In this document: positions 1-43,968 of the stretch, piece after piece
How positions within the stretch are numbered: the first letter of the stretch is position 1
How the letters are laid out: each line of letters begins with the position of its first letter
Virus record (IMG/VR): IMGVR_UViG_3300045988_181214
DNA: 43,968 nucleotides
Strand: one strand, 5' to 3'
Source of the DNA: a virus
Taxonomy: Duplodnaviria > Heunggongvirae > Uroviricota > Caudoviricetes
The notes under the pieces: model-generated
What the model saw: only the letters and a program-made list of their open reading frames with translations
Told to the model about the DNA's origin: nothing
Databases searched by the model: none
Made by a program: the position numbers and the translations under genes

Positions 1-43
1 TAACTTTTTGCTAGAAATATTTGGCGGTTATCGAAAAAAGTTG

Positions 44-51
44 TACCTTTG
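44..51 (+). promoter_or_regulatory. Bacteroidota-type -7 promoter element (TAccTTTG) for the tRNA
   Basis: gTACCTTTGCAC ~30 nt upstream of the tRNA 5' end; fits the TAnnTTTG -7 consensus. Confidence 0.45.
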
Positions 52-82
52 CACTCGCAATTCAGAAATGAGTTGATTATAT

Positions 83-158
83 CGCGGCGTGGAGCAGTTG
101 GTAGCTCGCCAGGCTCATAACCTGGAGGTCGCATGTTCGAGTCTTGCCGCCGCAACCA
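83..158 (+). tRNA. tRNA-Met (anticodon CAU), initiator (fMet) type
   Basis: Cloverleaf readable by eye: acceptor CGCGGCG/CGCCGCA with unpaired C1:A72, D arm GAGC-AGTTGGTA-GCTC, anticodon arm CCAGG-CTCATAA-CCTGG (CAT at 116-118), T loop TTCGAGT, encoded CCA. Confidence 0.85.
140..156 (+). repeat. attL core (direct repeat shared with attR)
   Basis: AGTCTTGCCGCCGCAAC, identical to 43408-43424; covers T-arm and acceptor 3' strand of the tRNA. Confidence 0.75.
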
Positions 159-160
159 AT

Positions 161-207
161 ATCGGGTAAGAAGTTGGAAACAACATTCTTATCCGATTTT
201 CCGTTTT
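161..207 (+). terminator. Rho-independent terminator downstream of tRNA (phage-supplied copy)
   Basis: 12-bp stem ATCGGGTAAGAA / TTCTTATCCGAT (one G-U pair), 13-nt loop, then TTTTCCGTTTT. Confidence 0.5.
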
Positions 208-274
208 GGGGAGGGACGGAAGCGAAATACTTTATTGTTGAATATCATTGGCTGGCAACGGACAATGAAAAAAA

Positions 275-1438
275 ATGACTGCAAAAGAAATTGATTTTTT
301 GAGCTCGCGTGAAATAGTAGGTTTCACGCTGCCTGTGTTGCATACCAAGGGCGGTTACTGGTATGTTGACTTTACTGCCTTTGACCCTGTTTCGGGTCGG
401 ATGAAGCGCAAGAAATATATGCTTAATAGGTACAAGACTGACCACAAGAAGCGTATGATGGGTACCTTGCTTATCCACAATATCACGGCAAAATTGACCG
501 CTGGATGGAATCCTTGGGTGAATGCCGACAAGTCGAGACAATTCACCGAAATACCAATTATCTTTAGTCGTTATCGTGATTATATTAAGTCGATGACCGA
601 CAAAAAGTCGATGAAGGAAAAGACCTCTATCGACTACCTCAGCCGCCTCAAGACTCTGGAGTCTTTCATCACTGAGTGCAAGAGTGTCAAATATGCCTAT
701 CAGATTGACCGTGCCTTCGCCATCGACTTCTTAGACCACCTGATGTATGACCGTGATGTGAGTGCTACCACAAGAAACAACTATCGCTCTTGGCTTGTCT
801 CCTTCGGCACTTGGCTTATGGATAGAAAATATATCAGCGAGAACCCTGCCATCGACATCAGAAACATCGCTCAGAAGGAGAAGTTCAGAGACCCTTTGAC
901 CGAGGGCGCGCTTAAGAAGCTGAAGACTTATCTCTATGATAACAACAGACATTTTCTCTTGGCTTGCCTCTTTGAATATTATACCTTTATCCGACCGAAT
1001 GAGTTGACGCAGATAAGAATCAAAGATGTGTCGATTGCTGACCAGACGGTCTTTATCAGTTCTGCCATCAGCAAGAACCGTAAGGACGGACTTGTGGCAT
1101 TGAACGATGAAATCTTGAAGCTCATGATAGAGCAGAAGATATTTGAGCATCCGGGACATTGTTTTATCTTTGGCAAGGGGTTGAAGCCTGGTGAGGAGCG
1201 AGCACCTTATAACCAACTGAGAGTAGAGTGGGGCAAGATGCGAGATGCTATTGGGTTTCCGAAGGAGTATCAGTTTTATAGCCTGAAGGACACTGGCATC
1301 AGGGATTTGGCGAACGCACAGGGTATCGTGGTCGCCAAGGATCAGGCACGCCACTCTGATATATCTGTGACGAATCGATATATCAAGAACCAGATGAAAG
1401 TGAACGAGGAGACCAAGCACTTCAAAGGTGGGCTTTAG
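275..1438 (+). CDS. int: Tyrosine recombinase / phage integrase
   Basis: 387-aa ORF next to tRNA-att site; C-terminal ARHSDISVTNRYI matches the box II H-x-x-R ... Y catalytic region of tyrosine recombinases. Confidence 0.85.
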   Translation: MTAKEIDFLSSREIVGFTLPVLHTKGGYWYVDFTAFDPVSGRMKRKKYMLNRYKTDHKKRMMGTLLIHNITAKLTAGWNPWVNADKSRQFTEIPIIFSRYRDYIKSMTDKKSMKEKTSIDYLSRLKTLESFITECKSVKYAYQIDRAFAIDFLDHLMYDRDVSATTRNNYRSWLVSFGTWLMDRKYISENPAIDIRNIAQKEKFRDPLTEGALKKLKTYLYDNNRHFLLACLFEYYTFIRPNELTQIRIKDVSIADQTVFISSAISKNRKDGLVALNDEILKLMIEQKIFEHPGHCFIFGKGLKPGEERAPYNQLRVEWGKMRDAIGFPKEYQFYSLKDTGIRDLANAQGIVVAKDQARHSDISVTNRYIKNQMKVNEETKHFKGGL

Positions 1439-1495
1439 TCTCCTCGATGAGGTGGTGTCGTGGCTTCGCTGGTTTGTGTTTGATGAGTAGCGAAG

Positions 1496-3394
1496 TTACG
1501 ACATCATATAAAAATATCCTGTATAGATAGGCTCAATCTGGTCATCCTTGACCTCCATCTCTATTTTTTCGCATACGAATTTTTTGTTGTGTATGATGTA
1601 TGTGTGAGATGGGTCAGGGATGGTATCAGATTGAAATTTTACCTGAAGGCAGTTTTTGTTGTCTATCTTGAGACCGCTGTCGTGGAGCTCACCCAAACAG
1701 GTTCCTGCTTGCCAAGCCTTGTTTAGGGATAGGGAAGCCATCAGAACGGTTGGAAACGTGCCAATATTGCCAGGATCGAGCAACTCCATCCTATACATGG
1801 AATTGATGCGGCTGTCAGTCATGAACTGCGGCCATCTGGACTTCTCCCCTACCCATGAGACGTTGCCATTGAGTGGGTGTTCGTATTTTTGAACTTTGCC
1901 AGGCACTATGAAAAACACATTCATGCACTCCTGGTCATCCTCGGAATCATCCAAGGTGGACTCATCATCGATGGCATCCTGTATGGAGACGTAGTTGTAG
2001 CCATCCTCGTCTGTGTCGCTCTCTTTGGCTTCGGCTTCTTTGTCGTTTGGCATAGACAGGAGGCAGCGCCATTCGCTGTGTTTACCCTCAAAAAGAAAAG
2101 ACCTAAAGCTAACATTTTCCACGACCTGTGCTGCTGGGGATATGTTGAGGTCTGTGTAATCATCGGAGGAGTTATCCCTTATCAGTGGCGACCAGACACC
2201 AGCCAACTGCCAGCTCTTGTTGCCGTCGGTATCCTCGACATATATATAATAATCGCTGCCCAGATGACGGATGATGGTGGTGCGCTTCTTCTTCTCGGAC
2301 CATCCACTGGTAGTGGCAGGAAACTGAAAGTTGGTACCAACGGCTGTCTCGAACGAATCGACTATATCGAAATTATCAAAAACTTTTTTGGGAATGACTT
2401 CGTAATCACCTCTGTTGGCTGAGTCGCCTAAGTTGTACTGCAGGTTGGCTGTCGATGAGGTTGAGAACGAACCATCGGCATCGTAGTCGGTGGTGTACTC
2501 GTCGAGTGTCTCTATCTCTACGGAGTCGGCGGATGATAGCTCTGAGGACTTGATGACCTGACAAGTCTTTTTGATGTCGTCGAAGTATATGGTGGCGTTG
2601 AAGAGCTTGCGGAACTCCTCGATGAAGGTGTAGCTAGTCCAATGAGGAAGGGCACGGCGAAGCTCTAGGGTCTTGAAGGCGGAGGCGATGTAGAGCAAGT
2701 TCCATGGAGAAACATCGAGGTCGTTGCGTGTGAGGGTGTAGCCCTCGTAGGCGATGACTCGCTTGAAGATGTACATCAGGTTGGGCTGCACGGCGACGTT
2801 GCTGATGTATGGATCTTTGCTGCCTATGAAATTGCCCGTGCGGTCAACGCCCACGAAATTGGCTATCATGTCGTTGGTCTCGTCTCTGACTGGCATGAAG
2901 CACCACTTGCCCTGCTCGCCCAGAAACTTGCTCTGGTCGGCGACGAGCCTATAGACGGATTGAACCTTGGGGATGTTTTTCCAGCCCTGTGAAAAACCTT
3001 TATCTACCGTATAGCCTGGTGCGGATGCCTTGCCGAAGTCTATCTCGTCGATGTAGTGCTTGGTCATCTTGTCGTTGAACTTGATGCGAGACTTGCCGCC
3101 CACTATCTGAAGCTTTATCTCAGAGTCGGTGACGCTGATGATGGTACCCACGCCAGAGAGTACCAGGCGACCGCTCACGTAAAGCTTGCAATCGTTGTAG
3201 GTCTGGGTGGATTTGGAGACATCGAAGCGGCTCACGTTGTGGAAAACTCGGCGGTTGGGCATTATTGCCATGGGGAAATTGATGTCGTAGGAGTATTCGC
3301 CATCGTCGGTGACGTATTGGTTGGCGTATGTGAGCTTGATGGATTGGCTGGCAGCCGGATAGGCTGCCATGCCATTGATGATGCATGTTATCAT
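1496..3394 (-). CDS. Phage tail protein immediately downstream of TMP (distal tail/tip protein candidate)
   Basis: 632-aa ORF, ATG start, 33 nt after TMP stop; position typical of distal tail or tail-tip proteins; acidic segment near C-terminus. Confidence 0.5.
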   Translation of the reverse strand: MITCIINGMAAYPAASQSIKLTYANQYVTDDGEYSYDINFPMAIMPNRRVFHNVSRFDVSKSTQTYNDCKLYVSGRLVLSGVGTIISVTDSEIKLQIVGGKSRIKFNDKMTKHYIDEIDFGKASAPGYTVDKGFSQGWKNIPKVQSVYRLVADQSKFLGEQGKWCFMPVRDETNDMIANFVGVDRTGNFIGSKDPYISNVAVQPNLMYIFKRVIAYEGYTLTRNDLDVSPWNLLYIASAFKTLELRRALPHWTSYTFIEEFRKLFNATIYFDDIKKTCQVIKSSELSSADSVEIETLDEYTTDYDADGSFSTSSTANLQYNLGDSANRGDYEVIPKKVFDNFDIVDSFETAVGTNFQFPATTSGWSEKKKRTTIIRHLGSDYYIYVEDTDGNKSWQLAGVWSPLIRDNSSDDYTDLNISPAAQVVENVSFRSFLFEGKHSEWRCLLSMPNDKEAEAKESDTDEDGYNYVSIQDAIDDESTLDDSEDDQECMNVFFIVPGKVQKYEHPLNGNVSWVGEKSRWPQFMTDSRINSMYRMELLDPGNIGTFPTVLMASLSLNKAWQAGTCLGELHDSGLKIDNKNCLQVKFQSDTIPDPSHTYIIHNKKFVCEKIEMEVKDDQIEPIYTGYFYMMS

Positions 3395-3427
3395 AAACTT
3401 ATCATAAATGAGGTTTGATGAAAACCG

Positions 3428-6400
3428 TTATTTGTTTGACTTCATTTTTTGATATTGGCTCCATTGGCGGTCGAAGCCATCGGGGCCGGTGATGACCACG
3501 TATGACTTGATGCCAGCGTTGAGCTGCTCGTTGAGTCTGTCGATGGTGGTATGCACGCTATCGAGGGATGCGCCCATCTGCTCGGTGTCGCCACCTGAGA
3601 CGTTGACCACTGGGGCGACCACGGCTGCGCTGCCTGTGCCCATGGCACGGCTCACGTCTTGGGCGGTGAGCGAGGCGACCGTGTTGTTGCGCTGCGCCAT
3701 ATCGATGAGCTGCAGGGCAGGGAGGAGCTGAGGATTGTTGACGGCGTTGTGGTTGGCGACGAACTCGCCAGCGTGAACCACGCCAGCCTCTTTCTTGTAA
3801 TTGCCAGGACCAGTGAAACCACCCTCGTAATAGCCAGCCGCCTCTGCCTGGTGCTGCTTTTTGATTGTTGCTATCTGGAGCATGCCCGCTGCGGTGGCGA
3901 GACCTGCGGCGATAGGACCAAGGATGTGACCCACCACTGGGATGGCTGCGGCTGATGAGTAGGCGTTGATGGCAGCCATGGCGGTTGAAGCTATGGCTTG
4001 TGCGATCTCTATCTTCATCGCCTTTTTGTTGGCCTTGCTCTTGGCTGCAGCCACCTCTTTGTCTCGCTTCGCCTCGAGACGCTTTTTCTTGGCTGAGTTG
4101 TTGCCAGCGGCAGAAATCTGCTTATCGTAGTTTTTCTCAATCTTGGCGACCTCTAGGTCTGAGCATGCCTGGGAGTAGGCGGAGGCAGCGCCCATCATCG
4201 TGTTGATGCTGCTGAAGGCAGCGCCAGCGATGGAGGCTATCTCTTGATAGGTCTCTTTGTTCATCTGCTTTTTGGCATCCTGGTATTGCTGCTCGCTGAT
4301 TTTATCCTCGTCTCGAAGATTTTTGAGGTTATCGTTGACCATCTTTTGCTGTTGGATGGCTGCGATGGCACCACCAGCGATTGTGGCGAGGTTGTCGCTG
4401 CCCATGGCATTGTTGCTGTCACCATTGCCCTTGGTCATCTTTTTGGCGGTGTCGAGGGCGGTGTTGGCATCCTCCTTGCGCTGCTCATCGGCGGTTGGCT
4501 TGTATGAGGCGTATTTGTTGGCGATGCCCATCTTTGTGCGCTGGTATTCCTCCTCTCTGATGAGACCTGCCTTGTAGATGGCTTCGAGTCCCTGCAGATC
4601 TAGCTGCATCTGCTCTTCGTTGCCGAGCTTGCCGTATTCTTGGCGCAGCTGAAGGAGTTGCTCGTCGTGCTGCTTCTGAAGGTCGTATTTGCGTTGCTGT
4701 TGGGTCAGCTCTCGCTCTTTCTCGATCTGGGCATACTCGTCAGATGAGGAGAGGTAGAGGGCTTGCTTTTTGTTGAGATAGTCCTGGTATGAGAGGAAGA
4801 GAGCCTCGTTGACGGCATCCTCATTGTGATAGAGGTTGGAGTCTTTGTTGTAGTAATCGGCATTGAGCTTCATTTCTTTTTTCTGTCGCTCGGTCTCCAG
4901 GGCTTCGAGGTCGGCGGTCTGCTTTTTCTCGTAGTCGGCGGCGATATTCTCTTTCTCAGCGTTCAATCGCTTGAACTCTTCGCTCTCTGCCTCGCCATAC
5001 TTTTTGAGGATGTCGAGGCGAGCCTGAAGCCCCTGTTCTTTGATATTCTTCATCTTCTCGTTGTATTCGGCGAGTCGAATCTGACCTGTAGCGTAGAGGG
5101 TCTTGGCATCGAGCTCTTCGGCTTGGTTGGCTTTCTTTGCATCGTCTAGCTCTTTTTTCATGTCAGCCTTGCGCTTAGCCTCTGCCTTGCGAGCGGCAGC
5201 CTCACGTTTCTTTTTCTCCTTTTCGGCAGCTTTGCGCTCTTTCTCGGTCATGGTATGACCAGAGGAAGGGGTGGTGTGTGTCTCTGTAGTTGCGCTATTG
5301 TTTAGTAAATTCTTCTTTACAGTCTTGTTGTACTGTTTCTGCAAATTTACGTTTTTCTCTAATTGCTGATTATAGAAATTCTCTTCAGCATTGACTTGCT
5401 TTTGCAGGCTTAGGTTTGCCTGTAGTCTTTGCGTATGAACTTGCTTTTGCTTCTCGTTACTCTTCAGTGCCTCGTTTTGTTCGATGAGCTGACCTGTCCA
5501 TCCATCAGCCACGGCATTGCTCTCATATTGCTTAGGATGAGCCTTGCGCTCAGCATCGACAGCCTTCAGCGAATATCGTATGCGGCTTTCTTTTTGTTTG
5601 AGTTCCAGTTTCTTTTTATTGATTTCCACCTTGCGCTCATAGATGGCTTCTGCCATGGCAGCATTTTCTAGCTCCTTGATGTAGTTTTGGATGGCAATCT
5701 GGTTGTCGTTATACAACTTGCCCTCTTTGGAGATAGAGGCGTGATATTCTGGGACGAGCTTTATCATATTTGCGATAGCTTGCTTTCGCTCGTCAACGGT
5801 ATAGGCATTGGAGTGGATAACCTTGTTGAGCATATCGACCTTGTTGCGCTCATCGAGGGTAGCATCAGACACCTTTTTGGCGAGGCTGGCTTGAGCCTCT
5901 GCCACTGCTCTGTTGTTTTTAGCCTCTTGCGTGTTGTTGCGCATCGCCTCGTTGTAAGATGTTATGGCTTTGTATGCCCCATAGGCAGCCACGCCCACCA
6001 CGGTGATGACTGTGGCGAGGGCAGCCCATGGATTGGTGAGACTTGCTAGGCGTGCTGCCCTCATCACCACGATGTAGCCCTGTATGCCTTTTGTGAGATA
6101 AGCCCATGTGGCTTGCAGTGCCACTAAGGCAGCACGCAAGAGTGTAGATGTAGCGGTATAAGCTTTATCGACAGCTGAAGCGTATTGTACGGCGGCTGTT
6201 TTAATCTTAATGGCGATGGTCTCCTTGTACCAGAGAGCAGTACAAACAGCGATGGCTGTTGACAGCACGGCTATTTGTTTTGCATAGGTGACGGTGAAGG
6301 TGATGAGCGTGGACATGACCTTTATGGTCAGACTGAATGATGTGATGCCATATTTCATGGCAGGGATGAGTTTTTCTCCGAGTTCGATGGTGAGGTCTTG

Positions 6401-7774
6401 GAATCGCTTCTTGGCTTTGTCTAGTTCTGCCTGTACCGTTGTATTCTGGGTATTGAACTCATTGATGACACTGGTACCGTCGGCATACGACTTGGTGGCG
6501 ATGTCTTGCGCCTCTTTCACTTGGTCGAGGTGTGTAGCCACGGCGGAGAGAACGCCCACGGCACGGGTGCCGTTAAGCTGCATCTCCTCAAACATCGGTG
6601 CCATCTCGGCGAAACCTCCCTTTGACTTCATCGCTTGCATGAACTTCATCAAGCCCTCATTGGCGTTGGTCTTCATCAGGTTGGAGAACTCCTTGACCTG
6701 CATGCCCGCTATCTTGGCGAACTTGGCTGGCTCTTGGTACATCTTGGTGATGAGCTGTGAGAAGACGGTGGCGGAAGTCGCCTCCTCTTGCATGTTTTGG
6801 TCGAGGGCAGAGGCGAGACCCATCAGCTGTGCCTGGGTCATGCCGGCCTGGATGCCGACACCTGAGAGGTCGGCGGTGAAATCGACGATGTAGCCAGCGT
6901 TTGCAGATGAGCTTTGTGCCAGCTCATTGACGGCGGAACCTGTGGCGAGCATCGCACCACGAAGGCCTTTGGTCTTATCCTCACCAAACATCTGGGCGAG
7001 CTTGCCGATTTTATCGACCGCCCCCTTGCCGAGGTCATCGCCGAGGGTGACATTGATTTTGTCGGCACCATCAACGAACTCCTCGATCATCTCTTTGCTG
7101 GTGATGCCGAGGCGACCGGCAGAGCCAGCCAGCTCGTTGAGCTGCTCACGAGCTGTGCGGGTATCCATGCGCTTGAAGTCCTCGTTCATCTGATGAACCT
7201 GTTCGTCGGTCTGACCGGTGTATTTGCGCACGTCTGCCATCGACTCCTCCATGTCGGCATAGGCTTGGGCTGCAGCTCTCAAAGTAAGAGTGAGTGTGGT
7301 GAGACTGCCCAGTATCTGGGTGAAGGCACCCCAGTTTTTGTTAAGACCATCCCACATTCTAGAGAACAAACTTCTGGAAGCTTTACCTTCGTCGTTGATG
7401 TGCTGCATCTCTGCTCGCACTTGCTTTAATTGCTTTTGCAGTTTTTTCCATTCGTCTGAGTTGCGCTTGATGGCACCGCTTTTCAACTCTCTGTTGAGAG
7501 CCTTGGCGACTAGTTGCAGCTCCTTGTATGATGCAGAAGAAAGATTGTTGAGAACTTGGTTAACCTTCTCTTGGCTAGTCATGTATGCTTTTGTCTCAGC
7601 CTTTAATCTCTTTATCTGTCGTTCGAGGGCTGTTGTTGACTCGCCCTTTGCATAAGCCTCGTCTCTGGCTTTTTGCACTTCTTTCAGCTTGTTTTGCAAT
7701 TCGTTGAGTTTATCCTTAGCCTCTTTGGTGTCAAGAATAACTCTGCTAACATGGGTATCTGTATTTGTTGCCAT
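3428..7774 (-). CDS. Tail tape measure protein
   Basis: 1448-aa ORF; long Lys/Glu/Gln-rich coiled-coil N-terminal half, central hydrophobic helical block, Ala/Gly-rich C-terminal region. Confidence 0.8.
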   Translation of the reverse strand: MATNTDTHVSRVILDTKEAKDKLNELQNKLKEVQKARDEAYAKGESTTALERQIKRLKAETKAYMTSQEKVNQVLNNLSSASYKELQLVAKALNRELKSGAIKRNSDEWKKLQKQLKQVRAEMQHINDEGKASRSLFSRMWDGLNKNWGAFTQILGSLTTLTLTLRAAAQAYADMEESMADVRKYTGQTDEQVHQMNEDFKRMDTRTAREQLNELAGSAGRLGITSKEMIEEFVDGADKINVTLGDDLGKGAVDKIGKLAQMFGEDKTKGLRGAMLATGSAVNELAQSSSANAGYIVDFTADLSGVGIQAGMTQAQLMGLASALDQNMQEEATSATVFSQLITKMYQEPAKFAKIAGMQVKEFSNLMKTNANEGLMKFMQAMKSKGGFAEMAPMFEEMQLNGTRAVGVLSAVATHLDQVKEAQDIATKSYADGTSVINEFNTQNTTVQAELDKAKKRFQDLTIELGEKLIPAMKYGITSFSLTIKVMSTLITFTVTYAKQIAVLSTAIAVCTALWYKETIAIKIKTAAVQYASAVDKAYTATSTLLRAALVALQATWAYLTKGIQGYIVVMRAARLASLTNPWAALATVITVVGVAAYGAYKAITSYNEAMRNNTQEAKNNRAVAEAQASLAKKVSDATLDERNKVDMLNKVIHSNAYTVDERKQAIANMIKLVPEYHASISKEGKLYNDNQIAIQNYIKELENAAMAEAIYERKVEINKKKLELKQKESRIRYSLKAVDAERKAHPKQYESNAVADGWTGQLIEQNEALKSNEKQKQVHTQRLQANLSLQKQVNAEENFYNQQLEKNVNLQKQYNKTVKKNLLNNSATTETHTTPSSGHTMTEKERKAAEKEKKKREAAARKAEAKRKADMKKELDDAKKANQAEELDAKTLYATGQIRLAEYNEKMKNIKEQGLQARLDILKKYGEAESEEFKRLNAEKENIAADYEKKQTADLEALETERQKKEMKLNADYYNKDSNLYHNEDAVNEALFLSYQDYLNKKQALYLSSSDEYAQIEKERELTQQQRKYDLQKQHDEQLLQLRQEYGKLGNEEQMQLDLQGLEAIYKAGLIREEEYQRTKMGIANKYASYKPTADEQRKEDANTALDTAKKMTKGNGDSNNAMGSDNLATIAGGAIAAIQQQKMVNDNLKNLRDEDKISEQQYQDAKKQMNKETYQEIASIAGAAFSSINTMMGAASAYSQACSDLEVAKIEKNYDKQISAAGNNSAKKKRLEAKRDKEVAAAKSKANKKAMKIEIAQAIASTAMAAINAYSSAAAIPVVGHILGPIAAGLATAAGMLQIATIKKQHQAEAAGYYEGGFTGPGNYKKEAGVVHAGEFVANHNAVNNPQLLPALQLIDMAQRNNTVASLTAQDVSRAMGTGSAAVVAPVVNVSGGDTEQMGASLDSVHTTIDRLNEQLNAGIKSYVVITGPDGFDRQWSQYQKMKSNK

Positions 7775-7796
7775 AATTGAATATTTTATTTTATGG

Positions 7797-7804
7797 CAAA
7801 GGTA
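7797..7804 (-). promoter_or_regulatory. -7 promoter element (TAccTTTG) for the TMP operon
   Basis: Minus-strand TTACCTTTGCC 23 nt upstream of TMP ATG, just after a terminator hairpin. Confidence 0.45.
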
Positions 7805-7808
7805 ATAA

Positions 7809-7850
7809 GGAGGAAAACATAATAAAAATACGAGACCGTATGTATTGCGG
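7809..7850 (-). terminator. Intrinsic terminator hairpin (13-bp stem) with T-tract
   Basis: AAATACGAGACCG / CGGTCTCGTATTT inverted repeat; on the minus strand followed by TTTTTATTAT; the 20-mer ATAATAAAAATACGAGACCG is repeated at 10321-10340. Confidence 0.55.
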
Positions 7851-7858
7851 TCTCGTAT

Positions 7859-8200
7859 TTACTTGGTTATCTCTTGCTCTTTTTTAAAGAACTCGTATGC
7901 AAGATTGTTTGCATCCCAAACAAGATATTTCTTGTTGGTGTTTCTGAGTGTCTGTTTATCACCTGTTATGGAGTTTGCTATCGTGACGCAGAAGAATCTG
8001 CCTCGCTTTACGATTTCGGTTGCCGTATTGTTTGGCGATGCCAGTCTTATAGGCTCGTCAAAATTCTCATCAAAAGTATCAAACAATGGTTCGGAAGCCA
8101 CTGTGGCTGGGCAAGAACTATTGCCAAGCTTGTCGAGACCTTTGAGGAGTGCAACTGTTATAATCGCTAGTATCCAGCATCCAAATATAGTCGTAATCAT
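7859..8200 (-). CDS. Small membrane/secreted protein (hypothetical)
   Basis: 113-aa ORF from first ATG (track ORF 7859-8398 begins at an alternative start); N-terminal hydrophobic helix MITTIFGCWILAIITVALL; promoter motif 30 nt upstream. Confidence 0.5.
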   Translation of the reverse strand: MITTIFGCWILAIITVALLKGLDKLGNSSCPATVASEPLFDTFDENFDEPIRLASPNNTATEIVKRGRFFCVTIANSITGDKQTLRNTNKKYLVWDANNLAYEFFKKEQEITK

Positions 8201-8229
8201 AATTTGTAAGTTTATTATTATCTTTGTTG

Positions 8230-8237
8230 CAAATTTA
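8230..8237 (-). promoter_or_regulatory. -7 promoter element (TAaaTTTG)
   Basis: Minus-strand TAAATTTGCAAC ~30 nt upstream of ATG at 8200. Confidence 0.35.
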
Positions 8238-8422
8238 ATAATAATATTTGGAATATGCAAGTATTTTGTGTTAAATCTTTGATTTGTTTTGCGGTATGGT
8301 GGAAAAATATTATATTTGCAGTGGCAATTTAATTTTAGAAAGTATGAATAAAGATTTTGCTTTAATATTGGTAAACATAATATGCGCCTTAACGGCATTT
8401 GTTTGTATGATAATCACTATTG

Positions 8423-8779
8423 TTATTTCATTAGTGAGATTATAATAGTAATACACATAGATGCGATTGTAATAATCGTGCAAATGATATTGATATATTC
8501 TTTGTATTCTTTCAGAAGTGTCAGTCTCTCCTGTCTTCTCTTCTGTTTGTTATAGCCTTTCTTGGCAGCATTCTCCCCTTGTGGTGTCAGCTTATAATAA
8601 GCTTCTCCCCACTCATAAACAAGTCCCTCGTCTTGAAGTGATTGTAGAACATCGTATGGCTCAATGTCATATCCATACGTATCATTTATAGCACTGTGTA
8701 CATCGTCTTTGTTAGGACTACCTTCTAAGAACTGGCTTAAAATGAAATCTGCGATTTCTATTTGCTTTTTAGTCATCAT
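8423..8779 (-). CDS. Hypothetical protein with C-terminal transmembrane anchor
   Basis: 118 aa from tandem ATGs (track ORF starts at GTG 8863); C-terminal INIICTIITIASMCITIIISL hydrophobic helix. Confidence 0.5.
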   Translation of the reverse strand: MMTKKQIEIADFILSQFLEGSPNKDDVHSAINDTYGYDIEPYDVLQSLQDEGLVYEWGEAYYKLTPQGENAAKKGYNKQKRRQERLTLLKEYKEYINIICTIITIASMCITIIISLMK

Positions 8780-8793
8780 AATCAAATAAAAAC

Positions 8794-8831
8794 GGCTCGT
8801 GCATCGGGAGGGCAGTCCTTCAGCACGAGCC
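8794..8831 (-). terminator. Leader hairpin plus U-tract between promoter and start codon (terminator/attenuator-like)
   Basis: 9-bp stem GGCTCGTGC / GCACGAGCC, 20-nt loop; on the minus strand followed by GTTTTTATTTG just before ATGATG. Confidence 0.35.
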
Positions 8832-8914
8832 ATTAACAGCTGTATATCTTTATGTCTTGCCACTCATGAGACCTGCCCGAATCATGTTTGACATCATTGT
8901 CTTTAAATATGGTG

Positions 8915-8922
8915 CAAAGATA
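8915..8922 (-). promoter_or_regulatory. -7 promoter element (TAtcTTTG)
   Basis: Minus-strand TATCTTTGCACC between the spanin-like gene and the 8423-8779 gene. Confidence 0.4.
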
Positions 8923-8962
8923 GCGCTTTTATCTGAATGCACCAAATGATTTTACGAAAACT

Positions 8963-9574
8963 TTATTTCACCACCTCTATGTATCTCGAGTAATCAATCT
9001 TGGAGTGGGGATTGTGGCTGACTATCTGCACCTGATAGCCCTTGGTGCCCCATCGCCACCAGAGGAACTTGTGGCGGTAGGTGCGGCTCACGATGGTCGT
9101 CAGGCTGTCTCGAGACGAGTACTGGCACTCTCGCTTGGGGATGTCGATATGGAGGGAGAGCCATTGGTCTCGGTAGGTGTAGATGGAATCGGGGATGCCG
9201 GAACCAGCCACGGCGGCGGTCGGTTCGGGCGTGAGATAGACCGTATCGGCGGTGGTTGACGAAACTGTGTGGATAGACTGCACATCTTTGAGCCGCACTT
9301 TGAGGTCTTTGATGAGCTTGGTATCGGCGAGGTGGAGCTTTTGCAGCTCGTCGTATTTCGACTGAAGGGCGTTGAATATGGCGACATTGAGAGTGTCTCT
9401 CACGTTGGCATATTCAATGTCGTAGTTGAGGTTGGCTACGTTGTAGCTCTGTCGGTCGAGGTCTGCCTGAAGCTGCTCGCACTTGTTGGCGGAGTGTATG
9501 AATGCGACTGCGGTCACGATGAGCAGGGCTGCCAGAAGCTGGATGATAATCTTGGGTGTAATCTTTTTTGTCAT
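8963..9574 (-). CDS. Membrane-anchored coiled-coil protein, possible lysis accessory (spanin-like)
   Basis: 203 aa from ATG; N-terminal signal-anchor KIIIQLLAALLIVTAVAFI then coiled-coil; directly downstream of the endolysin. Confidence 0.4.
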   Translation of the reverse strand: MTKKITPKIIIQLLAALLIVTAVAFIHSANKCEQLQADLDRQSYNVANLNYDIEYANVRDTLNVAIFNALQSKYDELQKLHLADTKLIKDLKVRLKDVQSIHTVSSTTADTVYLTPEPTAAVAGSGIPDSIYTYRDQWLSLHIDIPKRECQYSSRDSLTTIVSRTYRHKFLWWRWGTKGYQVQIVSHNPHSKIDYSRYIEVVK

Positions 9575-9603
9575 TGTCTTTTTGAAAATGATTGGTGAGT
9601 GAG

Positions 9604-10029
9604 TTATGCGATGTCTTTGTATTCGTCGATGGCATTGAAGCAAGGACACATCTTCTTCCATTTGGACTTGTCCTTGCCCCAGATGTCACGATGGCCCATT
9701 ATCTGGGCATCTGGGAATTGTTGCTTCAGTTTGTGGAGTAGCAAAACGAGGGCGTCTTTTTGCTCTGGTGTGCGGTTGTCGATAGCCTTGCCCTTAGCGT
9801 CGATGCCACCGATATAGGCGACGTTGATGGCTGTGGAGTTGTAGCCCTGCACGCCGTTGCTCACCTTTTCGATGGCTAGGAGTTGGTGGATGCCGCCGTT
9901 TGGGGCGATGACGTAGTGATAACCTGGATTGGTCCAGCCCTTGCGGCGGAACTCTGCCTTGAGGTCGTCGATGGACTGGCTTTGCGACCCTGCGGTGCAG
10001 TGAACGAAAATGCGTTTAATCTGTCTCAT
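9604..10029 (-). CDS. N-acetylmuramoyl-L-alanine amidase (endolysin)
   Basis: 141 aa from ATG; motifs IFVHCTAG, GYHYVI, NSTAINVAYIGG, HRDI...CPC typical of amidase_2/PGRP-type lysins. Confidence 0.75.
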   Translation of the reverse strand: MRQIKRIFVHCTAGSQSQSIDDLKAEFRRKGWTNPGYHYVIAPNGGIHQLLAIEKVSNGVQGYNSTAINVAYIGGIDAKGKAIDNRTPEQKDALVLLLHKLKQQFPDAQIMGHRDIWGKDKSKWKKMCPCFNAIDEYKDIA

Positions 10030-10270
10030 TATTTTGCTTGTTATGATTGAACAATTTGTTTTTGATGTTGTCGAACTTGGCATCGATGGCGATGGCTACG
10101 CCGAAGATGGAGCCGGCATACATGAGCGACTGGGCAAAGTACCAGAGCACATTGTCGGTGACATCACGAGCCTGGGAGGTGAAGTAACTGATGTAAACCA
10201 GTATGATGGCGAGGAGGAGCACGGCGATGGCTGAGCCGTATTGTATCCATTCTTTAGTATTTCTCTGCAT
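10016..10270 (-). CDS. Holin
   Basis: 84-aa protein with two hydrophobic helices and a charged C-terminus; overlaps the start of the amidase gene. Confidence 0.6.
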   Translation of the reverse strand: MQRNTKEWIQYGSAIAVLLLAIILVYISYFTSQARDVTDNVLWYFAQSLMYAGSIFGVAIAIDAKFDNIKNKLFNHNKQNNETD

Positions 10271-10297
10271 GGTGAATCTTGTTTTTGTTTTACAGTG

Positions 10298-10305
10298 CAA
10301 AGATA
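10298..10305 (-). promoter_or_regulatory. -7 promoter element (TAtcTTTG) for the lysis cassette
   Basis: Minus-strand TTATCTTTGCACT 28 nt upstream of holin ATG. Confidence 0.45.
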
Positions 10306-10320
10306 AGAAGGGTAGGGTGA

Positions 10321-10358
10321 TAATAAAAATACGAGACCGCCCTAACGATCTCGTATTA
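10321..10358 (-). terminator. Intrinsic terminator hairpin with T-tract
   Basis: Stem ATACGAGA / TCTCGTAT with a 12-nt loop, followed on the minus strand by TTTTTATTAT; shares an identical 20-mer with 7809-7828. Confidence 0.5.
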
Positions 10359-10370
10359 TATGTTTAACTG

Positions 10371-10778
10371 TTAGACCTCTCTTGAGAGAATCTCCTTGGC
10401 TATCTCTTTGGCCTCTTTGCGCCACGACTGATAAGCCTCGAACTCTGCCTCGTGAGTCTCGTCGCCATCGCCACGGTTGGCTAGGATGGCCTCTACCTGG
10501 TTTTGGCTGTATCGGGTGCGAACCAAACCAGCGGTGAAATCGTCGTAGGTGGCTGCGGTCGCCTGAATCTTGGTCGAGCCATCAGGCTCTGTGCCCTCAT
10601 AGCTGTAAGCAGTGACACCCTCGGAGTTTTCATCTTCTGACTGCTCTGAGGTATCGGAAGAGCCTGTAGCGGCCTCAGGGTGATAGTTTTCAACTTTCTG
10701 CTCACCAGTGTAGAGCAGATAATGGTTATCGTCATATTTGACGAAGCTCTTGCGAGCTAGATAATACTTCTTGTTCAT
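10371..10778 (-). CDS. Hypothetical acidic protein co-transcribed downstream of the DGR RT
   Basis: 135-aa ORF, ATG start 7 nt after RT stop; Asp/Glu-rich; no recognisable motif. Confidence 0.5.
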   Translation of the reverse strand: MNKKYYLARKSFVKYDDNHYLLYTGEQKVENYHPEAATGSSDTSEQSEDENSEGVTAYSYEGTEPDGSTKIQATAATYDDFTAGLVRTRYSQNQVEAILANRGDGDETHEAEFEAYQSWRKEAKEIAKEILSREV

Positions 10779-10784
10779 AATTGA

Positions 10785-12359
10785 TCACGTGAATTTATAG
10801 AACTTCTTTTTGAATTTATTGTGAAGCTCTGCGACCACGGTGGAGAAGGGTAGCTCATCACGACAGAAGTCGTTGAGGGCTTGGTCTATCAAGATCTTGG
10901 AGCCTGTATAGAGGTAGTGCTCCAGAGGTTGCCATACCTCGGTGCCGTCTGGCTCCAGGTGGTCGATGATGCGATAGCGTAGGGAGAGGCGCTTCTTGGG
11001 CACCTCTTTGGTGACCATGTGGGTGGAGCCGTCCGGGGCGGTCTCCTCTTGCTGGATGGTCTCCTTCTCTATCACCGAGTCATCGACCTTGTAGTCTATC
11101 ACTTGAACGAGGAACTTGTTCTCGTCCTGACCCTCACGGCAGATGATGTCCTCGATGGACTGCTGCTGTGATTTCTCCATACCGTCAAAAGGCACGCGCG
11201 CACGGCGAGCCTTGACGAGTTTACCGAATCTTTCCATACCGATTTTCTTATATAAGTTTTTAGAGTTTGCGTGGATGCCCAGACCTAGGCGAGAGGCTGC
11301 CTTGAGCTGTATCTGGCGGTCTGTGAAGCCCGCCTTGCGTAAGTTGGCGATCTGTCTGCAGAGGTCGTGCTTGAACCGCTTGCGCAACAGGGCGTGGTCG
11401 GCGTAGATGATCTGACCGCATAAGTCGATGCCATCGCAGGTGCGGTGGATACCCCAAGACTTATTGATGGATAGGTGCCAGTCACGGGCGAGGTGCATCA
11501 CGGCAAGCTCTGCCATCAGCCTGAGGAACACCTTATCCTCGTGGAGGATGTAGATGTTGTCCATGAAGCGGTAATAATGGCGAAGACCTTGGCGGCAGAA
11601 GCGCTCGAACCTATCGTTGAGCGACTTCACTCCCCCGCATAGCAGTTGAGCTTGCTGCTGAGTGCGACAGGTAACGAGCATGTCGCTCACGTAGCGAGCC
11701 TGCCAGTAACGGAACTTGTCGGTGTCTTGGAGAATGTCGAAGCATCGGAGTGCCAGGTAATCGAAGCGGGCGAGGAAGAGCTGACCCAAGAGTTGGGCGA
11801 GCTTGACGCCGAGCACGATGCCTGGATTGAAGCTATCGACCACCTCGTCGATGAAGGCGAGGAGCTTGCGGTCTTTGATCTTGCGGCGATATTCACTTTT
11901 GAGAAGAGCGTGGTCTATGCTCTGAAAATAATGGTGAATATCCATGGGCAAGCAGTAGAAGGTATCTTGCTGTGGCGAGTTGAAGATGTCTCGCTTGACA
12001 AGATTATAGAAATAATGGGTGCCCTTGCCCTTGGAACCAGCCGGACTGTGGCTGTAGAGTGTCTTGCGAAGGTTATCCTCTACAGGTTGCAGGGCAGCGT
12101 GCTGGATGACGTGGTCGATAACGGGCAGCTTGTTGACTTGGCGATGTTTTGGATAGTCGATATCTTTGGCGACATAGGCTGAGGTATGCCAAGTTTGTTG
12201 GGTGTAAGCATCGAGCATGCGTCCGATGTTATGGTCTAGGTTTGCCTCGAATTTTTGGACCGCACGGCGAGACATCTTTTGTCGGGCGTAGTCATAGAAT
12301 GCCCGACGAAAGTTGTCTAGTGTCTCGACCTGTAGCGATATGTTGCCAAACCTTTTCAT
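10785..12359 (-). CDS. Reverse transcriptase (DGR-type), catalytic motif non-canonical
   Basis: 524 aa from first ATG (track ORF starts at GTG 12428); RT motif 2 SPAGSKGKGTHY, motif A LPMDIHHYFQSIDH, motif B-like GIVLGVKLAQLLGQLFLARFD; sits 208 bp downstream of the template repeat. Confidence 0.8.
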   Translation of the reverse strand: MKRFGNISLQVETLDNFRRAFYDYARQKMSRRAVQKFEANLDHNIGRMLDAYTQQTWHTSAYVAKDIDYPKHRQVNKLPVIDHVIQHAALQPVEDNLRKTLYSHSPAGSKGKGTHYFYNLVKRDIFNSPQQDTFYCLPMDIHHYFQSIDHALLKSEYRRKIKDRKLLAFIDEVVDSFNPGIVLGVKLAQLLGQLFLARFDYLALRCFDILQDTDKFRYWQARYVSDMLVTCRTQQQAQLLCGGVKSLNDRFERFCRQGLRHYYRFMDNIYILHEDKVFLRLMAELAVMHLARDWHLSINKSWGIHRTCDGIDLCGQIIYADHALLRKRFKHDLCRQIANLRKAGFTDRQIQLKAASRLGLGIHANSKNLYKKIGMERFGKLVKARRARVPFDGMEKSQQQSIEDIICREGQDENKFLVQVIDYKVDDSVIEKETIQQEETAPDGSTHMVTKEVPKKRLSLRYRIIDHLEPDGTEVWQPLEHYLYTGSKILIDQALNDFCRDELPFSTVVAELHNKFKKKFYKFT

Positions 12360-12567
12360 AAGCGGTGTAATGTCTGTGTTGAACGGTGTATAAACTGTGT
12401 ATAGTCTGAATCGTCTGCTTTTGTACACTTGATAACCTTCGACCGGATGACCGTGTTGTCATCATCTACCAGCTGTCTTATTAATGTGTATGTATCGCCA
12501 TGGGGCGAGGATTGACCCTGTAATCTCGAAGTGGGAGCAAACGACCCACGAAGAGATATGTCTGTAA

Positions 12568-12689
12568 GTTGAGGGCGGCGCCGTAGTTCACATTGGCATT
12601 CGAGACAGCATTGTTCACGTTGAGCGTTGAAAGACCGCATTGACCACCATTGTTAGCGTTAGCACCACGAAGGCAGACACGAAAACCGG
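12568..12689 (-). repeat. DGR template repeat (TR), noncoding
   Basis: 122 bp matching 12979-13100 at constant offset 411 with no indels; 9 mismatches, all at T on the plus strand (A on the transcribed strand); Asn (AAC)-rich in the target frame. Confidence 0.85.
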
Positions 12690-12723
12690 CACCTAGGGTC
12701 ACACCCTGGTATCATAACCGCCG

Positions 12724-12731
12724 CAAAGGTA
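12724..12731 (-). promoter_or_regulatory. -7 promoter element (TAccTTTG) upstream of TR-RT
   Basis: Minus-strand ATTTTTATTACCTTTGCGG ~35 nt upstream of the TR. Confidence 0.45.
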
Positions 12732-12927
12732 ATAAAAATAATCGGTATGGAAGCATGTCAAAGAGCTTTTTTGATGTTTTTATTGATATTTTTTTTGTCG
12801 CCGACCGCCACAGGCGGTAACTTAAGGCGAGCTACGCTCGCTGGGTGCTTCGGCTTCGCCGAGGGTGCTCAGGTCTCTTTTGCACACCCAGTAAACCGAT
12901 GCACACCCAGCAAACTGATGTAGTCTC

Positions 12928-14400
12928 TTAGGCCGCCTCGTAATACACGGGTTCAACGGACCACTCGGATGCTGCTTCGCAGAGGGCGGCGCCGCAGTTC
13001 ACATAGGCATTCGAGACAGCATTGTTCACGTCGAGCGTAGAAAGACCGCATTGACCACCATCGTAAGCGCTAGCACCACGAAGGCAGACACGAAAACCGG
13101 ATGTAGCACCAGACGTATTCCAGAAATAGCTAGTCCAGTAGGTTGACTCGGATGCGCCCGTAGCGGTCGGGAAGTTCTCTAGATGCTCCATCGAGAGCGT
13201 CTTGATATAGCCTTCGCCCTTGGTCGGCGAGGTGCTGTAAGCCACCATGCCATCGGTGGAACCTATCGTCCACGTGCCGTAGATGGACGGTGCCACGAGA
13301 TGGGTCACGGAAGTGTCCTCGTTGCAACGCACCTGCTCGTCATCCATGTGTCGCCACAATAAGCCGAAGCCATTTTTGTAGCCGAAGAAGGATGGTATCT
13401 TGGCGGTATAGACCACGGTGCCATCGTCTTTTTTGACCTCGTAGCTCGCCTCGCCGCAAGCGTCGCCAAGCTCGATGCCAGCCGACATCGGCACGACAGG
13501 GCGATAGCCGTTGTAACCACCCCAATCAGGCATCTGTGTCACGCCAGCGCCGAGACCACCCTGGTAGAGACCGTTGGCATCTTTTTGGCTGTTGACGGCA
13601 TCCTGGTCGTAGTGGGTGCCGAAGATGACCCCGAAGAGCACGGAGATGGCAGAGGTGTGGCGCATGGTGGTGCAGAGCCAGCCTGTGCCGTTTTTGCGGG
13701 CAGCAGCACGCCAGTATTCGGTAGTCTGGTTGGTGGCAGCCTTGCCCAGCATGGTGCGGTTGGTGTTATCTAACGTGGAGTCGTTGTTGCCGCCTCGGTA
13801 GTTTGTGCCCTCGTTGATGTAGCTCACCAGCTTGCCTGTGCTGCGCTCTAGCGTGGCGAAGCCAGCGGCGGAGATGCTGCCCACAGGTATCTTGTAATTG
13901 TACTCGCCTGGTATCGGCGTAGGGCTGACCATCTCGTAATGGAGTCTGCCCACGGTCTTGATGACCATGTACCACTCCTTGCCCCAGCCCCACTGGTAGT
14001 GCCCCTCTGAGCCATCGAGCTTGGCTGTCTCGCCGGTGGCATACTTGTGGTGGTCTTTGGAGTCGAGCTTGCGACGGGAGTGGTCATTCTTGACCAGATA
14101 ACAGCCCAGACCCAGCTCCGTTGGTAGGGTCTGCAGTAACTCTAGCGAGCCCACATAAGTGGCGGCTTTAGGGGTTGCATTGTCGAGGTTCCACACTCGA
14201 CCACACCAAGGATGCTGTCCCATTTGGACGGCGCTTTTGAGCGACATCTGCTCAGACCTGCCGGATTTTTTGTCGAAGACCTCGACAATCTTGTCAGTGG
14301 CGCTCATGTCTGACTGTGGGAGGTCGTCAACCTGTTGACCTCCATCGAAAGCGGCTATGATAGCCTTGAGCTTACTCTCTTCTTCTGATGTTAATGCCAT
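12928..14400 (-). CDS. DGR target protein: tail-fibre / receptor-binding protein with C-terminal variable region
   Basis: 490 aa from ATG (track ORF extends to 14448); VR occupies the last ~40 codons; lies within the tail-fibre gene block. Confidence 0.75.
   Translation of the reverse strand: MALTSEEESKLKAIIAAFDGGQQVDDLPQSDMSATDKIVEVFDKKSGRSEQMSLKSAVQMGQHPWCGRVWNLDNATPKAATYVGSLELLQTLPTELGLGCYLVKNDHSRRKLDSKDHHKYATGETAKLDGSEGHYQWGWGKEWYMVIKTVGRLHYEMVSPTPIPGEYNYKIPVGSISAAGFATLERSTGKLVSYINEGTNYRGGNNDSTLDNTNRTMLGKAATNQTTEYWRAAARKNGTGWLCTTMRHTSAISVLFGVIFGTHYDQDAVNSQKDANGLYQGGLGAGVTQMPDWGGYNGYRPVVPMSAGIELGDACGEASYEVKKDDGTVVYTAKIPSFFGYKNGFGLLWRHMDDEQVRCNEDTSVTHLVAPSIYGTWTIGSTDGMVAYSTSPTKGEGYIKTLSMEHLENFPTATGASESTYWTSYFWNTSGATSGFRVCLRGASAYDGGQCGLSTLDVNNAVSNAYVNCGAALCEAASEWSVEPVYYEAA
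12979..13100 (-). repeat. DGR variable repeat (VR) at the 3' end of the target gene
   Basis: Encodes the C-terminal ...GFRVCLRGASAYDGGQCGLSTLDVNNAVSNAYVNCGAALC of the target; matches the TR except at template-adenine positions; GC-rich 3' end GCGGCGCCGCCC (IMH-like). Confidence 0.85.
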
Positions 14401-14422
14401 AATAAAAATTATATTTAATCGA

Positions 14423-15187
14423 TTAAACAATGCGTAATTTATCACCAACTTTTCTAAGCTTGCCCGATGCCGACAGGCGAAGGCGAGGCTGGCGCACGGT
14501 GATGCTGACCTCTTGCCAGAGCGGTGTGTTGGCGGTGGGGATGACCCAGAACTTGGTGGTGCCCTCGCCCTTGATGATGAGGTTGCCGCTTGGGTCTGCC
14601 ACGAGCGAGTCGCCCTCGGCTCGCTGGAAGAGCACGCTCTGAGGGAGGTAGCTCGGCAGGATCTGCACGGCGATGCGCAGAGCCACCTTGTTGCGTAGGC
14701 TTATCTCGGGGAGATAGGTCAGGTTCATGCGAGCTGGCGCGATGAAGCCTGTGGTTATCTGAGCGGCGAGACCATCCATCTGCGCTATCTTGGCATCGGC
14801 TCGCTTGGATGCCGCGTCAGCCTCTGCAGCCTTGGTCTCTGCCAAGGCTGCCTGTGATGCTGCAGCCTCGCCCTGCTCGCCAGCCGCCTTGGCTGCGCTC
14901 TGGGCGAGGTTAGCCGCCTTGTTGGCATCGTCGGCCGCACCCTGCGCTCTGACGGTCGGTGTCTTGTCGAGCCACAAGCGCCACTTGGCGTTGGTATCTG
15001 AAGGAGTCGTCGTGTTGCCATCCTCTAGGGAGGCGAAGACTCCTGACGATGTGTGAACGATGTCGCCCTCGTCGTAGCCCTTGACGGTCTGGCCATCCTC
15101 ATCTTGATAGGAGTAGCCCGACTGCCAGGTGCCCTGGTCGGTGAAGGCGACATTGCCCACGATAATGATGTTTGTGTTATCTGCCAT
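14423..15187 (-). CDS. Tail fibre-associated protein (Ala/Gln-rich coiled region)
   Basis: 254-aa ORF, ATG start; central AAKAAGEQGEAAASQAALAETKAAEADAASKRADAKIA repeat-like segment. Confidence 0.5.
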   Translation of the reverse strand: MADNTNIIIVGNVAFTDQGTWQSGYSYQDEDGQTVKGYDEGDIVHTSSGVFASLEDGNTTTPSDTNAKWRLWLDKTPTVRAQGAADDANKAANLAQSAAKAAGEQGEAAASQAALAETKAAEADAASKRADAKIAQMDGLAAQITTGFIAPARMNLTYLPEISLRNKVALRIAVQILPSYLPQSVLFQRAEGDSLVADPSGNLIIKGEGTTKFWVIPTANTPLWQEVSITVRQPRLRLSASGKLRKVGDKLRIV

Positions 15188-15193
15188 AATGAT

Positions 15194-16036
15194 TTATACT
15201 TTAATGACTAACTTGTTTCTGCGCTTGACAACGTGTTCAGCGACATGACTGCCGTAGTCGATCATGAGGAGTTTGTTGCGCCGTTGACGGAACGCCGGAT
15301 ACATGGCACCGCCTCGGGCGATGACTCCTGTATCGACATAGGTGTGCTTGGAGAGATCCCACTGCCACCAGTTGCCGTTGTCGCCCATCTTGGGTGGATG
15401 GTCGTTGAGCTCCTGGGCTAGGTTGGTCTGCTTCTCGCTCTCGGTGAGGGCTGTGAGCGTATCATCGATGCGCTTGTTCTCGGCGGTGACACGACCCGCC
15501 TCGGCGGCTATGCGAGCATTTTCGGCTGTCGCTCGCTTGATCTCTGAATCCATGCGAGCTTGCTCTTGGGACTGTCGGGTCTGCTCGGCAGCTTGTCTCT
15601 TGGCCTCGTTGCTCTCAATGGCAGCCTTGGAAGAGAGCGTGGCTTCGGTCGCCTGTTTGGCAGCCTCGGTCTGCGACTTGCTGGCACTGACCGCATCCTC
15701 TACCTTTTTGCGTTCGGCGGTGAAGTCAGTTGTCGCCTTGTTGACGCTAGCCGCCGCATCGTTGGCTTTGCCAGCTGCGGTGTTGGCCTCCTCTGTCGCC
15801 TGTTTCGCCTCCTCGATGCGGATATCCACATCTTTAGTCAAGAGTGACAGCGGTGCGATGACTTGCTTTTGCACACCGTCTTTGCTGTAGAGGGCGGGCA
15901 TCGTACTGATGCCATCGAGCGAGGTGGCGAGCTCGCAAGAGAAGATGTTCTTGCTGTGCCGCTGTAGATATTCGTTGAACTTAGGTAAGAGCCGGGCGCA
16001 TAGCGCCTCGAACTCTGTGTCATTCTCTATGCCCAT
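15194..16036 (-). CDS. Tail fibre-associated coiled-coil protein
   Basis: 280-aa ORF, ATG start; long Ala/Glu/Lys/Thr-rich coiled-coil. Confidence 0.5.
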   Translation of the reverse strand: MGIENDTEFEALCARLLPKFNEYLQRHSKNIFSCELATSLDGISTMPALYSKDGVQKQVIAPLSLLTKDVDIRIEEAKQATEEANTAAGKANDAAASVNKATTDFTAERKKVEDAVSASKSQTEAAKQATEATLSSKAAIESNEAKRQAAEQTRQSQEQARMDSEIKRATAENARIAAEAGRVTAENKRIDDTLTALTESEKQTNLAQELNDHPPKMGDNGNWWQWDLSKHTYVDTGVIARGGAMYPAFRQRRNKLLMIDYGSHVAEHVVKRRNKLVIKV

Positions 16037-16039
16037 AGG

Positions 16040-16336
16040 CTATGATTTTAAGATGTCCTGTTTCCACTCGGCAATCTTGGCGAAGACAGCCCCTGCCTCT
16101 TCATCGCTCAGCACGGCAGTGTTGATGCGACATGAGAGGTTGGTATCCATAAAGCTGATGTATCCAGCACCGCTCTCGGAGGCTGGTGCATCATCTTTGG
16201 ACTCTGTACGTTTATAGACCTCACCGGAAAAAGAGACCTTGTCATCTCGCTTTGTCTTGGTGAACTTGACGAAAACGCCTGTAACAACCTCAATCTCCTG
16301 GATGTCGGTTGTCGTAACTGTTGACTCTACCTTCAT
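16040..16336 (-). CDS. Hypothetical phage protein
   Basis: 98-aa ORF, ATG start, tightly packed in operon. Confidence 0.45.
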   Translation of the reverse strand: MKVESTVTTTDIQEIEVVTGVFVKFTKTKRDDKVSFSGEVYKRTESKDDAPASESGAGYISFMDTNLSCRINTAVLSDEEAGAVFAKIAEWKQDILKS

Positions 16337-16338
16337 AA

Positions 16339-16641
16339 TTAATCTTGCTCTATTAGTTTAACAATCTGACAATATACCCCTGGCACCAAGGAAGCCTTGG
16401 CGACCTCTTTGATCATGGTTAAGTCTTCGGTCGTACACTCGACCTCACTTGGTTTAGTGTGCATCTGCACACTCAGGTTGTAGGCTCTCTTAAGAGACTC
16501 ATCATCAGCCTTGACGCTGTTATTGCTTCCGTTGAACAGATGAAGTCCGAGCACCTCATTCATCATCTGAGGCTGTCCGTTGCTGTCTGTCATCACCCCG
16601 CCCCTGTAGTTACGGATGGCGACCTTAAAATTTCTTTTCAT
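16339..16641 (-). CDS. Hypothetical phage protein
   Basis: 100-aa ORF, ATG start, 18 nt downstream of the large tail protein gene. Confidence 0.45.
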   Translation of the reverse strand: MKRNFKVAIRNYRGGVMTDSNGQPQMMNEVLGLHLFNGSNNSVKADDESLKRAYNLSVQMHTKPSEVECTTEDLTMIKEVAKASLVPGVYCQIVKLIEQD

Positions 16642-16659
16642 ATCTGTCTAAGTTTAAAA

Positions 16660-19600
16660 TTAATATGCGTGGTTCAGCTTGCGCGCTGTGTATTTGGTCG
16701 TGTAGTCACTCACCTTGTTGCCCATGGTTGAGTTATAGACCAGCAGGAACGTCGCACTGTCGCCCTGTCCCATCTCTATGTAATCTTTGTTGCCGCAGTT
16801 CTCATCGAGAATCAAAGGTAACTCCTCTTTGTTCCATGCGTAGGAATCGCTTTTGTCTTTGATCTTGTTGCGCCCATAAATGAAGAAGTTTGTCGTGCCT
16901 GGCTCAGCGACCACCGTAAATGTCACGGCGAAGTTGGTAGATGAGCCACAGCCTAATGCGCTGCGCACCTCAGACAGTGTTGGCAGCGTTATGCCGCTTG
17001 ACGAGACGTAGCTGTAGATGAGCCAGACGTTATTCTCAGAAATCTTGGCATAGCCATTATAGATGGTGTTTTTTGTGCTAAGCGCATATCTGCTATACTT
17101 ATATCCACCTATCCATCCATTGAGTACGCCATTGCCAGCACCTGTGAAAGCAAAATTATAGGCACCGTTTTTAGCCGAGAGTATGGCTGCGATATTGTAA
17201 CCAAGCCCCCACCAGTCGCTGCTGTCCTCATTTTCGAATCGAGCCACCGCACGCTGTCCTGATGCCGCTGGTAGTACGTTGCCACCGATGCCCGCAAAGC
17301 ATTTATGGGTATCGTTGCGAAATATGATGTATGCATCATTGGTAAATGGGTCGTTTGTCAGACCCGTGCCCTGGATAGTGAATCCAGCGATCTTGCCCGC
17401 CAATGCCTCCATGGAGCCATCTTTGTTGATTTTGAAATTGCTGTTGGCCGTGACCACACCGTTAAGGTTGATTTGGTCTGCCGTGATGGTGGCAGAGGAG
17501 ATGCCGTTGGCAATCATTGTCTTGATGGTAGCCTCGGATAGAATCTTGCCATCGACACCCTCGATTTTTGTAGTCAGCGCATTGTAGTCTGCCGTCACAA
17601 GCAAGCCACCTTTGTTTTTGAGCGTGCCATCGGCATTGAATCGCTCGCTCATCAGGGCGTTGTAGTCAGCGGTGGTGATAAGATAGCTCGTATCTTTGAG
17701 CTTGCCATTGGCATCGAAACGAGCAACTGCCGAAGACCACGAATCGGCGTTTTGACTGACCAACGATATAGTCGGACCATAATCGTTGCGTATGTCTGAG
17801 CCTACGCTGTCGGCGTGTCTCCTGGCTTCGGCAACGGAACTGTTGAGGGCATTGTAGTTGTCAGACATAGTCCCTTGCAAAGTGTTTTTGGCTGCATTCA
17901 GCTCGTCTTTTGTCGCAGCCTTGCCCACCGTGGTATTGATGCCATTGACCGTTATCTTTAACTCAGCGAGTGCCGCCTTGGTGCCGTTGGCAGTATTGGT
18001 GACGCTCTCGACACGTGCAGTGATGCTGTCGATGTCGGTGTAGATGCCAGAAATTTTCTCGTTTGTGCTATCCTGCCAGGTGTTGATGAGGTCGATGCGA
18101 CCTGCCTCTATCTCTATTCTTGACGAGAGTGTTGTGTTGAGTTCGCCGTATCTCTTATCGACATATAGGCGTATTGCCTCTTTCTCAGCGTCCAGCTCGA
18201 TGCCGAGCTGAGTTGTGGTACCATTGACCTTGTCGATGTTTTGTCCCAGCAGCTTGATGTTTTTGGCCGTCTGAAGTATTTGTGTCGAGACGGTCTTGCT
18301 CAGGTTGTCGAGCGGCTCGTCGGTGATGGTGAGCAGCGCGACGTAGATGTCTCCTGTATATCGGAGCACGAAGTCGCCGGTGCCATTCCACTTGCCATTT
18401 AGCTCTACCGTCTGCCACTCTGCCGAGTATGGCACGCTGACGCTCTGGGCTGACAGGTCGTTGGTCTTGCCTTCGACAGCCTTGCAACCCTCGAAGCCAA
18501 AGGTGAGGGTGCCAGCAGTCTTGGCGTAGATGCGAGCACTTATATATAAGGTGTCTTGCACCTCGGTGTAGTCATCGCCAGTGGTGTTCATGCCATCCTC
18601 GCCTTTTTCTGCCGATGGCTGGGTATATTCCTTGTGGGTACCGGGTTTGCGGATGAGATCATTGGCTTGTTTGATGCCGCTGTCCTGTATGTGCAGCATG
18701 TTGCGACCCTCGTTGTTGTCGATGCTCACTCGGTGGTTGCCACTCACGGTGGCGGCACCATTGACCATGACAGGTAAGCCATTGGCATCGACCCAGAACT
18801 GGGACTCGTCTGTATCGTCGATGGTCCAGCCATCAATGAGCTGCTCATCGTTATAGCCTATCGCCGTCAGAAACTGACCGTTATGGAGGTAGTTGTTCTC
18901 CTCTGTCGCCTCGTAGGAGGTCTGTGCGAAGCGGGTGGCGAACTGGTTCTGCAGCATCTGTATTTTGGTGTCGATGCTCTCACCTGTGCGGCGGAGCACG
19001 AAGTCGCCCGTGGCGTAGAGGTTCTGCAGGAACTCACCGAAGCCTGATAGTGCACCGAAGAGTGGATGGGTGATGCCCCGTAAGTTGCCGAGGCGACCTT
19101 TGAGCGCATTGTCTGGGTCTGTCTTGAGACCATAGATGATGTCCATGTAGGGCGTATCGCTGCCCACAGTCATCATCTGTATGATGCCCTTGCGGTCGGG
19201 GTCGGTGAGGTTGTCGACCCTAACAAAAGTGTCTCGCTTGGTGATGAGCTGCTCTGCGGTGGCACCCTCCATCGATGAGGTGAAGTTCTTGAACTTGACC
19301 CATGCTAGCATATCCTCGCCACTGCCCTCGCTGCCCACCTCTGTCACGATAAGCTCGTATCGCTTGGTGACATAGTGATTGTTTTCGGTGGAGGGCATGC
19401 CATTGTACTGCTGCACCATCACGTAGTCATCCTTGCGGAATGGGTTGTACATCCTGCCCTCGTGGGTGTCGAGATAGACCCTGCCTGTCTCTGGATCGTA
19501 GTGGTCAACCTCTAGCATCGCCGTGAAGATGCGGTTGTCATTCTCGCCCAAGAGTTGGGAGATAATCATCTCGAAGATGCGCATGGTACCACGCACGATG

Positions 19601-20139
19601 AGATTATCGAGCTCTAGACCATACCTATTCTCTTGCACCCCGGCAGCGTTGGTCGTGGGGTTGTTGGCGAGTCGCCAGCCCTTGCCATCGAGGAAGCCCG
19701 AGACGAAGTCGGGAGAGCCTATGGTATCGTCAAAACGAGCAGCGCCCTTGACGTGCAGCGCACTGACTGTCGCCAAGCCCCACGCCAGGATCTCTTCGAT
19801 GCAAAGCTTGTAACCCCCATTCTCTTTTGTGGCGAGGCAGAAGCCTTTTTGACCAGCCTCGGAGTAGTCATCAGTGGCGATGGAGTGGGCGATGATGTCG
19901 CCCTCTTTGGAGAAAGAAAAGAGGTTGCCTATCTTGATGCCCTTGAGAAAGGTGATGAGCCCATGGGCTGTATCGTCGTTGATGGCGGAGAGTTTATCGT
20001 TGTCAGCAGAGGAAGCATAGTCGAGCAGGGACAGGAAGGCGTTGCCAATGCGGCTTGCCGTATTGGCGTGCTTGACTCTCTCGTCACGGATGCCCTCGAA
20101 AGCCTCTCTGATTTTGTTGATGTCTTTATTTTCTGCCAT
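16660..20139 (-). CDS. Large tail fibre / host-specificity protein
   Basis: 1159-aa ORF; internal repeated segments (LITTADYNALMSERFNADGTL / LLVTADYNALTTKIEGVDG); Thr/Asn/Gly-rich fibre-like regions. Confidence 0.6.
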   Translation of the reverse strand: MAENKDINKIREAFEGIRDERVKHANTASRIGNAFLSLLDYASSADNDKLSAINDDTAHGLITFLKGIKIGNLFSFSKEGDIIAHSIATDDYSEAGQKGFCLATKENGGYKLCIEEILAWGLATVSALHVKGAARFDDTIGSPDFVSGFLDGKGWRLANNPTTNAAGVQENRYGLELDNLIVRGTMRIFEMIISQLLGENDNRIFTAMLEVDHYDPETGRVYLDTHEGRMYNPFRKDDYVMVQQYNGMPSTENNHYVTKRYELIVTEVGSEGSGEDMLAWVKFKNFTSSMEGATAEQLITKRDTFVRVDNLTDPDRKGIIQMMTVGSDTPYMDIIYGLKTDPDNALKGRLGNLRGITHPLFGALSGFGEFLQNLYATGDFVLRRTGESIDTKIQMLQNQFATRFAQTSYEATEENNYLHNGQFLTAIGYNDEQLIDGWTIDDTDESQFWVDANGLPVMVNGAATVSGNHRVSIDNNEGRNMLHIQDSGIKQANDLIRKPGTHKEYTQPSAEKGEDGMNTTGDDYTEVQDTLYISARIYAKTAGTLTFGFEGCKAVEGKTNDLSAQSVSVPYSAEWQTVELNGKWNGTGDFVLRYTGDIYVALLTITDEPLDNLSKTVSTQILQTAKNIKLLGQNIDKVNGTTTQLGIELDAEKEAIRLYVDKRYGELNTTLSSRIEIEAGRIDLINTWQDSTNEKISGIYTDIDSITARVESVTNTANGTKAALAELKITVNGINTTVGKAATKDELNAAKNTLQGTMSDNYNALNSSVAEARRHADSVGSDIRNDYGPTISLVSQNADSWSSAVARFDANGKLKDTSYLITTADYNALMSERFNADGTLKNKGGLLVTADYNALTTKIEGVDGKILSEATIKTMIANGISSATITADQINLNGVVTANSNFKINKDGSMEALAGKIAGFTIQGTGLTNDPFTNDAYIIFRNDTHKCFAGIGGNVLPAASGQRAVARFENEDSSDWWGLGYNIAAILSAKNGAYNFAFTGAGNGVLNGWIGGYKYSRYALSTKNTIYNGYAKISENNVWLIYSYVSSSGITLPTLSEVRSALGCGSSTNFAVTFTVVAEPGTTNFFIYGRNKIKDKSDSYAWNKEELPLILDENCGNKDYIEMGQGDSATFLLVYNSTMGNKVSDYTTKYTARKLNHAY

Positions 20140-20155
20140 ATTTTTTATTTTGATG

Positions 20156-20163
20156 CAAAGATA
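20156..20163 (-). promoter_or_regulatory. -7 promoter element (TAtcTTTG)
   Basis: Minus-strand CCTATCTTTGCATC 17 nt upstream of ATG at 20139. Confidence 0.35.
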
Positions 20164-20191
20164 GGTATGATGAGAACTATATAAAAATACG

Positions 20192-20650
20192 CTAGATCGG
20201 TGTGCCGAACATCTGCTTGAAGATGTCTGCCATCAGTCCCTGGTACTCATCGCCATAGAAGTAGCCCTCCATGTCGTTGAGCTTCATGATGGAGGCGTAG
20301 TACTTGCGATTGAACCATGGACGGCGCTGTCGTGGCTCGCCGAGGTTGTGCTTGGCACGGTACTCAGGGTCGAGGAACTCTAGGTCGCCGGGGTTGCCAT
20401 GGTAATAGCCATTGCCTGTGCCCGTCTCTTGGTAGAGACCGTAGAGCAGGAACTTGTGGGCTATCTGGCGAGAGGAACCGCCAAAGGATGTGGCTTGGAC
20501 AGAGCTGAAGAGGGCACCGGTATGTCGGATGCGATAGTGGATGATTTTCTCTTTCCAGATATGCACCATCTCCTCTGCCCATCCTCGCTCGTAGGCGTAG
20601 ATGTCCTCTTGTGAGACGGGTTGCTTGATGTCATTCGTTCCATTCCTCAT
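20192..20650 (-). CDS. Hypothetical phage structural protein
   Basis: 152-aa ORF, ATG start. Confidence 0.45.
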   Translation of the reverse strand: MRNGTNDIKQPVSQEDIYAYERGWAEEMVHIWKEKIIHYRIRHTGALFSSVQATSFGGSSRQIAHKFLLYGLYQETGTGNGYYHGNPGDLEFLDPEYRAKHNLGEPRQRRPWFNRKYYASIMKLNDMEGYFYGDEYQGLMADIFKQMFGTPI

Positions 20651-21161
20651 AATTATACTCCAGGTCTAGTGGCTCGCTCACGTCAAGATGGAACTCGACG
20701 CCTGTGAGACCGTTGATGAAATAGGCACCTATCTCTCGGCTGTCTATCTGGTCGCTGAGGGTGTAGGTGTTATAGTTGTCTTGCCAGTTGTATTTGTCGA
20801 TGACAATCTTGCTCAGGAACTGTCGGAATATCTTGCGGCAGGTGTTGAGCTTCTCTTGTCGGTCGTTCATGTCGAACTGTTTGTATCGCATGAGAATCCA
20901 CACGGTATAGGTCATCACCTTGCGATAGCTGCCATCGCCGTTGATGGCGACGTTGCCCTCGTTGGTGTCGTCGATGACCACGAAGTTTTTGCTCTTCGCC
21001 ATATTCTGTAGCATGCCCTCAAACGAGGCAGGGGTGCTGCAGGTGGTTGGAGTGAAGCCAAGCTCGGAGGTGAGCTTGTTTTGGCGGGTGAGGTCTCTAA
21101 AGTAAGAGAAGGCATCGAACCCCACCTGAGTGTCGGGAGTCTTAACATCTGTACTGATCAT
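20631..21161 (-). CDS. Hypothetical phage structural protein
   Basis: 176-aa ORF, ATG start, overlaps neighbours by a few codons. Confidence 0.45.
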   Translation of the reverse strand: MISTDVKTPDTQVGFDAFSYFRDLTRQNKLTSELGFTPTTCSTPASFEGMLQNMAKSKNFVVIDDTNEGNVAINGDGSYRKVMTYTVWILMRYKQFDMNDRQEKLNTCRKIFRQFLSKIVIDKYNWQDNYNTYTLSDQIDSREIGAYFINGLTGVEFHLDVSEPLDLEYNYEEWNE

Positions 21162-21955
21162 GATTTTTGTTTTAATCGTTTGTCTAACTCGTCAGCCTCG
21201 CGAGCCTTGGCATCCAGTTCGGTGAGTGCTCGCCATACGTCTGAGTCTCTAATCTGCCCTTCTTTGGTGATGTCGCCGCCCGTGAGGGCACGGATCTGGG
21301 CGTTCATCGCCTCTATCATATCGTAGTCGCCATCAGCTGAAGCTGGCTTGAAGAGGTGTGGAAAACTTGTGGAAAAGTTTTGCTTGACCCACATGAACCA
21401 CAGGAAGGCACCCATCACCTCGACTGGCGTACACTCGATATGTTCGGGTGGGTTGCCCTTGGCATCGAGATAGAGGTAGCGCATCATCTCTCTGAGCGGT
21501 GCGTCGCTCGACTGGTCTGACTGCAGAAACTGCTGGAAGTAGTTGTCGGCGATGAGGTAATGTTGAAATGGGTACTCGTGCAGCTCGATGTCGGCGGCTT
21601 GGAAAAGCCCGATATGATCGAGGCGGTTGTCTGCGCCCTTGCCGTCGAATATGTAGTCGAAGGCTTGGCAGAAGTCTTGCACTTGCCATAGCTGAAGGAA
21701 GAAGCGCACAGTCTTGCCACTGTCTAGCTGGGTTTGGCAGAGCCAGCCGTCTTTTTTCTCGTTGAGCACCTCGATGCCAGCGAAGCGAGCGAAGAGGTAG
21801 GTGCGCACCTGCCACTCTTGCCACCCTTGGGTGAGGAGGTAGAGCACGTAGCGCAGCTGGTCTTGGGTGAGCTCGCCCCAGGAGTGAGGCACGTGGAGGT
21901 TGAGCGTGCCGTCAGCCAGCAAAGAAGAAGGTTGTGTCGTCAGCATTGTTTTCAT
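21158..21955 (-). CDS. Hypothetical phage structural protein
   Basis: 265-aa ORF, ATG start. Confidence 0.45.
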   Translation of the reverse strand: MKTMLTTQPSSLLADGTLNLHVPHSWGELTQDQLRYVLYLLTQGWQEWQVRTYLFARFAGIEVLNEKKDGWLCQTQLDSGKTVRFFLQLWQVQDFCQAFDYIFDGKGADNRLDHIGLFQAADIELHEYPFQHYLIADNYFQQFLQSDQSSDAPLREMMRYLYLDAKGNPPEHIECTPVEVMGAFLWFMWVKQNFSTSFPHLFKPASADGDYDMIEAMNAQIRALTGGDITKEGQIRDSDVWRALTELDAKAREADELDKRLKQKS

Positions 21956-22757
21956 AAGCTATATTGTGGCTAGCCTTGTAGGCGGTGGAATCTCTATATT
22001 TGGCGAAGTCATCGATGTTATCGTCTATGAGGGAGAGTAGGCTGAAGAAGAGTTTGTCTCTCGCCCTGAGGTCGATGGAATCGCCGTTTTTTGTGATATG
22101 GCACCCGATGAAATCGTAGATGCGCATGATGGCGACCCGATGGGAGGTGGTCGGGAACTGAGCCTTGCGCTCCTCTTCGAGCAACTGGTCTATCTGTGCA
22201 TCGGAGAGCTCTCGGCGCAGGAAGGTCTCGGCTTGGTCTATCTCGCCCTTGTGCGCCACGAGGTCATCGAAGGTAAGCTTGCCGGGGATGCCGCAGAACT
22301 TGTTGAGGATGTATGGCGACCAAATGAAGGAGCGGATGGTGTTGAAGGCTTGCAAGCTGTCAGCCCAGCCCTCGACCTGTCGCAATCGGTTGATGACGTT
22401 GTGCTGGGCGTAGTCTCGCCTGTAGGCAAGCTCGTGCTCCATGGCATCGACACGAGCCTGTGAGGCTGGGGCGATGTTGTCGTTGGAGACCACCCCGAAG
22501 CCGTTGTCGGTCATGATGATGTCGTGGGAGTGGAGACTATCGAGGAAGGTGGCCAGTATGACATAGTCTCTGGCGTAGCGCTGCAGGGGCGAGTCTTCGG
22601 TCGAGACCGCTTGCTCGGCATCTGCGCCCACGACGGTGGCGATAAGATCGTCAAAATGGTTCTCGAAGGATGGCTGCATCTTGGTGAAGACATCCTCGGA
22701 GGCTGCCGCCACGAATGGCAGCAGCTGCTCGAACTGGTTTATATCAATCTGTATCAT
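21912..22757 (-). CDS. Hypothetical phage structural protein
   Basis: 281-aa ORF, ATG start. Confidence 0.45.
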   Translation of the reverse strand: MIQIDINQFEQLLPFVAAASEDVFTKMQPSFENHFDDLIATVVGADAEQAVSTEDSPLQRYARDYVILATFLDSLHSHDIIMTDNGFGVVSNDNIAPASQARVDAMEHELAYRRDYAQHNVINRLRQVEGWADSLQAFNTIRSFIWSPYILNKFCGIPGKLTFDDLVAHKGEIDQAETFLRRELSDAQIDQLLEEERKAQFPTTSHRVAIMRIYDFIGCHITKNGDSIDLRARDKLFFSLLSLIDDNIDDFAKYRDSTAYKASHNIAYENNADDTTFFFAG

Positions 22758-24150
22758 CTTGTTGCTTTGATTTTAGGTTGTTGGAAACTTGCTTGGCATC
22801 CTTGTTCTCGTCGAGGGTGGTGAGCATGATGAGCGGCACGTCTGGATAGACCTTCTGCTCCCAGTGGTTGAAGTAGATGACCACCCAGTGAACGGTCTCC
22901 ATGAGGTCGTGGAACGCCTTCTCTATCGACTGCTTGAGGGTGAAGAGCTCTCGCTTGTCTGAGCCAGAGTTGTTGGTTTGGCTCTTGCCCGGTGTGGCGC
23001 CCACGAGATTAGGGTGGATGTTGTCGGCATAACACTGCATGTTGTTGCTCTCGGCGATGTCGTCGCTGTAGTCACCGCCATCCTTTGAGGTGTCGATGCG
23101 CGTGATGCGCACCATCTTTACCTCTTTGCCATCAGGTGTGGTGTAATAGCCCGCTATCCAGAGCTTGCCGCTATTCTCGATGCCTGAGATGAAGGAGCGG
23201 ATTTTTTCTTTCTCCTTCAGCTTGCGCTCCTTTTGCTTTGCCTTGTCGGTGATGTGCTCCTCTTTGAAGATGCCACGCCAATAGTCGTTGTGTATCTCTA
23301 CGAGGTAAGGGATGGCAGCGTGGTTTTTGAGCTTTGCCATCTTGCCGATGGCGATGAGCCGGGAGATGTCGTACCACTTGTCTCGGAAGATGGCGCTGTA
23401 GTAGGGCACGGGGTAGTATTGACTGCCAGGAGTAGGGAAGCGAGTCACGATGGCGAAGACTCTGTCTTTGCACTTTGCTCCACCCGTCTGTCTGGTCAGG
23501 GTCTGTCCGCTTTGACCGTCGAGCCCCATGCGCTGCTGTAGGTCGCCCAGTGGGTCTAGCTCGTCGAGGAGTGGCAGCACCTCGATGTTGTCGGGATTGA
23601 CGGCATTGCGCCAGTTGGCATAGAGCACGTATTCGGAGCGACCGTTTTTGCTCTGGGTGAACCGACAGTAGCACGCCTCTTTGTGCCGGATGCCCACGAT
23701 GCGATCGCCCTTTTTGTTGAGGATGATGGCTGAGACACAAAAGAAGAAGTACTTCATGTCTGTGATTTGCTCGAGGAAGAAGCGCGAGAGGTTGTTGTGC
23801 ATCTTGAAGAGGTTGACCTCTTTGTCTTGTGTCGGAAGCTTTGTCTTGATGTCGTTGTACTGGAAGCCCATGCCGTAGCAGGTGAGCACGTTGAAGAGCT
23901 TGTTTTGCGCCATCACGCTGCTCTCGCCGATGTTTTTGATGAGCTGGTAGGGCAGCTTGTTGTCTGCCCCGAAGGGGATGTAGGTGTATCTTTGCTTGTC
24001 CACCTCTACGGAGACGGTGGGTGTGGTACCATCATCATCGAAGATGGATGAGGACCCGACGAAGCCGCTGGTGGGCGACGAGGTCTGGTAATCGAGCACC
24101 TCGCCCATGGTGGCGTATGTGATGTCTATGTTATTGCTTTTGTCTGCCAT
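22744..24150 (-). CDS. Hypothetical large virion protein (portal candidate)
   Basis: 469 aa from ATG at 24150 (track ORF extends upstream); the only unassigned ORF of portal-like size; no motif confirmation. Confidence 0.3.
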   Translation of the reverse strand: MADKSNNIDITYATMGEVLDYQTSSPTSGFVGSSSIFDDDGTTPTVSVEVDKQRYTYIPFGADNKLPYQLIKNIGESSVMAQNKLFNVLTCYGMGFQYNDIKTKLPTQDKEVNLFKMHNNLSRFFLEQITDMKYFFFCVSAIILNKKGDRIVGIRHKEACYCRFTQSKNGRSEYVLYANWRNAVNPDNIEVLPLLDELDPLGDLQQRMGLDGQSGQTLTRQTGGAKCKDRVFAIVTRFPTPGSQYYPVPYYSAIFRDKWYDISRLIAIGKMAKLKNHAAIPYLVEIHNDYWRGIFKEEHITDKAKQKERKLKEKEKIRSFISGIENSGKLWIAGYYTTPDGKEVKMVRITRIDTSKDGGDYSDDIAESNNMQCYADNIHPNLVGATPGKSQTNNSGSDKRELFTLKQSIEKAFHDLMETVHWVVIYFNHWEQKVYPDVPLIMLTTLDENKDAKQVSNNLKSKQQDDTD

Positions 24151-24155
24151 AATCT

Positions 24156-24416
24156 TTATAAGTATATTGAATGGTCGTTGTATCTGAAGATGAAAATGTC
24201 TCTCACCTTGCGTATCTGGTGGTTGACTGGGTTGTAGAGGGTGTGGGTGCCGTTTTGCCAGGATGAGGACTTGACGAGCCATCCCCTGTACTGGATGATG
24301 GAACCATCGCCGCCCTTCCAACAGTCGATGTCAACGGGCGAGCGGTCGATGCGCGAGATGTCGAGGGCACGGCGCAGCTCGTTGATGTGTATTGCCTTGG
24401 GTGTCTTGTCTGCCAT
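24156..24416 (-). CDS. Hypothetical small phage protein
   Basis: 86-aa ORF, ATG start. Confidence 0.4.
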   Translation of the reverse strand: MADKTPKAIHINELRRALDISRIDRSPVDIDCWKGGDGSIIQYRGWLVKSSSWQNGTHTLYNPVNHQIRKVRDIFIFRYNDHSIYL

Positions 24417-24433
24417 ATATCTGAAGATGTTTT

Positions 24434-25495
24434 TTAGTTGAACGTATCGTCGAAGGAGTCGTCGAAGATGCGACCGCCCGTATTGTCGATGTTTTTGAAC
24501 ACGACATTCTGGACTCGCTGGGCATATTGGTAGCTGAAGGTGAACTCAGCCATGTCATCCAGCTCGTTGGTGCGCTCGCTCTTGGAGTCGGTGAAGGTAA
24601 TCTCTTTGTCCTGTGTGTAGTCACGGAACAGATAGATCTCATCGGAGCGCAGCAGGTCTTCGGCGAAGTGTGCCATGGACGGAGGAATAACACCTGTGTC
24701 GCCCTCGAAGGTGCGGGTCTCTTTGACGGAGTAGTTGATCTTTTTGCCGCTGATGACGGCGCTCTTGCGCTCGAAGGTAGGTGCAATCTTCTTTTTGCCT
24801 AGGCAATAGAAGATCTCTTGGCACCCGAAGGAGTTGGTGAAGAGGAGCACCGGGTCGGCGACCGCCTCGGTATGGTCTATCTGGAAGTCTTGCACTCGCT
24901 TGCCCACGGTGACGGTGTAGGCGAAGAGGTCGCCACGGTCGGCATCGTAGTAACGGTCGGGCGAGACATCGAAGGTGGTGATGTTATTCACCGTATGGGT
25001 AGGGGTGGCATCGGCGGCGATATTGCCCTCCACGACCTTGCCGTCTTTGTAATATCGGGCTGTGACGGCGGCAGTGGTTCTGTCGGCACCTGCGGCATGG
25101 AGATATTCACGGTGTCCGAGCTGTGTGAGCTTGGCACCATCGAGGAGGGTGAGGAAGTATTGGTCGAGGAACGACTGGCACGACATGTTGATGTCAACGG
25201 TGGCGTAGTAGGCGGTGAACTCGCACGACCAGTTGGCGACATCGCTCTCGCCATTGTGCTCGACAATCTTGATGGCGCACTTGGCGACCACGGTCGTGCG
25301 CACGGCATCGGAGATGAGCGTGCCGAGGTCGTAGATGGTGATGGTGCCAGCCACTGGGTAGTAAGTCTCGCTGAGCAGCTCTTCGCCCTCGCAGGTGATG
25401 GTAACGGTAGCGCGCTCGCCACCTATCTTGAAGGAGAAGGAGTCGAGCGCACTGGTGAACAATGGCGAAGATGGTTGGTTGGTAACTGTAATCAT
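24434..25495 (-). CDS. Hypothetical phage structural protein
   Basis: 353-aa ORF, ATG start, first gene after a promoter/terminator module. Confidence 0.45.
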   Translation of the reverse strand: MITVTNQPSSPLFTSALDSFSFKIGGERATVTITCEGEELLSETYYPVAGTITIYDLGTLISDAVRTTVVAKCAIKIVEHNGESDVANWSCEFTAYYATVDINMSCQSFLDQYFLTLLDGAKLTQLGHREYLHAAGADRTTAAVTARYYKDGKVVEGNIAADATPTHTVNNITTFDVSPDRYYDADRGDLFAYTVTVGKRVQDFQIDHTEAVADPVLLFTNSFGCQEIFYCLGKKKIAPTFERKSAVISGKKINYSVKETRTFEGDTGVIPPSMAHFAEDLLRSDEIYLFRDYTQDKEITFTDSKSERTNELDDMAEFTFSYQYAQRVQNVVFKNIDNTGGRIFDDSFDDTFN

Positions 25496-25518
25496 ATCAA
25501 TGTCTCATTAAAACGATG

Positions 25519-25526
25519 CAAAGATA
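25519..25526 (-). promoter_or_regulatory. -7 promoter element (TAtcTTTG)
   Basis: Minus-strand CCTATCTTTGCATC 24 nt upstream of ATG at 25495. Confidence 0.45.
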
Positions 25527-25540
25527 GGAAGGAAGGGGAG

Positions 25541-25580
25541 AAAATAAAAATACCTGATTGTCATCACGACAACCAGGTAT
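25541..25580 (-). terminator. Intrinsic terminator hairpin with T-tract
   Basis: Stem ATACCTGATTGTC / GACAACCAGGTAT (12 of 13 paired), loop ATCAC, followed on the minus strand by TTTTTATTTT. Confidence 0.5.
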
Positions 25581-25672
25581 CGACTCATGGAGCTGACCAC
25601 GCCTTGTTAAGCCTAAGGCTCCATTCCGAGACTGTTTTATGTTGTAAATGAAAAAAAATGTGCTTGTCTTGC

Positions 25673-25984
25673 TTACTCTTCGGGCTGTGCGCAGTTGATT
25701 ATCCAGACGAGTCTGCCACCCTCGACAGACTTCATCTTGAAGCCGTGCTCGACCATGTACTCGGTGATGACGGAGATGGGAGCGACGACCATGCCGCTGA
25801 TGGCCTCTTGTATATCTTTGGAGGATAGAAAGTCAACGCATTGGCTGTATGGGTCATCGCCCGGTGTGTCGCCATCGAAGTAAGCGTCGAGCGCCATGCG
25901 CACATAGTCGATCTTGCTCTCTTGCTCTGACTGTTGCTGCTCGTCGCTGTTGGCACTGAAGCCCATCACACGCATACGTTTCAT
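25673..25984 (-). CDS. Hypothetical small protein
   Basis: 103-aa ORF; ATGA overlap with the upstream gene. Confidence 0.45.
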   Translation of the reverse strand: MKRMRVMGFSANSDEQQQSEQESKIDYVRMALDAYFDGDTPGDDPYSQCVDFLSSKDIQEAISGMVVAPISVITEYMVEHGFKMKSVEGGRLVWIINCAQPEE

Positions 25985-26250
25985 GCCTCACCTCCTTTCG
26001 CCTCCAGTGCTATGTTGATGGTCTTGAAGAGCTTGCTCATGTGGTCGAAGTTGTTGAGCATGAGGAGCACTTTGTCGGCACCGCCGAGGTCTTCGACACA
26101 GTTGGTCACCACCTCGTCTGAGATAAGCACCTTTTTGACTTGCTCAAGGTACTCGATGAAGTAGCTGAGCTGGTTGACATCCATCATTTCTACGAGCGCA
26201 TTCCAGACCTCTGCTGTCATGTGCATATTTGTTGCGTTGTTTGTGTTCAT
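25981..26250 (-). CDS. Hypothetical small protein
   Basis: 89-aa ORF; ATGA overlaps on both sides. Confidence 0.45.
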   Translation of the reverse strand: MNTNNATNMHMTAEVWNALVEMMDVNQLSYFIEYLEQVKKVLISDEVVTNCVEDLGGADKVLLMLNNFDHMSKLFKTINIALEAKGGEA

Positions 26251-26612
26251 GCTACGACTCCTCCCATCAGATAACCACCAAAGAAAACCACTGCCATGAA
26301 GGCTGCGAAGCCTAGTGTGGCCTTGACCACCTCGCCGTAGGTCACGCTCTCGTCGCAGAGTGCGGTGAAGGTCTCGCTCTCGGTCTTGGCGAGCTTCTTG
26401 ATTTCACACTTGAGGGTATTGATACCCTCCTCTACGCTGATGCCTGCAGGTCTCACCTGCGCATCACTAATTAAAATTGAATTCTGCATAATTGCCATCT
26501 TATAACCATTATAGACCGATCTTGATGTATAAATACAATGGTGGCGGTCACATTCACCGTTGGTTATAAGATGGTAGCTTTCCCAGCGAAGGTCAAGTAT
26601 CTTACGGATCAT
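26247..26612 (-). CDS. Hypothetical membrane protein
   Basis: 121-aa ORF; C-terminal hydrophobic helix LGFAAFMAVVFFGGYLMGGVVA. Confidence 0.45.
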   Translation of the reverse strand: MIRKILDLRWESYHLITNGECDRHHCIYTSRSVYNGYKMAIMQNSILISDAQVRPAGISVEEGINTLKCEIKKLAKTESETFTALCDESVTYGEVVKATLGFAAFMAVVFFGGYLMGGVVA

Positions 26613-26751
26613 GCAACCGCCATATTGAAAAGACCTTTTTCCCGCTGCCGGGAAAATGATACTTTATAGGCATAAAAAAAGCCCACGGCGTGAAGCCTAG
26701 GCGAAACAGTCGCCATCGCTGAGTAGATTACTACTATCTTATAACCGATGG

Positions 26752-26759
26752 CAAAAGTA
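26752..26759 (-). promoter_or_regulatory. -7 promoter element (TActTTTG) with long structured leader
   Basis: Minus-strand GTACTTTTGCC ~140 nt upstream of ATG 26612; leader contains hairpin TTTTCCCG-ctgc-CGGGAAAA (26645-26668). Confidence 0.3.
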
Positions 26760-26851
26760 CGAAGAATAATTGGAACCGCCAAAAAAAAAGCGAGAAATTT
26801 TGAAATAAATGACTTTTTTATGTTTTAGAGCATAAAACAAGGGGGTGAGGA

Positions 26852-26885
26852 ACGAAAAAGCCCCGGATGCTCACGCACCCGAGGC
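26852..26885 (-). terminator. Intrinsic terminator after the 26892-27284 gene
   Basis: Stem GCCTCGG / CCGGGGC (one G-U), then on the minus strand TTTTTCGTT. Confidence 0.45.
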
Positions 26886-26891
26886 TGACAG

Positions 26892-27284
26892 TTATTTTTG
26901 GAAATAAACTTTTAAAGGGATTGAATTCTCCACATTGCCAATTTTGAAAGAGAACTGATAGTTGCCCTCTGCAGGGAACTGGAGGTCGGAGAACTCAAAG
27001 ATGAAGTTGCTGAAGAGAAACTCATCTGAAGGGTGTGGCTCAATCTTGGAATTGATGGGCTGGCCAAGAATCATCTTGCCAGTGCTCATCTCTGTAACCT
27101 CTGCCGAGAACTCTTGCTGAAGTTTGCTTTCCTCGCTGTTCATCTTAACTCTCGCTACCATGAAGAGGTTGTTCTTAGGCAGCGGTGCTTTTCTTACCAC
27201 ATAGTGGTCAAAAGTGCCCACGATGGTAAGTTTGCCGTCATTATCTTGTGCAAAGTCACACAATGCAAGAATATCTATGTTCAT
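26892..27284 (-). CDS. Hypothetical protein (AT-rich cargo cassette, gene 3)
   Basis: 130-aa ORF, ATGA overlap with the upstream gene. Confidence 0.5.
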   Translation of the reverse strand: MNIDILALCDFAQDNDGKLTIVGTFDHYVVRKAPLPKNNLFMVARVKMNSEESKLQQEFSAEVTEMSTGKMILGQPINSKIEPHPSDEFLFSNFIFEFSDLQFPAEGNYQFSFKIGNVENSIPLKVYFQK

Positions 27285-27721
27285 TTTATATGTCCTTTAA
27301 TGTTAGACTCGATAGCCGAGTGTTTGAAAAGTTTTTTATAATTGTCGAATGAATATTTGAGTTTGCTCACCGTGCGCTTGTTTGTGCTCACTAGGTTGGC
27401 TCCATGTCTGCCAGAGATGCCTTCCTTGGTATTGAACTTCAGAGAATTTCTTTTGGAGTCAACCCAAAGCCTGATGGCATCGCCTTGTATCTTGTCACCC
27501 ACATTGCCATGGACGTTGAGATCTTCTCGTATTTTCTTGTCCTCTTCGTTGAGCTCAAGAGCTTCGGTGATTTCTACGGAACTATTTCGGTCTAGTTCGT
27601 ATAATGTCATCTTTTTGCCCGTGATAGGTTCCTCTTTGAGTCCCTTCCACTCAGCCCTTCTGGCAATGACATCAGCTTTTTTGCCCTCTATGATTTCACC
27701 TTCTTTGATATATATAGCCAT
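27281..27721 (-). CDS. Hypothetical protein (AT-rich cargo cassette, gene 2)
   Basis: 146-aa ORF, Lys/Glu-rich. Confidence 0.5.
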   Translation of the reverse strand: MAIYIKEGEIIEGKKADVIARRAEWKGLKEEPITGKKMTLYELDRNSSVEITEALELNEEDKKIREDLNVHGNVGDKIQGDAIRLWVDSKRNSLKFNTKEGISGRHGANLVSTNKRTVSKLKYSFDNYKKLFKHSAIESNIKGHIK

Positions 27722-28149
27722 TATTGGATACTTTTTTGCATTGATTTTTCACTGAAAGAGAATACCTCAGCCATATCATCAGGCGAGGTGATGCTCATGA
27801 GCGATGGGCTGACCTCAAGAGCCACCTCAATGTCTTCAATGGAAGCATCTTTATCTTGTTTGATGATGTACTTATCCTCATGCTCTTCAATCTCTTTATC
27901 AAACTCTTCTTCGGTAATATTGCCGTCAAGCATTTCGCAATATAGTTTGAAGTAGTTGCGCTCACGTGTGCGGTTGTTAACGGCACGAGTCATCAACTCC
28001 TTGAGTCTGTCGGCAGTACTAATGTTGAAAAAGTTAGCCTTATTGGTAACACCAGCGAATGCAACCTTGCCAGTACCTTTGTCTTGTATAGCCACAACAG
28101 GGCTGCCATCAGTTTGGTATGTTGTATATATAGTCGTTGTATTGCTCAT
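27721..28149 (-). CDS. Hypothetical protein (AT-rich cargo cassette, gene 1)
   Basis: 142-aa ORF, ATG start 31 nt downstream of promoter motif. Confidence 0.5.
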   Translation of the reverse strand: MSNTTTIYTTYQTDGSPVVAIQDKGTGKVAFAGVTNKANFFNISTADRLKELMTRAVNNRTRERNYFKLYCEMLDGNITEEEFDKEIEEHEDKYIIKQDKDASIEDIEVALEVSPSLMSITSPDDMAEVFSFSEKSMQKSIQ

Positions 28150-28179
28150 AATTCACATCCTGTTTATATTAACACGGTG

Positions 28180-28187
28180 CAAAGATA
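28180..28187 (-). promoter_or_regulatory. -7 promoter element (TAtcTTTG)
   Basis: Minus-strand CGTATCTTTGCACC upstream of ATG 28149. Confidence 0.45.
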
Positions 28188-28320
28188 CGGTTATTTTTTG
28201 TAAATCGCAAATTTAATGATAAATTTAACAACAAAAATTGCAATAAAGATTGGAAAATGGTATATAAAGAATGCTCGACCGCTTTTTGGCTCTTGCCAGA
28301 CGCTTTCGCCGCAGGCGAAA

Positions 28321-28357
28321 ATTTTTGGAAAATGAGGGGGAAGGTTTTAGCCTTCCC
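28321..28357 (-). terminator. Intrinsic terminator after the RadC-like gene
   Basis: Perfect 8-bp stem GGGGAAGG / CCTTCCCC with 6-nt loop, followed on the minus strand by CTCATTTTCC. Confidence 0.5.
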
Positions 28358-28377
28358 CTTACCTTATTATATATATA

Positions 28378-29061
28378 TTATAGCTTTCCTTTGTCGTGGT
28401 AGCTGTAGAAGCCATCCTCAGCCAAGATGATATGGTCCATCAAGAAAAGTCTCATCACCTCGCACGCCTTGGCTATCTTCTGCGTGAGCATATCGTCCGC
28501 CTTGCTCGGCTGCGTGCTGTTCGATGGGTGGTTGTGTGCCACGGCGATGATGGTTGCATTGTTGAGCACGGCTTCTTTCATTATCAGTCGAACGTCCACC
28601 GCTGTCTCGGTGATGCCTCCCTCGCTGAGCTTGGTGCACTTTATCAGCCTAAAGTTTTGGTTCATCAGCACTACCCAAAAGCCCTCTGTCTCATTGCAGC
28701 CTATCATTGGGCGAAGATAGTTGTAGAGTGCCAGGCTGCTGCCTAGGTCGGTGTTTCTCGCTACCTTTTCCATTTGGTAGCGTCTGCCTAGCTCGATGGC
28801 TGCCTGTAGGGCTATCGCCTTGCAGTCTCCAATTCCTGGTACCACTTCCAGGTCTTCTATTCTCGCCTTGCCGATGTTGCGAAGCGAGTTGCCCATGATG
28901 TTATAAATCTGTCGTGCCTGCTCTTGGCTGTCCTTGGTACCTGCCCCTCTGTTGATTACCAAAGAAATCAAGTCAACGTTGGTAAGGGTGTCGAAACCTT
29001 GGTTATAGGCTCTGTACTGCGGTCTCTCCTCCATACAAAGATTGTTATAATTTTGTCTCAT
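28378..29061 (-). CDS. radC: RadC-like JAB/MPN-domain protein
   Basis: 227 aa; N-terminal helix-hairpin-helix-like LEVVPGIGDCKAIALQAAIELG; JAB metal-binding motif AVAHNHPSNSTQPSKADD. Confidence 0.75.
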   Translation of the reverse strand: MRQNYNNLCMEERPQYRAYNQGFDTLTNVDLISLVINRGAGTKDSQEQARQIYNIMGNSLRNIGKARIEDLEVVPGIGDCKAIALQAAIELGRRYQMEKVARNTDLGSSLALYNYLRPMIGCNETEGFWVVLMNQNFRLIKCTKLSEGGITETAVDVRLIMKEAVLNNATIIAVAHNHPSNSTQPSKADDMLTQKIAKACEVMRLFLMDHIILAEDGFYSYHDKGKL

Positions 29062-29076
29062 ATCTTTTGTTATTTG

Positions 29077-29601
29077 TTAGTTATACATTCTCTTTGTTCT
29101 CGCTAGGAACATCGCTCCCATCACTTGTGCGCCACATTCGGCTAGCTCGTTGGCGAACTCTCGGGCGGTCGCTCCGCTCGTCACCACGTCGTCGAAGATG
29201 ATGACTTTCTTTCCGCTGAAGTACTCTCTATCGAGTGCCACTCTGTAGTCGAAGCTCTCACACACTCTGTCTGTGCTGAAGTGCTTGGCTGTGCGCTCTC
29301 CATAGATGGAAATGTGCTCGTTTCCGTTCTGTACCTTTGCGCCTTGGCTCACCTTTTGGGCGAAGCGAGAAAAGCGCTTGGTGTACTTCTTTGAGTTGGC
29401 TGCTGGAGCGCAAACCATCACGAAGTCGCTGGCTTTGTCGCCATAGGTGTTGACGAAAGAGCTGACCACCATATCGGCAGCTGCGTCTGTCGCCCACTGC
29501 TTTCCATCCTTGAAGGCAAAGATGAAGTTTCTCACTTGCTCTGCTTGTGCTGAGCGGTCGAAACGCTTGGAGCTGTACTCGTAATAATTGAAAGTTTTCA
29601 T
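29077..29601 (-). CDS. ComF-like phosphoribosyltransferase-domain protein
   Basis: 174 aa; PRTase signature KKVIIFDDVVTSGATAREFA near the C-terminus; no N-terminal Cys-rich zinc finger. Confidence 0.65.
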   Translation of the reverse strand: MKTFNYYEYSSKRFDRSAQAEQVRNFIFAFKDGKQWATDAAADMVVSSFVNTYGDKASDFVMVCAPAANSKKYTKRFSRFAQKVSQGAKVQNGNEHISIYGERTAKHFSTDRVCESFDYRVALDREYFSGKKVIIFDDVVTSGATAREFANELAECGAQVMGAMFLARTKRMYN

Positions 29602-29870
29602 ACGCTTAAAATTTTTATTCTAGCCAGAGGGAGGAAGGAGCTTTTTTATTTGAACTCGTCTTTGCCTGCCCGTCTGAGAGTTTTTTTTATTCTGTCCGTC
29701 GGTCGTTTTTGTCGCTTTTTACGGTGCGATGCAGACGAGCGGAGAAGAGGTATGAAAGCCAAGGAATTTTGCAAAAAGTTTATGGAAAACCGTCATCTCT
29801 GATTGCGGAAGGCTGCCGAAAAGTTTTTGGAAAATAGATTTATCGGTACTTGGTGCATGCCGTCCGCCGT

Positions 29871-29878
29871 ACCTTTGC
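29871..29878 (+). promoter_or_regulatory. Plus-strand -7 promoter element (TAccTTTG) inside an ORF-poor island
   Basis: gTACCTTTGCAC, same 12-mer as the tRNA promoter; points into 29880-30499, which has no convincing ORF. Confidence 0.35.
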
Positions 29879-30198
29879 ACCCGAAAAAGAGATAATGACC
29901 GATGGATAACCGATAAAGGGAAAAGCTCTCGGACAGGAAAAGCGGGCAAAGAAAAGGCTCTGCCTTACCTTGGTGGTTAAGCCTTAGCGACGTTTGAGCG
30001 CCATCACGGTCACTACCGCTTGAAAATTCGCAAATTTTAACCATAGCGTATGAAATGAAAGATGGAAAATTTGCGTCATCAAAAACACCATGTTTTTCAG
30101 ACTTTAGGAGGAAAAACATACCTTGGAGCGATGAAATCGCAGCATTTGGCATGCTTCGACCCCGAGGTTGAAGATGCCGAATGTGTCGTTTTGCGACA

Positions 30199-30240
30199 GG
30201 TTTTCCACACCCACGGATTGGAAAACCCCGATTTTATCGT
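30199..30240 (+). terminator. Plus-strand hairpin plus U-tract (candidate terminator of a small RNA)
   Basis: Perfect 8-bp stem GGTTTTCC / GGAAAACC with 13-nt loop, followed by CCGATTTTATCG. Confidence 0.3.
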
Positions 30241-30499
30241 GGTTTTAGGGATTCAAAGGGAAAATAATTCCCCTTTGTCGGCGATAGCACCCCCCACCGC
30301 CCTACGCCCGAGCGCGCCTTCCGCCCCCTTGGAAAAGACGGAATATGTAAAAGACCGTTAACGTTTTTGTAGGAATGTAAAAAGCCAAAAGGCACGAAAA
30401 AAGGGAACACGCTTCGCAGCGCACTCCCCTTATCGGCGGTCAAGCAAGAATGCCAGCCACCTAACTTATATAAGAATCGTACTATCTAAAGAAATCAAA

Positions 30500-32101
30500 C
30501 TATAGCATGGAACCCGTGGCGATGTAGCCATCAGCCTGAGGGTATTTCTCCATGCCAATCATGAGCGTGTCGTAGGCATCGGAGCCATCGGTGCGAGCCT
30601 CCAACTTATCCTCCTCGGTCTCAGCCAGCTTCTCGCCTCGCTTATCCTTCTTGCCGTTGTAGACCCCGGCCAGGCGGATGGAGATGAGCAGGTCTTCGTT
30701 GTTCTCGCTGTTGATCATCGAGCGATGCTCAGCCTTGCCGAGGAACATGCGGTTGAGCAGAAGCATCTTTTCGAGATGTCCCATCGGGTTGCCCAGATAG
30801 ACCTCGTTGACATACCAGCCATGGTCGGTGAGGTAGTCGGTGATGAAGGTATGGAAGTCATCGTTCATCAGGGCGTAGTTGTTGCCCACGAAGGTGGAGT
30901 CGTAGTAGAAGTTGACCTCTTTGCACCGATGGTACTCATAGTACTGCATGAACTTGTCGAGCAGGGCTGGCAGCTTCTCCTCATACTTCACGAAGATGCT
31001 CTTGAGGCAGCGTGCCTCGCCCCGCAGGTTGTCTTGTCCGACGGCTATCCAGTTGATGAGGGCGTTGGCATCGAAGGCGATGCAGAGCGGACGGTCGGGG
31101 TCAACGTCGGCATCCATTCTGGAATCTACATGCTTGAGCTTGTCGATGTCGTAGCCCAAGCCATCGAGGTAGGCGAGGTTGGGCGCCGTGTATAGGTTGG
31201 CATCCCTGAGGTTGGAGTAGAAGCCATCGAGCGAGATGGAAGGTCGCTTGCACATGATGGAGGTCTGGAAGGTGAGGGCAGGGAGGTCTCGCTTCATCTG
31301 CTTGATGAACTCCATGCCGAGCACCTCGATGTTATAGACCGATGAGTACTCTTTATAGAAGAGTGCCTTGGAGCGCAGTTGCGCCAGGAGCTGACCAATC
31401 TCTCGGAGTCGGCGCTGGGCATAGCCTGAGACATGGCCCGAGGTCTTGATGCGGTTGCGTATGTCATACTCCTCTACCACGAGCGAGGCGATGGCGTCGA
31501 TGAGCAGCTGGTCGCAGTCTTTCTTGTAGTTGAGGAACCAGGAGCCCTTCTTGGTCACGGGCATATCAGAGGTGATGAGCATGCCATGGTGGTAGTAGTG
31601 CTGGCCGAAGAGGTTGACGTTGCCTCGATTGGCAGGGAAGGTCTCGTCTTTGAGCTGTTCGAAGTTGATGAACTTCGCCTCGTCGATGTCGAGGTAGTCG
31701 AGCGAGAGGGAGTTGGAGGTACCCTTGCGGTCTTGCGAGATGATGGTACCGATGGAGCCGTTATAGAAAGAGATGGTGTTCTCCCAGTTGCTGGGCGGTA
31801 TGACCGGGTCGGGCCATCCCAGTTTTTTGGGAGGCTTGACCCCGATGAGATAATGCTTGCCCCGGTGGAAGCCCCATCGCTCCCAGTGCTGAAGCATCGA
31901 CGGTATGGTGTTGGTGAGGCATCGCTTGGTGTTGGCGGATACGAAGCCGCCGTTGCTGCCAGGCATGCGCTGCATGTTGCGCAGGTTGAAGGTGGCGTGG
32001 AGAATGCTCTTGCCGATGCCTCGACCGCCCACGACCACGTTGTCGCGGGCGGAGATGAGGTTGACCTCCATCTGGGCTGGGTTGAGATATTGATCTATCA
32101 T
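30500..32101 (-). CDS. terL: Terminase large subunit
   Basis: 533 aa; N-terminal Walker A VVVGGRGIGKS, Walker B-like LDYLDIDEA, Asp-rich C-terminal nuclease-like half. Confidence 0.8.
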   Translation of the reverse strand: MIDQYLNPAQMEVNLISARDNVVVGGRGIGKSILHATFNLRNMQRMPGSNGGFVSANTKRCLTNTIPSMLQHWERWGFHRGKHYLIGVKPPKKLGWPDPVIPPSNWENTISFYNGSIGTIISQDRKGTSNSLSLDYLDIDEAKFINFEQLKDETFPANRGNVNLFGQHYYHHGMLITSDMPVTKKGSWFLNYKKDCDQLLIDAIASLVVEEYDIRNRIKTSGHVSGYAQRRLREIGQLLAQLRSKALFYKEYSSVYNIEVLGMEFIKQMKRDLPALTFQTSIMCKRPSISLDGFYSNLRDANLYTAPNLAYLDGLGYDIDKLKHVDSRMDADVDPDRPLCIAFDANALINWIAVGQDNLRGEARCLKSIFVKYEEKLPALLDKFMQYYEYHRCKEVNFYYDSTFVGNNYALMNDDFHTFITDYLTDHGWYVNEVYLGNPMGHLEKMLLLNRMFLGKAEHRSMINSENNEDLLISIRLAGVYNGKKDKRGEKLAETEEDKLEARTDGSDAYDTLMIGMEKYPQADGYIATGSML

Positions 32102-32727
32102 AGTGCTTTGTCCTCCTTGACTTCTTCTGTAGGTGTATATTCCAAGAGCTGTTCGTCGTAGTCCTCGGCCTCGATCTTGACGAGATCCATGGAGTTGTCG
32201 GTGTATTTCTTGACGAGCTTCTTGATGGTCTGCATCACGTTAGGGATGCGCTTGAGACCCAAGTGTCGTGGGTCGGTGGTAGGGATGAAGACCTGAGGCT
32301 GAATCTGGTCGTAGCCGTTGTCGGTAGGATCCTCTTTGTCGAGCAGGTGATATTTGCCGTATGCAGCTGCGGCGGCAGCCATGGCTCGGGCATCGCCCAT
32401 GGAGTCGGCCTTGTCGTAGGTGCGCTGTATCATCTGGTCGAAGCGATAGCGGGCGAAGTCTTTTGACACTTTTTGCAGGTTGCCCAATATGAGCTTGATG
32501 AGGTGCAGGTCGTTGTAAGCCATCATGCGCTGCACCTTGTAGTCGTGCATATCTTTATAGACCAGCTCTTGGTCGCTCTTGCGAGGGTTGATGAGCCACC
32601 AGGCATAGAGGGCACGGATGCGCAAAATGCGGTCGCGCACTGGGGCGGGCACATTTTGCGCATCCATCTCTTCGGGTGTGCGGTCCATCAGTTCGATGAT
32701 GGCATCGATGTTGGCGGGTTCTCTCAT
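32098..32727 (-). CDS. Putative terminase small subunit
   Basis: 209-aa ORF translationally coupled (ATGA) to terL; assignment by position only. Confidence 0.35.
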   Translation of the reverse strand: MREPANIDAIIELMDRTPEEMDAQNVPAPVRDRILRIRALYAWWLINPRKSDQELVYKDMHDYKVQRMMAYNDLHLIKLILGNLQKVSKDFARYRFDQMIQRTYDKADSMGDARAMAAAAAAYGKYHLLDKEDPTDNGYDQIQPQVFIPTTDPRHLGLKRIPNVMQTIKKLVKKYTDNSMDLVKIEAEDYDEQLLEYTPTEEVKEDKAL

Positions 32728-33005
32728 ATTCTAATCTCCTCTAACATTTGGTTCAGATATTCGTGTGTGCGCTGCACCGCCTGTGGCGAGCCAGCCGCAG
32801 CCAGGTCTAGCTCGTTTTTGCGTATCTGCTGGCGCACCGTCGCCATGCCCAAGTAATAGACACGGTGAAGCTCGGAGTCGGGCTTCAGTATCTCGTCACG
32901 CAGATCGTCCTCGCTAATATCCAAAAGGACGGACATCTCGGATATCGGAGTCAACGTCTCCGCGAAGTCTTGCACTTTTTTGAGTAATTCCTGAGAAATT
33001 TCCAT
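32724..33005 (-). CDS. Small helix-turn-helix-like DNA-binding protein
   Basis: 93-aa ORF coupled (ATGA) to the next gene; ISEMSVLLDISEDDLRDEI resembles an HTH; 92-nt overlap with 32914-33489 makes the start uncertain. Confidence 0.35.
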   Translation of the reverse strand: MEISQELLKKVQDFAETLTPISEMSVLLDISEDDLRDEILKPDSELHRVYYLGMATVRQQIRKNELDLAAAGSPQAVQRTHEYLNQMLEEIRI

Positions 33006-33489
33006 TGATTCTTAAGCTTTGAGTGTCACAATGAAGGGTATATCCGCCGAAGAGGTCGGCGAAGACCTGCGGGTCGGTGGTGATGATGGTTGACTCGTCA
33101 CGGCTGCCGTAGGTCTGGTTTTGCGAGGTGACGACCGACACGACGTGCTGGTCGTTGCGGAAGAGTGTCACCTTGGAGTGGTTTTGCCCCAGGAACACAT
33201 CGTCGAAGCAGGTCTGCATCATGCGCCACAGCTGCACGGTCTTTTTGCTCGCCTTGACATCGAGCAGCATCGTTGCTGACAGGATGCTGCCCGACTGGCG
33301 CATCAGGCGGAAGCCTCGCAGGAACTCCTCGGAGGTGGAGTAGGAAGACACCCACACATCTGCAGGGCCTATCTGGGAGAGAATCCACTTGATGAGACCG
33401 AGGGTGTGGAGGTGCCGCCCGAAGTAGGCTTGCGTCTGGGCATCGGCGATAGGACGGAGCAGGTCACTGACCTTGACCTTGGTCGGCAT
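32914..33489 (-). CDS. Hypothetical phage protein
   Basis: 191-aa ORF, ATG start. Confidence 0.4.
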   Translation of the reverse strand: MPTKVKVSDLLRPIADAQTQAYFGRHLHTLGLIKWILSQIGPADVWVSSYSTSEEFLRGFRLMRQSGSILSATMLLDVKASKKTVQLWRMMQTCFDDVFLGQNHSKVTLFRNDQHVVSVVTSQNQTYGSRDESTIITTDPQVFADLFGGYTLHCDTQSLRINGNFSGITQKSARLRGDVDSDIRDVRPFGY

Positions 33490-34207
33490 TGGCGGCTAGC
33501 TTAGCCTTGGCTACACGGTCACGGTCGGCATTGGTAACCTGGTATGAGTCGTAGGTGAGCATGTCGGCACGATAGCGCTTGTCGAGGTCGGAGAGTATCT
33601 TGAGAAGCTCGTATCGGTCGCATGGCTCAAGGCGCTCCATCGTCTTGAGCGTCTCGAAGGTCGATTTAATCTGCTTGTATCGCTTGGCGTTGGCATCCCA
33701 GAGAGCGGCAACCTCGGCAGGAAGGAACTCATGGTCGCTGCGCTTGCCCTTGCGGATGACCGCCACGCCATCGCTCTCGGAGGAAGGCAGCTCGGCATCA
33801 TCGGTCGAGCCATCATCGTCGATGGAATCGGCATTTTTTGCGATTTCATTGCCATTTTCGTCGGTTTCATCGGTCTTTTTGGTCGTTTTCTCGGTCGTAT
33901 CGGTCGTTTCTTCGGTCGTTGCCACAGGTACGCCCTCACTGATGATGGCTTGCGCCTCTGGTATGACGATGGCATCCATCTGCTTGACCTCTTCGATGGT
34001 CATGCCATCGAGACGAATCTTCAGGAACTTATTCAGCTCATACTCGATGTTGGTGCGATAAACCTGTGGCTGTCGGGTGGCACGGAAATGGTAGAAGCGA
34101 TTGCGGTTGAGACGGAAGAGCATGTCTGCGCCCTTGATGATGTCAGCGTCGCTCTCGTGCTTGGCATTGAGCCACGCCTGTATCTGTTTGGTGAATTGAT
34201 GATCCAT
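33464..34207 (-). CDS. Hypothetical phage protein with acidic central region
   Basis: 248 aa from ATG at 34207 (track ORF extends to 34339 through the terminator); Thr/Asp/Glu-rich middle. Confidence 0.45.
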   Translation of the reverse strand: MDHQFTKQIQAWLNAKHESDADIIKGADMLFRLNRNRFYHFRATRQPQVYRTNIEYELNKFLKIRLDGMTIEEVKQMDAIVIPEAQAIISEGVPVATTEETTDTTEKTTKKTDETDENGNEIAKNADSIDDDGSTDDAELPSSESDGVAVIRKGKRSDHEFLPAEVAALWDANAKRYKQIKSTFETLKTMERLEPCDRYELLKILSDLDKRYRADMLTYDSYQVTNADRDRVAKAKLAANADQGQGQ

Positions 34208-34220
34208 ATATAAGAATGTT

Positions 34221-34268
34221 TTTGATGAAAAGAACAAAGGTGGCTCAGGCACGAAGCGAGAGCCACCT
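34221..34268 (-). terminator. Intrinsic terminator after the capsid-adjacent gene
   Basis: Perfect 9-bp stem AGGTGGCTC / GAGCCACCT, 14-nt loop, followed on the minus strand by TTTGTTCTTTTC. Confidence 0.5.
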
Positions 34269-34323
34269 AAGCTTTGAAGTTTAAACCGTATGTAGTTATG
34301 CAAAAATTTGGGCAAATGAACGT

Positions 34324-34920
34324 TTATGCCGCCTCCCATACAGAGCCATCGGAACCCTTGATGTCTCCGGACTCAGTCTCGATCTTGCCAGGATAGAACG
34401 GTGTAGGGCAGAAGTCTGTCGCCTCGGTGTTGACGGTCGTGGTGCAAGCATCGGTCACGCCGCTGCCTGATGCCTGGCTGACGGTAATCTTAGGTGCGAA
34501 TGCCTCGCAGCCGATGAGACGGGCACGACCCTTGCGGTCTTGCACCATCATGATGAGCTCGTCGTTGATAGCCATGGTAGCGAAGCCACTGATGTCCTCG
34601 TCGGTACCACCCACCACGAACTCGCCTTTGTTGAGGAACGTAGCGGAAGGTGCCTCGCCCTGAGTCTCTGCAGTAAAATTGCTCTTGGCATCTACGAGGT
34701 CGAGACTGTGCCACTTGGCATCGCTCGCCAAGGTGAAGTCGCCTGTATATTGAGCCAGCTTAGCTGGGTCTGTGGTCTCGTCAGTTGCCGCTGGCAATGT
34801 TGGCCAAGTCAGAATCTGACTCTTCAAGATGAAGAAAACACGAGGGCGAACGCCTGGGGCTATGCGAGCCCCAGGACATTTCTTAACTGATTTATATAAA
34901 TCTTTTGTATTACAAGCCAT
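34324..34920 (-). CDS. Putative head protein co-transcribed with the capsid gene (decoration or structural)
   Basis: 198-aa ORF 33 nt downstream of the capsid candidate, followed by a strong terminator. Confidence 0.4.
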   Translation of the reverse strand: MACNTKDLYKSVKKCPGARIAPGVRPRVFFILKSQILTWPTLPAATDETTDPAKLAQYTGDFTLASDAKWHSLDLVDAKSNFTAETQGEAPSATFLNKGEFVVGGTDEDISGFATMAINDELIMMVQDRKGRARLIGCEAFAPKITVSQASGSGVTDACTTTVNTEATDFCPTPFYPGKIETESGDIKGSDGSVWEAA

Positions 34921-34953
34921 AATTTTATCTCCTATATATAATAAGGTGAAACT

Positions 34954-36063
34954 TTACTCCTTGCCCTCAGCTCCGGTATCGTCTGCAGAAGAATTCTTCT
35001 GCTCTGCATCGCTAGCTGTGTTGCTGCTTGCAGGATCAGCACCTGAACCCTTTGTGATGAGCGATGTGGTACCATCGTTTGTGATGAACAGGGCTCGTTC
35101 TTTATTGATGCTCTCGTACTGGCAACCTAAGAACTTGGTGGCGATGAAGTCGAGCTTCCAAGGGTGGTACTTTTCTACGCTGATCTTCTCCTCGTCGCTG
35201 TTGTTTGCCTCGTTGACACCCACGAGCATATTGTTGCGAGTGGTGAGCTGGAAGAACGGAGCGTTCTTCTTGTTGATGAGTGGTACCATCTCAACGTTGT
35301 CGAAACCCTCGACGGTGTTGTGGTTGTAACCGGTATTGTATGGCACATTGCCAAACTTATTGAGGTAGTTGCGGTTGTAGAGATTGATGAACGCCTGTGG
35401 AACGTAGAGATAAAGCTTCTCTTCGCCAATCAGTTCTTCGTCAGCCTCCTCGCAAATGGCCTGTGCGAAGTCAACGGCGTTATCGCTGCTGATATTCTTA
35501 CCACTGCCCAAAATATCTGAAACTTTGATGAGGTTGCCGAGGTCTCGAGACAGCTTGCCATTAGTCAACTCAGTCTTGGCGATGGTATCGAAACCATTGA
35601 AGAGGTCTTTTGAGCCTTTGCCCTCGTCGTTGCGCACGGCATCGAAGAGGTGGAGGTTGAGGTTCTTGCCCAGCTTGAGCGCCAAGAGCTGCAGCACCTG
35701 AAGGGTGATTGGCACGTTCTTAAGCGCTTCGCCATTCATGGCGTTGGCCCCCCAAATGGTGGAATAAACTGAGTTCGGGGAGAACTTGATGTCAACGTTG
35801 CCGAGGAACACCTGCAAAGTGCGAGGTGTAATCTTTACGCCACCATCGCCCACGCGGTTCTCGTCGTATGGACCAAACTCTGCGTTGCCGAGCAACTCGC
35901 CCACGGTCTCTGAAACTCTGATGCCCGGGCGCAGGGTCATGTACTTGAGTGACTGAGCCAAGCCTTTGGTAGGCATCGTAATCAACTTCGAACGGTAAGT
36001 TTTCGCAGTGTTCTGCAGCTGTACATCGACATCTACAGGCACAATGAATTTATTATCTGCCAT
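34954..36063 (-). CDS. Putative major capsid protein
   Basis: 369 aa from ATG (track starts at TTG 36072); immediately follows the prohead protease-scaffold gene; size fits HK97-fold capsid proteins. Confidence 0.5.
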   Translation of the reverse strand: MADNKFIVPVDVDVQLQNTAKTYRSKLITMPTKGLAQSLKYMTLRPGIRVSETVGELLGNAEFGPYDENRVGDGGVKITPRTLQVFLGNVDIKFSPNSVYSTIWGANAMNGEALKNVPITLQVLQLLALKLGKNLNLHLFDAVRNDEGKGSKDLFNGFDTIAKTELTNGKLSRDLGNLIKVSDILGSGKNISSDNAVDFAQAICEEADEELIGEEKLYLYVPQAFINLYNRNYLNKFGNVPYNTGYNHNTVEGFDNVEMVPLINKKNAPFFQLTTRNNMLVGVNEANNSDEEKISVEKYHPWKLDFIATKFLGCQYESINKERALFITNDGTTSLITKGSGADPASSNTASDAEQKNSSADDTGAEGKE

Positions 36064-36064
36064 A

Positions 36065-37090
36065 TTATGCAAACTGATTTAAAACATCCAACACTTGATC
36101 TGAGCAGAAATCCTCGACCTTGGTGTCATCGACAGCAGTGTGCGTGTCGCCACCAGGCTCTCCCTCCAGATCCTTCACTTTATCCTTCAGGTCATCTCTC
36201 TCCTTTTCGAGATTCTTGACCTTAGTCTCTAACTCCTTCTTCTCGTCCTTGACCTTCTGAAGCTCTGTGTCTTTGTCGGTCACGGCCTTGGAGTCGGCAG
36301 CGATCTTATCCTCCAGTTTCTGCATCTGCTCCTGTGAGATTGTGCAGTTCTTTGCGGAATCTTCTGCCTCAATGCCCTCGATATTGAGGACATTGTTGAT
36401 GTGAGTCCATTTTTTGATCATATTAATAATTTTATTTTGTGATTTATCTTTGCCGAATAATCGGTCGATGATGCTTGGCTTTTTATCATACCAGGAGTTA
36501 ACAACCTCTGGGAGAACAGGAAGGTTGTTGTACTTGATGAAGTCTTGCGTCTGCTCGGTGATGTCGGCAGGCTTGCCATCCATGGCTTCATCGACGAGAC
36601 CCAGTTCGATGCACTCATCGACGGTGTGCCACATCGCTTCGGACATCACCTTGACGATGTCCTCGTGCTTCTTGCCCGAGCGATCGCAGTAAACGTTGGC
36701 GATGATGTTGTCGATTTTCTGCTGGTTCTCTTGCTGTTTTTGAAGTTGCTCGATGAGCGAGCCTATCTGCTCCTCGTTGAGCGCAGACCACACAAACTGC
36801 TCGGTAGAGCACTTGTGTACCAGGAGCAAGCTATATTTGCTCATGCGAATCTTGCTGGCACCCATCGCACAGATGGTGGCAGCAGAGGCAGAGAAGCCCG
36901 CCTGGAAGTCAACGGTCACGTCGCCATGGGACTTGAACATCTGACAGATGGCGAGACCTGCGGAGACCTCGCCACCCAAGGAGTCGATGGCAACATCGAC
37001 GTGCTTATCTTTGTTGGCCTTAAGAACATCGCGAACCATGAGCTTGGTCCACGAGCCAATATATCCTGTGATAGAAATTTGGTACTTCAT
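36065..37090 (-). CDS. ClpP-family prohead protease with C-terminal coiled-coil (scaffold-like) domain
   Basis: IDSLGGEVSAGLAI, catalytic Ser in GFSASAA, His in LVHKC, Asp in GLVDEAM align with ClpP; C-terminal ~100 aa is a Lys/Glu/Asp-rich coiled-coil. Confidence 0.8.
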   Translation of the reverse strand: MKYQISITGYIGSWTKLMVRDVLKANKDKHVDVAIDSLGGEVSAGLAICQMFKSHGDVTVDFQAGFSASAATICAMGASKIRMSKYSLLLVHKCSTEQFVWSALNEEQIGSLIEQLQKQQENQQKIDNIIANVYCDRSGKKHEDIVKVMSEAMWHTVDECIELGLVDEAMDGKPADITEQTQDFIKYNNLPVLPEVVNSWYDKKPSIIDRLFGKDKSQNKIINMIKKWTHINNVLNIEGIEAEDSAKNCTISQEQMQKLEDKIAADSKAVTDKDTELQKVKDEKKELETKVKNLEKERDDLKDKVKDLEGEPGGDTHTAVDDTKVEDFCSDQVLDVLNQFA

Positions 37091-37122
37091 ATATCTTTGC
37101 GATTTTTACGGCGCAAAGATAT
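37091..37122. promoter_or_regulatory. Perfect 11-bp inverted repeat spanning the protease promoter (operator candidate)
   Basis: ATATCTTTGCG (37091-37101) / CGCAAAGATAT (37112-37122) with 10-nt spacer; contains the minus-strand -7 motif TATCTTTGCG and abuts the start codon at 37088-37090. Confidence 0.45.
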
Positions 37123-37150
37123 ATAATAATGTATAAGGATAAAAAAACTT

Positions 37151-37570
37151 TTATTGGATGATTTGGAGCGGTTTTATCACGTCAGACCATGTCACGGTAT
37201 AAGTGATGAGCGATGAGTCTGTGTGTGAGCTTGGCATATTTTCGGTGCGAGTGAGCACCGGGAAGGGACGCTGGTCTCTGCCCAGAAGATAGGCGCACCC
37301 ATCGGCGGTAGTCACCTTGTAGGCGAGCGGGTGAACCTCTGAGTCTATCTGCTCGCTCGACTTGAAGGTGAGCTTTGAAGTGAAAATGCGAACCTTGGAC
37401 TCAATTTTGTCGGTGATTTCACAACTCGACGGCATTTTGCACTTTATCTGCTGGAAGACTGCACTTGCAGGAATGATGCAAAGATTTTTGGCTGGGAAGA
37501 TGATAGCCTTGAGGTCATCGGCTCTCACGACCTCAATCTTGATGATGTTTTTGATGTATGACATAAGCAT
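37151..37570 (-). CDS. Hypothetical phage protein
   Basis: 139-aa ORF, ATG start. Confidence 0.45.
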   Translation of the reverse strand: MLMSYIKNIIKIEVVRADDLKAIIFPAKNLCIIPASAVFQQIKCKMPSSCEITDKIESKVRIFTSKLTFKSSEQIDSEVHPLAYKVTTADGCAYLLGRDQRPFPVLTRTENMPSSHTDSSLITYTVTWSDVIKPLQIIQ

Positions 37571-37649
37571 GAAAATTTATCTTTTTGTTTGGAATCGACG
37601 GATATTTCGGTTTTGTTCGGAGTTGTTTGCAGAGACGGAAAAATTTGTA

Positions 37650-38234
37650 TTAATCTTTGCTAAATCTTGTTGTAGATGTTAAATTTACGCCTCTTTTTGC
37701 GTGTTGATCACGCATTCTGTAGAAACATTGGCGTACGGTATCCTCGTAATCGATGCCAATGCCATGCTGTTCGCACCATGCCGAAATGAGCGATGAAAGC
37801 TTGCATGAGCGGTCGGCGATGTCTTTGAGCGAAGCCCAGAGATCCATCTTGAAGAGGTCGGAAATCATCTCTTTGACGGCACGTCTGGCACGTGGCCCGA
37901 GGTAGTTGTACTCTCGCACAGGCTTAGCCTTGGAGTCAGGCAGCTCGATGGCAAGATACTCTTCGGGATGGGTGAGCCATCGGCTCTGCTCGAACTCCTC
38001 GTCGTGGAAGGTATGCTTGACACTTTGGTGCAGTTGGCTGGCATCAGCCTGCTGCATCTCTTGGATGTTCTCTTGGTCGATAGGCGATAGGTTGACAACG
38101 GGAGGTCTGCTGGTGAACTTGCGGAGCACAGCCACCTCGTTGCCGATGGCAGGGAAGACCACTGGGTTGCCATAAGCTCGGTAAGCCCATTGTCTGATGT
38201 GGGTAGGAACTTTGATGTAAACAATTGGATTCAT
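37650..38234 (-). CDS. Hypothetical phage protein
   Basis: 194 aa from ATG 38234 (track starts at TTG 38246); promoter motif 21 nt upstream. Confidence 0.5.
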   Translation of the reverse strand: MNPIVYIKVPTHIRQWAYRAYGNPVVFPAIGNEVAVLRKFTSRPPVVNLSPIDQENIQEMQQADASQLHQSVKHTFHDEEFEQSRWLTHPEEYLAIELPDSKAKPVREYNYLGPRARRAVKEMISDLFKMDLWASLKDIADRSCKLSSLISAWCEQHGIGIDYEDTVRQCFYRMRDQHAKRGVNLTSTTRFSKD

Positions 38235-38254
38235 ATAGCTATGCAATTTTCGTG

Positions 38255-38262
38255 CAAAGATA
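38255..38262 (-). promoter_or_regulatory. -7 promoter element (TAtcTTTG)
   Basis: Minus-strand GTATCTTTGCACG upstream of ATG 38234. Confidence 0.45.
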
Positions 38263-38378
38263 CAAAGAAAATTTGAAATAACTAACGATAATCGGTAAAA
38301 ACTAACTTTTATCAGTAAATTTGGTGTGATATAATTTCGTCCGAAAAGTTTGTATTTTTGTATCGTACAAACAAGGCT

Positions 38379-38638
38379 CTGTAACTAGCTGATAATCAAT
38401 ACTATTTTTGTGATACAATTTTCTGATACAGAAATTGTAACTCTTTAGCTTTTGTAACTTGGGGTTTTGTCGAGGTCGAAGACCTGTAGGAGAAGGGGCT
38501 TGTTACAAACTTGAAAAACTTTGTAACCGAGTTGTAACGCAACTTTGTAAACATCGGCATGGCGGCTTAACTCACTCTTTTTTAGTTATTTACCTCTTTT
38601 GCTAACATTATGTTACAGAGTTACAAAGGATTTGTATA
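38379..38638. repeat. Iteron cluster (TTGTAAC repeats, both orientations): putative replication origin
   Basis: At least 8 copies of (T)TTGTAAC or its complement GTTACA(A) in an AT-rich ~260-bp stretch downstream of the primase-helicase gene. Confidence 0.45.
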
Positions 38639-38770
38639 AAATAAAAGAAAGGGGTGTGGGGAAAACGATGGCACGGGGCGTGAAGGAGGTTAGAAAAGGC
38701 CCATCGAGACACCCAGGACACCCCCATTGGCCAATGGAGGGGTAGCGAGACGAAACATCGCCCATGGCAA

Positions 38771-38807
38771 CGAAAAAAGGGAGCGACGGCCAATGCGCAT
38801 CGCTCCC
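38771..38807 (-). terminator. Hairpin plus U-tract downstream of the primase gene
   Basis: 8-bp stem GGGAGCGA / TCGCTCCC with 14-nt loop, followed on the minus strand by TTTTTTCG; the nearby perfect palindrome CCATTGGCCAATGG (38724-38737) is part of the same GC-rich block. Confidence 0.4.
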
Positions 38808-38939
38808 TCGTAACATGGGAAAAGAATTATAAATCAGCAAAAATCTGCCTATGAAATCAGCCCTCGTCTGCTTGCAAAAATAGTGAAAAATTGCTTGAAA
38901 ATTTAGCCGAAAATATTTGCATAATTCAGATATTTTTTG

Positions 38940-38947
38940 TACCTTTG
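38940..38947 (+). promoter_or_regulatory. Plus-strand -7 promoter element (TAccTTTG), antisense to the primase 3' end
   Basis: gTACCTTTGCAC, third copy of the 12-mer; no credible plus-strand ORF downstream. Confidence 0.25.
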
Positions 38948-38988
38948 CACTATAACTTGGGGCTATCTATTCTATTATATATGGATGG

Positions 38989-41943
38989 CTAGAAAGGTTT
39001 ATCACTATCTTTATCTACCTTGCTCCAGTCAATGGTAGATTGATATTCACCCCCAGCTGCAGGGACATCAGCCTTGGCAGCTTGTTTATCCTCTTTTTTA
39101 TCATCACTCTTCTTGCTTCGGAGATAGATCATCTCGACAGGGCTGCCGTCTGGGTTAGCTGGATCGCGTCTGATGATGCGGTGCTGGCTGTTGCAGAGAT
39201 CAGCTGGGTTCAGCTCTTGGATGTATGGACACAGCTCGACGAAGGCTCTGAGCTTTTTGGTGAAGCTCTGTGTGGTCGCCTTGTTGATGCCTGAGAACTG
39301 CTTGAAGTCATTGAACGCACGCTCTCTCACGATAAATGTATCGAGTCGCTCGCTCTCTTCTGAGAAGTAGGATGCAGCCCAGTCTTCGAAGTTGACACCC
39401 ATGTCGGCCTTGAACTTGCGCTTGATGATGTTATCCATCGGTGGCATGATCTTGATAGGTTCGCCAGCCAAGGAGAGATAGAAACGACAGCACTGCAGGA
39501 AAAAGTTGATGTCAGCATTCCACTCATCCTCAGTGTATGTCTTTGAGAAGAGATCTTCGTCGAAGTCATCACGGATGCTTCGGGTCTCTTGGTAATCATT
39601 CTCCTCTGTGCGCTGATGGTAATAGTCGGAGAACACCATATAGAGCAGTCTCGCCTCTGAGGAAGGGTCGAAGTCTGCCGGCACGTAGTTGGTGGTGAAG
39701 GCAATCTTCGGGCTATCCTCGAAAGGAATTGTGAAGCTCTGGTTGTTCTTTGGGTTGACTGTCATATCTGAAGTAATGTTATCGTAAAATAAACCTGTGT
39801 TGAGATAGCGGTCACAGTCATCGAGGAGCAGCATCTGGGTGTGCTGTGTCACCTGATCGAAGACGTGTGGGTTGTCCATCAGCTTAGGGTTGCGTCCGGA
39901 AAGCTTGACTGTTTTCATCAGCAGTGAAAGCGTCTTGAAGAAGAAACTCTTACCGGAACGGCCGTTGCACTCGTTGTTTTCACCAATCTTGTTGTCCATC
40001 GCCATCGGAGCCCAAGCCCTGGATGGTGCCTTGTAATGATGGAGCATGTAGCCGAAGGTGAAAATCTTGTTTATCAAGTTCTGCTTTTGCTCTTGTATCT
40101 CGTTGTCGGCAAGCCCTTCGCCAGCGATGTCGAAGAGGTGTGCCTTGTGGTATGCCTCTTTCTCCTCGATGCTCTTGTCCTCAAAAGCATACTCTAGCTC
40201 TTTGCGCCAGTAGGTGCGAGAGGCGTTGATGAGATAGCCGAAGAAGTGGGACTTCACGTTCTTGACCTCGATGTCGAACTTCGGCCTGCCATCCTCGTCG
40301 ATGGTTCGTGTGATGGAGAACATGTCATCCAACTTCTTGAAGTTGTGGTTGATGACATTCTCTTGCCAAACATAGTTTTTGAGCGAGCTGCCCTCACGCT
40401 GGTACTCGTTTAGTCCATCTTTGGTGACCTCGACGCTGACACGAGGGAAGAAGAACAACTGCGAGTGGTTGGTGTAGCTGGTGAAGTCTAGCGTAATCTC
40501 TTGGAGCGAGTCGAGCGCCGATGCCGACAGCTTTGGCGTGTTGAGCACCAAGTTAAGGATGTCACGCTTCTCAGCTCTCTCGATGACCCATTGGCGGCAG
40601 AACTCACGGATGTCTCTCGTGGTGATGAGCTTGACGATGTTGCCCGTGATGCGAACATATTTGGTGATGGTCGAGTTGTCATCGTGCAAGGTATAGAAAC
40701 CATTGAGACGAAGAAAATTGTAGAGGCACGCCGTGTCGATGTAGTGGTCCCAGGTGTTAGCCTTTTTGTTGAGCTTGCTCACCCAAAATCGGGCTGGCAT
40801 CGCCAGTGTCATGAGGTTGCGGAAGTCTTTGCGAGTATTGCGCAGCTCCATCCAGTCTCGCAGGTCTTTGCGCCCCTTGCCACGGTTGTCGTGGTAGGTG
40901 CGAAGCCAAGAAGGCAACCATATCGTATGGATGTCGATGAAGCGCAGGGCAAGCTCTGTGCCCTTGGCGATGCCCGTCTCGTCGATGTCGGGTATATTGT
41001 AGAGCACCTCGACATACTTCATAATCTCTCGGTACTCCTCGTCGCTGAGCTTGTAGGTCTCGGAGTTGAACCATAACGGGTTGTAGCCCATGGAACGGCA
41101 GCAGAGACTGTCACGCTCGCCACTGCAGATGAAAGCCTCGGGAAGTTTCTTCTCCTTGTAAGGCTTGGACTCGTCTGTGTTGGTCTTGTTGTACTCAGCC
41201 TCTTCACGGCGGTTGAACTCGTGATAGGCAGCCTTCAGCTCAGCTAGGCCATTGATGTATTGCTTAGGCTTGATGCCGTCTGGGGTGTAAGAGAATCGCC
41301 ACTGCTTTTGGTAGTTGAGAGGCTCATATATCTTGTAGAACTTAACCTCAGGCTTGTCGCCTTCAGCTGGGCGAACCAAGCACTCACGCATAAAGATAGG
41401 GTAGTGCTCGTTGCTGTGCTTAATCTTGACCTTGCGGTCTTTGACGTATCCTATCCACTTGGCGGAATGCCAGTTGAGTGCATCGACGTGCTCTTGCTTG
41501 ACGTTTGGACCCAGTACCTTCAGTTCATCCTCGGTGAACTTCTCGTTCAGCTCGAAAGGTCTGGTACCATCTTTCTCGTTGATGGTGGCATCACGCTCTG
41601 TGAATGTAGGCTTGTTGACCTCTTTTTTGAGTTCATCGCTAACGTTGTATTCGGAAGCCAGTCTCAGGATGGCATCAGGAAAGCGGTCGATGCACTTCTC
41701 TCTCATGTAGAGGTCGATAGGTGACTCGGCAGAGCCGTCGCCGCCGAAGTCAGTCACTCGCCAGCAGTCTTTGAACTTTTTGAGACTGCAGGAAGGTGTT
41801 TTCTCATTGCGGATGGCAAAGTGCTTTTTAGGCGTGCCAGTCGTGCAATATTTCTGGACGCATTCTTTTGCGTCCGGGTATAGTGAGATGATGATGTCGA
41901 GACCATCATCTGTAGCTTGATAAATTTGTTCTGCTTTGATCAT
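38989..41943 (-). CDS. DNA primase / SF3-type helicase (replication initiator)
   Basis: 984 aa from ATG 41943 (track starts at TTG 41973); C-terminal half has Walker A NGRSGKSFF and Walker B MLLLDDCD; Cys-rich N-terminal region. Confidence 0.7.
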   Translation of the reverse strand: MIKAEQIYQATDDGLDIIISLYPDAKECVQKYCTTGTPKKHFAIRNEKTPSCSLKKFKDCWRVTDFGGDGSAESPIDLYMREKCIDRFPDAILRLASEYNVSDELKKEVNKPTFTERDATINEKDGTRPFELNEKFTEDELKVLGPNVKQEHVDALNWHSAKWIGYVKDRKVKIKHSNEHYPIFMRECLVRPAEGDKPEVKFYKIYEPLNYQKQWRFSYTPDGIKPKQYINGLAELKAAYHEFNRREEAEYNKTNTDESKPYKEKKLPEAFICSGERDSLCCRSMGYNPLWFNSETYKLSDEEYREIMKYVEVLYNIPDIDETGIAKGTELALRFIDIHTIWLPSWLRTYHDNRGKGRKDLRDWMELRNTRKDFRNLMTLAMPARFWVSKLNKKANTWDHYIDTACLYNFLRLNGFYTLHDDNSTITKYVRITGNIVKLITTRDIREFCRQWVIERAEKRDILNLVLNTPKLSASALDSLQEITLDFTSYTNHSQLFFFPRVSVEVTKDGLNEYQREGSSLKNYVWQENVINHNFKKLDDMFSITRTIDEDGRPKFDIEVKNVKSHFFGYLINASRTYWRKELEYAFEDKSIEEKEAYHKAHLFDIAGEGLADNEIQEQKQNLINKIFTFGYMLHHYKAPSRAWAPMAMDNKIGENNECNGRSGKSFFFKTLSLLMKTVKLSGRNPKLMDNPHVFDQVTQHTQMLLLDDCDRYLNTGLFYDNITSDMTVNPKNNQSFTIPFEDSPKIAFTTNYVPADFDPSSEARLLYMVFSDYYHQRTEENDYQETRSIRDDFDEDLFSKTYTEDEWNADINFFLQCCRFYLSLAGEPIKIMPPMDNIIKRKFKADMGVNFEDWAASYFSEESERLDTFIVRERAFNDFKQFSGINKATTQSFTKKLRAFVELCPYIQELNPADLCNSQHRIIRRDPANPDGSPVEMIYLRSKKSDDKKEDKQAAKADVPAAGGEYQSTIDWSKVDKDSDKPF

Positions 41944-41970
41944 AATTCTTTTCCATTGTAAATTTTCTTG

Positions 41971-41978
41971 CAAAATTA
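41971..41978 (-). promoter_or_regulatory. -7 promoter element (TAatTTTG) for the primase
   Basis: Minus-strand AATAATTTTGCAAG 28 nt upstream of ATG 41943. Confidence 0.4.
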
Positions 41979-42111
41979 TTGCAAAGCGAGTTCAAAACAA
42001 AATACTTATTTTTTGTCGCATAGAGCCTTTGGCTCATACTCGACGTATCTGTGGAGAGGGTGGCAGTATCTGCCATTGATGCAGTTGCTGCCATCCTCGC
42101 ACTTTTGGCAT

Positions 42112-42423
42112 TTAATCGGTGGCATCGACTTTTATATCAAAAGTGTCGTTGTGTAGCAACATCTTGGTATGAACATAAATTGGTTTTTGTTCATCCTCAT
42201 CCCATCCAACCTCTCGGAAGTCTCTGCCATCGATATAGCATTCGGTGGCGTATCCTTTGTCGGTCCACTCTACGATATGGTCTTTGTCGAACTCGTCTCT
42301 TGCTGGCACTGTAGCCAGAACACGAGTGCCAAACTTGCTGTAGCTAATCTCGTGTATAGTGACGTTAGGGTATTTCTCGATGATTGCCTCCTCGATAGAT
42401 TTTGTCTTAGTCTTCTTTTTCAT
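42112..42423 (-). CDS. Hypothetical early protein
   Basis: 103-aa ORF, ATG start. Confidence 0.45.
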   Translation of the reverse strand: MKKKTKTKSIEEAIIEKYPNVTIHEISYSKFGTRVLATVPARDEFDKDHIVEWTDKGYATECYIDGRDFREVGWDEDEQKPIYVHTKMLLHNDTFDIKVDATD

Positions 42424-42613
42424 TGTTCTTCATTCTGAATTTAACAATACCTGCCACGATGCCGTCTTCTTGGTCATCGTAGAACATATTTAAATCTGTT
42501 GTGCCCTTATGGAGTGTACCATAGGACACGTCAACGGCAACGCTGGCATCCTCGAAATCTTTGAGGATGGCTTGAAGCTGTTTGCTGTTGCATCTGACTG
42601 TCATTTTTCCCAT
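42407..42613 (-). CDS. Hypothetical early protein
   Basis: 68-aa ORF, ATG start, overlaps neighbours. Confidence 0.4.
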   Translation of the reverse strand: MGKMTVRCNSKQLQAILKDFEDASVAVDVSYGTLHKGTTDLNMFYDDQEDGIVAGIVKFRMKNNEKED

Positions 42614-42819
42614 GATCCATCATTGATAATTTGCTCGATGACCTCTCTGTCGATGGCACGCCAAGTATTGGTGCGCATCTTATTGTAGATGGTGTTCTGG
42701 CTCATCTCTAGCTTTAGCTGCAGTGTGGCCATGAACTTGCTTCTCTTTTTGCGTGGTATCTCATTATACCATGCGAGGATGATATTTTCATCATCATTTT
42801 TTTTGTTTTTTTCTTGCAT
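42601..42819 (-). CDS. Small DNA-binding protein (Cro/excisionase-like), first gene of the leftward early operon
   Basis: 72 aa; HTH-like ATLQLKLEMSQNTIYNKMRTNTW; transcribed divergently from the repressor. Confidence 0.5.
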   Translation of the reverse strand: MQEKNKKNDDENIILAWYNEIPRKKRSKFMATLQLKLEMSQNTIYNKMRTNTWRAIDREVIEQIINDGSWEK

Positions 42820-42836
42820 ATTCCAATATTTATTAT

Positions 42837-42855
42837 TAATTTTGTTGCAAAGTTA
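42837..42855. promoter_or_regulatory. Face-to-face divergent promoter elements in a near-palindrome (lysogeny switch region)
   Basis: TAATTTTG-ttg-CAAAGTTA: plus-strand TAatTTTG (42837-42844) and minus-strand TAacTTTG (complement of 42848-42855). Confidence 0.4.
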
Positions 42856-42940
42856 GTAATAAAAATCGGAAAATACTAACGAAAGTAAGTAAAAACACCT
42901 ATGATAATAGGTTAAATATTATTAATTAAATTAGGTAATT

Positions 42941-43318
42941 ATGTTTAATGGTCAGATAATCAGAAAGTTAATGTCGGATGCTGGCTTAACTAAAAAAGAG
43001 TTTGAAAGACGTATGTTCGGTAGTAAATCGACCGACCTCAACCATTTGGAAAAAGCGAAGAATCTTCGCAGTGACACTCTCGAACGTCTGCGTGAGGTGT
43101 TGAAGTGCTCTATGGATGACTTCTTTACAGCACCCTCATGGGCTGAGAACGGAAAGGGGACAGTCGTAGGCTCTAACAATGTGCTGTCAACAGTAGCCAT
43201 CGGCAACGAAGTGATGGAAGCCCAATATCTCAAGGAGTTGCTCTTGGAGAAGGACAAACGCATCAGCACTTTGGAAAATTATATCAAGCTTCTGGAGACT
43301 AACTTAAATAAGGACTAA
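42941..43318 (+). CDS. XRE-family helix-turn-helix repressor (CI-like)
   Basis: 125 aa; N-terminal HTH IIRKLMSDAGLTKKEFERRMFGSKSTDLNHLE; C-terminal coiled-coil; divergent from the early operon and next to attR. Confidence 0.65.
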   Translation: MFNGQIIRKLMSDAGLTKKEFERRMFGSKSTDLNHLEKAKNLRSDTLERLREVLKCSMDDFFTAPSWAENGKGTVVGSNNVLSTVAIGNEVMEAQYLKELLLEKDKRISTLENYIKLLETNLNKD

Positions 43319-43407
43319 TACGAAACATAATTCGTAAGATGAATCCTTATATATAATAAGGTGTATAAAATATATCGTATAATCTCAGCAGTGATATCCA
43401 ACTCGTT

Positions 43408-43424
43408 AGTCTTGCCGCCGCAAC
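43408..43424 (+). repeat. attR core (direct repeat of the tRNA 3' segment)
   Basis: AGTCTTGCCGCCGCAAC identical to 140-156. Confidence 0.75.
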
Positions 43425-43431
43425 AATGCAA

Positions 43432-43478
43432 ATCGGGTAGAAAGTTGTAATTCAACATTCTATCCGATTCTTTTTTTA
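43432..43478 (+). terminator. Host copy of the tRNA terminator, displaced to attR
   Basis: 11-bp stem ATCGGGTAGAA / TTCTATCCGAT followed by TCTTTTTTTAT. Confidence 0.5.
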
Positions 43479-43531
43479 TCCCTATATTTATAATTTAACA
43501 CTAAATATTTGCATATATCGAATAAAACTAC

Positions 43532-43539
43532 TAATTTTG
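43532..43539 (+). promoter_or_regulatory. -7 promoter element (TAatTTTG) for the TetR gene
   Basis: CTAATTTTGCACAC ~50 nt upstream of ATG 43589. Confidence 0.35.
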
Positions 43540-43588
43540 CACACAGATATTTTTATGTGCAATCATTTTAATTAGGAGGGGCTTCAAT

Positions 43589-43968
43589 ATGTCAATTTCC
43601 AAAACAAGACAAAAGTTAGTAGATGTCGCCCGACAACTGTTTGCAAAGAACGGTATAGCAAATACCACTATGAATGATATTGCTGTAGCTTCTGGTAAGG
43701 GTCGCCGTACGCTCTATACGTATTTTAGCAGAAAAGAAGATGTCTATTATGCTGTGATAGAATCAGAGTTGGATCGTTTGTCTGAGAAACTCGATGAAGT
43801 TGCCTCTTGCAAAATGCGTCCTCAAGATAAAATCATTGAGCTTATTTATACACATCTCAGTATGATTAAGGAAACTGTAGTTCGTAATGGTAATTTGCGA
43901 GCTGAGTTTTTCCGTAATATCTGGATGGTAGAGAAGGCTCGCAAGAATTTTGATGAGGATGAAATTGA
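43589..43968 (+). CDS. TetR/AcrR-family transcriptional regulator (host flank, 3'-truncated by window end)
   Basis: Open frame from ATG to window end; N-terminal TetR HTH signature LFAKNGIANTTMNDIAVASGKGRRTLYTYF; AGGAGG upstream. Confidence 0.7.
   Translation, partial: MSISKTRQKLVDVARQLFAKNGIANTTMNDIAVASGKGRRTLYTYFSRKEDVYYAVIESELDRLSEKLDEVASCKMRPQDKIIELIYTHLSMIKETVVRNGNLRAEFFRNIWMVEKARKNFDEDEI

Follow-up and report, generated by a model that had tools for sequence, protein, structure and literature searches.

The window analysed here, a stretch of 43,968 nt from a virus of the Caudoviricetes (IMG/VR record IMGVR_UViG_3300045988_181214), carries an active DGR on its minus strand in which the order target(VR)-TR-RT is followed by a small acidic gene, ORF135 (Table 1). 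Homologous target genes are found in all full-length relatives; for the target protein itself phrog_5302 'tail protein' was the only family match, with none in Pfam. Relatives are present in contigs of Segatella copri, Phocaeicola and Muribaculaceae, and a search of phage records returned one close match only, the unannotated MT835875.1, which ends inside the region between target stop codon and TR that is examined below.

Table 1 Features of the DGR locus in window coordinates, in the order in which they are met along the minus strand
Feature	Position	Strand	Remarks
Target gene, tail protein, 491 aa	12928..14403	-	VR near 3' end; stop codon TAA at 12930..12928; phrog_5302, 3.8e-58
Variable repeat (VR)	12983..13100	-	7 mismatches to TR, all at TR adenines
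Two 11-nt direct repeats CTGGGTGTGCA	12910..12900, 12891..12881	-	11-nt repeat in 0.65% of shuffles
Two AGCACCC motifs	12843..12869	-	flank hairpin 1; motif positions
Hairpin 1, TCGGC-gaa-GCCGA	12862..12850	-	5-bp stem, 3-nt loop
Hairpin 2, GCGAGC-gta-GCTCGC	12827..12841	-	6-bp perfect stem
Hairpin 3, ACCGCC-tgt-GGCGGT, terminator-type	12804..12818	-	6-bp perfect stem
Conserved box GCTCTTTGACAT	12755..12766	-	A-rich stretch upstream; nearly invariant in 53 relatives; unique in window
Putative Bacteroidetes-type -7 promoter element TACCTTTG	12724..12731	-	34 nt upstream of TR
Hairpin AGGGT-gtg-ACCCT	12707..12695	-	5-bp stem, 3-nt loop
5' arm of TR-closing helix AGGGTGTGACCCT	12695..12707	-	predicted leader of DGR RNA; RNAalifold
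Template repeat (TR), 118 nt	12573..12690	-	23 adenines; alignment to VR
3' arm of TR-closing helix AGGGTCAATCCT	12508..12519	-	TR-RT spacer, overlaps 5' end of RT-17; RNAalifold
RT-17 RNA (Rfam RF03020)	12411..12512	-	TR-RT spacer; 59.9 bits vs gathering 40.4
DGR RT, 525 aa	10785..12362	-	about 150-aa beta-rich C-terminal extension; phrog_1423, 6e-52
ORF135, acidic, 135 aa, pI 4.63	10371..10778	-	starts 6 nt after RT stop
Intrinsic-terminator-like hairpin closing the TR-RT-ORF135 unit	10328..10357	-	13-pair stem, then TTTATTAT

The VR lies at the 3' end of the target gene, ending 52 nt upstream of the stop codon, and its alignment with the TR is free of gaps. Both repeats finish in the GC-rich, IMH-like end GGCGCCGCCCTC, beyond which their sequences diverge, and a DGR-type RT is adjacent; no second VR was found in the window. 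Comparison of six near-identical phages (99.8-99.97% identical upstream) shows the element at work, with 23 VR columns varying between them and 21 of the 23 falling at TR adenines, so that natural A-specific diversification of the VR is directly visible.

Avd is a basic four-helix-bundle protein of about 110-130 aa that is encoded within the DGR cassette. The first-pass annotation had described the present locus as a DGR lacking avd, and our searches agree: the Pfam models bAvd (PF22296) and PF05635 gave no hit in the window (145 ORFs of 70-260 aa) or near the RT of 11 related genome loci (43 ORFs), while the identical scan picked up Avd in 7 of 129 ORFs when run as a positive control on the surroundings of conventional short DGR RTs. 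One ORF of the window gave a weak match to Cytochrom_B562 (0.0062). The annotation had also seen no ORF between the target stop codon and the TR, and indeed this spacer holds none of at least 60 aa, none of the size of Avd and none that is conserved. Three ORFs of 44-58 aa overlap it, including a basic 56-aa antisense ORF (12650..12820, plus strand), and none of them is conserved in relatives; a small Avd-like ORF in another frame was on this basis rejected. Across about 70 related phage contigs the distance from stop codon to TR is 169-263 nt, with two outliers of 22 and 124 nt, an interval that leaves no room for avd. The length of 238 bp originally assigned to a spacer between VR and TR fits the distance from stop codon to TR (237 nt), whereas the end of the VR is separated from the start of the TR by 292 nt.

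Avd-less DGRs as such have already been described and are not new. According to Wu et al. 2018 (PMC5758913), 26% of DGRs are without avd and lineage 3 of Bacteroides is Avd-less, with which the absence of avd here is in keeping. As described there, the Avd-less DGRs (Architecture A1, target-TR-RT; Architecture E, with CH1; RT lineage 3/3A) share with the present locus the lack of avd, the order target(VR)-TR-RT, Bacteroidales hosts, an acidic gene flanking the RT and an RT extension of about 150 aa, a likeness that is one of description. The observation as first stated adds little: the 2018 catalogue already includes DGRs without Avd, among them some flanked by acidic genes, and the hairpins of the spacer are best read as belonging to a 3' end or terminator. 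The locus is of interest rather as a clean and naturally active example of a DGR that does without Avd, carried by abundant phages of Segatella and Phocaeicola in the human gut.

The RT had no match in Pfam, RVT_1 included. The best PDB fold match of its predicted model was the BPP-1 DGR RT 8UB7 (E 1.3e-15, TM 0.76 on target). Its motif 4 reads LGVKLAQ and its motif C reads F-M-D-N; this RT clade diversifies VRs although the YxDD box reads xDN. C-terminal extensions occur in about 20% of DGR RTs according to Wu et al. 2018 (PMC5758913), in whose searched passages we found no mention of a conserved F-x-D-N motif C.

ORF135 is a candidate for a DGR accessory or a tail-fibre-associated protein. 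The first-pass annotation was right to describe this ORF as acidic and downstream of the RT; its dismissal of the ORF does not stand, since the gene follows the RT in 78 of 79 viral loci and in 13 genome loci, and since small acidic CH1 genes are known in Avd-less Bacteroides DGRs (PMC5758913). CH1 proteins are there given as acidic (pI 4.7 +/- 0.2), 160-169 aa long and confined to avd-less DGRs; compared by description, ORF135 is alike in its pI and in its place beside the RT and differs in length, full-length members of its family having 120-142 aa. A homologue search and cluster look-ups returned no named homologue. As a strict replacement for Avd ORF135 is weakened by two sets of loci, one in which distant relatives of its C-terminal domain follow tail-fibre-like genes without an RT (L165, L167, L171, L173) and one that combines an ORF135-like gene with a basic ORF of 161-169 aa (L168, L170, L175). 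The gene contexts of the ORF135 family are mixed.

Set beside the mtd-avd-TR-brt cassette of BPP-1, the locus shows the same adenine-specific transfer from TR to VR into the 3' end of a tail gene, likewise a GC-rich end common to VR and TR and, in 8UB7, the closest PDB match to its RT fold. It differs in having no Avd and a 237-nt non-coding region in the position of avd, in the RT, whose 525 aa include an insertion that separates motifs 4 and 5 as well as a C-terminal domain rich in beta strands and whose motif C reads xDN in place of YMDD, and in the RNA family of its TR-RT spacer, which is RT-17 here and RT-10 in BPP-1.

The spacer between stop codon and TR folds more stably than expected (z-score -3.5 as RNA and -3.15 as DNA). 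An Rfam scan at E up to 10 found no known RNA family inside it; RT-17, which lies outside, was the only family recovered, a match to CRISPR-DR9 being spurious. Conservation, pairing and covariation within the spacer were counted on 53 relatives unless stated otherwise, and the chance expectation of repeats and hairpins was taken from 2000 dinucleotide shuffles of 240 nt. The most plausible account in our view is that this is a conserved, ordinary intergenic region of a Bacteroidales phage Avd-less DGR, composed of a 3' end, a promoter and a leader, and that it acts neither as a substitute for avd nor as a cruciform target signal. On this account the GC-rich part (12927..12800, 59% G+C), with the repeats, AGCACCC and three GC hairpins, would be the 3' untranslated region of the tail-gene mRNA; the AT-rich part that follows (12799..12717; the 3' half of the spacer has 36% G+C), with GCTCTTTGACAT and TACCTTTG, would be the promoter of a TR-RT-ORF135 unit; transcription would start about 25 nt before the TR, near 12717; and 12716..12691 would form the 5' leader of the DGR RNA. 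The divergent RT with its C-terminal extension would then copy the TR, mutating adenines in the process, and this copy would take the place of the VR.

The part of the spacer that is most conserved is indeed promoter-like. The -7 element has the form TAnCTTTG in 53 of 53 relatives, and seven of eight distant relatives, with RT identities as low as 26%, have a TAnnTTTG 34-48 nt upstream of their TR. This form is the -7 consensus of the Bacteroides/Bacteroidetes primary-sigma promoter (PMC4747536), and it is enriched in the window as a whole (52 matches vs 19 expected). The upstream box likewise persists in relatives with 26-33% RT identity; in four distant relatives it is found upstream of terminator hairpins, 110-130 nt before the -7 element, with the terminator in between. 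The TTTG of Bacteroides promoters at -33 usually has a spacing of about 19-21 nt, whereas the TTTG of the box is 27 nt upstream of the -7 element; given this spacing and the variable position of the box in distant relatives, it is probably not simply a -33 element.

The predicted leader is joined to the far side of the TR by a helix of 12 pairs; in a set of 31 sequences its pairing reaches 98.4%, with compensatory changes at three pairs. Its 3' arm is about 55 nt past the TR, so that in the transcript the helix would make the TR a loop directly beside the RT-17 structure. Upstream of the RT, RT-17 was found above the gathering score in 10 of 12 relatives. It sits where RT-10 sits in BPP-1, in the spacer between TR and brt (PMC5737381). 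Weinberg et al. 2017 only speculated on further RT motifs in DGRs and showed no DGR role for RT-17 (PMC5737381); the present locus ties this orphan Rfam motif to a DGR. RT-17 falls outside the interval first annotated, and the covarying helix, which encloses the TR by connecting the 5' edge of the motif to the TR leader, is absent from the Rfam model. The core DGR RNA of BPP-1 requires 20 nt upstream of the TR together with the spacer (PMC6182149). With its promoter, leader, TR, RT-17, RT and ORF135 the cassette is compact and, taking the predicted promoter and leader as they stand, would be a convenient system for the mechanism of Avd-free DGRs.

Both perfect 6-bp hairpins initially reported in the spacer (hairpins 2 and 3) and the direct repeat in two copies were recovered as described, together with two unlisted 5-bp hairpins, hairpin 1 and AGGGT-gtg-ACCCT. 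At least two perfect 6-bp hairpins with loops of 3-5 nt occur in 3.4% of the shuffles. Hairpins 2 and 3 are largely conserved in relatives. Hairpin 3 is 99.7% paired and nearly invariant; L085 lacks it. Hairpin 2 is 88.7% paired with compensatory changes at three pairs, its arms being swapped in the L039 and L040 clades and reading GCGTGC/GCACGC in L085, while 18 of the 53 sequences are broken at two central pairs. Hairpin 1 is 77% paired, again with three compensated pairs, and is unrecognisable in the L039 and L040 clades. The covariation score of the short hairpins is 0.131, compared with 0.060 for shuffles and at most 0.090 for slid controls, with the caveat that kin sequences can beat column shuffles without any structure.

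What follows hairpin 3 points to its likely role. The counterpart of the hairpin leads into CGA and then a T-run, which is T7-8 for the 60% clade and T5 for L089; with this T-run the counterparts of L036 and L089 score as terminator-like. The stem in the window leads instead into CGGCGAC and A8, and scoring of the spacer of the window gave no terminator-like site. Hairpin 3 thus appears to be the counterpart of a canonical intrinsic terminator which in sister clades would end the tail transcript; as the clade of the window has an A-run in place of the T-run, termination is probably weak there, and the main role of the hairpins may be to protect the 3' end. The arrangement resembles a terminator followed by a Bacteroides promoter in that an operon closes with a GC hairpin, after which comes an AT-rich region with the invariant TACCTTTG at fixed distance from the next transcription unit, and it departs from this pattern in the missing T-run of the window clade and in the TTTG at 27 nt rather than about 20. 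A terminator or 3'-end function explains the conservation of hairpins 2 and 3 better than a retrohoming signal does. That AGCACCC is invariant and that hairpins 1 and 2 covary goes beyond what a bare terminator requires and remains unexplained.

The GC-rich half could alternatively be a regulatory RNA, an attenuator or a processing site that tunes read-through of the late tail operon into TR-RT, which would couple diversification to late gene expression. Candidate pairings would be those of the CTGGGTG repeats with AGCACCC and of AGCACCC with GGGTGTG in the leader, and in distant relatives GGCGG/CCGCC/GGCGG with a T-run. GGGTGTG does occur three times in the region (12908..12902, 12889..12883 and 12706..12700) and AGCACCC twice, RNAalifold pairs an invariant GCACC with GGTGT in the leader, in five distant relatives (L088, L089, L090, L092, L098) a T-run is preceded by alternative hairpins that overlap one another, and the clade of the window has lost that T-run. 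We nevertheless regard such regulation as unlikely. The long hairpin of 100 nt that is the minimum free energy fold of the window sequence has one well-paired element (helix 2, 86.6%), but over its whole length the model is 72.1% paired against 72.1% in column shuffles of the 53 relatives and has a covariation score of 0.058 against 0.057, and we therefore rejected it as a conserved structure. The pairing of GCACC with GGTGT is invariant and hence offers no test by covariation, the repeats are missing from the L039-L048 clade, and an independent, invariant promoter element follows downstream.

Everything in the spacer beyond the promoter, the leader and one terminator-type hairpin might be functionless, left by slippage or by the rearrangement of terminators and passed on among phages that are close kin. 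The repeats vary in copy number accordingly, from two to one (L023 and L037, where a 20-nt unit has been cleanly deleted) to none (the L039-L048 clade), the losses and breaks in hairpins 1 and 2 given above would be expected of such remnants, two 6-bp hairpins arise in shuffled sequence at the rate already stated, and kinship alone can lift scores above column shuffles. Against this, 53 of 53 relatives keep the second AGCACCC unchanged even though the sequence on either side differs between clades, the pairing of hairpin 2 survives full swaps of its arms in three clades, and the covariation of the short hairpins lies above that of both shuffles and slid controls. A wholly functionless remainder is for these reasons improbable.

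In BPP-1 retrohoming is promoted by hairpin/cruciform elements, for which distance matters; the known element next to the VR has a GC stem of 7-10 bp and a 4-nt GRNA loop and lies 4-34 bp after the VR (PMC3240598). The first-pass annotation had likened the spacer hairpins to such elements, and if the likeness were functional, the short GC hairpins, possibly together with the direct repeats, would be DNA hairpin or cruciform marks for cDNA integration that offset the missing Avd. The comparison with the hairpin/cruciform of Guo 2011 holds in so far as GC-rich inverted repeats follow the VR but not the TR, and the hairpins are real, rarer than chance and kept in relatives, hairpin 2 through compensatory changes. 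It fails in the dimensions: the stems are 6 bp, the loops are the 3-nt GTA and TGT, and the distances from the VR end at 12983 to the start of hairpins 2 and 3 are 142 and 165 nt. It also fails in relatives, since the 18 with a broken hairpin 2 still show almost solely TR-adenine mismatches between VR and TR, since L085, which lacks hairpin 3, still has A-specific mismatches, and since the counterpart in sister clades carries a terminator-like T-run. Such repeats are moreover present in only 34% of DGRs. We consider it very unlikely that these hairpins are integration marks. The only inverted repeat that abuts the VR, CTGC-gaa-GCAG (12982..12972), was rejected as a cruciform, having a 4-bp stem within coding sequence that is not kept in distant relatives.

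A broader idea, which we hold to be quite unlikely, is that AGCACCC, hairpins 2 and 3 and the DGR-specific box GYTCTTTGAMA are cis sites of an Avd-independent retrohoming machinery, made up of the xDN, beta-rich RT, the RT-17 RNA with its closing helix and possibly ORF135. Such sites would act either as remote marks on the target or as a gate on read-through into TR-RT, and the spacer would then be required for diversification rather than serving only as terminator and promoter. The box GYTCTTTGAMA keeps its sequence and not its position.

The diversity-generating retroelement (DGR) carries a single variable repeat (VR) in the whole window, which differs from the template repeat (TR) at 7 positions, 7/7 of them TR adenines. 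The DGR is active in nature: six phage contigs with an upstream identity of 99.8-99.97% show differences in 23 VR columns, and TR adenines account for 21 of these. TR position 12629 is A in the window and G in five sister phages (TTTCAACGC vs TTTCGACGC) and VR position 13039 is T in the window, a pattern that fits the recent gain of a mutable adenine already in use. Downstream of the unit lies a lysis-type cassette with genes for Amidase_2 (9604..10083, -) and DUF6549 (8963..9661, -) proteins.

Features of the DGR unit and its spacer (target stop to TR); L-numbers are related viral or genome loci
Feature	Coordinates	Strand	Detail
Target, tail protein gene	14403..12928	-	491 aa; phrog_5302
VR	13100..12983	-	118 nt, inside tail protein gene
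Direct repeat, 11 nt	12910..12900; 12891..12881	-	
Hairpin 1	12862..12850	-	5 bp
Hairpin 2	12841..12827	-	6 bp, perfect
Hairpin 3	12818..12804	-	6 bp, perfect
Conserved box GCTCTTTGACAT	12766..12755	-	conserved in 53-spacer alignment
-7-type element TACCTTTG	12731..12724	-	invariant in 53/53 spacers
Leader hairpin	12707..12695	-	5 bp
TR	12690..12573	-	near-identical to VR (repeat alignment)
TR-closing helix, predicted	12707..12695 (AGGGTGTGACCCT) with 12519..12508 (AGGGTCAATCCT)	-	12 bp
Rfam RT-17 motif	12512..12411	-	59.9 bits vs gathering score 40.4
Reverse transcriptase (RT)	12362..10785	-	525 aa, after TR; phrog_1423, 6e-52
ORF135	10778..10371	-	pI 4.63; starts 6 nt past RT stop
Terminator-like hairpin, strong	10357..10328	-	end of unit
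GGCGG / CCGCC / GGCGG element	L088 ~5585-5625; L089 ~5575-5620; L090 ~5590-5640; L092 ~2545-2600; L098 ~5610-5665		

The first-pass annotation had described a DGR without the accessory gene avd, whose spacer hairpins would serve as retrohoming-promoting hairpin or cruciform elements. Its observation stands and its interpretation is supported in part. The best reading of the spacer combines a terminator-type 3' end, a promoter and the DGR RNA's 5' leader, and the element belongs to an Avd-less kind of DGR that is already known. Both perfect 6-bp hairpins and the 11-nt direct repeat are present as described, while the 238 bp reported between VR and TR (in fact 292 nt) corresponds to the distance from target stop to TR (237 nt); two 5-bp hairpins can be added. 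In dinucleotide shuffles at least two perfect 6-bp hairpins arose in 3.4% and an 11-nt repeat in 0.65%, and the folding check that had been proposed gave z = -3.5 for the spacer as RNA and -3.15 as DNA.

Conservation was counted in an alignment of 53 distinct spacers. Pairing in the GC-rich 5' half reaches 99.7% for hairpin 3 and 88.7% for hairpin 2. Two central pairs of hairpin 2 are broken in 18/53 spacers; in the L039, L040 and L085 lineages this hairpin has swapped arms or compensatory changes of another kind. The small-hairpin model, at a covariation score of 0.131, did better than slid controls and than column shuffles (0.060). A long-hairpin MFE model was rejected as a conserved structure, its 72.1% pairing being the same as that of column shuffles (72.1%). 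Distant relatives and a sister group, the 60% clade, have CGA and a T-run after their counterpart of hairpin 3, which was scored as an intrinsic terminator; the window's own clade has CGGCGAC and A8 instead of the T-run and 0 terminator-like sites were scored there. Five distant loci carry a three-part GGCGG / CCGCC / GGCGG element and then a T-rich stretch that clearly includes 5-7 consecutive T in L089, L090 and L092, and the CCGCC middle segment is able to pair with either GGCGG neighbour in an attenuator-like manner.

As counterparts of known retrohoming elements the hairpins do not hold up, since stem, loop length and distance to the VR all fall outside the known element. In the BPP-1 type, the target hairpin combines a GC stem of 7-10 bp with a GRNA loop of 4 nt, lies 4-34 bp past the VR and is sensitive to that distance (PMC3240598), whereas hairpins 2 and 3, with stems of 6 bp and loops of 3 nt, are 142 and 165 nt from the VR. 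High-confidence inverted repeats past the IMH are present in just 34% of DGRs. The sole inverted repeat abutting the VR was rejected as a cruciform, having 4 bp and not being conserved in distant relatives.

The AT-rich 3' half is the best-conserved part of the spacer across the 53 sequences. Its invariant TACCTTTG fits TAnnTTTG, the consensus of the Bacteroides -7 promoter element (PMC4747536), and this motif occurs 34-48 nt 5' of the TR in 7/8 distant relatives, at RT identities down to 26%. The consensus is over-represented in the window (52 matches vs 19 expected) and the closest genomic relatives of the RT (L085, L086, L087) come from contigs of Phocaeicola sp. (66%), Segatella copri MSK.21.95 (60%) and Muribaculaceae (47%), which makes the window a Bacteroidales phage or prophage. 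The (A-rich)-GYTCTTTGAMAT box at 12755-12766 occurs once in the window and persists in relatives with as little as 26% RT identity (L088, L089, L090, L092, L094, L098), with 1-2 substitutions in L092 and L098. Its position varies, being 27-45 nt 5' of the -7 element in some lineages and 110-130 nt 5' of it, upstream of the terminator hairpins, in four others. We consider it improbable that an invariant AGCACCC, this position-shifting box and the clade's loss of the T-run have a regulatory or target-marking role.

RNAalifold on 31 aligned sequences covering leader, TR and TR-RT spacer predicts a helix that encloses the TR, with 98.4% pairing and compensatory changes at three pairs. At its 5' edge the RT-17 match overlaps the 3' arm of this helix; RT-17 lies upstream of the RT in 10/12 relatives, down to 26-30% RT identity (L006, L036, L039, L080, L082, L085, L086, L089, L090, L094). 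On the evidence of helix and motif, the structured RNA of the element is mainly 3' of the TR and the spacer contributes only its last ~25 nt. In BPP-1, cDNA synthesis requires almost all of the spacer as well as 20 nt 5' of the TR (PMC6182149), and RT-10 fills the corresponding spacer (PMC5737381), the place taken here by RT-17. From this location and its presence in relatives, RT-17 is this lineage's counterpart of RT-10.

The absence of an Avd-type ORF between target stop and TR, as first annotated, was borne out. Pfam bAvd and PF05635 gave 0 matches in 145 window ORFs of 70-260 aa and in 43 ORFs near the RT of 11 related genome loci, while the identical scan near conventional short DGR RTs, run as a positive control, matched 7/129 ORFs. 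One window ORF of 70-260 aa had a weak match to Pfam Cytochrom_B562, a four-helix bundle (E 0.0062, pooled scan). The spacer holds no ORF of at least 60 aa, and relatives do not conserve the three ORFs of 44-58 aa that overlap it. One of these three, a basic 56-aa antisense ORF (12650-12820, +) overlapping the TR, was considered as an Avd-like ORF in another frame but is not a gene, since relatives have anything between 0 and 97 aa of it; its N-terminal conservation merely mirrors that of the TR. We retrieved 79 viral contigs with RT identities of 59-100%, ~70 of which are arranged alike, the target stop and TR typically being 169-263 nt apart, and the VR-TR distance is 197-332 nt in seven genome relatives (RT identity 26-66%). 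Absence of avd is thus a trait of the lineage. It is also already known for such DGRs: Wu et al. 2018 report avd in just 74% of DGRs, define an architecture without accessory gene (29%) and describe RT lineage 3, whose branch 3A is restricted to Bacteroides and relatives, as lacking avd (PMC5758913). In members of a different DGR lineage, basic ORFs (pI 9.1-9.7, 161-169 aa) between target and RT (L168 2080-2562, L170 1574-2068, L175 1610-2116) had no Pfam Avd match and may be divergent Avd.

The acidic 135-aa ORF135 follows the RT in 78/79 viral loci and 13 genome loci, 12 of which have a C-terminal RT extension (the L098 RT match stops at residue 385). A homologous target is present in all loci checked (L080, L081 and eleven genome loci), and the genes 3' of ORF135 vary (lysis genes, tape measure or portal). 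A profile search recovered 548 representative proteins, many sharing just the C-terminal helical half (LVSALIRxRYSxDxVEAIxxN...EHExE..QxWRxEAK), and no solved relative of its fold was found. Small acidic phage proteins with this half form a large family, which also occurs in a crAss-like contig. Distant members lie directly downstream of an RT in L082, L084, L168, L170, L174 and L175, coexisting in L168, L170 and L175 with the basic target-RT ORF; in L165, L167, L171 and L173 there is no RT and a large gene lies directly upstream, tail-fibre-like by PHROG in L167. Given these split contexts, ORF135 may be a DGR accessory like CH1, which Wu et al. 2018 describe as acidic and restricted to avd-less DGRs (PMC5758913; pI 4.7 vs 4.63 here, both near avd-less DGR RTs), or, about equally likely, a tail-fibre-associated gene normally 3' of a receptor-binding gene.

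The RT had no Pfam match, RVT_1 being unmatched in most homologues too, and its residues 1-375 are at most 29% identical to RTs of annotated phage genome records; the top PDB fold match of its model is the BPP-1 DGR RT (8UB7). Between motifs 4 and 5 it carries ~50 inserted aa, and its C-terminal extension of ~150 aa is beta-rich in the predicted model (pLDDT 86.5); such extensions are reported in ~20% of DGR RTs (Wu et al. 2018, PMC5758913). Motif 4 reads LG[VI]K[LI][AS]Q in place of IGNxxSQ, and motif C (~residues 266-269) is F-M-D-N where RTs elsewhere have Y-x-D-D, R-F-[MAV]-D-N being kept in 34/35 diverse homologues (37-100% identity). Despite this motif C, near-identical phages show VRs diversified at TR adenines.

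Follow-up and report, generated by a model that had tools for sequence, protein, structure and literature searches.

A three-gene AT-rich moron in a variable cargo slot of Segatella copri prophages, a candidate conflict system of Bacteroidales mobile elements

The category of phage 'morons' was reportedly defined by Juhala, Hendrix and colleagues in 2000 in the lambdoid phages HK97 and HK022. Like the cassette analyzed here, the HK97 and HK022 morons lie between genes that are adjacent in relatives, carry a host-type promoter and an intrinsic terminator, diverge in nucleotide composition and are dispensable for the phage. A second point of comparison is provided by prophages and satellites of the P2 and P4 types, in which antiviral systems are concentrated in hot spots (Rousset et al. 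2022, PMC9122126). These hot spots resemble the slot in which the cassette resides, located between the tail genes and the gene for the large terminase (TerL), in having conserved core flanks, a fixed position and a variable, AT-rich and exchanged cargo that includes TA-like modules.

The cassette consists of three small overlapping genes (ORF1, ORF2 and ORF3, collectively the trio) within a window of 43,968 nucleotides, the whole stretch of DNA that was analyzed. At the level of sequence, the comparisons below establish the cassette as a phage moron, a predicted autonomous AT-rich transcription unit in a hypervariable prophage cargo slot. With regard to function, we estimate a probability of roughly 55% that the trio constitutes a conflict system of three proteins, hitherto undescribed and either anti-phage or anti-defense in action, that is carried by mobile elements of Bacteroidales. 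ORF2, whose fold has no match in the PDB or BFVD, would be its central component, and the DUF6941 protein encoded by ORF3 would give rapidly diversifying target recognition.

The prophage and its cargo slot

The window is a prophage of Segatella (Prevotella) copri (Bacteroidota), and this host prophage is very common in gut S. copri. The exact trio proteins occur in thousands of human-gut assemblies, with at least 1000 contigs for each protein, and while complete genomes label them 'hypothetical protein [Segatella copri]', the label used by virome assemblies is 'Caudoviricetes sp.'. The S. copri isolate with genome CP134816.1 is one example of a lysogen. Apart from the integrase gene, nearly all genes of the window lie on the minus strand, and in addition to the features listed here they include two tape-measure-like giant genes and a gene for an Amidase_2 endolysin. 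The phage is siphovirus-like and carries a DGR.

83-158: tRNA-Met
275-1438: tyrosine integrase gene
26250-30450: hypervariable hot spot for cargo, with the large terminase gene on one side and conserved small and tail genes on the other
26800-28283: exchangeable module B, delimited by blastn against the window of relatives in which the cassette is missing or swapped (L070, L075, L094, L076, L112, L119 and L078)
26850-26886, minus strand: intrinsic terminator, a 12-bp GC-rich stem followed by UUUUUCGUU, from a scan and folding
26892-27284, minus strand: ORF3, 130 aa, DUF6941 (PF22091)
27281-27721, minus strand: ORF2, 146 aa
27721-28149, minus strand: ORF1, 142 aa
28180-28211, minus strand: predicted Bacteroidota-type promoter, TTTG-N20-TATCTTTG, from the sequence
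28337-28358, minus strand: upstream hairpin, the radC terminator, bidirectional (-15.3 kcal/mol)
30500-32101: large terminase gene (TerL), with a GGRGIGKS Walker A motif
36065-37090: ClpP-type prohead protease gene

The initial annotation had described three small ORFs of 142, 146 and 130 aa bracketed by a promoter element at 28180 and a terminator, and each of these elements was recovered. The three ORFs lie on the minus strand, are translationally coupled and overlap by 1 nt (ORF1/ORF2, TAATG) and 4 nt (ORF2/ORF3, ATGA). The element at 28180 is completed to a bipartite promoter by a -33 TTTG at 28208-28211, separated by a 20-nt spacer from the -7 TATCTTTG at 28180-28187, and stands ~30 nt from the ORF1 ATG; this bipartite pattern was observed nine times in the window versus 0.65 expected. 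Just 3' of ORF3, the scan located a hairpin (26859-26886) plus T-run, which folds at -23.3 kcal/mol. Among 41 distinct copies of the cassette, a TAnnTTTG motif is present 15-120 nt 5' of ORF1 in 31 (background, 5%) and a hairpin with T-run within 150 nt after ORF3 in 30. Together, the hairpin from radC upstream (28337-28358) and the hairpin after ORF3 insulate the trio on both flanks. The promoter is private only in part, as it stands upstream of ORF1 here but is also retained, as TATCTTTGCACC, in the cassette-less relative L070, with a different small gene downstream. Thus the promoter in this phage family belongs to the insertion slot and not to the cassette alone.

The AT-richness of the cassette relative to the rest of the phage, initially judged by eye, was borne out by windowed GC, GC3 and codon-usage computation. 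The GC content of the cassette (0.420) is below the window mean (0.504) and within the lowest 6% of equal-sized windows. For the three ORFs, GC3 values of 0.455, 0.476 and 0.550 compare to 0.675 +/- 0.056 for the core genes (z-scores of -4.0, -3.6 and -2.3), and the synonymous-codon G statistic of the cassette is 108.7, compared to 55.5 +/- 14 when core genes are drawn in random triples. A lower GC content, by 3-16 points, than that of its surroundings was a property of the trio in all nine carriers examined. The contrast had been drawn with neighboring structural genes, and this part of the description did not hold, as the immediate neighbors are radC and a PRTase gene upstream and small variable ORFs downstream, with the large terminase gene and tail genes located beyond them.

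In the window, the hot spot contains the PRTase-radC module, the trio and variable small ORFs. Sharp homology breakpoints occur at ~30021, at ~28175-28283 (left of the cassette) and at ~26800-26857 (right), and these delimit two independently swappable modules. The segments on either side of the cassette, where homology breaks off at ~28175-28283 and resumes at ~26800-26857, are adjacent in relatives. A set of 72 IMG/VR loci was retrieved via the terminase and scored for neighboring genes, and cargo states were counted for those phages whose TerL identity was 92% or higher and whose downstream sequence was long enough for scoring. Four states were found: PRTase-radC with the trio (23 loci), the trio only (6), PRTase-radC only (~10) and neither (~14). 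The trio is carried by ~29 of these ~53 close relatives and is not universally conserved. In a sister clade at 52% TerL identity, PRTase-radC is present and the trio never is. A dependence of the trio on the adjacent PRTase-radC pair was considered and rejected, as either occurs without the other.

Phages without either module carry alternative cargo in the slot, including a SocA/Panacea antitoxin (1.4e-17) with a small TM protein, and further cargo consists of DUF2335, DUF5053, a HicB-like protein and a lipoprotein. The PRTase matches the PADLOC models ShosT (1.6e-9) and PsyrT (9e-9), and no complete known defense or TA system was identified in the hot-spot cargo. Conserved flanks, a fixed position and the four cargo states plus alternative cargos are the properties of a cargo hot spot, while a position between segments that adjoin in relatives, an own promoter and factor-independent terminator (both predicted in silico) and a composition distinct from the flanking phage genes are those of a moron.

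Linkage, mobility and protein families of the trio

An ORF1 homologue lies immediately upstream, and DUF6941 immediately downstream, of the ORF2 homologue in 53/53 loci, drawn from a metagenome scan and earlier look-ups and restricted to those with enough sequence on both sides. The metagenome scan used a shallower ORF2 alignment, and viral contigs give further ORF2 loci with the full trio. Gene order and strand are constant down to 37% ORF2 identity, and among the judgeable loci no ORF2 was seen without its ORF1 and DUF6941 partners. As judged from gene neighborhoods, ORF1-ORF2-DUF6941 is an obligate three-gene module. Two of its members also have relatives elsewhere: solo ORF1-like genes occur as AT-rich single-gene morons beside tape-measure genes (L237 and L242-246), encoding proteins that are 33-34% identical and have the same NNRTRERN motif, and DUF6941 is found alone in Chitinophagaceae chromosomes. 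Thus ORF1 and DUF6941 can each work independently, since each occurs without the other trio members. Comparisons among the three families with hhalign returned no internal relationship.

Values of dN/dS are 0.05-0.07 for ORF1 (0.06) and ORF3, with TerL similar, and the cassette is under strong purifying selection. Where ORF2 is 45-60% identical, mean identities are 46% for ORF1, 52% for ORF2 and 32% for ORF3, making ORF3 the quickest-diverging of the three proteins.

The history of the cassette, as reconstructed from these alignments, is decoupled from that of the phage backbone. Compared to a divergent lineage (L002, L003 and L010), structural genes are 58-89% identical and the block at ~30400-26880 is ~100% identical. 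In L006 the trio alone is 99-100% identical, with the PRTase and radC genes at 79-92%. Overall, the cassette is ~100% identical across backbones that differ by 12-40%, and in some pairs the dS of the cassette is 0.01-0.03 while that of TerL is 0.6-0.8. The opposite also occurs, as one pair with a similar TerL (dS 0.6-0.8) has a trio dS of 1.4-2.3 (saturated). Outside of the TerL-tail slot, the trio was found at the following sites, the first six lines being unrelated phages and the last four contexts outside of recognizable phages:

L025-27: directly upstream of the prohead protease
L028-30: after holin and amidase genes, adjoining an integrase
L035, a Parabacteroides contig: after a 1980-aa ORF
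L140-143: within the tail module, ahead of the tape-measure gene
L144: after a 1163-aa ORF
L065, a distant trio: beside hicAB
L176 and L181, non-phage: directly after an integrase, before an AAA_25 gene
L187, non-phage: adjoining a MobA/VirD2 relaxase
L185, non-phage: adjoining an hlyIII gene
L190, non-phage: between tatA/tatC and prfC, with only a DUF5053-like gene ahead

No trio homologue was found in the deposited phage genomes of INPHARED or the plasmids of PLSDB. The trio moves as an intact unit: its carriers are phages of Bacteroidales that are not related to one another, elements that integrate or can be mobilized and, in at least one case, a chromosomal islet. The suggestion of a recent acquisition is supported by more than composition: the cassette is AT-rich, ~100% identical across diverged backbones, optional in relatives and located at other sites elsewhere.

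The ORF1 protein is acidic (pI 4.6, net charge -10). A variable beta-rich N-terminus is followed by the invariant A-x-NNRTRERNYF (eleven consecutive invariant residues), an acidic helix and a C-terminus with a conserved DDMAxLFSFS..S..K motif. Codons within the invariant motif vary between copies, and so the constraint acts on the protein; the motif as a nucleic-acid element was rejected on the same grounds. Viewed by eye, the C-terminus loosely resembles a helix-turn-helix (HTH). Searches of Pfam, PHROGs, PADLOC and NCBIfam assigned ORF1 to no family and detected no HTH family in any of the three proteins, and ORF1 had no sequence match in the PDB.

ORF2 encodes a basic (pI 9.4), beta-rich orphan with near-invariant residues R21, D76 and H106 and the motifs YELDRN, KEG and RHGA. 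When 1.84 billion cluster representatives were searched exhaustively with an HMM, only 107 clusters were recovered at E <=1e-3, nearly all of them single-domain proteins of 130-150 aa and, apart from two probably spurious longer hits, without a Pfam family. As with ORF1, there was no match for ORF2 in PADLOC, PHROGs, NCBIfam or Pfam, and no fold match in the PDB or BFVD. Sequence profile searches of the PDB returned nothing for ORF1, for ORF2 (with shallow and deep profiles) or for ORF3.

Conversely, ORF3 matches Pfam DUF6941 at 75.5 bits (cut-off 27; E = 6e-21), with residues 5-126 aligned to model positions 2-124 of 125, and it has this Pfam match only, with none in PADLOC, PHROGs or NCBIfam. 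An AF2 model (pLDDT 88) predicts an Ig-like beta-sandwich whose structural neighbors are only generic. The first 25 residues (DIxxLCDxAQxxxGKLxIxGTF) are almost invariant, including a conserved N-terminal hairpin, DFAQDNxGKLTIVGTF, and the remainder is hypervariable. The possibility that ORF3 is a target of the phage DGR was rejected, as the variable repeat lies in a 506-aa gene at 12928-14448. Across the trio the charge pattern is acidic, basic, acidic, and the three proteins, in none of which a TM segment or signal peptide was found, are predicted to be soluble and cytoplasmic. Superinfection exclusion had been one of the roles initially suggested, and its membrane-level form was rejected on this basis. 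In full-text searches of the literature there were no results for DUF6941 or PF22091 and nothing specific for S. copri prophages or Bacteroidales defense, and no paper in the library searched mentions the trio.

Candidate functions

The reading that we favor for the action of the trio, tentatively and at somewhat less than even odds, is an MGE-borne anti-phage defense or TA-like abortive module that operates as one three-protein cytoplasmic system. The roles that can be proposed for the individual proteins are purely speculative. ORF2, as a basic protein with a novel fold and conserved R/D/H residues, would be the effector, and ORF1, acidic and encoded just upstream in overlap with ORF2, would act as its neutralizer or regulator. 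The Ig-like DUF6941 protein, with a conserved hairpin and a hypervariable body, may serve as the recognition or specificity subunit. The housekeeping-type promoter of the cassette and its two-sided terminators would allow for expression in the lysogen, independent of the late operon.

Several properties favor a defense or TA-like module. A fixed multi-gene architecture is the norm for defense and rare in anti-defense loci, and the overlapping acidic-then-basic pair resembles an antitoxin-toxin pair. The slot is common to TA genes, copies occur adjacent to integrases and in a chromosomal islet, and an Ig-like subunit whose hypervariable body is attached to a conserved anchor has the appearance of a recognition module. 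Against this, the trio has no homology to defense, toxin or antitoxin families in PADLOC, Pfam, NCBIfam or PHROGs, ORF1-like and DUF6941 genes each also occur solo, and neighbors in the divergent loci match known defense models only sporadically. Further, sites beside a relaxase and inside phage structural operons are also typical of anti-defense genes.

The main rival explanation is an anti-defense operon in which the trio, or ORF1 assisted by two helper proteins, would be produced soon after infection or transfer of the element and would block a form of host immunity such as CRISPR-Cas, restriction or nucleotide signaling. Acidic ORF1 could serve here as a mimic or sponge, and the Ig-like DUF6941 protein could be the binder. 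Anti-CRISPR loci of Mu-like phages are likewise cassettes of small genes with their own promoter within the structural region, and the present locus fits that description in its small proteins of unknown family, AT-rich composition, strong predicted promoter and place in the structural region. The apparent recent spread of the cassette across phage lineages, its carriage almost exclusively by phages and other mobile elements (one copy adjoining a relaxase), the solo ORF1-like morons in other phages and the strongly negative charge of ORF1 (-10) are all in keeping with this explanation. However, gene content and order are fixed over deep divergence, where known anti-defense loci are shuffled, and an Aca-like HTH regulator was not detected. 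Strong purifying selection and the conserved, enzyme-like polar residues of ORF2 also count against it, as do the TA-like nature of the other cargo of the same slot and the copy between tatC and prfC, which has no recognized element genes alongside except for the DUF5053-like ORF. The strict three-gene synteny means that a multi-component defense or TA-like module fits somewhat better than typical anti-defense genes, and we regard an anti-defense operon as unlikely, though a serious candidate.

More doubtful still is that the trio has no direct role in phage conflict and is instead an addiction or stabilization module (a tripartite TA) or a lysogenic-conversion or regulatory cargo, the proteins of which could alter host physiology. 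Such cargo could account for overlapping neighbors that encode an acidic and then a basic protein, for a cassette present on many kinds of integrated elements in a slot shared with TA modules, and for the very wide distribution of the exact proteins across human-gut assemblies. However, the proteins contain no known toxin or antitoxin domain, there is no secreted or membrane component to act on the cell surface or environment, and the hypervariable body of DUF6941 suggests a changing target; together these make the explanation improbable. That the trio encodes optional accessory proteins of the virion or of its assembly, such as an Ig-like decoration protein accompanied by chaperones, is very improbable. 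About half of the phages that are near-identical and have the same structural genes lack it, its predicted promoter and terminator are its own and its composition is foreign, it is found beside integrase or relaxase genes and in a chromosome where virion genes are absent, and it has stand-alone DUF6941 relatives in non-phage chromosomes.

Significance and comparison with known systems

S. copri is a dominant human-gut bacterium that is genetically difficult, and competition among its phages and prophages is little understood. The cassette is a portable 1.3-kb unit of three proteins annotated only as hypothetical, swapped between phage lineages faster than their backbones diverge, in a slot whose cargo is otherwise TA-like. 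Such properties have successfully predicted new defense and anti-defense systems in Proteobacteria. Should the conflict-system reading be true, few accessory functions of S. copri prophages would be as widespread as the trio. An active trio would represent a new system from an under-sampled phylum, would give DUF6941 its first functional handle and would mark the TerL-tail slot as a place to mine for more cargo; an inactive trio would leave the cassette as an ordinary moron.

Morons located in cargo hot spots of prophages are a well-known category. The trio itself is undescribed, with two families that have no database entry and a third that is a DUF. With type II and tripartite TA systems it shares small overlapping genes, an acidic followed by a basic product, carriage on mobile elements and a locus also used by bona fide TA genes (Panacea, HicAB). 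It differs from these systems in having no recognizable toxin, antitoxin or DNA-binding domain and in the size of its proteins, which are larger than usual (130-146 aa). To our knowledge, an Ig-like DUF6941 third component is part of no known TA system. The acr-aca operons of Mu-like Pseudomonas phages resemble the trio in having their own promoter, a location in the morphogenesis region, a patchy presence and unannotated genes. Unlike these operons, the trio has no Aca-type HTH regulator, its content is fixed (53/53 loci) and not shuffled, and it also occurs outside of phages. As for Pfam DUF6941 (PF22091), ORF3 shares the DFAQDN..KLTIVGTF motif with the stand-alone members of the family; within the trio, DUF6941 is never separated from ORF1 and ORF2, in contrast to the members examined from Chitinophagaceae, which are chromosomal genes that stand alone.

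Returning to the two closest points of comparison, the TerL-tail slot differs from the P2 and P4 hot spots in belonging to a siphovirus-like S. copri prophage with a DGR and in holding cargo that is known here from sequence alone, including a trio that has no homologue among the systems described from P2 and P4. The cassette departs from the HK97 and HK022 morons in being a strictly co-inherited three-gene operon and not a single gene. The cassette is preceded by a sigma-ABfr-type promoter of Bacteroidota (TTTG / TAnnTTTG), which, in a further difference from the lambdoid morons, is part of the slot junction in this phage family, where it serves alternative cargo in relatives.

The ORF1 family and the trio in other contexts

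The ORF1 family extends past the trio (the ORF1, ORF2 and DUF6941 genes of the AT-rich cassette), because solo ORF1-like genes were found with neither ORF2 nor DUF6941 present. These genes are 33-34% identical, share the NNRTRERN[YF] motif, adjoin tape-measure genes and represent AT-rich morons of one gene each in the comparison loci:

L237 4958-5416, solo ORF1-like gene
L242-L246 ~4930-5414, solo ORF1-like genes

A copy of the trio also occurs on a bacterial contig (L190 4687-6685), between tatA/tatC and prfC. Only an ORF of 64 aa and a DUF5053-like gene precede it, and no integrase or phage genes were recognised beside it. This copy may be a minimal islet or else the remnant of a decayed element.

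Retroelement, tail-type genes and a second AT-rich island

Window positions 10785-14448 (minus strand) hold a complete diversity-generating retroelement, with the following components:

10785-12428, minus strand, reverse transcriptase (547-aa ORF) assigned through PDB sequence matches
12411-12512, RT-17 RNA (Rfam, 59.9 bits)
12571-12689, template repeat
12982-13100, variable repeat, within the 3' end of a 506-aa gene (12928-14448)

The 547-aa protein matched PDB chain 8ub7, deposited as 'Reverse transcriptase' (1.9e-10), with a weaker match to the group-II-intron-type reverse transcriptase 6ar1. The template and variable repeats differ at seven positions, all seven of which are template adenines.

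Two very large tail-type genes are also present in the window:

3428-7774, minus strand, 1448-aa ORF with a PhageMin_Tail domain
16660-20139, minus strand, 1159-aa ORF, coiled-coil-rich and tape-measure-like

Related phages carry either a 499-aa and 383-aa pair or a single ~1300-aa gene in place of the 1159-aa gene.

A second AT-rich, moron-like island was observed at 7859-8946 on the minus strand (GC 0.35-0.38, GC3 0.36), with a bipartite promoter of its own (8915-8946, minus strand). The 146-aa protein of this island has a C-terminal TM helix and, by eye, resembles the small membrane-anchored cargo found between the large terminase and tail genes of relatives that lack the cassette.

Other cargo of the terminase-tail hot spot

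Directly 3' of the cassette terminator, within the variable cargo region (hot spot) that houses the trio, another full bipartite promoter is predicted (26752-26783, minus strand) upstream of a 121-aa ORF (within 26247-26783) with a hydrophobic C-terminal tail. Identity of this ORF among relatives is only 37-99%, and the surrounding small ORFs differ between related phages.

A second independently swappable module, with breakpoints at ~30021 and ~28252, lies in the same hot spot:

28378-29601, minus strand, ComF-like phosphoribosyltransferase (PRTase) gene, then radC (JAB domain)

The ~900 bp separating the terminase and PRTase genes (29602-30499) lack any convincing gene; many assemblies call an ORF of 99 aa there on the plus strand (30062-30361). 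Screening this spacer against Rfam returned zero families at the gathering threshold. Approximately 500 bp of it (roughly 29600-30100) are ~100% identical across phage lineages that diverge by 12-40% in their structural genes, and the left hot-spot junction, at ~30021, falls inside the spacer.

Among PADLOC models, the ComF-like PRTase matched ShosT (1.6e-9) and PsyrT (9e-9), and the PRTase and radC genes may constitute a ShosTA-like toxin-antitoxin or defence pair. While the partner in ShosTA is DprA-like, in the PRTase-radC module RadC would possibly substitute for the DprA-like protein.

Follow-up and report, generated by a model that had tools for sequence, protein, structure and literature searches.

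Two small genes lie side by side past the large terminase gene of a virus (Caudoviricetes; IMG/VR record IMGVR_UViG_3300045988_181214), one encoding a phosphoribosyltransferase (PRTase) and the other a RadC protein, and the question they raise is whether such a pair contributes to the virion or has some other role. The original prediction, made from the sequence of the whole 43,968 nt stretch analysed here (the window), was that the pair is cargo acquired by the phage, with a role in interaction with the host.

The PRTase and RadC genes of a Segatella copri prophage

The window is an integrated prophage of Segatella (Prevotella) copri, the host being assigned because a Segatella copri MAG contig (L084) carries an identical PRTase. 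Its features are listed in Table 1. The pair had been placed inside the morphogenesis region, and it is indeed found directly past the large terminase gene and ahead of the downstream structural genes, in the head-gene block and in the same orientation as the late genes. The large terminase shares 34% identity with terminases annotated in Microcystis phages. Positions 26000–32200 of the window have no nucleotide match among the GenBank phages (megablast), and the PRTase is found in these phages (tblastn) only in uncultured faecal 'Bacteriophage sp.' records, at 29–35% identity; there is therefore no annotated reference phage.

Table 1. Positions of the prophage genes and cassette features in the window
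Feature	Position	Strand	Basis
tRNA-Met	83-158		
Tyrosine integrase	275-1438		
Tape-measure protein	3428-7774		
Reverse transcriptase of diversity-generating retroelement	10785-12428		
RT-17 RNA of diversity-generating retroelement	12411-12512		Rfam
Tail protein	12928-14448		
Whole mobile cassette, about 1.78 kb	about 28254-30030	minus	alignment with L015 and L034, both without the pair
Second hairpin past RadC	28304-28320		
Terminator-like hairpin, 20 nt past RadC stop codon	28358..28337	minus	pattern scan
RadC, full-length, 227 aa (UPF0758_N + JAB/MPN+)	29061..28378	minus	
PRTase, 174 aa, stand-alone, without zinc finger	29601..29077	minus	
Non-coding leader, about 430 nt	29602..30030	minus	indel mapping against L015/L034
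A8 run, then CTCTC and imperfect hairpin of 15-20 bp	29625..29688	minus	
Weak inverted partial leader copy (profile positions 115-254)	29849..29981	plus	nhmmer
Large terminase	30500-32101		PHROG 2
Head maturation protease	36065-37090		

The PRTase and RadC open reading frames coincide with the coordinates given in the original prediction and are separated by a spacer of 15 nt. The RadC protein matches PF04002 (E 1.2e-35, 122.5 bits against a Pfam cut-off of 22.1) and UPF0758_N (PF20582; E 7.2e-12, 45.7 bits against 27.1), passes TIGR00608 of NCBIfam (152.9 bits against 133.85), and is narrowly below the cut-off of the housekeeping equivalog PRK00024 (175.5 bits against 180). Residues 38–85 give a weak comEA match, which is helix-hairpin-helix-like, and the protein aligns with the RadC structure PDB 2qlc (E 1.1e-14). 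The JAMM motif is intact, with E126, H176-x-H178, S186, and D189 in place (HNHPSNSTQPSKADD being residues 176–190), and across 49 unique phage RadCs the conservation of these residues is 97% or higher, so that the RadC-type JAB protein with intact motif that had been predicted here is borne out. The PADLOC models for ShosA and PsyrA do not match RadC, the only PADLOC match being a weak one to JAB (E 0.0057).

The PRTase domain that had been predicted for the upstream gene is recovered by the Pfam profile PF00156 (E 4.5e-7, 29.7 bits against a gathering score of 26.3), with VIIFDDVVTSGATA forming the PRPP loop at residues 132–145, including D137 and D138. The protein has three cysteines (C64, C113, and C155), none of them in residues 1–63, and since there is no Cys before residue 64 the zinc finger of ComFC is missing, in agreement with the absence of an N-terminal Cys cluster noted originally. 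In a full scan covering 1.84 billion representative proteins, the PRTase has 1017 relatives at a threshold of E 1e-3, and the number falls to 339 at 1e-10 and to 13 at 1e-30. Many of the relatives are solo proteins of about 170–220 aa, while many others are 600–900 aa with the PRTase domain C-terminal. Besides the PRPP loop, the solo family has a conserved N-terminal extension of its own (Y9, F30-K31-x-G33). D137 and D138 are invariant across a 30-member alignment and 49 unique PRTases, and the essentially invariant residues in the 49 unique sequences are D137, D138, T141, G143, R76, H107, and K31.

ShosTA and PsyrTA are known systems, and the PADLOC models for ShosT (PDLC03962; E 1.6e-9, 36 bits, residues 9–171, a weak match) and PsyrT (E 9e-9) both match the window PRTase. 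The ShosT model also matches 30 out of 30 aligned members of the PRTase family, with a best E of 1e-15. By fold comparison the closest solved fold is that of ComFC, while PDB searches with the single sequence and with a profile matched the PRTase over the PRPP loop alone. The cut-offs for comF (TIGR00201, 31.5 bits against 233.55) and GntX (23.4 bits against 304) are not reached. The initial description of the protein as ComF-like without a zinc finger is therefore right for the fold, and by its sequence the protein is placed with the conflict-system PRTases, in a ShosT/PsyrT-like clade.

These comparisons bear on the proposal that the ComFC-like protein and RadC, as phage versions of competence-regulon proteins, interfere with or hijack DNA uptake and recombination of the host by modulating natural transformation or the handling of ssDNA in the lysogen, for example to block loss of the prophage by transformation. 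The fold of the PRTase, the RadC score close to that of the housekeeping equivalog, and the known manipulation of competence by mobile elements (PMC12378983) would all be consistent with such interference, which is nevertheless very unlikely, given that the PRTase has no ComFC zinc finger and is far from the comF cut-off, that its nearest sequence relatives are conflict-system PRTases and not chromosomal ComFC, and that there is no known requirement for RadC in transformation ('RadC, a misleading name?', cited in PMC5512222). The PRTase is only 12% identical to the ComFC of H. pylori (7p0h) and is prophage cargo, whereas ComFC belongs to a competence operon.

An accessory cassette inherited as one unit

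Gathered by terminase similarity, 72 IMG/VR loci were scored for the neighbouring genes. Where the terminase is 92–100% identical to that of the window, the pair is present in 33 loci and neither gene is present in 22, with 2 contigs too short to judge, which means that the pair is missing from 40% (22/55) of near-identical phages (terminase at least 92% identical). Where the terminase is about 52% identical, both genes are present in 11 loci and there are no loci with neither; the others at this distance are two with RadC only, one in which RadC is intact but the PRTase frameshifted, and one with an internal deletion truncating both genes.

In some of the 22 relatives without the pair, the genes that flank it in the window are contiguous. 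The 1.78 kb indel, the boundaries of which may be off by a few tens of nt, is made up of the leader, both genes, and the terminator hairpin. The next three genes in the window (27721–28149, 27281–27721, and the DUF6941 gene at 26892–27284) are an operon, the presence of which varies independently of the pair. Relatives carry other cargo at the cassette site, including HicA and various genes of no assigned function, and the cassette keeps its relative position even among rather dissimilar phages, in which the identity of the upstream terminase ranges from 27% to 100%. Because the indel is clean among near-identical phages, and other cargo is present at the same site, the pair is accessory cargo, a moron, in a variable spot past the terminase gene. 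This is the status that had been proposed for it, and conservation of the pair as core genes in all related phages, named beforehand as the finding that would speak against it, is not what is seen. A 'defence hotspot' at this site was considered and is not claimed, as ten alternative cargo families gave DUF2335 as their single Pfam match.

Dispensability of the cassette in 40% of near-identical phages also lowers the weight that can be given to a role in nucleotide salvage or DNA modification for phage replication, in which RadC would process a nucleotide or modified base made by the PRTase. The intact PRPP-binding loop and the kinship of the JAB fold with nucleotide-acting deaminase folds (PMC5512222) would suit such a role, but no replacement of similar function was identified in the phages without the cassette, there are no other biosynthetic genes nearby, and none of the equivalog salvage PRTase models scores near its cut-off on this protein. 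The chance that this is the function of the pair is accordingly slim.

The non-coding leader 5' of the PRTase is gained and lost jointly with the two genes; it is part of the cassette and is probably regulatory. The PRTase-proximal ~270 nt are conserved at the nucleotide level (blastn, alignments) across cassettes whose PRTases share 40–52% identity, with conserved blocks GGCAGCCTTCCG, GGTTTTCC, ATTCCTTG, CGTAAAAAGCGA, CGACCGACG, and AAAAAAAACTCTC. The A8-hairpin element, 77–93 nt upstream of the PRTase ATG, consists of an invariant A8 run (29681–29688) and a hairpin (29625–29676) that is present in every lineage examined. On the opposite strand it reads as a hairpin followed by T8, which is terminator-like; the MFE z is about -2 for the sense strand, and energy shows no strand preference. 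The weak partial copy of the leader in inverted orientation has an nhmmer E of 3.5e-4 in the window and of 6e-6 to 7e-4 in four further loci (L084, L086, L089, L096), and is mirrored in the window by a terminator-like hairpin at 29964..29945 on the minus strand.

There are no Rfam families in the leader at the gathering threshold, nor at E up to 5. RNAalifold returned 0 pairs from 15 sequences, and from 12 sequences -1.95 kcal/mol for the sense strand and -15, rich in wobble pairs, for the antisense, while a manual count gave 64% paired against 61% in shuffles. A structured RNA in the leader is not claimed, since RNAalifold, pair counts, and covariation are unconvincing. A small ORF was likewise rejected, as the spacing of the conserved blocks varies by 1 nt among relatives and the frame does not survive a 1-nt indel, and the ORF at 29793–30152 (119 aa), which has no family matches, is not taken to be a gene.

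There is a terminator past the terminase gene and a further hairpin within the leader. Ahead of the cassette there is no canonical Bacteroidetes TAnnTTTG promoter, the best candidate being AAAATTTG at 30038–30031. At the other end, the downstream terminator that the pair was said to have of its own was located by pattern scan past the RadC stop codon, as GGGGAAGG-CTAAAA-CCTTCCCC followed by CTCATTTTCC, with 8 pairs, 6 of them G-C. This hairpin and the second one past RadC are both within the indel block that moves with the pair.

Whether the two genes co-occur in other prophages had been put forward as a check on the original prediction, and the co-occurrence is strict. RadC is immediately 3' of the PRTase in 80 out of 80 PRTase-anchored IMG/VR loci, in which the PRTase is 37–100% identical to that of the window, and in 16 out of 16 genome loci, with PRTases at least 36% identical, from a scan of a genome collection using 8 sequences. 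These genome loci are labelled Segatella, Prevotella, or Leyella, with one bin labelled Oscillibacter. The spacing of the two genes is mostly -1 to +19 nt, and the more distant PRTases P0020, P0027, and P0046 also have RadC downstream. Median dN/dS is 0.16 for the PRTase, 0.14 for RadC, and 0.06 for the terminase; the PRTase and RadC are both under purifying selection, with dN/dS about 0.15. With these values, and with homologous pairs in more than 100 independent contigs, the gene pair is not a chance association.

Where the cassette has decayed, one-sided loss has been at the expense of the PRTase. In L073 and L074 the PRTase and the leader have been lost and RadC kept, and in L078 the PRTase is frameshifted and RadC intact, these three loci representing only two independent events; the deletion in L069 truncates both genes. 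Among the PRTase-RadC cassette loci there is none with an intact PRTase and an absent or broken RadC. The two genes are thus tightly linked, and the putative toxin of the cassette is not seen without its partner, as is generically expected of a toxin-antitoxin pair.

Partners of related PRTases and the possible role of the pair

RadC is not the only partner found across the wider PRTase family. A YpsA-type SLOG protein is directly 3' of lower-identity solo PRTases, overlapping or abutting the stop codon (L103, and P0034 in L165–167), and DprA adjoins the PRTase in L112 and L113, with or without a HAD hydrolase. The DprA neighbour in L112 scores 236 bits on the PADLOC ShosA model, and the PRTase next to it scores 42.7 bits on the ShosT model. 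Because even this ShosA-adjoining PRTase reaches only 42.7 bits, a weak ShosT score is normal for Bacteroidota members of the family, and the window PRTase fits the model about as well as the neighbour of a bona fide ShosA. An ArdC-N-type ssDNA-binding anti-restriction protein is directly 5' of the PRTase in L172 and L109, while the PRTase in L101 is alone past a tape-measure gene, without an obvious partner. In a rough neighbour-joining tree, most RadC-paired PRTases are in one clade, the SLOG-paired and a few other RadC-paired PRTases are interleaved, and the DprA-paired are more basal. The theme of the family is the coupling of a PRTase with a DNA-binding or DNA-processing protein.

The loci with ArdC-N suggest one role for the cassette, in counter-defence or establishment, in which the PRTase and RadC made by the phage would act on the incoming genome, by protecting or processing it, or would disable host immunity, in the manner of ArdC-type or 'polyvalent protein' effectors. 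Their synthesis would possibly be late, with packaging of the proteins, or early, once the phage has entered. In the sister PRTase clade the gene is directly 3' of ArdC-N genes, with a metallopeptidase in addition, and the ArdC-PRTase operon of L172 shares the conserved leader over its 5' half (nhmmer E 5.8e-11). A distinct group of PRTases, solo or fused to MuF, has been described in invasive elements, as have RadC-ArdC-N fusions (PMC5512222), and the architecture of RadC, with a DNA-binding domain and a metallopeptidase-like JAB domain, is itself ArdC-like. The position of the cassette in the head-gene block, co-oriented and without a canonical host promoter, would also fit. However, the characterized relatives of the PRTase (ShosT, PsyrT, and the P2-hotspot system) are defence toxins and not anti-defence proteins, the terminator past the terminase gene and the leader hairpin make simple read-through from the late genes less obvious, and the asymmetric decay is better suited to the logic of an effector and its antidote. 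A role in counter-defence is the main rival to the explanation preferred below; it is on balance unlikely, if less so than one in competence or salvage.

The preferred explanation, put forward tentatively and with the chances for and against it close to balanced, is that the cassette may be a ShosTA-like effector/antidote module in which RadC takes the place of DprA/SLOG, carried by the prophage as a moron for the benefit of the lysogen. The homology of the effector, the replacement of the partner, the architecture of the cassette, and the one-sided decay all point towards this, as do the strict pairing and the maintenance of both enzymes in active form by selection. ShosT is toxic through its PRTase domain, which requires PRPP binding, the DD-to-AA mutant being harmless (PMC11961720, PMC12961424), and its toxicity depends on D331/D332 of the PRPP loop (PMC11961720). 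ShosA is DprA-like, binds ssDNA and RecA, and neutralizes ShosT without binding to it, and ShosTA aborts phage infection (PMC11961720, PMC12961424). E. coli is protected from T7 and lambda by a DprA and PRTase pair located in a P2 prophage hotspot (PMC9122126).

On this ShosTA-like model, the PRTase would be the effector, binding PRPP through its invariant DD loop as ShosT does, and if unrestrained it would harm DNA or nucleotide metabolism. RadC would fill the slot of the DprA-like/SLOG partner (ShosA or PsyrA) of the sister systems, as a helix-hairpin-helix DNA-binding JAB metalloenzyme serving as antidote or sensor. It might either reverse or process the product of the PRTase through the JAB metal centre, or counter the damage at the level of the DNA like ShosA, and the module of the lysogen would then abort or limit infection by competing phages. 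What the analysis itself documents is the anatomy of the genes, their accessory status and strict joint inheritance, the purifying selection on them, the fold and clade of the PRTase, and the exchange of partners within the family; that the PRTase is toxic, that RadC is its antidote, that the module is expressed in the lysogen, and that it acts against phages is what we infer from these likenesses. The role in host interaction originally suggested for the pair would be narrowed by the ShosT-like clade of its PRTase.

Several observations count against the ShosTA-like model. The link to ShosT by sequence is weak at 36 bits, RadC has neither a PADLOC ShosA match nor a known antitoxin role, and the absence of a canonical TAnnTTTG promoter is combined with co-orientation with the late genes. 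The clade of the PRTase family that adjoins ArdC-N points to counter-defence instead, the asymmetry of decay comes from only two independent events, and the cargo families at the site, with their one Pfam match, do not establish a defence hotspot. It is also conceivable, but quite improbable, that RadC is specifically an enzymatic antidote whose JAB metallohydrolase would remove or process a phosphoribosyl adduct left by the PRTase on a DNA-linked or nucleotide target, much as DarG reverses DarT, with the conserved 270 nt of the leader, including the A8-hairpin, as a new cis-regulatory or antisense control of the toxin.

Known systems and the significance of the cassette

Like ShosTA, the cassette is made up of two adjacent co-oriented genes, with a PRTase that has a DD PRPP loop and a partner that is a DNA-binding protein of the competence toolkit, and the P2 prophage hotspot provides a precedent. 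The partner in the cassette is RadC, with its helix-hairpin-helix and JAB metalloenzyme domains, and not DprA/SLOG; the crystallized ShosT has an N-terminal pyrophosphatase domain, which the 174 aa PRTase does not, and the cassette is known from sequence. PsyrTA/RqlHI combines a fusion of a RecQ-like helicase and a PRTase with a DprA-like partner, and many PRTase homologues are of comparable form, being 600–900 aa with the domain C-terminal, whereas the cassette has no helicase and its partner is RadC.

The RadC of the cassette resembles other members of the RadC/UPF0758 family in having both domains in full and an intact JAMM motif and in passing the TIGR00608 cut-off; it differs in its obligate coupling to an upstream PRTase. 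The family includes chromosomal RadC, the short YeeS, YkfG, and YfjY of E. coli cryptic prophages, and genes of phage WO and jumbo phages. The ArdC-type or 'polyvalent proteins' (PMC5512222) are comparable in having solo PRTases of invasive elements, a DNA-binding and metallopeptidase architecture, and ArdC-N beside the sister clade, but the cassette consists of separate small genes in a prophage and not of a fusion in a conjugative element. Solo phage PRTases and phage RadC genes have each been noted earlier (PMC5512222). For the obligate PRTase-RadC pair, no description was found in the searchable literature.

The cassette would represent an accessory function common among the prophages of Segatella copri, which is a dominant bacterium of the human gut with poorly known phages. 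Few bacterial proteins without an assigned function are as widespread as RadC, and the catalytic role of ComFC is likewise unresolved. If the ShosTA-like model is true, RadC would be a new class of partner for the PRTase-based anti-phage and toxin-antitoxin systems of the ShosTA/PsyrTA type. If RadC is an antidote, this would reveal its biochemical function and would join the co-regulated competence proteins ComFC, DprA, and RadC in one pathway. The cassette, with its size of only about 1.8 kb, is abundant and varies naturally, and its ComFC/ShosT-like PRTase is obligately coupled to RadC at the very place that DprA or SLOG proteins occupy in the sister systems, which makes directly testable the hypothesis that RadC counteracts or completes the PRTase reaction. 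The main value of the cassette is that it provides a concrete link between RadC and a PRTase of the ComFC/ShosT type, which may help to explain RadC.

Prophage end, host and neighbouring cargo

The tRNA-Met and the tyrosine integrase gene beside it mark one end of the integrated prophage. Its host is identified as Segatella copri by a MAG contig of this species that carries an identical PRTase (L084; the L-numbers are related loci from viral or genome collections, each with its own coordinates). The reverse transcriptase of the diversity-generating retroelement matches PHROG 1423 (E 2e-52), and the Rfam RT-17 RNA is at 12411-12512 (59.9 bits).

Features of the window outside the PRTase and RadC genes
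Feature	Position	Strand	Remarks
tRNA-Met	83-158		adjoins tyrosine integrase
Tyrosine integrase	275-1438		adjoins tRNA-Met
Diversity-generating retroelement	10785-12512		reverse transcriptase and RT-17 RNA; beside tail genes
Second cargo operon, three genes	26892-28149	minus	142 aa, 146 aa and DUF6941 (130 aa)
Leader of the PRTase-RadC cassette	29602-30030	minus	non-coding; moves together with the cassette
Non-coding stretch, ~380-440 nt	30060-30440	minus	directly 3' of the terminase gene

The three-gene operon is cargo that is independent of the PRTase-RadC pair in its presence or absence, being found without the pair in L015 and L034, with the pair present without the operon in L010 and L035. 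There is a perfect, promoter-like Bacteroidetes -7 box for this operon (TAAATTTG, 28208-28215), and it has its own terminator at 26859-26886. In L002-L007 (~11411-12134), the place of the operon directly after the pair is taken by a gene for the toxin HicA and by a gene of 135 aa that may be HicB.

Decayed and distant versions of the cassette

Natural decay of the cassette has taken several forms. In L078 (~8100-8650) there is a frameshift in the PRTase gene and RadC is intact, while in L073 and L074 (7715-8332) the PRTase and the leader have been deleted and a 205-aa RadC remains. A deletion in L069 (7677-8469) truncates both genes: the PRTase breaks off just past its FDD motif, and of RadC the C-terminal half remains.

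A distant cassette in L170 (3001-6576) carries a PRTase that is 32% identical, partnered by a short JAB-only RadC (193 aa), with genes for a DUF5053 protein and a SNIPE/T5orf172 nuclease downstream. The L173 cluster (85-8014), containing DprA, a 467-aa PRTase protein, a HAD hydrolase, and PRTase proteins of 790 aa and 878 aa, is an unusually elaborate multi-PRTase island similar to ShosTA and PsyrTA.

Non-coding sequences between the terminase and the pair

The non-coding stretch behind the terminase is kept in all close relatives, both with and without the pair, and has a strong predicted structure (MFE -133 kcal/mol, z -3.3). The first hairpin in it (~30401-30431), with a T run behind it, resembles a terminator for the terminase gene; the remainder may represent an ncRNA or a site related to packaging.

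The nucleotide sequence of the leader is kept across divergent modules (the window, L001, L086-L096, L164, L169, and L170). Within it there is an invariant A8 run (29681-29688) and a hairpin (29625-29676), which together are terminator-like when viewed on the opposite strand, as well as a weak inverted partial copy of the leader at 29849-29981. The leader had no match in Rfam, no conserved ORF was found in it, and covariation gave no convincing support for a paired structure.

The 5' half of the leader (nhmmer E ~6e-11) is also present upstream of a YpsA-paired PRTase in L165 and L166 (34-148) and, in L172 (1492-1615), of an operon comprising a 74-aa gene, ArdC (ArdcN and metallopeptidase), and a PRTase. 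This half of the leader may be a promoter or operator common to cargo operons of Bacteroidales mobile elements.

Follow-up and report, generated by a model that had tools for sequence, protein, structure and literature searches.

A predicted RNA hairpin pairing the head-operon promoter box with the protease start codon in a Bacteroidota prophage

In a temperate, siphovirus-like prophage of Segatella copri (Segatella/Prevotella), a perfect inverted repeat joins the -7 box of a promoter to the start codon of the gene behind it, which encodes a ClpP-type head maturation protease. The best reading of this arrangement is a device of the T4 gene e type, which would block translation of the protease on read-through transcripts; we hold this reading with somewhat more confidence than doubt. 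To our knowledge, very little work exists on how the phages of gut Bacteroidota regulate their genes. Given the unusual promoters and the Shine-Dalgarno-blind ribosomes of these bacteria, how is phage timing enforced? If our reading is right, a classic T4 trick would operate in a Segatella copri prophage, built from a host-type box and a start codon alone, and several lineages would have retained it or arrived at it anew. It would also provide a sequence-readable rule for operon boundaries at which transcription leaks and translation does not, and a compact synthetic-biology part for Bacteroides/Segatella, in which translation reports which promoter fired.

Results

The inverted repeat and its extent

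The analysis covered a stretch of viral DNA of 43,968 nt, referred to below as the window. An earlier note on it had described an 11-bp palindrome with one arm in the minus-strand -7 promoter element and the other abutting the protease ATG. The inverted repeat was confirmed, and it is longer than first described. The 11-bp arms are located on the plus strand at 37091-37101 (ATATCTTTGCG) and 37112-37122 (CGCAAAGATAT), with a 10-nt spacer (ATTTTTACGG) between them, and the perfect DNA repeat extends to 13 bp (37089-37101 / 37112-37124, with the same spacer). Of the protease ATG (37090..37088, minus strand) it includes the A and the T, so this arm overlaps the start codon and does not merely abut it. 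In minus-strand RNA two further pairs are gained, U.G at the G of the AUG and U-A at +4, giving a 15-bp stem (37126..37112 pairing with 37101..37087) that covers the entire AUG (Table 1).

The 11-mer is unique in the window apart from the two arms, even when one mismatch is allowed. Perfect inverted repeats of at least 13 bp with a spacer of 3-20 nt occur twice in the 44-kb window, against 0.05 expected per window from first-order Markov simulations; the second one, at 7826-7860, is a terminator hairpin of the usual kind with a T-run behind it. An intrinsic terminator was rejected for the repeat at the protease, where the stem is followed by GAAGUACCAAAU, with no U-run, and which is absent from the terminator scan list. 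At the gathering score, Rfam gave no family at the repeat, its only matches in the window being a tRNA (83-155) and RT-17 (12411-12512).

Table 1. Features at the protease start and the preceding transcription unit (window coordinates)
Feature	Position	Strand	Remarks
ClpP-type head maturation protease, C-terminal coiled coil	36065..37090	-	Pfam PF00574 4e-14; PHROG 94 1.5e-29
Start-codon-side (3') arm of RNA stem, CGCAAAGAUAUAUGA	37087..37101	-	Last 11 leader nt + AUG + A(+4)
Spacer/loop, 10 nt, CCGUAAAAAU	37102..37111	-	Holds predicted transcription start, ~37109 (G)
Promoter-side (5') arm of RNA stem, UUAUAUAUCUUUGCG	37112..37126	-	Perfect DNA arm 37112-37124
Sigma-ABfr -7 box TATCTTTG, protease/head-operon promoter	37114..37121	-	Fits Bacteroidota TAnnTTTG
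T7 run, putative AT-rich element of the -33 region	37141..37147	-	19 nt upstream of the -7 box
139-aa gene, co-oriented	37151..37570	-	Ends 60 nt before protease ATG; proposed source of read-through RNA
-7 box of upstream transcription unit (194-aa and 139-aa genes)	38255..38262	-	TAnnTTTG

The protease promoter and its predicted transcription start

The consensus of sigma-ABfr promoters combines TTTG at -33 with TAnnTTTG (TAHHTTTG) at -7, and published promoter sets show the -33 motif weakly (PMC7366714, PMC6847099). The assignment of one arm to a minus-strand -7 element stands, since TATCTTTG at 37121..37114 fits TAnnTTTG. As in other sigma-ABfr promoters, the -7 box is perfect; an AT/T-rich stretch about 19 nt upstream is a putative -33 element, and an ATG follows 23 nt past the box, 23 nt being also the modal length of 5' UTRs in B. 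thetaiotaomicron (PMC7366714, PMC6847099). Unlike in the consensus, the candidate element at -33 is the T7 run, with no literal TTTG; its spacing resembles that of the T-runs at the phage's other promoters. TAnnTTTG occurs 52 times in the window against 19.3 expected (2.7-fold, a count that none of 100 shuffles reached), and some ten other minus-strand genes are preceded by an equivalent layout of a T-rich element about 19-24 nt upstream, the box, and an ATG 14-30 nt downstream. Nearly all protease lineages have a 6/6 or 5/6 box 17-33 nt upstream of the ATG. We know of no sigma-ABfr promoter that is joined to its own inverted copy.

In Flavobacterium, position -5 is occupied by the G of TAnnTTTG (PMC6847099). 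With this published box geometry, transcription is predicted to start near 37109, inside the spacer that would form the loop. The promoter-side arm (-15..-3; RNA arm -17..-3) would therefore be missing from the promoter's own transcript, and the leader of this mRNA would measure about 19 nt.

Gene neighbourhood

The head/packaging operon opens with the protease gene, and no further -7 box comes before ~28215. The 139-aa gene stands upstream of the protease in all lineages. No terminator, that is, no hairpin before a T-run, was found between the upstream genes and the protease. At the phage's other operon junctions (7804, 10305 and 25526), a terminator hairpin of -16 to -21 kcal/mol abuts a T-run, and the real terminators of this phage have GC-containing stems followed by T5-7. 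The promoters at 38262 and 37121 have indistinguishable motifs, so an early/late difference between them is conjecture. The window also encodes two candidate regulators, an HTH_26 protein (42941-43318) and the 194-aa protein (38234-37650), which has weak fold hits.

Predicted folding of the two transcripts

On read-through RNA the hairpin has a predicted stability of -19.7 kcal/mol (z = -4.2), which none of 200 shuffles matched, while the leader of the own transcript reaches -3.2 kcal/mol, a value equalled by its shuffles, and is predicted to be unstructured. The initiation region (-12..+6) of the window sequence is predicted to be 11% unpaired on read-through RNA versus 65% on the own transcript, and over 14 hairpin-bearing variants the unpaired probability is 0.02-0.34 versus 0.41-0.78. 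Because the own mRNA would lack the promoter-side arm, the hairpin should be able to form only on RNA entering from the upstream genes. The earlier note had suggested a 5' UTR hairpin that hides the start codon, with folding of the predicted 5' UTR as a check. Occlusion of the start is the best-supported part of that idea; its location has to be moved, since with a start at ~37109 the hairpin would not be part of the promoter's own transcript, and it would be the read-through RNA that folds.

The pairing between box and start was particular to the protease promoter (p = 0.001). The promoter at 38262 was marginal (p = 0.03), and p<=0.01 was reached neither by any of the 12 further box-ATG pairs that were scanned in the window nor by about eight non-protease pairs in the loci of relatives, where the homologues of the 194-aa gene were not significant. 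Promoter-to-start pairing as a general trait of the phage's promoters was thus rejected, the protease promoter alone scoring. For a candidate small RNA with its promoter at 38882, pairing with the protease start region was not significant (p = 0.09).

Conservation among relatives

About 80 close relatives retain the pairing, among them one compensatory change (U-A to A-U), and all haplotypes of the close clade retain a stem that pairs the AUG, at -9.5 to -21.5 kcal/mol. The spacer measures 10, 11, 13 or 20 nt within this clade of 77-100% protease identity, and the loop varies freely in sequence and length. In L064 the inner stem has been rebuilt, GCG/CGC being replaced by GCAG/CUGU. The L005 group has two mismatches, which read A.C on the sense strand and would read G.U on the antisense strand, a point against our reading. 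Covariation within the clade is weak, consisting of the single compensatory pair, and the observed score was reached by 15 of 500 shuffles. L058, fairly close with 72% aa identity, has kept the promoter and has no pairing. A protein search returned only ClpP-type proteases less than 32% identical, from unrelated phages, and a DNA search of a phage collection with the 3.2-kb region as query gave no match; hence no cultured relative is available.

Pairing of the promoter and start-codon regions through unrelated arms was found in the distant lineages L061, L094, L097, L112, L128, L134 and L096/L126, i.e. in six to seven lineages (L096 and L126 can be counted as one) with proteases of 27-42% aa identity. 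It reached p<=0.01 in 9 of the 29 lineage representatives (binomial 8e-12). When promoters and leaders were swapped, the lineage's own pair ranked first of the 21 pairings of its promoter in all eight hairpin lineages tested. The AUG itself lies inside the 3' arm in at least five lineages (the window phage, L064, L097, L128 and L134). Owing to G.U pairs, the duplex of the sense strand exceeds that of the antisense strand in stability in 12 of 16 variants; among the distant lineages this holds for 7 of 8, with L096 and L126 taken as one, and L061 has 15 RNA pairs against 8 DNA pairs. By these comparisons, RNA structure rather than sequence is conserved among relatives. Scans of viral contigs with three distant proteases (P0053, P0057 and P0062) gave no matches.

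Loss of the palindrome in relatives that retain the promoter, which the earlier note took as a refutation, gives a divided picture: the palindrome holds in the close clade and pairing recurs in several distant lineages, whereas about 20 of the 29 lineages, roughly two thirds, have retained the promoter with its -7 box and show no pairing, which means that the pairing is dispensable. Leaders of about 20 nt also force any repeat placed after the box to end near the ATG, so the anchoring at the start codon is weaker evidence than it seems. A strong terminator lies just upstream in the hairpin-bearing lineages L094, L112 and L061, which weakens the case that a block of read-through is needed. Across lineages, no clear anticorrelation was seen between an upstream terminator and the hairpin, a result that supports neither side.

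Discussion

Proposed mechanism

Transcripts of the upstream unit (promoter 38262; the 194-aa and 139-aa genes) would cross the 60-nt gap, where there is no terminator. On this read-through RNA, the copy of the -7 box would pair with the last 11 bases of the leader and AUGA, and the resulting 15-bp hairpin would bury the start. Bacteroidota ribosomes ignore Shine-Dalgarno sequences and need an open, A-rich leader, so that a buried start should block initiation. A polymerase at the protease promoter would start about 5 nt past the box, in the loop, and produce an mRNA without the 5' arm, whose 19-nt unstructured leader should be translatable. Protease translation would thus be set by where the transcript began, and the protease would head a late head operon. 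Structure around the start codon is known to tune initiation in Bacteroidota (PMC6847099). The analysis shows the rare repeat, the promoter motif with its layout recurring across the genome, the difference in predicted folding, the lack of a terminator upstream and a conservation of pairing that is specific to certain lineages; we infer the transcription start, the read-through RNA, the translational block and any early-versus-late meaning.

A broader reading, in which we place slightly less than even trust, is that the sigma-ABfr -7 box region of the head-operon promoter has repeatedly been recruited as an "anti-start-codon" within an uncultivated group of siphovirus-like phages of Bacteroidota (Segatella/Prevotella and relatives). 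In several lineages whose arms are unrelated in sequence, it would license translation of late genes to transcripts from their own promoter. Such promoter-licensed translation, in a phylum that does not recognise Shine-Dalgarno sequences, would be upheld by compensatory evolution or by convergent gain. More speculatively, the perfect palindrome of the window clade may have a double role and serve as a face-to-face antisense promoter as well, like that of the genetic switch.

Alternative explanations

The earlier note had also offered a DNA operator, and this we do not favour. A dimeric regulator of phage or host would bind the palindrome, from the -7 box to about +20, and repress the head-operon promoter, for example in the lysogen. 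In position it resembles the operators of lambda-type CI/Cro and of LexA-type repressors, which likewise have a dyad centred just downstream of the promoter core. They differ from the present site in its variable spacing, in its having no second copy in the genome and in its G.U-based conservation elsewhere. The arms are 10, 11, 13 or 20 nt apart in close relatives, which argues against a rigid dimer, and the half-site occurs in the rest of the genome only as generic -7 boxes; the candidate at the switch region (42837-42855 with a CCTAT/ATAGG dyad) is unrelated to the palindrome. Distant lineages pair through G.U and internal loops, with DNA dyads of just 8 bp, and G.U pairs are meaningless in duplex DNA, so their pairing counts against an operator. 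As for a regulator, the 194-aa protein has helix-turn-helix-like fold hits that are too weak to establish DNA binding, and L058 retains this protein and has lost the palindrome. An operator is therefore unlikely. We consider it more improbable still that the repeat represents face-to-face promoters, with the plus-strand box (TATCTTTG, 37092-37099) firing antisense into the upstream gene and competing for polymerase. Any perfect complement of a -7 box necessarily gives a consensus box on the opposite strand, and the same layout exists at the likely genetic switch (42837-42844 plus / 42855-42848 minus), where a plus-strand gene, an HTH repressor candidate, lies downstream, and also at 8219-8237; in L005 and L057, moreover, the arms differ only at an "n" position of TAnnTTTG. 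Yet those two have G at -10, a base hardly ever seen there in mapped boxes (PMC6847099), and most relatives have no plus-strand consensus, the majority haplotypes being CAACTTAG or TAACTTAG and that of L064 TATCTTTA. None of the distant hairpin lineages has a reverse box, and the plus strand of the window offers neither a T-rich element at the right distance nor a gene or terminator thereafter.

A different task for the RNA is about as improbable as the antisense promoter: the stem could stabilise or process the 3' end of the upstream mRNA, or cause pausing or attenuation of read-through polymerase. It is a stable stem between two co-oriented genes, taken to be co-transcribed, and the preservation of arms around a free loop suits any role of an RNA structure. 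However, it lacks the U-run of the phage's terminators, 15 bp are short for RNase III, and the placement of the AUG in the 3' arm, in the lineages listed above, would be purposeless for a stabiliser. The least probable explanation, to which we give very little credit, is that the repeat has no function and that the leader resembles the reverse complement of the box through A-rich composition or a past inverted duplication. Some complementarity is expected between A-rich leaders and T-rich boxes, and the two thirds of lineages without pairing agree with this view; nevertheless, the rarity of 13-bp repeats in simulations, the rejection of chance by composition-preserving shuffles and swaps of real leaders, the compensatory change and the rebuilt inner stem in relatives all speak against it, as does the lack of comparable pairing at other promoters that share the box and have similar leaders.

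Comparison with known systems

The proposed translational block on read-through RNA has experimentally shown counterparts in T4, where a hairpin sequesters the initiation region of e, soc, 49 and I-TevI on early read-through transcripts (PMC3014915). There the late promoter lies inside the 5' strand of the hairpin (McPheeters et al. 1986; reviewed in PMC3014915). Here too the DNA for the 5' strand holds the promoter box and the start region is covered by the 3' strand; long transcripts are predicted to fold the hairpin and promoter-proximal ones are not, a late-function gene lies downstream of co-oriented earlier genes, and some relatives carry the structure while others do not. Unlike the T4 cases, the present device is predicted from sequence. 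It also differs in its Bacteroidota host and in using a host-type sigma-ABfr box, TAnnTTTG, where T4 uses its gp55 late promoter TATAAATA; as a Shine-Dalgarno sequence is lacking, the AUG and an A-rich leader alone would be buried; and the phage is a temperate, siphovirus-like prophage rather than a T4-like myovirus, the gene concerned being a head protease.

For mobE of Aeromonas phage Aeh1, too, the ribosome binding site is described as sequestered by a hairpin (Gibb and Edgell, 2009, as cited in PMC3014915). The two cases share an RNA hairpin that hides the initiation region of a gene within a longer transcript, and they differ in that mobE is a homing endonuclease gene inside another gene. 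Within the phage itself, a parallel is the terminator at 7826-7860, which likewise has a perfect stem, of 13 bp, between co-oriented genes. The stem at the protease differs from the phage's terminators in being AU-rich, in having no U-run and in supplying, with its 3' arm, the start of the following gene.

The head protease promoter

The window is an essentially complete temperate phage, with a tRNA-Met gene and an integrase at its left end, and it also encodes a tape-measure protein, a large terminase, a Cro/C1-type HTH protein and a 984-aa primase-helicase-like protein. A Segatella copri metagenome-assembled genome carries an 82%-identical protease locus, so the host is placed in the Bacteroidota; no cultured relative was found in the phage collection. 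TAnnTTTG, which the primary sigma factor of Bacteroidota uses as its -7 box (PMC7366714), occurs 52 times in the window against 19.3 expected (0/100 shuffles). About ten minus-strand genes share a common layout, in which a T-rich run lies ~19-24 nt upstream of TAnnTTTGC and the ATG follows 14-30 nt downstream. In nearly all related lineages examined, a box with six or five of six matches lies 17-33 nt ahead of the protease ATG.

Coordinates of features at the protease locus and elsewhere in the window
Feature	Position	Strand	Remarks
Head maturation protease, ClpP-type, coiled-coil tail	36065-37090	-	Pfam PF00574 4e-14; PHROG 94 1.5e-29
Protease start codon (ATG)	37090..37088	-
Protease -7 box TATCTTTG	37121..37114	-	fits layout of ~10 genes; ATG 23 nt after box
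T7 run upstream of protease -7 box	37147..37141	-
Inverted repeat	37089-37101 / 37112-37124		perfect 13 bp, 10 nt between arms (repeat finder)
139-aa gene		-	ends 60 nt upstream of protease ATG
194-aa gene	37650-38234	-	conserved with protease in every lineage
-7 box	38262		serves 194-aa and 139-aa genes
-7 box without ORF behind	38882..38875	-	strong terminator (GGGAGCGAtgcgcattggccGTCGCTCCC plus T6) ~75 nt on
Terminator-plus-promoter cassettes	7795-7860; 10296-10350; 20140-20191; 25517-25570
Palindromic promoter element, first copy	42829-42874		boxes 42855..42848 (-, TAACTTTG) and 42837-42844 (+), 3 nt apart
Palindromic promoter element, second copy	8211-8256		boxes 8237..8230 (-, TAAATTTG) and 8219-8226 (+), 3 nt apart
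Cro/C1-type HTH gene	42941-43318	+
72-aa ORF	42819-42601	-
113-aa ORF	8200-7859		preceded by second palindromic element, followed by terminator
tRNA-Met gene	83-158		own -7 box 44-51
Tyrosine-integrase gene	275-1438		adjoins tRNA-Met gene
Diversity-generating retroelement	10785-13100		reverse transcriptase 10785-12428; Rfam RT-17 RNA 12411-12512

Among 241 mapped Flavobacterium promoters, T-12, A-11, T-8, T-7, T-6 and G-5 are invariant (PMC6847099). With the G of the protease box taken as -5, transcription of the protease gene is predicted to start at ~37109, within the 10-nt spacer of the repeat. The leader would then be 19 nt long, and in B. thetaiotaomicron the modal 5' UTR is 23 nt (PMC7366714). 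From this promoter, the promoter-side arm of the repeat (-15 to -3) would be left untranscribed. Past the protease box, the next minus-strand box in promoter context is found only at ~28215, and the protease promoter therefore heads a ~9-kb head/packaging block.

An inverted repeat joins the -7 box to the start codon

On the plus strand, 37088-37124 reads CAT-ATATCTTTGCG-ATTTTTACGG-CGCAAAGATAT-AT. The 11-bp palindrome that an earlier note had placed at 37088-37122 is present, proves to be 2 bp longer, and is not a chance occurrence. The whole window holds two perfect inverted repeats of at least 13 bp with 3-20 nt spacers, where a mean of 0.05 is expected (60 first-order Markov simulations), and the other, at 7826-7860, is an ordinary terminator stem followed by a T-run. 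The repeat covers the first two bases of the protease start codon, A and T, and its 11-mer arm has no second site anywhere in the window.

The minus-strand RNA of 37150-37060 has a predicted fold of -19.7 kcal/mol (z = -4.2; 0/200 shuffles as good), in which the stem reaches 15 bp because the G of AUG forms a U.G pair and position +4 a U-A pair. RNA from 37108 gives -3.2 kcal/mol, and its shuffles fold equally well. By partition-function folding, positions -12 to +6 are 11% unpaired on read-through RNA, i.e. a transcript entering from the co-oriented upstream genes, versus 65% on RNA begun at the protease promoter. Across 14 hairpin-bearing variants, the unpaired fractions are 0.02-0.34 and 0.41-0.78, respectively.

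Conservation in close and distant relatives

The close relatives comprise 55 viral contigs and 26 metagenome contigs with proteases 77-100% identical, in which the upstream region takes about ten haplotypes. The stem pairing the AUG is kept in all of them (-9.5 to -21.5 kcal/mol); the arms are conserved, and the loop varies freely in sequence and length. In two loci (L003 and L049), a compensatory change from TATC/GATA to TAAC/GTTA makes the repeat perfect over 13 bp again, while L004 has a perfect repeat around an 11-nt loop. In L064 (77% amino acid identity), the loop is 20 nt, the inner stem has been rebuilt with GCAG/CUGU for GCG/CGC, and the G of AUG is in a C-G rather than a U.G pair. 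One U.U mismatch and U.G wobbles mark the majority haplotype (L015 type), and two A.C mismatches the L005 group. Scored column-wise over eight haplotypes, 93% of cells are paired and one pair has changed on both sides, a covariation score matched by 15/500 shuffles; this support for the stem is thin. One 81%-identical locus (L057, CAVCRI010000336.1) lies on a contig binned as Lachnospiraceae. Its promoters are of Bacteroidota type and the assignment is probably a binning error.

In the distant loci (proteases 27-72% identical), a co-oriented upstream ORF, a 53-174 nt gap and the protease follow one another without exception. Pairing was scored as the energy of the RNA duplex that a promoter segment (box -8 to box +4) forms with a start segment (ATG-14 to ATG+3), against 1000 leader shuffles per lineage. 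Beyond the window clade, L061, L094, L097, L112, L128 and L134 reach p<=0.01, with arm sequences unrelated to those of the window: ATATTGCC, a 10-nt spacer and GGCAATAT-G in L097, CATTGTCT / AGACAATG in L128, and 15 pairs, three of them G.U, in L061. The AUG itself is within the stem in five lineages. When the promoter segment is extended to the -33 region, L096 and L126 are added, with arms lying on either side of the box, and 9/29 representatives stand at p<=0.01 (binomial 8e-12), or 7/27 if the window with L064, and L096 with L126, are each counted as a single event. Most interesting of our findings is that the pairing recurs across several lineages whose arms are unrelated. The promoter is present without the pairing in about two thirds of lineages, including L058 (72% identity).

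In a swap control, each hairpin lineage's promoter ranked its own leader first of 21, and energies of -10 kcal/mol or lower were reached by 8/21 pairs on the diagonal versus 20/420 off it. Of the window's 12 other box-ATG pairs, none reached p<=0.01 (38262 gave p = 0.03), nor did any of ~8 pairs of a promoter and a non-protease gene at the retrieved loci, among them homologues of the 194-aa gene. The promoter-start pairing is specific to the protease gene. As a separate observation, the leader of the distant lineage of L093 and L098 carries a direct rather than an inverted repeat of the -7 box region (ATTATCTT ... ATTATCTT), ~30 nt ahead of the protease ATG.

A putative translational block and its alternatives

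Our preferred interpretation, which we hold to be somewhat better than an even bet, is that the hairpin blocks protease translation on read-through transcripts, as in T4 gene e. On transcripts arriving from upstream the stem would form and cover the start codon, while those begun at the protease promoter would lack the 5' arm and keep an open leader. At three other operon junctions (boxes 7804, 10305 and 25526), a hairpin of -16 to -21 kcal/mol abuts the T-run to make a terminator-plus-promoter cassette; at the protease junction the T-run is present without a hairpin of this kind. Bacteroidia ribosomes dispense with Shine-Dalgarno pairing and rely on adenines upstream of the start and little structure around it (PMC7366714, PMC6847099), so burying the AUG in a 15-bp stem should strongly inhibit initiation. 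Sequence features, predicted folding energies, the lack of a terminator and lineage-specific conservation have been shown here; the transcription start, read-through, the block itself and any early or late meaning we infer. For T4 gene e the same arrangement has been demonstrated, and soc, 49 and I-TevI are further cases (PMC3014915); in T4 as in the protease lineages the structure is absent from some relatives. The protease hairpin differs in phage group and host phylum, and in that the anti-start element would be a host-type -7 box, with no part played by a Shine-Dalgarno sequence. The mechanism is of a known kind, and the new phage group and host phylum would be the novelty; the proposal is a clean, testable prediction, purely computational in basis and no surprise in principle.

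The earlier note had also considered an operator for a dimeric regulator. The site is well placed for a repressor, an HTH_26 protein is encoded by the phage, and the conserved 194-aa protein nearby has only weak helix-turn-helix-like fold matches; however, the arms do not keep a constant spacing, the half-site is found at no other place in the window, and the distant lineages keep wobble pairs rather than DNA symmetry, which makes an operator unlikely. Because of numerous G.U pairs in the sense orientation, the sense-strand duplex is stabler than its reverse complement in 12/16 variants and in 7/8 distant lineages (L096 and L126 counted as one); the L005 and L016 haplotypes show the opposite, as does L128. 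This sense-strand stability and the variable spacer favour an RNA stem formed by the gene's own strand rather than a DNA dyad bound by protein.

The repeat could alternatively create an antisense, face-to-face promoter, since the window's inverted arm is a consensus -7 box on the plus strand and a similar pair stands at a probable genetic switch with a real plus-strand gene downstream. We find this improbable, as the plus-strand consensus is lost in most relatives (CAACTTAG, TAACTTAG, TATCTTTA, or TAGCTTTG with a disfavoured G) and the box is absent from all distant hairpin lineages. Little credence is likewise given to another RNA role (stabiliser, processing site or attenuator): the stem has no U-run after it, and a function of this sort offers no reason for the AUG being inside it. 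Chance pairing, rejected by the shuffles, the swaps and the compensatory change, is very improbable.

Other features of the window

The lineages share the order 194 aa, ~135 aa, protease, capsid. The 194-aa protein gave no family match and no PDB sequence match; its structure is modelled with confidence (pLDDT 83) and bears only a weak resemblance in fold to winged-helix/homeodomain proteins, as well as to an uncharacterised protein from a Polaribacter phage. Further upstream, the minus strand of 38764-38882 is a candidate small RNA (~100 nt, -34 kcal/mol), ~70-92% conserved in the close clade; its pairing with the protease start region is not significant (p = 0.09). Several GTTACA(A) repeats (38370-38640, minus strand), in a 740-nt gene-free stretch just past the primase-helicase-like gene, may be replication-origin iterons.

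In the cassettes, the T-run adjoins the stem (e.g. the perfect 13-bp repeat 7826-7860) and precedes the next gene's -7 box by 24 nt; thus the terminator T-run doubles as a promoter upstream element. The AT-rich palindromic promoter element has two copies, 83% identical over 46 nt, with arms differing mainly at the 'nn' positions. The first lies between the Cro/C1-type HTH gene and the 72-aa ORF and is therefore probably a lysis/lysogeny switch with overlapping face-to-face promoters. In the tRNA-Met/integrase region we probably have either the prophage's attachment-site end or a phage-borne tRNA. Within the retroelement, two 119-nt repeats (12571-12689 and 12982-13100, 94% identical) are likely the template/variable pair inside a 506-aa tail protein gene.

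Follow-up and report, generated by a model that had tools for sequence, protein, structure and literature searches.

The DNA considered here is a stretch of 43,968 nucleotides, referred to below as the window, which represents almost an entire prophage, from its tRNA/integrase end to the end marked by a repressor-like gene. A tRNA-Met (83-158) and, next in line, an integrase gene on the plus strand (275-1438) occupy one end of the window, and a gene for a Cro/C1-type helix-turn-helix protein (42941-43318, plus strand) lies at the opposite end. Nearly all genes between the integrase and the helix-turn-helix gene are encoded on the minus strand. The source element is a temperate phage of Segatella/Prevotella/Bacteroides. 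Its nearest genomic relatives come from Segatella copri, with 90% protein identity, and further relatives are hosted by Prevotella, Bacteroides, Muribaculaceae and related Bacteroidales. A cultured relative is Bacteroides phage BT-TP2 (PQ571279), with 67% identity; this is a temperate phage, and its description contains no replication analysis (PMC12694917).

The region of interest is a 754-nt spacer that separates the gene of a large replication protein (984 aa) from p198, the first gene of the structural operon. The gene p198 (37650-38234, minus strand, ATG at 38234) encodes a conserved 194-aa protein and heads an operon in which it is followed by a small ORF, a head protease and more structural ORFs. 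Herein, the protease is a ClpP-type head maturation protease (36065-37090). A large-terminase candidate, recognized through a weak match (30500-32101), lies approximately 5.5 kb beyond the spacer and overlaps a possible small terminase ORF located upstream of it (32098-32727). DNA searches of GenBank phages with the spacer region, conducted at blastn sensitivity, returned no match, and the literature that we searched contained no description of the candidate origin discussed below.

The replication gene (38989-41943, minus strand) codes for a protein that we presume to be the initiator. Its likely start is the ATG at 41943 (MIKAEQ...), located within a 994-codon ORF that runs from a TTG across 38989-41973 on the minus strand and has its stop at 38989. 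Family alignment revealed an invariant EKTPS motif, as in CHC2 zinc ribbons, two invariant TOPRIM-like motifs (CSGERD and DIDETG), and an invariant set of SF3-like motifs: GRSGKS (Walker A), DDCD (Walker B) and FTTN (motif C). Domain matches were weak, with DUF5906 found in three of ten family members (E ~7e-4) and Zn_ribbon_DnaG in some of them (E 0.07). A homologue from Polaribacter phage Leef_1, sharing 36% identity, was annotated by its depositors as 'DNA primase/TOPRIM'. The protein also possesses a C-terminal winged-helix segment (residues ~848-943, encoded by 39115-39402 on the minus strand), which we propose as the reader of the repeats described in the following paragraphs.

Beyond these motifs, the protein gave no significant match to Pfam, NCBIfam or, by phmmer, PDB sequences, and the profile of its family likewise found nothing significant in PDB, Pfam or NCBIfam. 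A comparison with P4 alpha in hhalign aligned only the Walker region, sensibly but at a non-significant level (E 0.05, probability 1%), and on sequence grounds the protein cannot be placed in the P4 alpha/D5-like primase-helicase family. The family itself is large, comprising more than 1000 database clusters, none of which carries a domain or a name. Overall, we treat the protein as primase-like and SF3-helicase-like; the enzymatic activities, inferred from short motifs, weak matches, depositor annotations and fold matches, are the weakest link of our reasoning. By analogy, it may work like an initiator of the alpha/PriRep type, although we make no claim that its sequence belongs to that family.

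Approximately 360 nt past the stop codon of the replication gene, an array of short repeats begins. The initial annotation of this DNA had reported at least eight such repeats in both orientations, together with GC-rich palindromes and a hairpin beside them, and checking the sequence located every one of these features in its expected place. The hexamer GTTACA/TGTAAC occurs 14 times in the window, and eight of these copies are packed into the 250 bp of 38379-38626; the same interval contains six of the ten copies of the full heptamer TTGTAAC/GTTACAA. Such a cluster is non-random. About three full heptamers would be expected in the whole window instead of the ten observed, and none of 100 shuffles reached ten. 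When the 271-nt region itself was shuffled with its dinucleotides preserved, just 9 of 2000 trials gave six copies of any heptamer. When one mismatch was allowed, 11 of the 76 heptamer matches in the window fell within 38370-38640. No second iteron cluster was found in the 44-kb window; elsewhere, there is a chance-level group of four one-mismatch words at ~13.3-13.6 kb and nothing more. DnaA boxes are absent from the region.

The repeats, which we call iterons and which follow a consensus of ~9 bp, (A/T)GTTACAAAG, are arranged in a definite order, and we compared this order with 43 close relatives. On the side of the replication gene there is a pair of iterons, GTTACAG and GTTACAA (38612-38626, plus strand, 8-bp spacing), conserved at 100%. 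This pair forms one flank of an AT-rich centre (38552-38611), considered a candidate unwinding element; according to the AT profile it is about 70-78% AT from 38565 onward, and it is 75% conserved. The other flank is formed by three direct iterons, GTTACAA, GTTACAA and TTTACAA (38521-38551, minus strand), whose starts are 11 and 13 bp apart, whose orientation is opposite to that of the pair and whose conservation is 92%. At least two iterons thus stand on each side of the centre, two on the plus and three on the minus strand. Next to the triplet, an inverted iteron (38502-38508, plus strand), conserved at 100%, combines with the iteron at 38521-38527 into an inverted repeat of 11 nt (I18). Farther out, a set of less conserved repeats extends over 38379-38458: TTGTAAC at 38435 and 38452 (conservation of 0.50 over 38435-38458), two TGATACA at 38411-38430 (0.89), and CTGTAAC at 38379 (0.78 over 38379-38385). 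The stretch as a whole had been called AT-rich, which is correct for most of it (60-78% AT), but not for 38445-38500, where the AT content is ~50%.

The DNA between the replication gene and the array is of a different nature. The 8-bp hairpin noticed earlier at 38779-38807 is real and even extends to ~12 pairs. Read from the minus strand, its RNA folds with a dG of -24.9 kcal/mol (z -5.0) into a ~12-bp stem followed by UUUUUU, encoded at 38773-38778; the plus-strand fold is weaker and lacks the U tract. The whole element (38773-38815, minus strand) is 86% conserved in the 43 close relatives, and the substitutions seen in relatives (C to U opposite G, as well as G.U to A-U) are compatible with pairing in the minus-sense RNA only. 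Given the minus-strand fold with its U6 tract, the conservation and the strand-specific substitutions, the hairpin is an intrinsic terminator, which ends the transcript of the replication gene before the candidate origin.

The GC-rich block that follows (38660-38770) includes the perfect 14-bp palindrome CCATTGGCCAATGG at 38724-38737, and a second palindrome, GGCCAATG, is found at 38788-38795, inside the loop of the hairpin. Both are present, but they do not form part of an origin signature. Perfect 14-bp palindromes occur four times in the window, with ~2.7 expected (44,000/4^7); the one discussed here is conserved at 10% in the 43 close relatives, and it is carried by a ~38-nt insertion found only in the window, L003 and L004 among 11 aligned sequences. 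The block as a whole is 38% conserved in the close relatives, and its RNA folding is unremarkable on both strands (z -2.3 and -1.35). Overall, the GC-rich block is variable filler with no conserved functional element at the sequence level.

Several other elements of the spacer are conserved. Immediately adjacent to the first iteron pair lies a pyrimidine-rich box, CCCCACACCCCTTTCTTTTATTTTATACAAATCC in the sense of the replication gene (38627-38659, minus strand), which is 88% conserved among close relatives. In every distant clade and in phage BT-TP2, a C-rich and then T-rich tract that ends in TTTTGTAC(A/T)AAA likewise precedes the iteron pair. Between the iterons and the late promoter, a box at 38327-38366 contains the near-palindrome TTTCGTCCGAAA (38335-38346); it is 97% conserved, being nearly invariant in close relatives, and is kept also in the clade L047-L054. 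We regard it as a candidate regulator site. The promoter that serves p198 and the remainder of the structural operon was read from the sequence as a Bacteroides-type -7 box, TATCTTTG (38255-38262, minus strand), which appears in relatives as an invariant TTGTATCTTTGC. At the other end of the spacer, a Bacteroides-type promoter-like element, TTTG-N20-TACCTTTG (38916-38947, plus strand), was recognized in the same manner. It mirrors the promoter region of p198 (inverted repeat I1), points away from the iterons and faces the replication gene, whose 3' end it would read in antisense; the surrounding 38900-38965 are 95% conserved in the 43 relatives. We treat this element as a predicted promoter. 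Both Bacteroides-type promoters were called by eye. A scan for sigma-70-type promoters and terminators gave no more hits than chance would, and the hairpin at 38779-38807 escaped it because the loop is longer than 8 nt.

Promoter-like elements together with a strong hairpin might suggest that the region gives rise to a structured non-coding RNA or a small protein, the repeats and palindromes being parts of the product, and several ORFs of 28-75 aa can indeed be drawn in the spacer. These ORFs are not conserved, however, and suffer indels that are not multiples of three; relatives differ by 38- and 45-nt indels, and the ATG of a 52-aa ORF is absent in them. As for an RNA, an Rfam search over 38150-39100 gave no match at the gathering score or even at E values up to 1, the GC-rich block folds no better than shuffles suggest, and conservation takes the form of short words separated by variable spacers instead of paired helices. 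We consider an RNA or peptide product to be extremely unlikely.

The repeats acquire their meaning mainly from comparison. We gathered 80 viral contigs and 80 genome loci in addition to BT-TP2, and in all of them the order of replication gene, spacer and p198 homologue is kept. The spacer measures 550-750 nt in these relatives and is longer where a gene has been inserted. The iteron origin first suggested for this DNA would have been contradicted by an absence of repeats from related phages with the same primase; instead, one heptamer occurs at least five times in the spacer of 114 out of 127 non-identical loci with a readable spacer (median six, maximum 14). A control segment of the same length, taken from inside the replication gene, had five or more copies of one heptamer at none of the 127 loci. 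Conservation of the core iterons reaches 92-100% in the 43 close relatives, compared with 38-50% for the neighbouring spacers and 45-50% for those located between the iterons.

The layout of the region is the same in every clade. Following the sense of the replication gene, the terminator is succeeded by a variable GC-rich stretch, by the C-rich/T-rich tract and by two adjacent iterons; then come ~50-60 nt rich in A/T and purines, at the position of the AT-rich centre, three to four opposed direct iterons at 10-13-bp spacing, an inverted copy and scattered further copies. What changes from lineage to lineage is the repeated word itself, which varies at homologous positions on a constant layout. 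The homologous pair bears the clade's own word in other clades, e.g., TTGTGATtTTGTAAT or TTGTATCTTGTATC, and the homologous triplets or quadruplets, at 10-12-bp spacing, also consist of different words. GTTACAA is the word of the window and of L047, while other lineages use ATTACAA, TTTACAA, TTGACAA/GATACAA, (A/T)TCACAA, GTCACAA, GTAACAA, GATACAA, GTTGCAA or GTTACGA. In these words the ACAAA half is nearly constant, and the 3-nt half is variable. Bacteroidales prophages thus display at least nine distinct iteron words on one conserved scaffold. The most distant relative examined, Polaribacter phage Leef_1 with its 36% identical primase, shows no iteron cluster within 5 kb, so that the arrangement cannot be extended to it.

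Repeats that are lineage-specific and yet internally consistent need a trans-acting reader whose specificity changes alongside them. This can be followed in the clade L047-L054/L075, whose replication proteins share 85-98% identity in residues 1-850. In residues 850-960 of these proteins, identity drops to 41-62% when the iteron types are plainly unlike each other (ATTACAA, GTTACAA x10, and the groups TTTACAA/TTGACAA/GATACAA); it amounts to 70-88% when the types resemble each other more, and to 87-100% for members of one type. Grouping by the C-terminal domain matches grouping by iterons: L051 and L052 go together with ATTACAA; L049, L050, L054 and, more loosely, L053 with TTGACAA/GATACAA; L048 and L075 with TTTACAA/GTGACAA; and L047 stands with GTTACAA. 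The same tendency holds across all 127 loci. In a partial Mantel test with 999 permutations, controlled for the protein core and p198, similarity of the repeated words correlated with identity of the C-terminal domain (r = 0.36, p = 0.001); the corresponding value for p198 was r = -0.06 (p = 0.92). Among pairs whose protein cores were at least 85% identical, the cosine of the repeated words was 0.82 where the C-terminal domains were at least 90% identical and 0.35 where they were less than 65% identical. When the two neighbours of the array disagreed, the words followed the C-terminal domain: the cosine was 0.37 for domains below 65% although p198 was at least 90% identical, and 0.75 for domains of at least 90% although p198 was below 80%.

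Such evidence makes us fairly confident that the repeats are binding sites of the initiator's C-terminal domain. In principle, joint transfer of neighbouring DNA could produce the co-variation in place of recognition. Such transfer is made less likely by the control with p198, which flanks the array on the other side and lies physically closer to the iterons. It also follows that the N-terminal domain of the primase, proposed in the initial annotation as the partner for binding assays, is probably the wrong one, since it is the C-terminal domain that co-varies with the iterons.

The same comparison bears on the idea that the repeats are operator or activator sites of the late (structural) operon promoter, bound by p198 or another phage regulator. 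The array ends ~120 nt upstream of the p198 promoter, with the invariant near-palindromic box in between; the p198 homologue of BT-TP2 is annotated as a 'transcriptional regulator', and the p198 model yields weak winged-helix/homeodomain-like matches. Nevertheless, the iteron type does not track p198, which remains 93-98% identical across three iteron types (e.g., 98% between L052 and L075) and shows no partial correlation with the words. Furthermore, the best-conserved iterons are the promoter-distal ones (38502-38626), located 250-370 nt from the -7 box, and it would be unusual for an operator to comprise 5 to 14 copies split into two opposed sets about an AT-rich centre. We therefore rate a regulatory role of this kind as quite improbable. 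Even less probable, in our opinion, is a packaging site (pac or cosB-like) that heads the structural block and is bound by a small terminase. The region does directly precede the structural operon, and both lambda cosB and P1 pac contain multiple short repeats in both orientations. But the terminase candidates of this phage are ~5.5 kb away, and the repeats co-vary with the C-terminal domain of the replication protein, which makes packaging a very unlikely function of the array.

Iterons beside an initiator gene had been taken from the outset as the mark of a candidate origin, and the comparative evidence strongly supports this: repeats in 114 of 127 relatives that co-vary with a C-terminal winged helix. 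Taking together the non-random clustering, the synteny, the conservation, the constant layout with a changing word, the co-variation and the match to described systems, we suppose, with a probability of roughly 0.65, that ~38500-38660, with outer repeats to 38379, is an iteron-type replication origin, or at least the cognate binding array of the initiator. The cumulative GC skew, suggested initially as a check, was computed and rises monotonically, with no extremum at 38.5 kb. It is uninformative here, as this test has little power for a prophage whose genes all point in the same direction.

Among the described systems, the origins of the staphylococcal SaPI islands are the nearest parallel. 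They contain 6-12 iterons directly downstream of rep, with an AT-rich centre and at least two opposed iterons per side; the SaPI initiator is itself the helicase (SF3 in Rep1 and PriRep5), with a primase fusion in SaPI5; and a C-terminal winged-helix domain reads the short iterons, which differ between islands that have cognate Reps (PMC9371898). Point by point, all of these layout features are found at our locus. There are differences as well. The two systems share no detectable sequence similarity (no PDB sequence match), the host phylum here is Bacteroidota, and we are dealing with a complete temperate phage, whereas SaPIs are satellites. The iterons are 7-9 bp long here and 5-6 bp in SaPI, and at our locus the iterons are set off from the gene by the terminator, the variable GC-rich block and the conserved pyrimidine tract.

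Other systems resemble the locus in the order of their parts. In replicons of the pRN1 type, the ORF904 product is a primase/SF3 helicase/winged-helix protein, and a terminator separates its gene from the origin that lies shortly downstream (PMC4234260). The succession of protein, terminator and origin is the same as that proposed here. However, pRN1 has as its origin a stem-loop of 100 nt that lacks iterons, in contrast to our candidate iteron array, and it uses a primase of the archaeo-eukaryotic prim-pol type, unlike the protein with TOPRIM-like motifs encoded in the window. In phage P4, alpha is followed by a terminator and then by crr, which has type-1 repeats in both orientations (NC_001609 annotation; PMC4234260). 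The terminator after alpha occupies the same position as the terminator at our locus. In P4, however, a distance of 4.5 kb separates two arrays, ori and crr, as opposed to the single array found here. The P4 repeats are 8-bp words of the TGTTCACC type, and the iterons of the window are unrelated to them in sequence. The initiators RepE of F, pi of R6K and lambda O differ in being neither helicases nor primases and in recruiting host DnaB and DnaG; the iterons of iteron plasmids and lambda are 19-22 bp long, and the lambda origin is inside the O gene.

The P4 example also supplies the closest rival to the origin reading, namely that the array serves as an auxiliary or copy-control site akin to crr, where the initiator, bound as P4 alpha is to crr, stimulates or limits initiation (by looping or handcuffing) and strand opening takes place elsewhere. 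In P4, it is precisely crr that comes right after alpha and its terminator, with the origin proper 4.5 kb away (NC_001609), and the evidence of binding sites drawn from co-variation fits such a site equally well. Yet no second iteron cluster exists in a 44-kb window spanning nearly the whole prophage, and the array has its own AT-rich centre with opposed iterons, which is the layout of complete SaPI origins. We are inclined to see an auxiliary site as unlikely and keep to the reading of the array as an origin.

Under the origin reading, replication might be initiated as follows. The 984-aa protein would combine primase-like and SF3-helicase-like parts, assigned from their motifs, with a C-terminal winged helix, and the latter, judging from co-variation and fold, would read the ~9-bp iterons. 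In the sequence, iterons stand opposed on both sides of the ~55-bp AT-rich centre at distances of ~11 bp, a spacing that would place the bound protomers on one face of the helix. By analogy with SaPI Rep/PriRep and P4 alpha, helicase oligomers assembled on both iteron sets may melt the AT-rich centre; the SF3 helicase would load itself, and the primase part would lay the first primers, as is known for SaPI Rep/PriRep5 and P4 alpha. The hairpin at 38779-38807 ends the transcript of the replication gene ahead of this candidate origin.

It is tempting to go one step further and imagine the winged helix and the iteron array as an exchangeable specificity cassette, whose swap boundaries would be the junction of the helicase with the C-terminal domain on one side and a point before the late promoter on the other. 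We offer this idea as a possible but rather doubtful extension of the origin reading. If it were true, related prophages sharing a cell would replicate without cross-talk, and gut phages would have a kind of replicon 'incompatibility type' system. In such a cassette, firing may in addition be set by the conserved promoters on either side of the array, which diverge in orientation; control could be exerted through local negative supercoiling or through antisense RNA, one of the promoters being directed antisense into the initiator gene.

The mode of replication proposed here is not a new principle, as SaPI and P4 already work in this manner. What appears to be new, as far as comparison of sequences can tell, is a candidate iteron origin in an abundant and unannotated family of temperate phages of gut Bacteroidales, together with the breadth of matched variants of the domain and the iterons. 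This phage family is abundant in Bacteroidales of the human and animal gut. To our knowledge, replicating-vector tools are scarce for Segatella/Prevotella, and if our interpretation is true, the compact module of ~3.7 kb, consisting of the gene and the origin, could seed replicating vectors for these bacteria. The interpretation would also give a role to a large protein family that has so far lacked annotation, including the C-terminal domain, and would provide a natural series of matched winged-helix/iteron pairs, with at least nine words on one scaffold, for studying how this fold reads DNA. Finally, it would let one ask whether the specificity of the origin governs the coexistence of related prophages.

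A "textbook" Bacteroides-type promoter, TTTG-N20-TACCTTTG, was found on the plus strand at positions 38916-38947 of the window, reading in the antisense direction into the replication gene (38989-41943, minus strand) at its 3' end. It lies within a block (38900-38965) that is 95% conserved among the 43 relatives, and it was also found in the more distant clade of relatives (L047-L054). This promoter is the mirror of that of p198, the first gene of the structural operon, so the iteron array is bracketed by two divergent promoters. A search downstream of the antisense promoter for a plus-strand ORF or a terminator found neither. Its product could be an antisense regulator; alternatively, the promoter itself could serve the origin, which would be underwound via divergent transcription.

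A near-invariant 40-nt box (38327-38366; 97% conserved) is located between the iteron array and the late promoter; it contains the near-palindrome TTTCGTCCGAAA at 38335-38346 and is also retained in a clade whose replication protein is only 64-66% identical. We consider this box a candidate target of a dimeric DNA-binding protein that would regulate the structural operon. The p198 gene itself (37650-38234, minus strand) represents a conserved family, always placed first in this operon, for which no match was found in Pfam, NCBIfam or PHROG. Its predicted structure is confident (pLDDT 83), the motifs PDSKAKP and ISAWCE are invariant, and fold comparison returned winged-helix/homeodomain-like matches, all of them weak. 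The homologue in the cultured Bacteroides phage BT-TP2 carries the annotation 'transcriptional regulator'.

The window's own lineage alone carries two insertions in the spacer: one of 45 nt (38833-38877), resembling a local duplication around TTTTTGCTGATTT, and one of approximately 38 nt (about 38715-38755), which includes the 14-bp palindrome. In BT-TP2 (PQ571279), an additional 104-aa gene, gp7 (4592-4906), separates the replication gene from the terminator, in the place occupied by the antisense promoter block in the window. Genes are gained and lost in this part of the spacer. In Polaribacter phage Leef_1, which encodes a 36% identical replication-protein homologue annotated as DNA primase/TOPRIM, the next genes follow directly, and no iteron cluster was found within 5 kb on either side of it, any heptamer reaching at most four copies per 400 nt.

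Elsewhere in the window, a tRNA-Met (83-158) and the adjoining integrase gene (275-1438) mark one prophage end, while a Cro/C1-type HTH gene (42941-43318, plus strand) lies close to the other. The region 10785-12512 (minus strand) is a diversity-generating retroelement, in which an RT-17 RNA (Rfam; 12411-12512, 59.9 bits) immediately precedes a reverse-transcriptase ORF (10785-12428; phrog_1423, E 2e-52); a tail-protein gene (12928-14448) adjoins this locus. Such a retroelement has likewise been reported for BT-TP2-like phages.

Finally, the replication protein belongs to a large, unannotated family in gut Bacteroidales. At E below 1e-10, over 1000 database clusters match it; some of these contain thousands of sequences, and none has a Pfam domain or a name. 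Following the winged helix, its C-terminal tail (38989-39114, minus strand) is acidic, of low complexity and variable in sequence, with the final two residues conserved as ...PF in most relatives. Bacterial SSB has a similar C-terminal tip, and the tail may be a motif on which host replication proteins dock.
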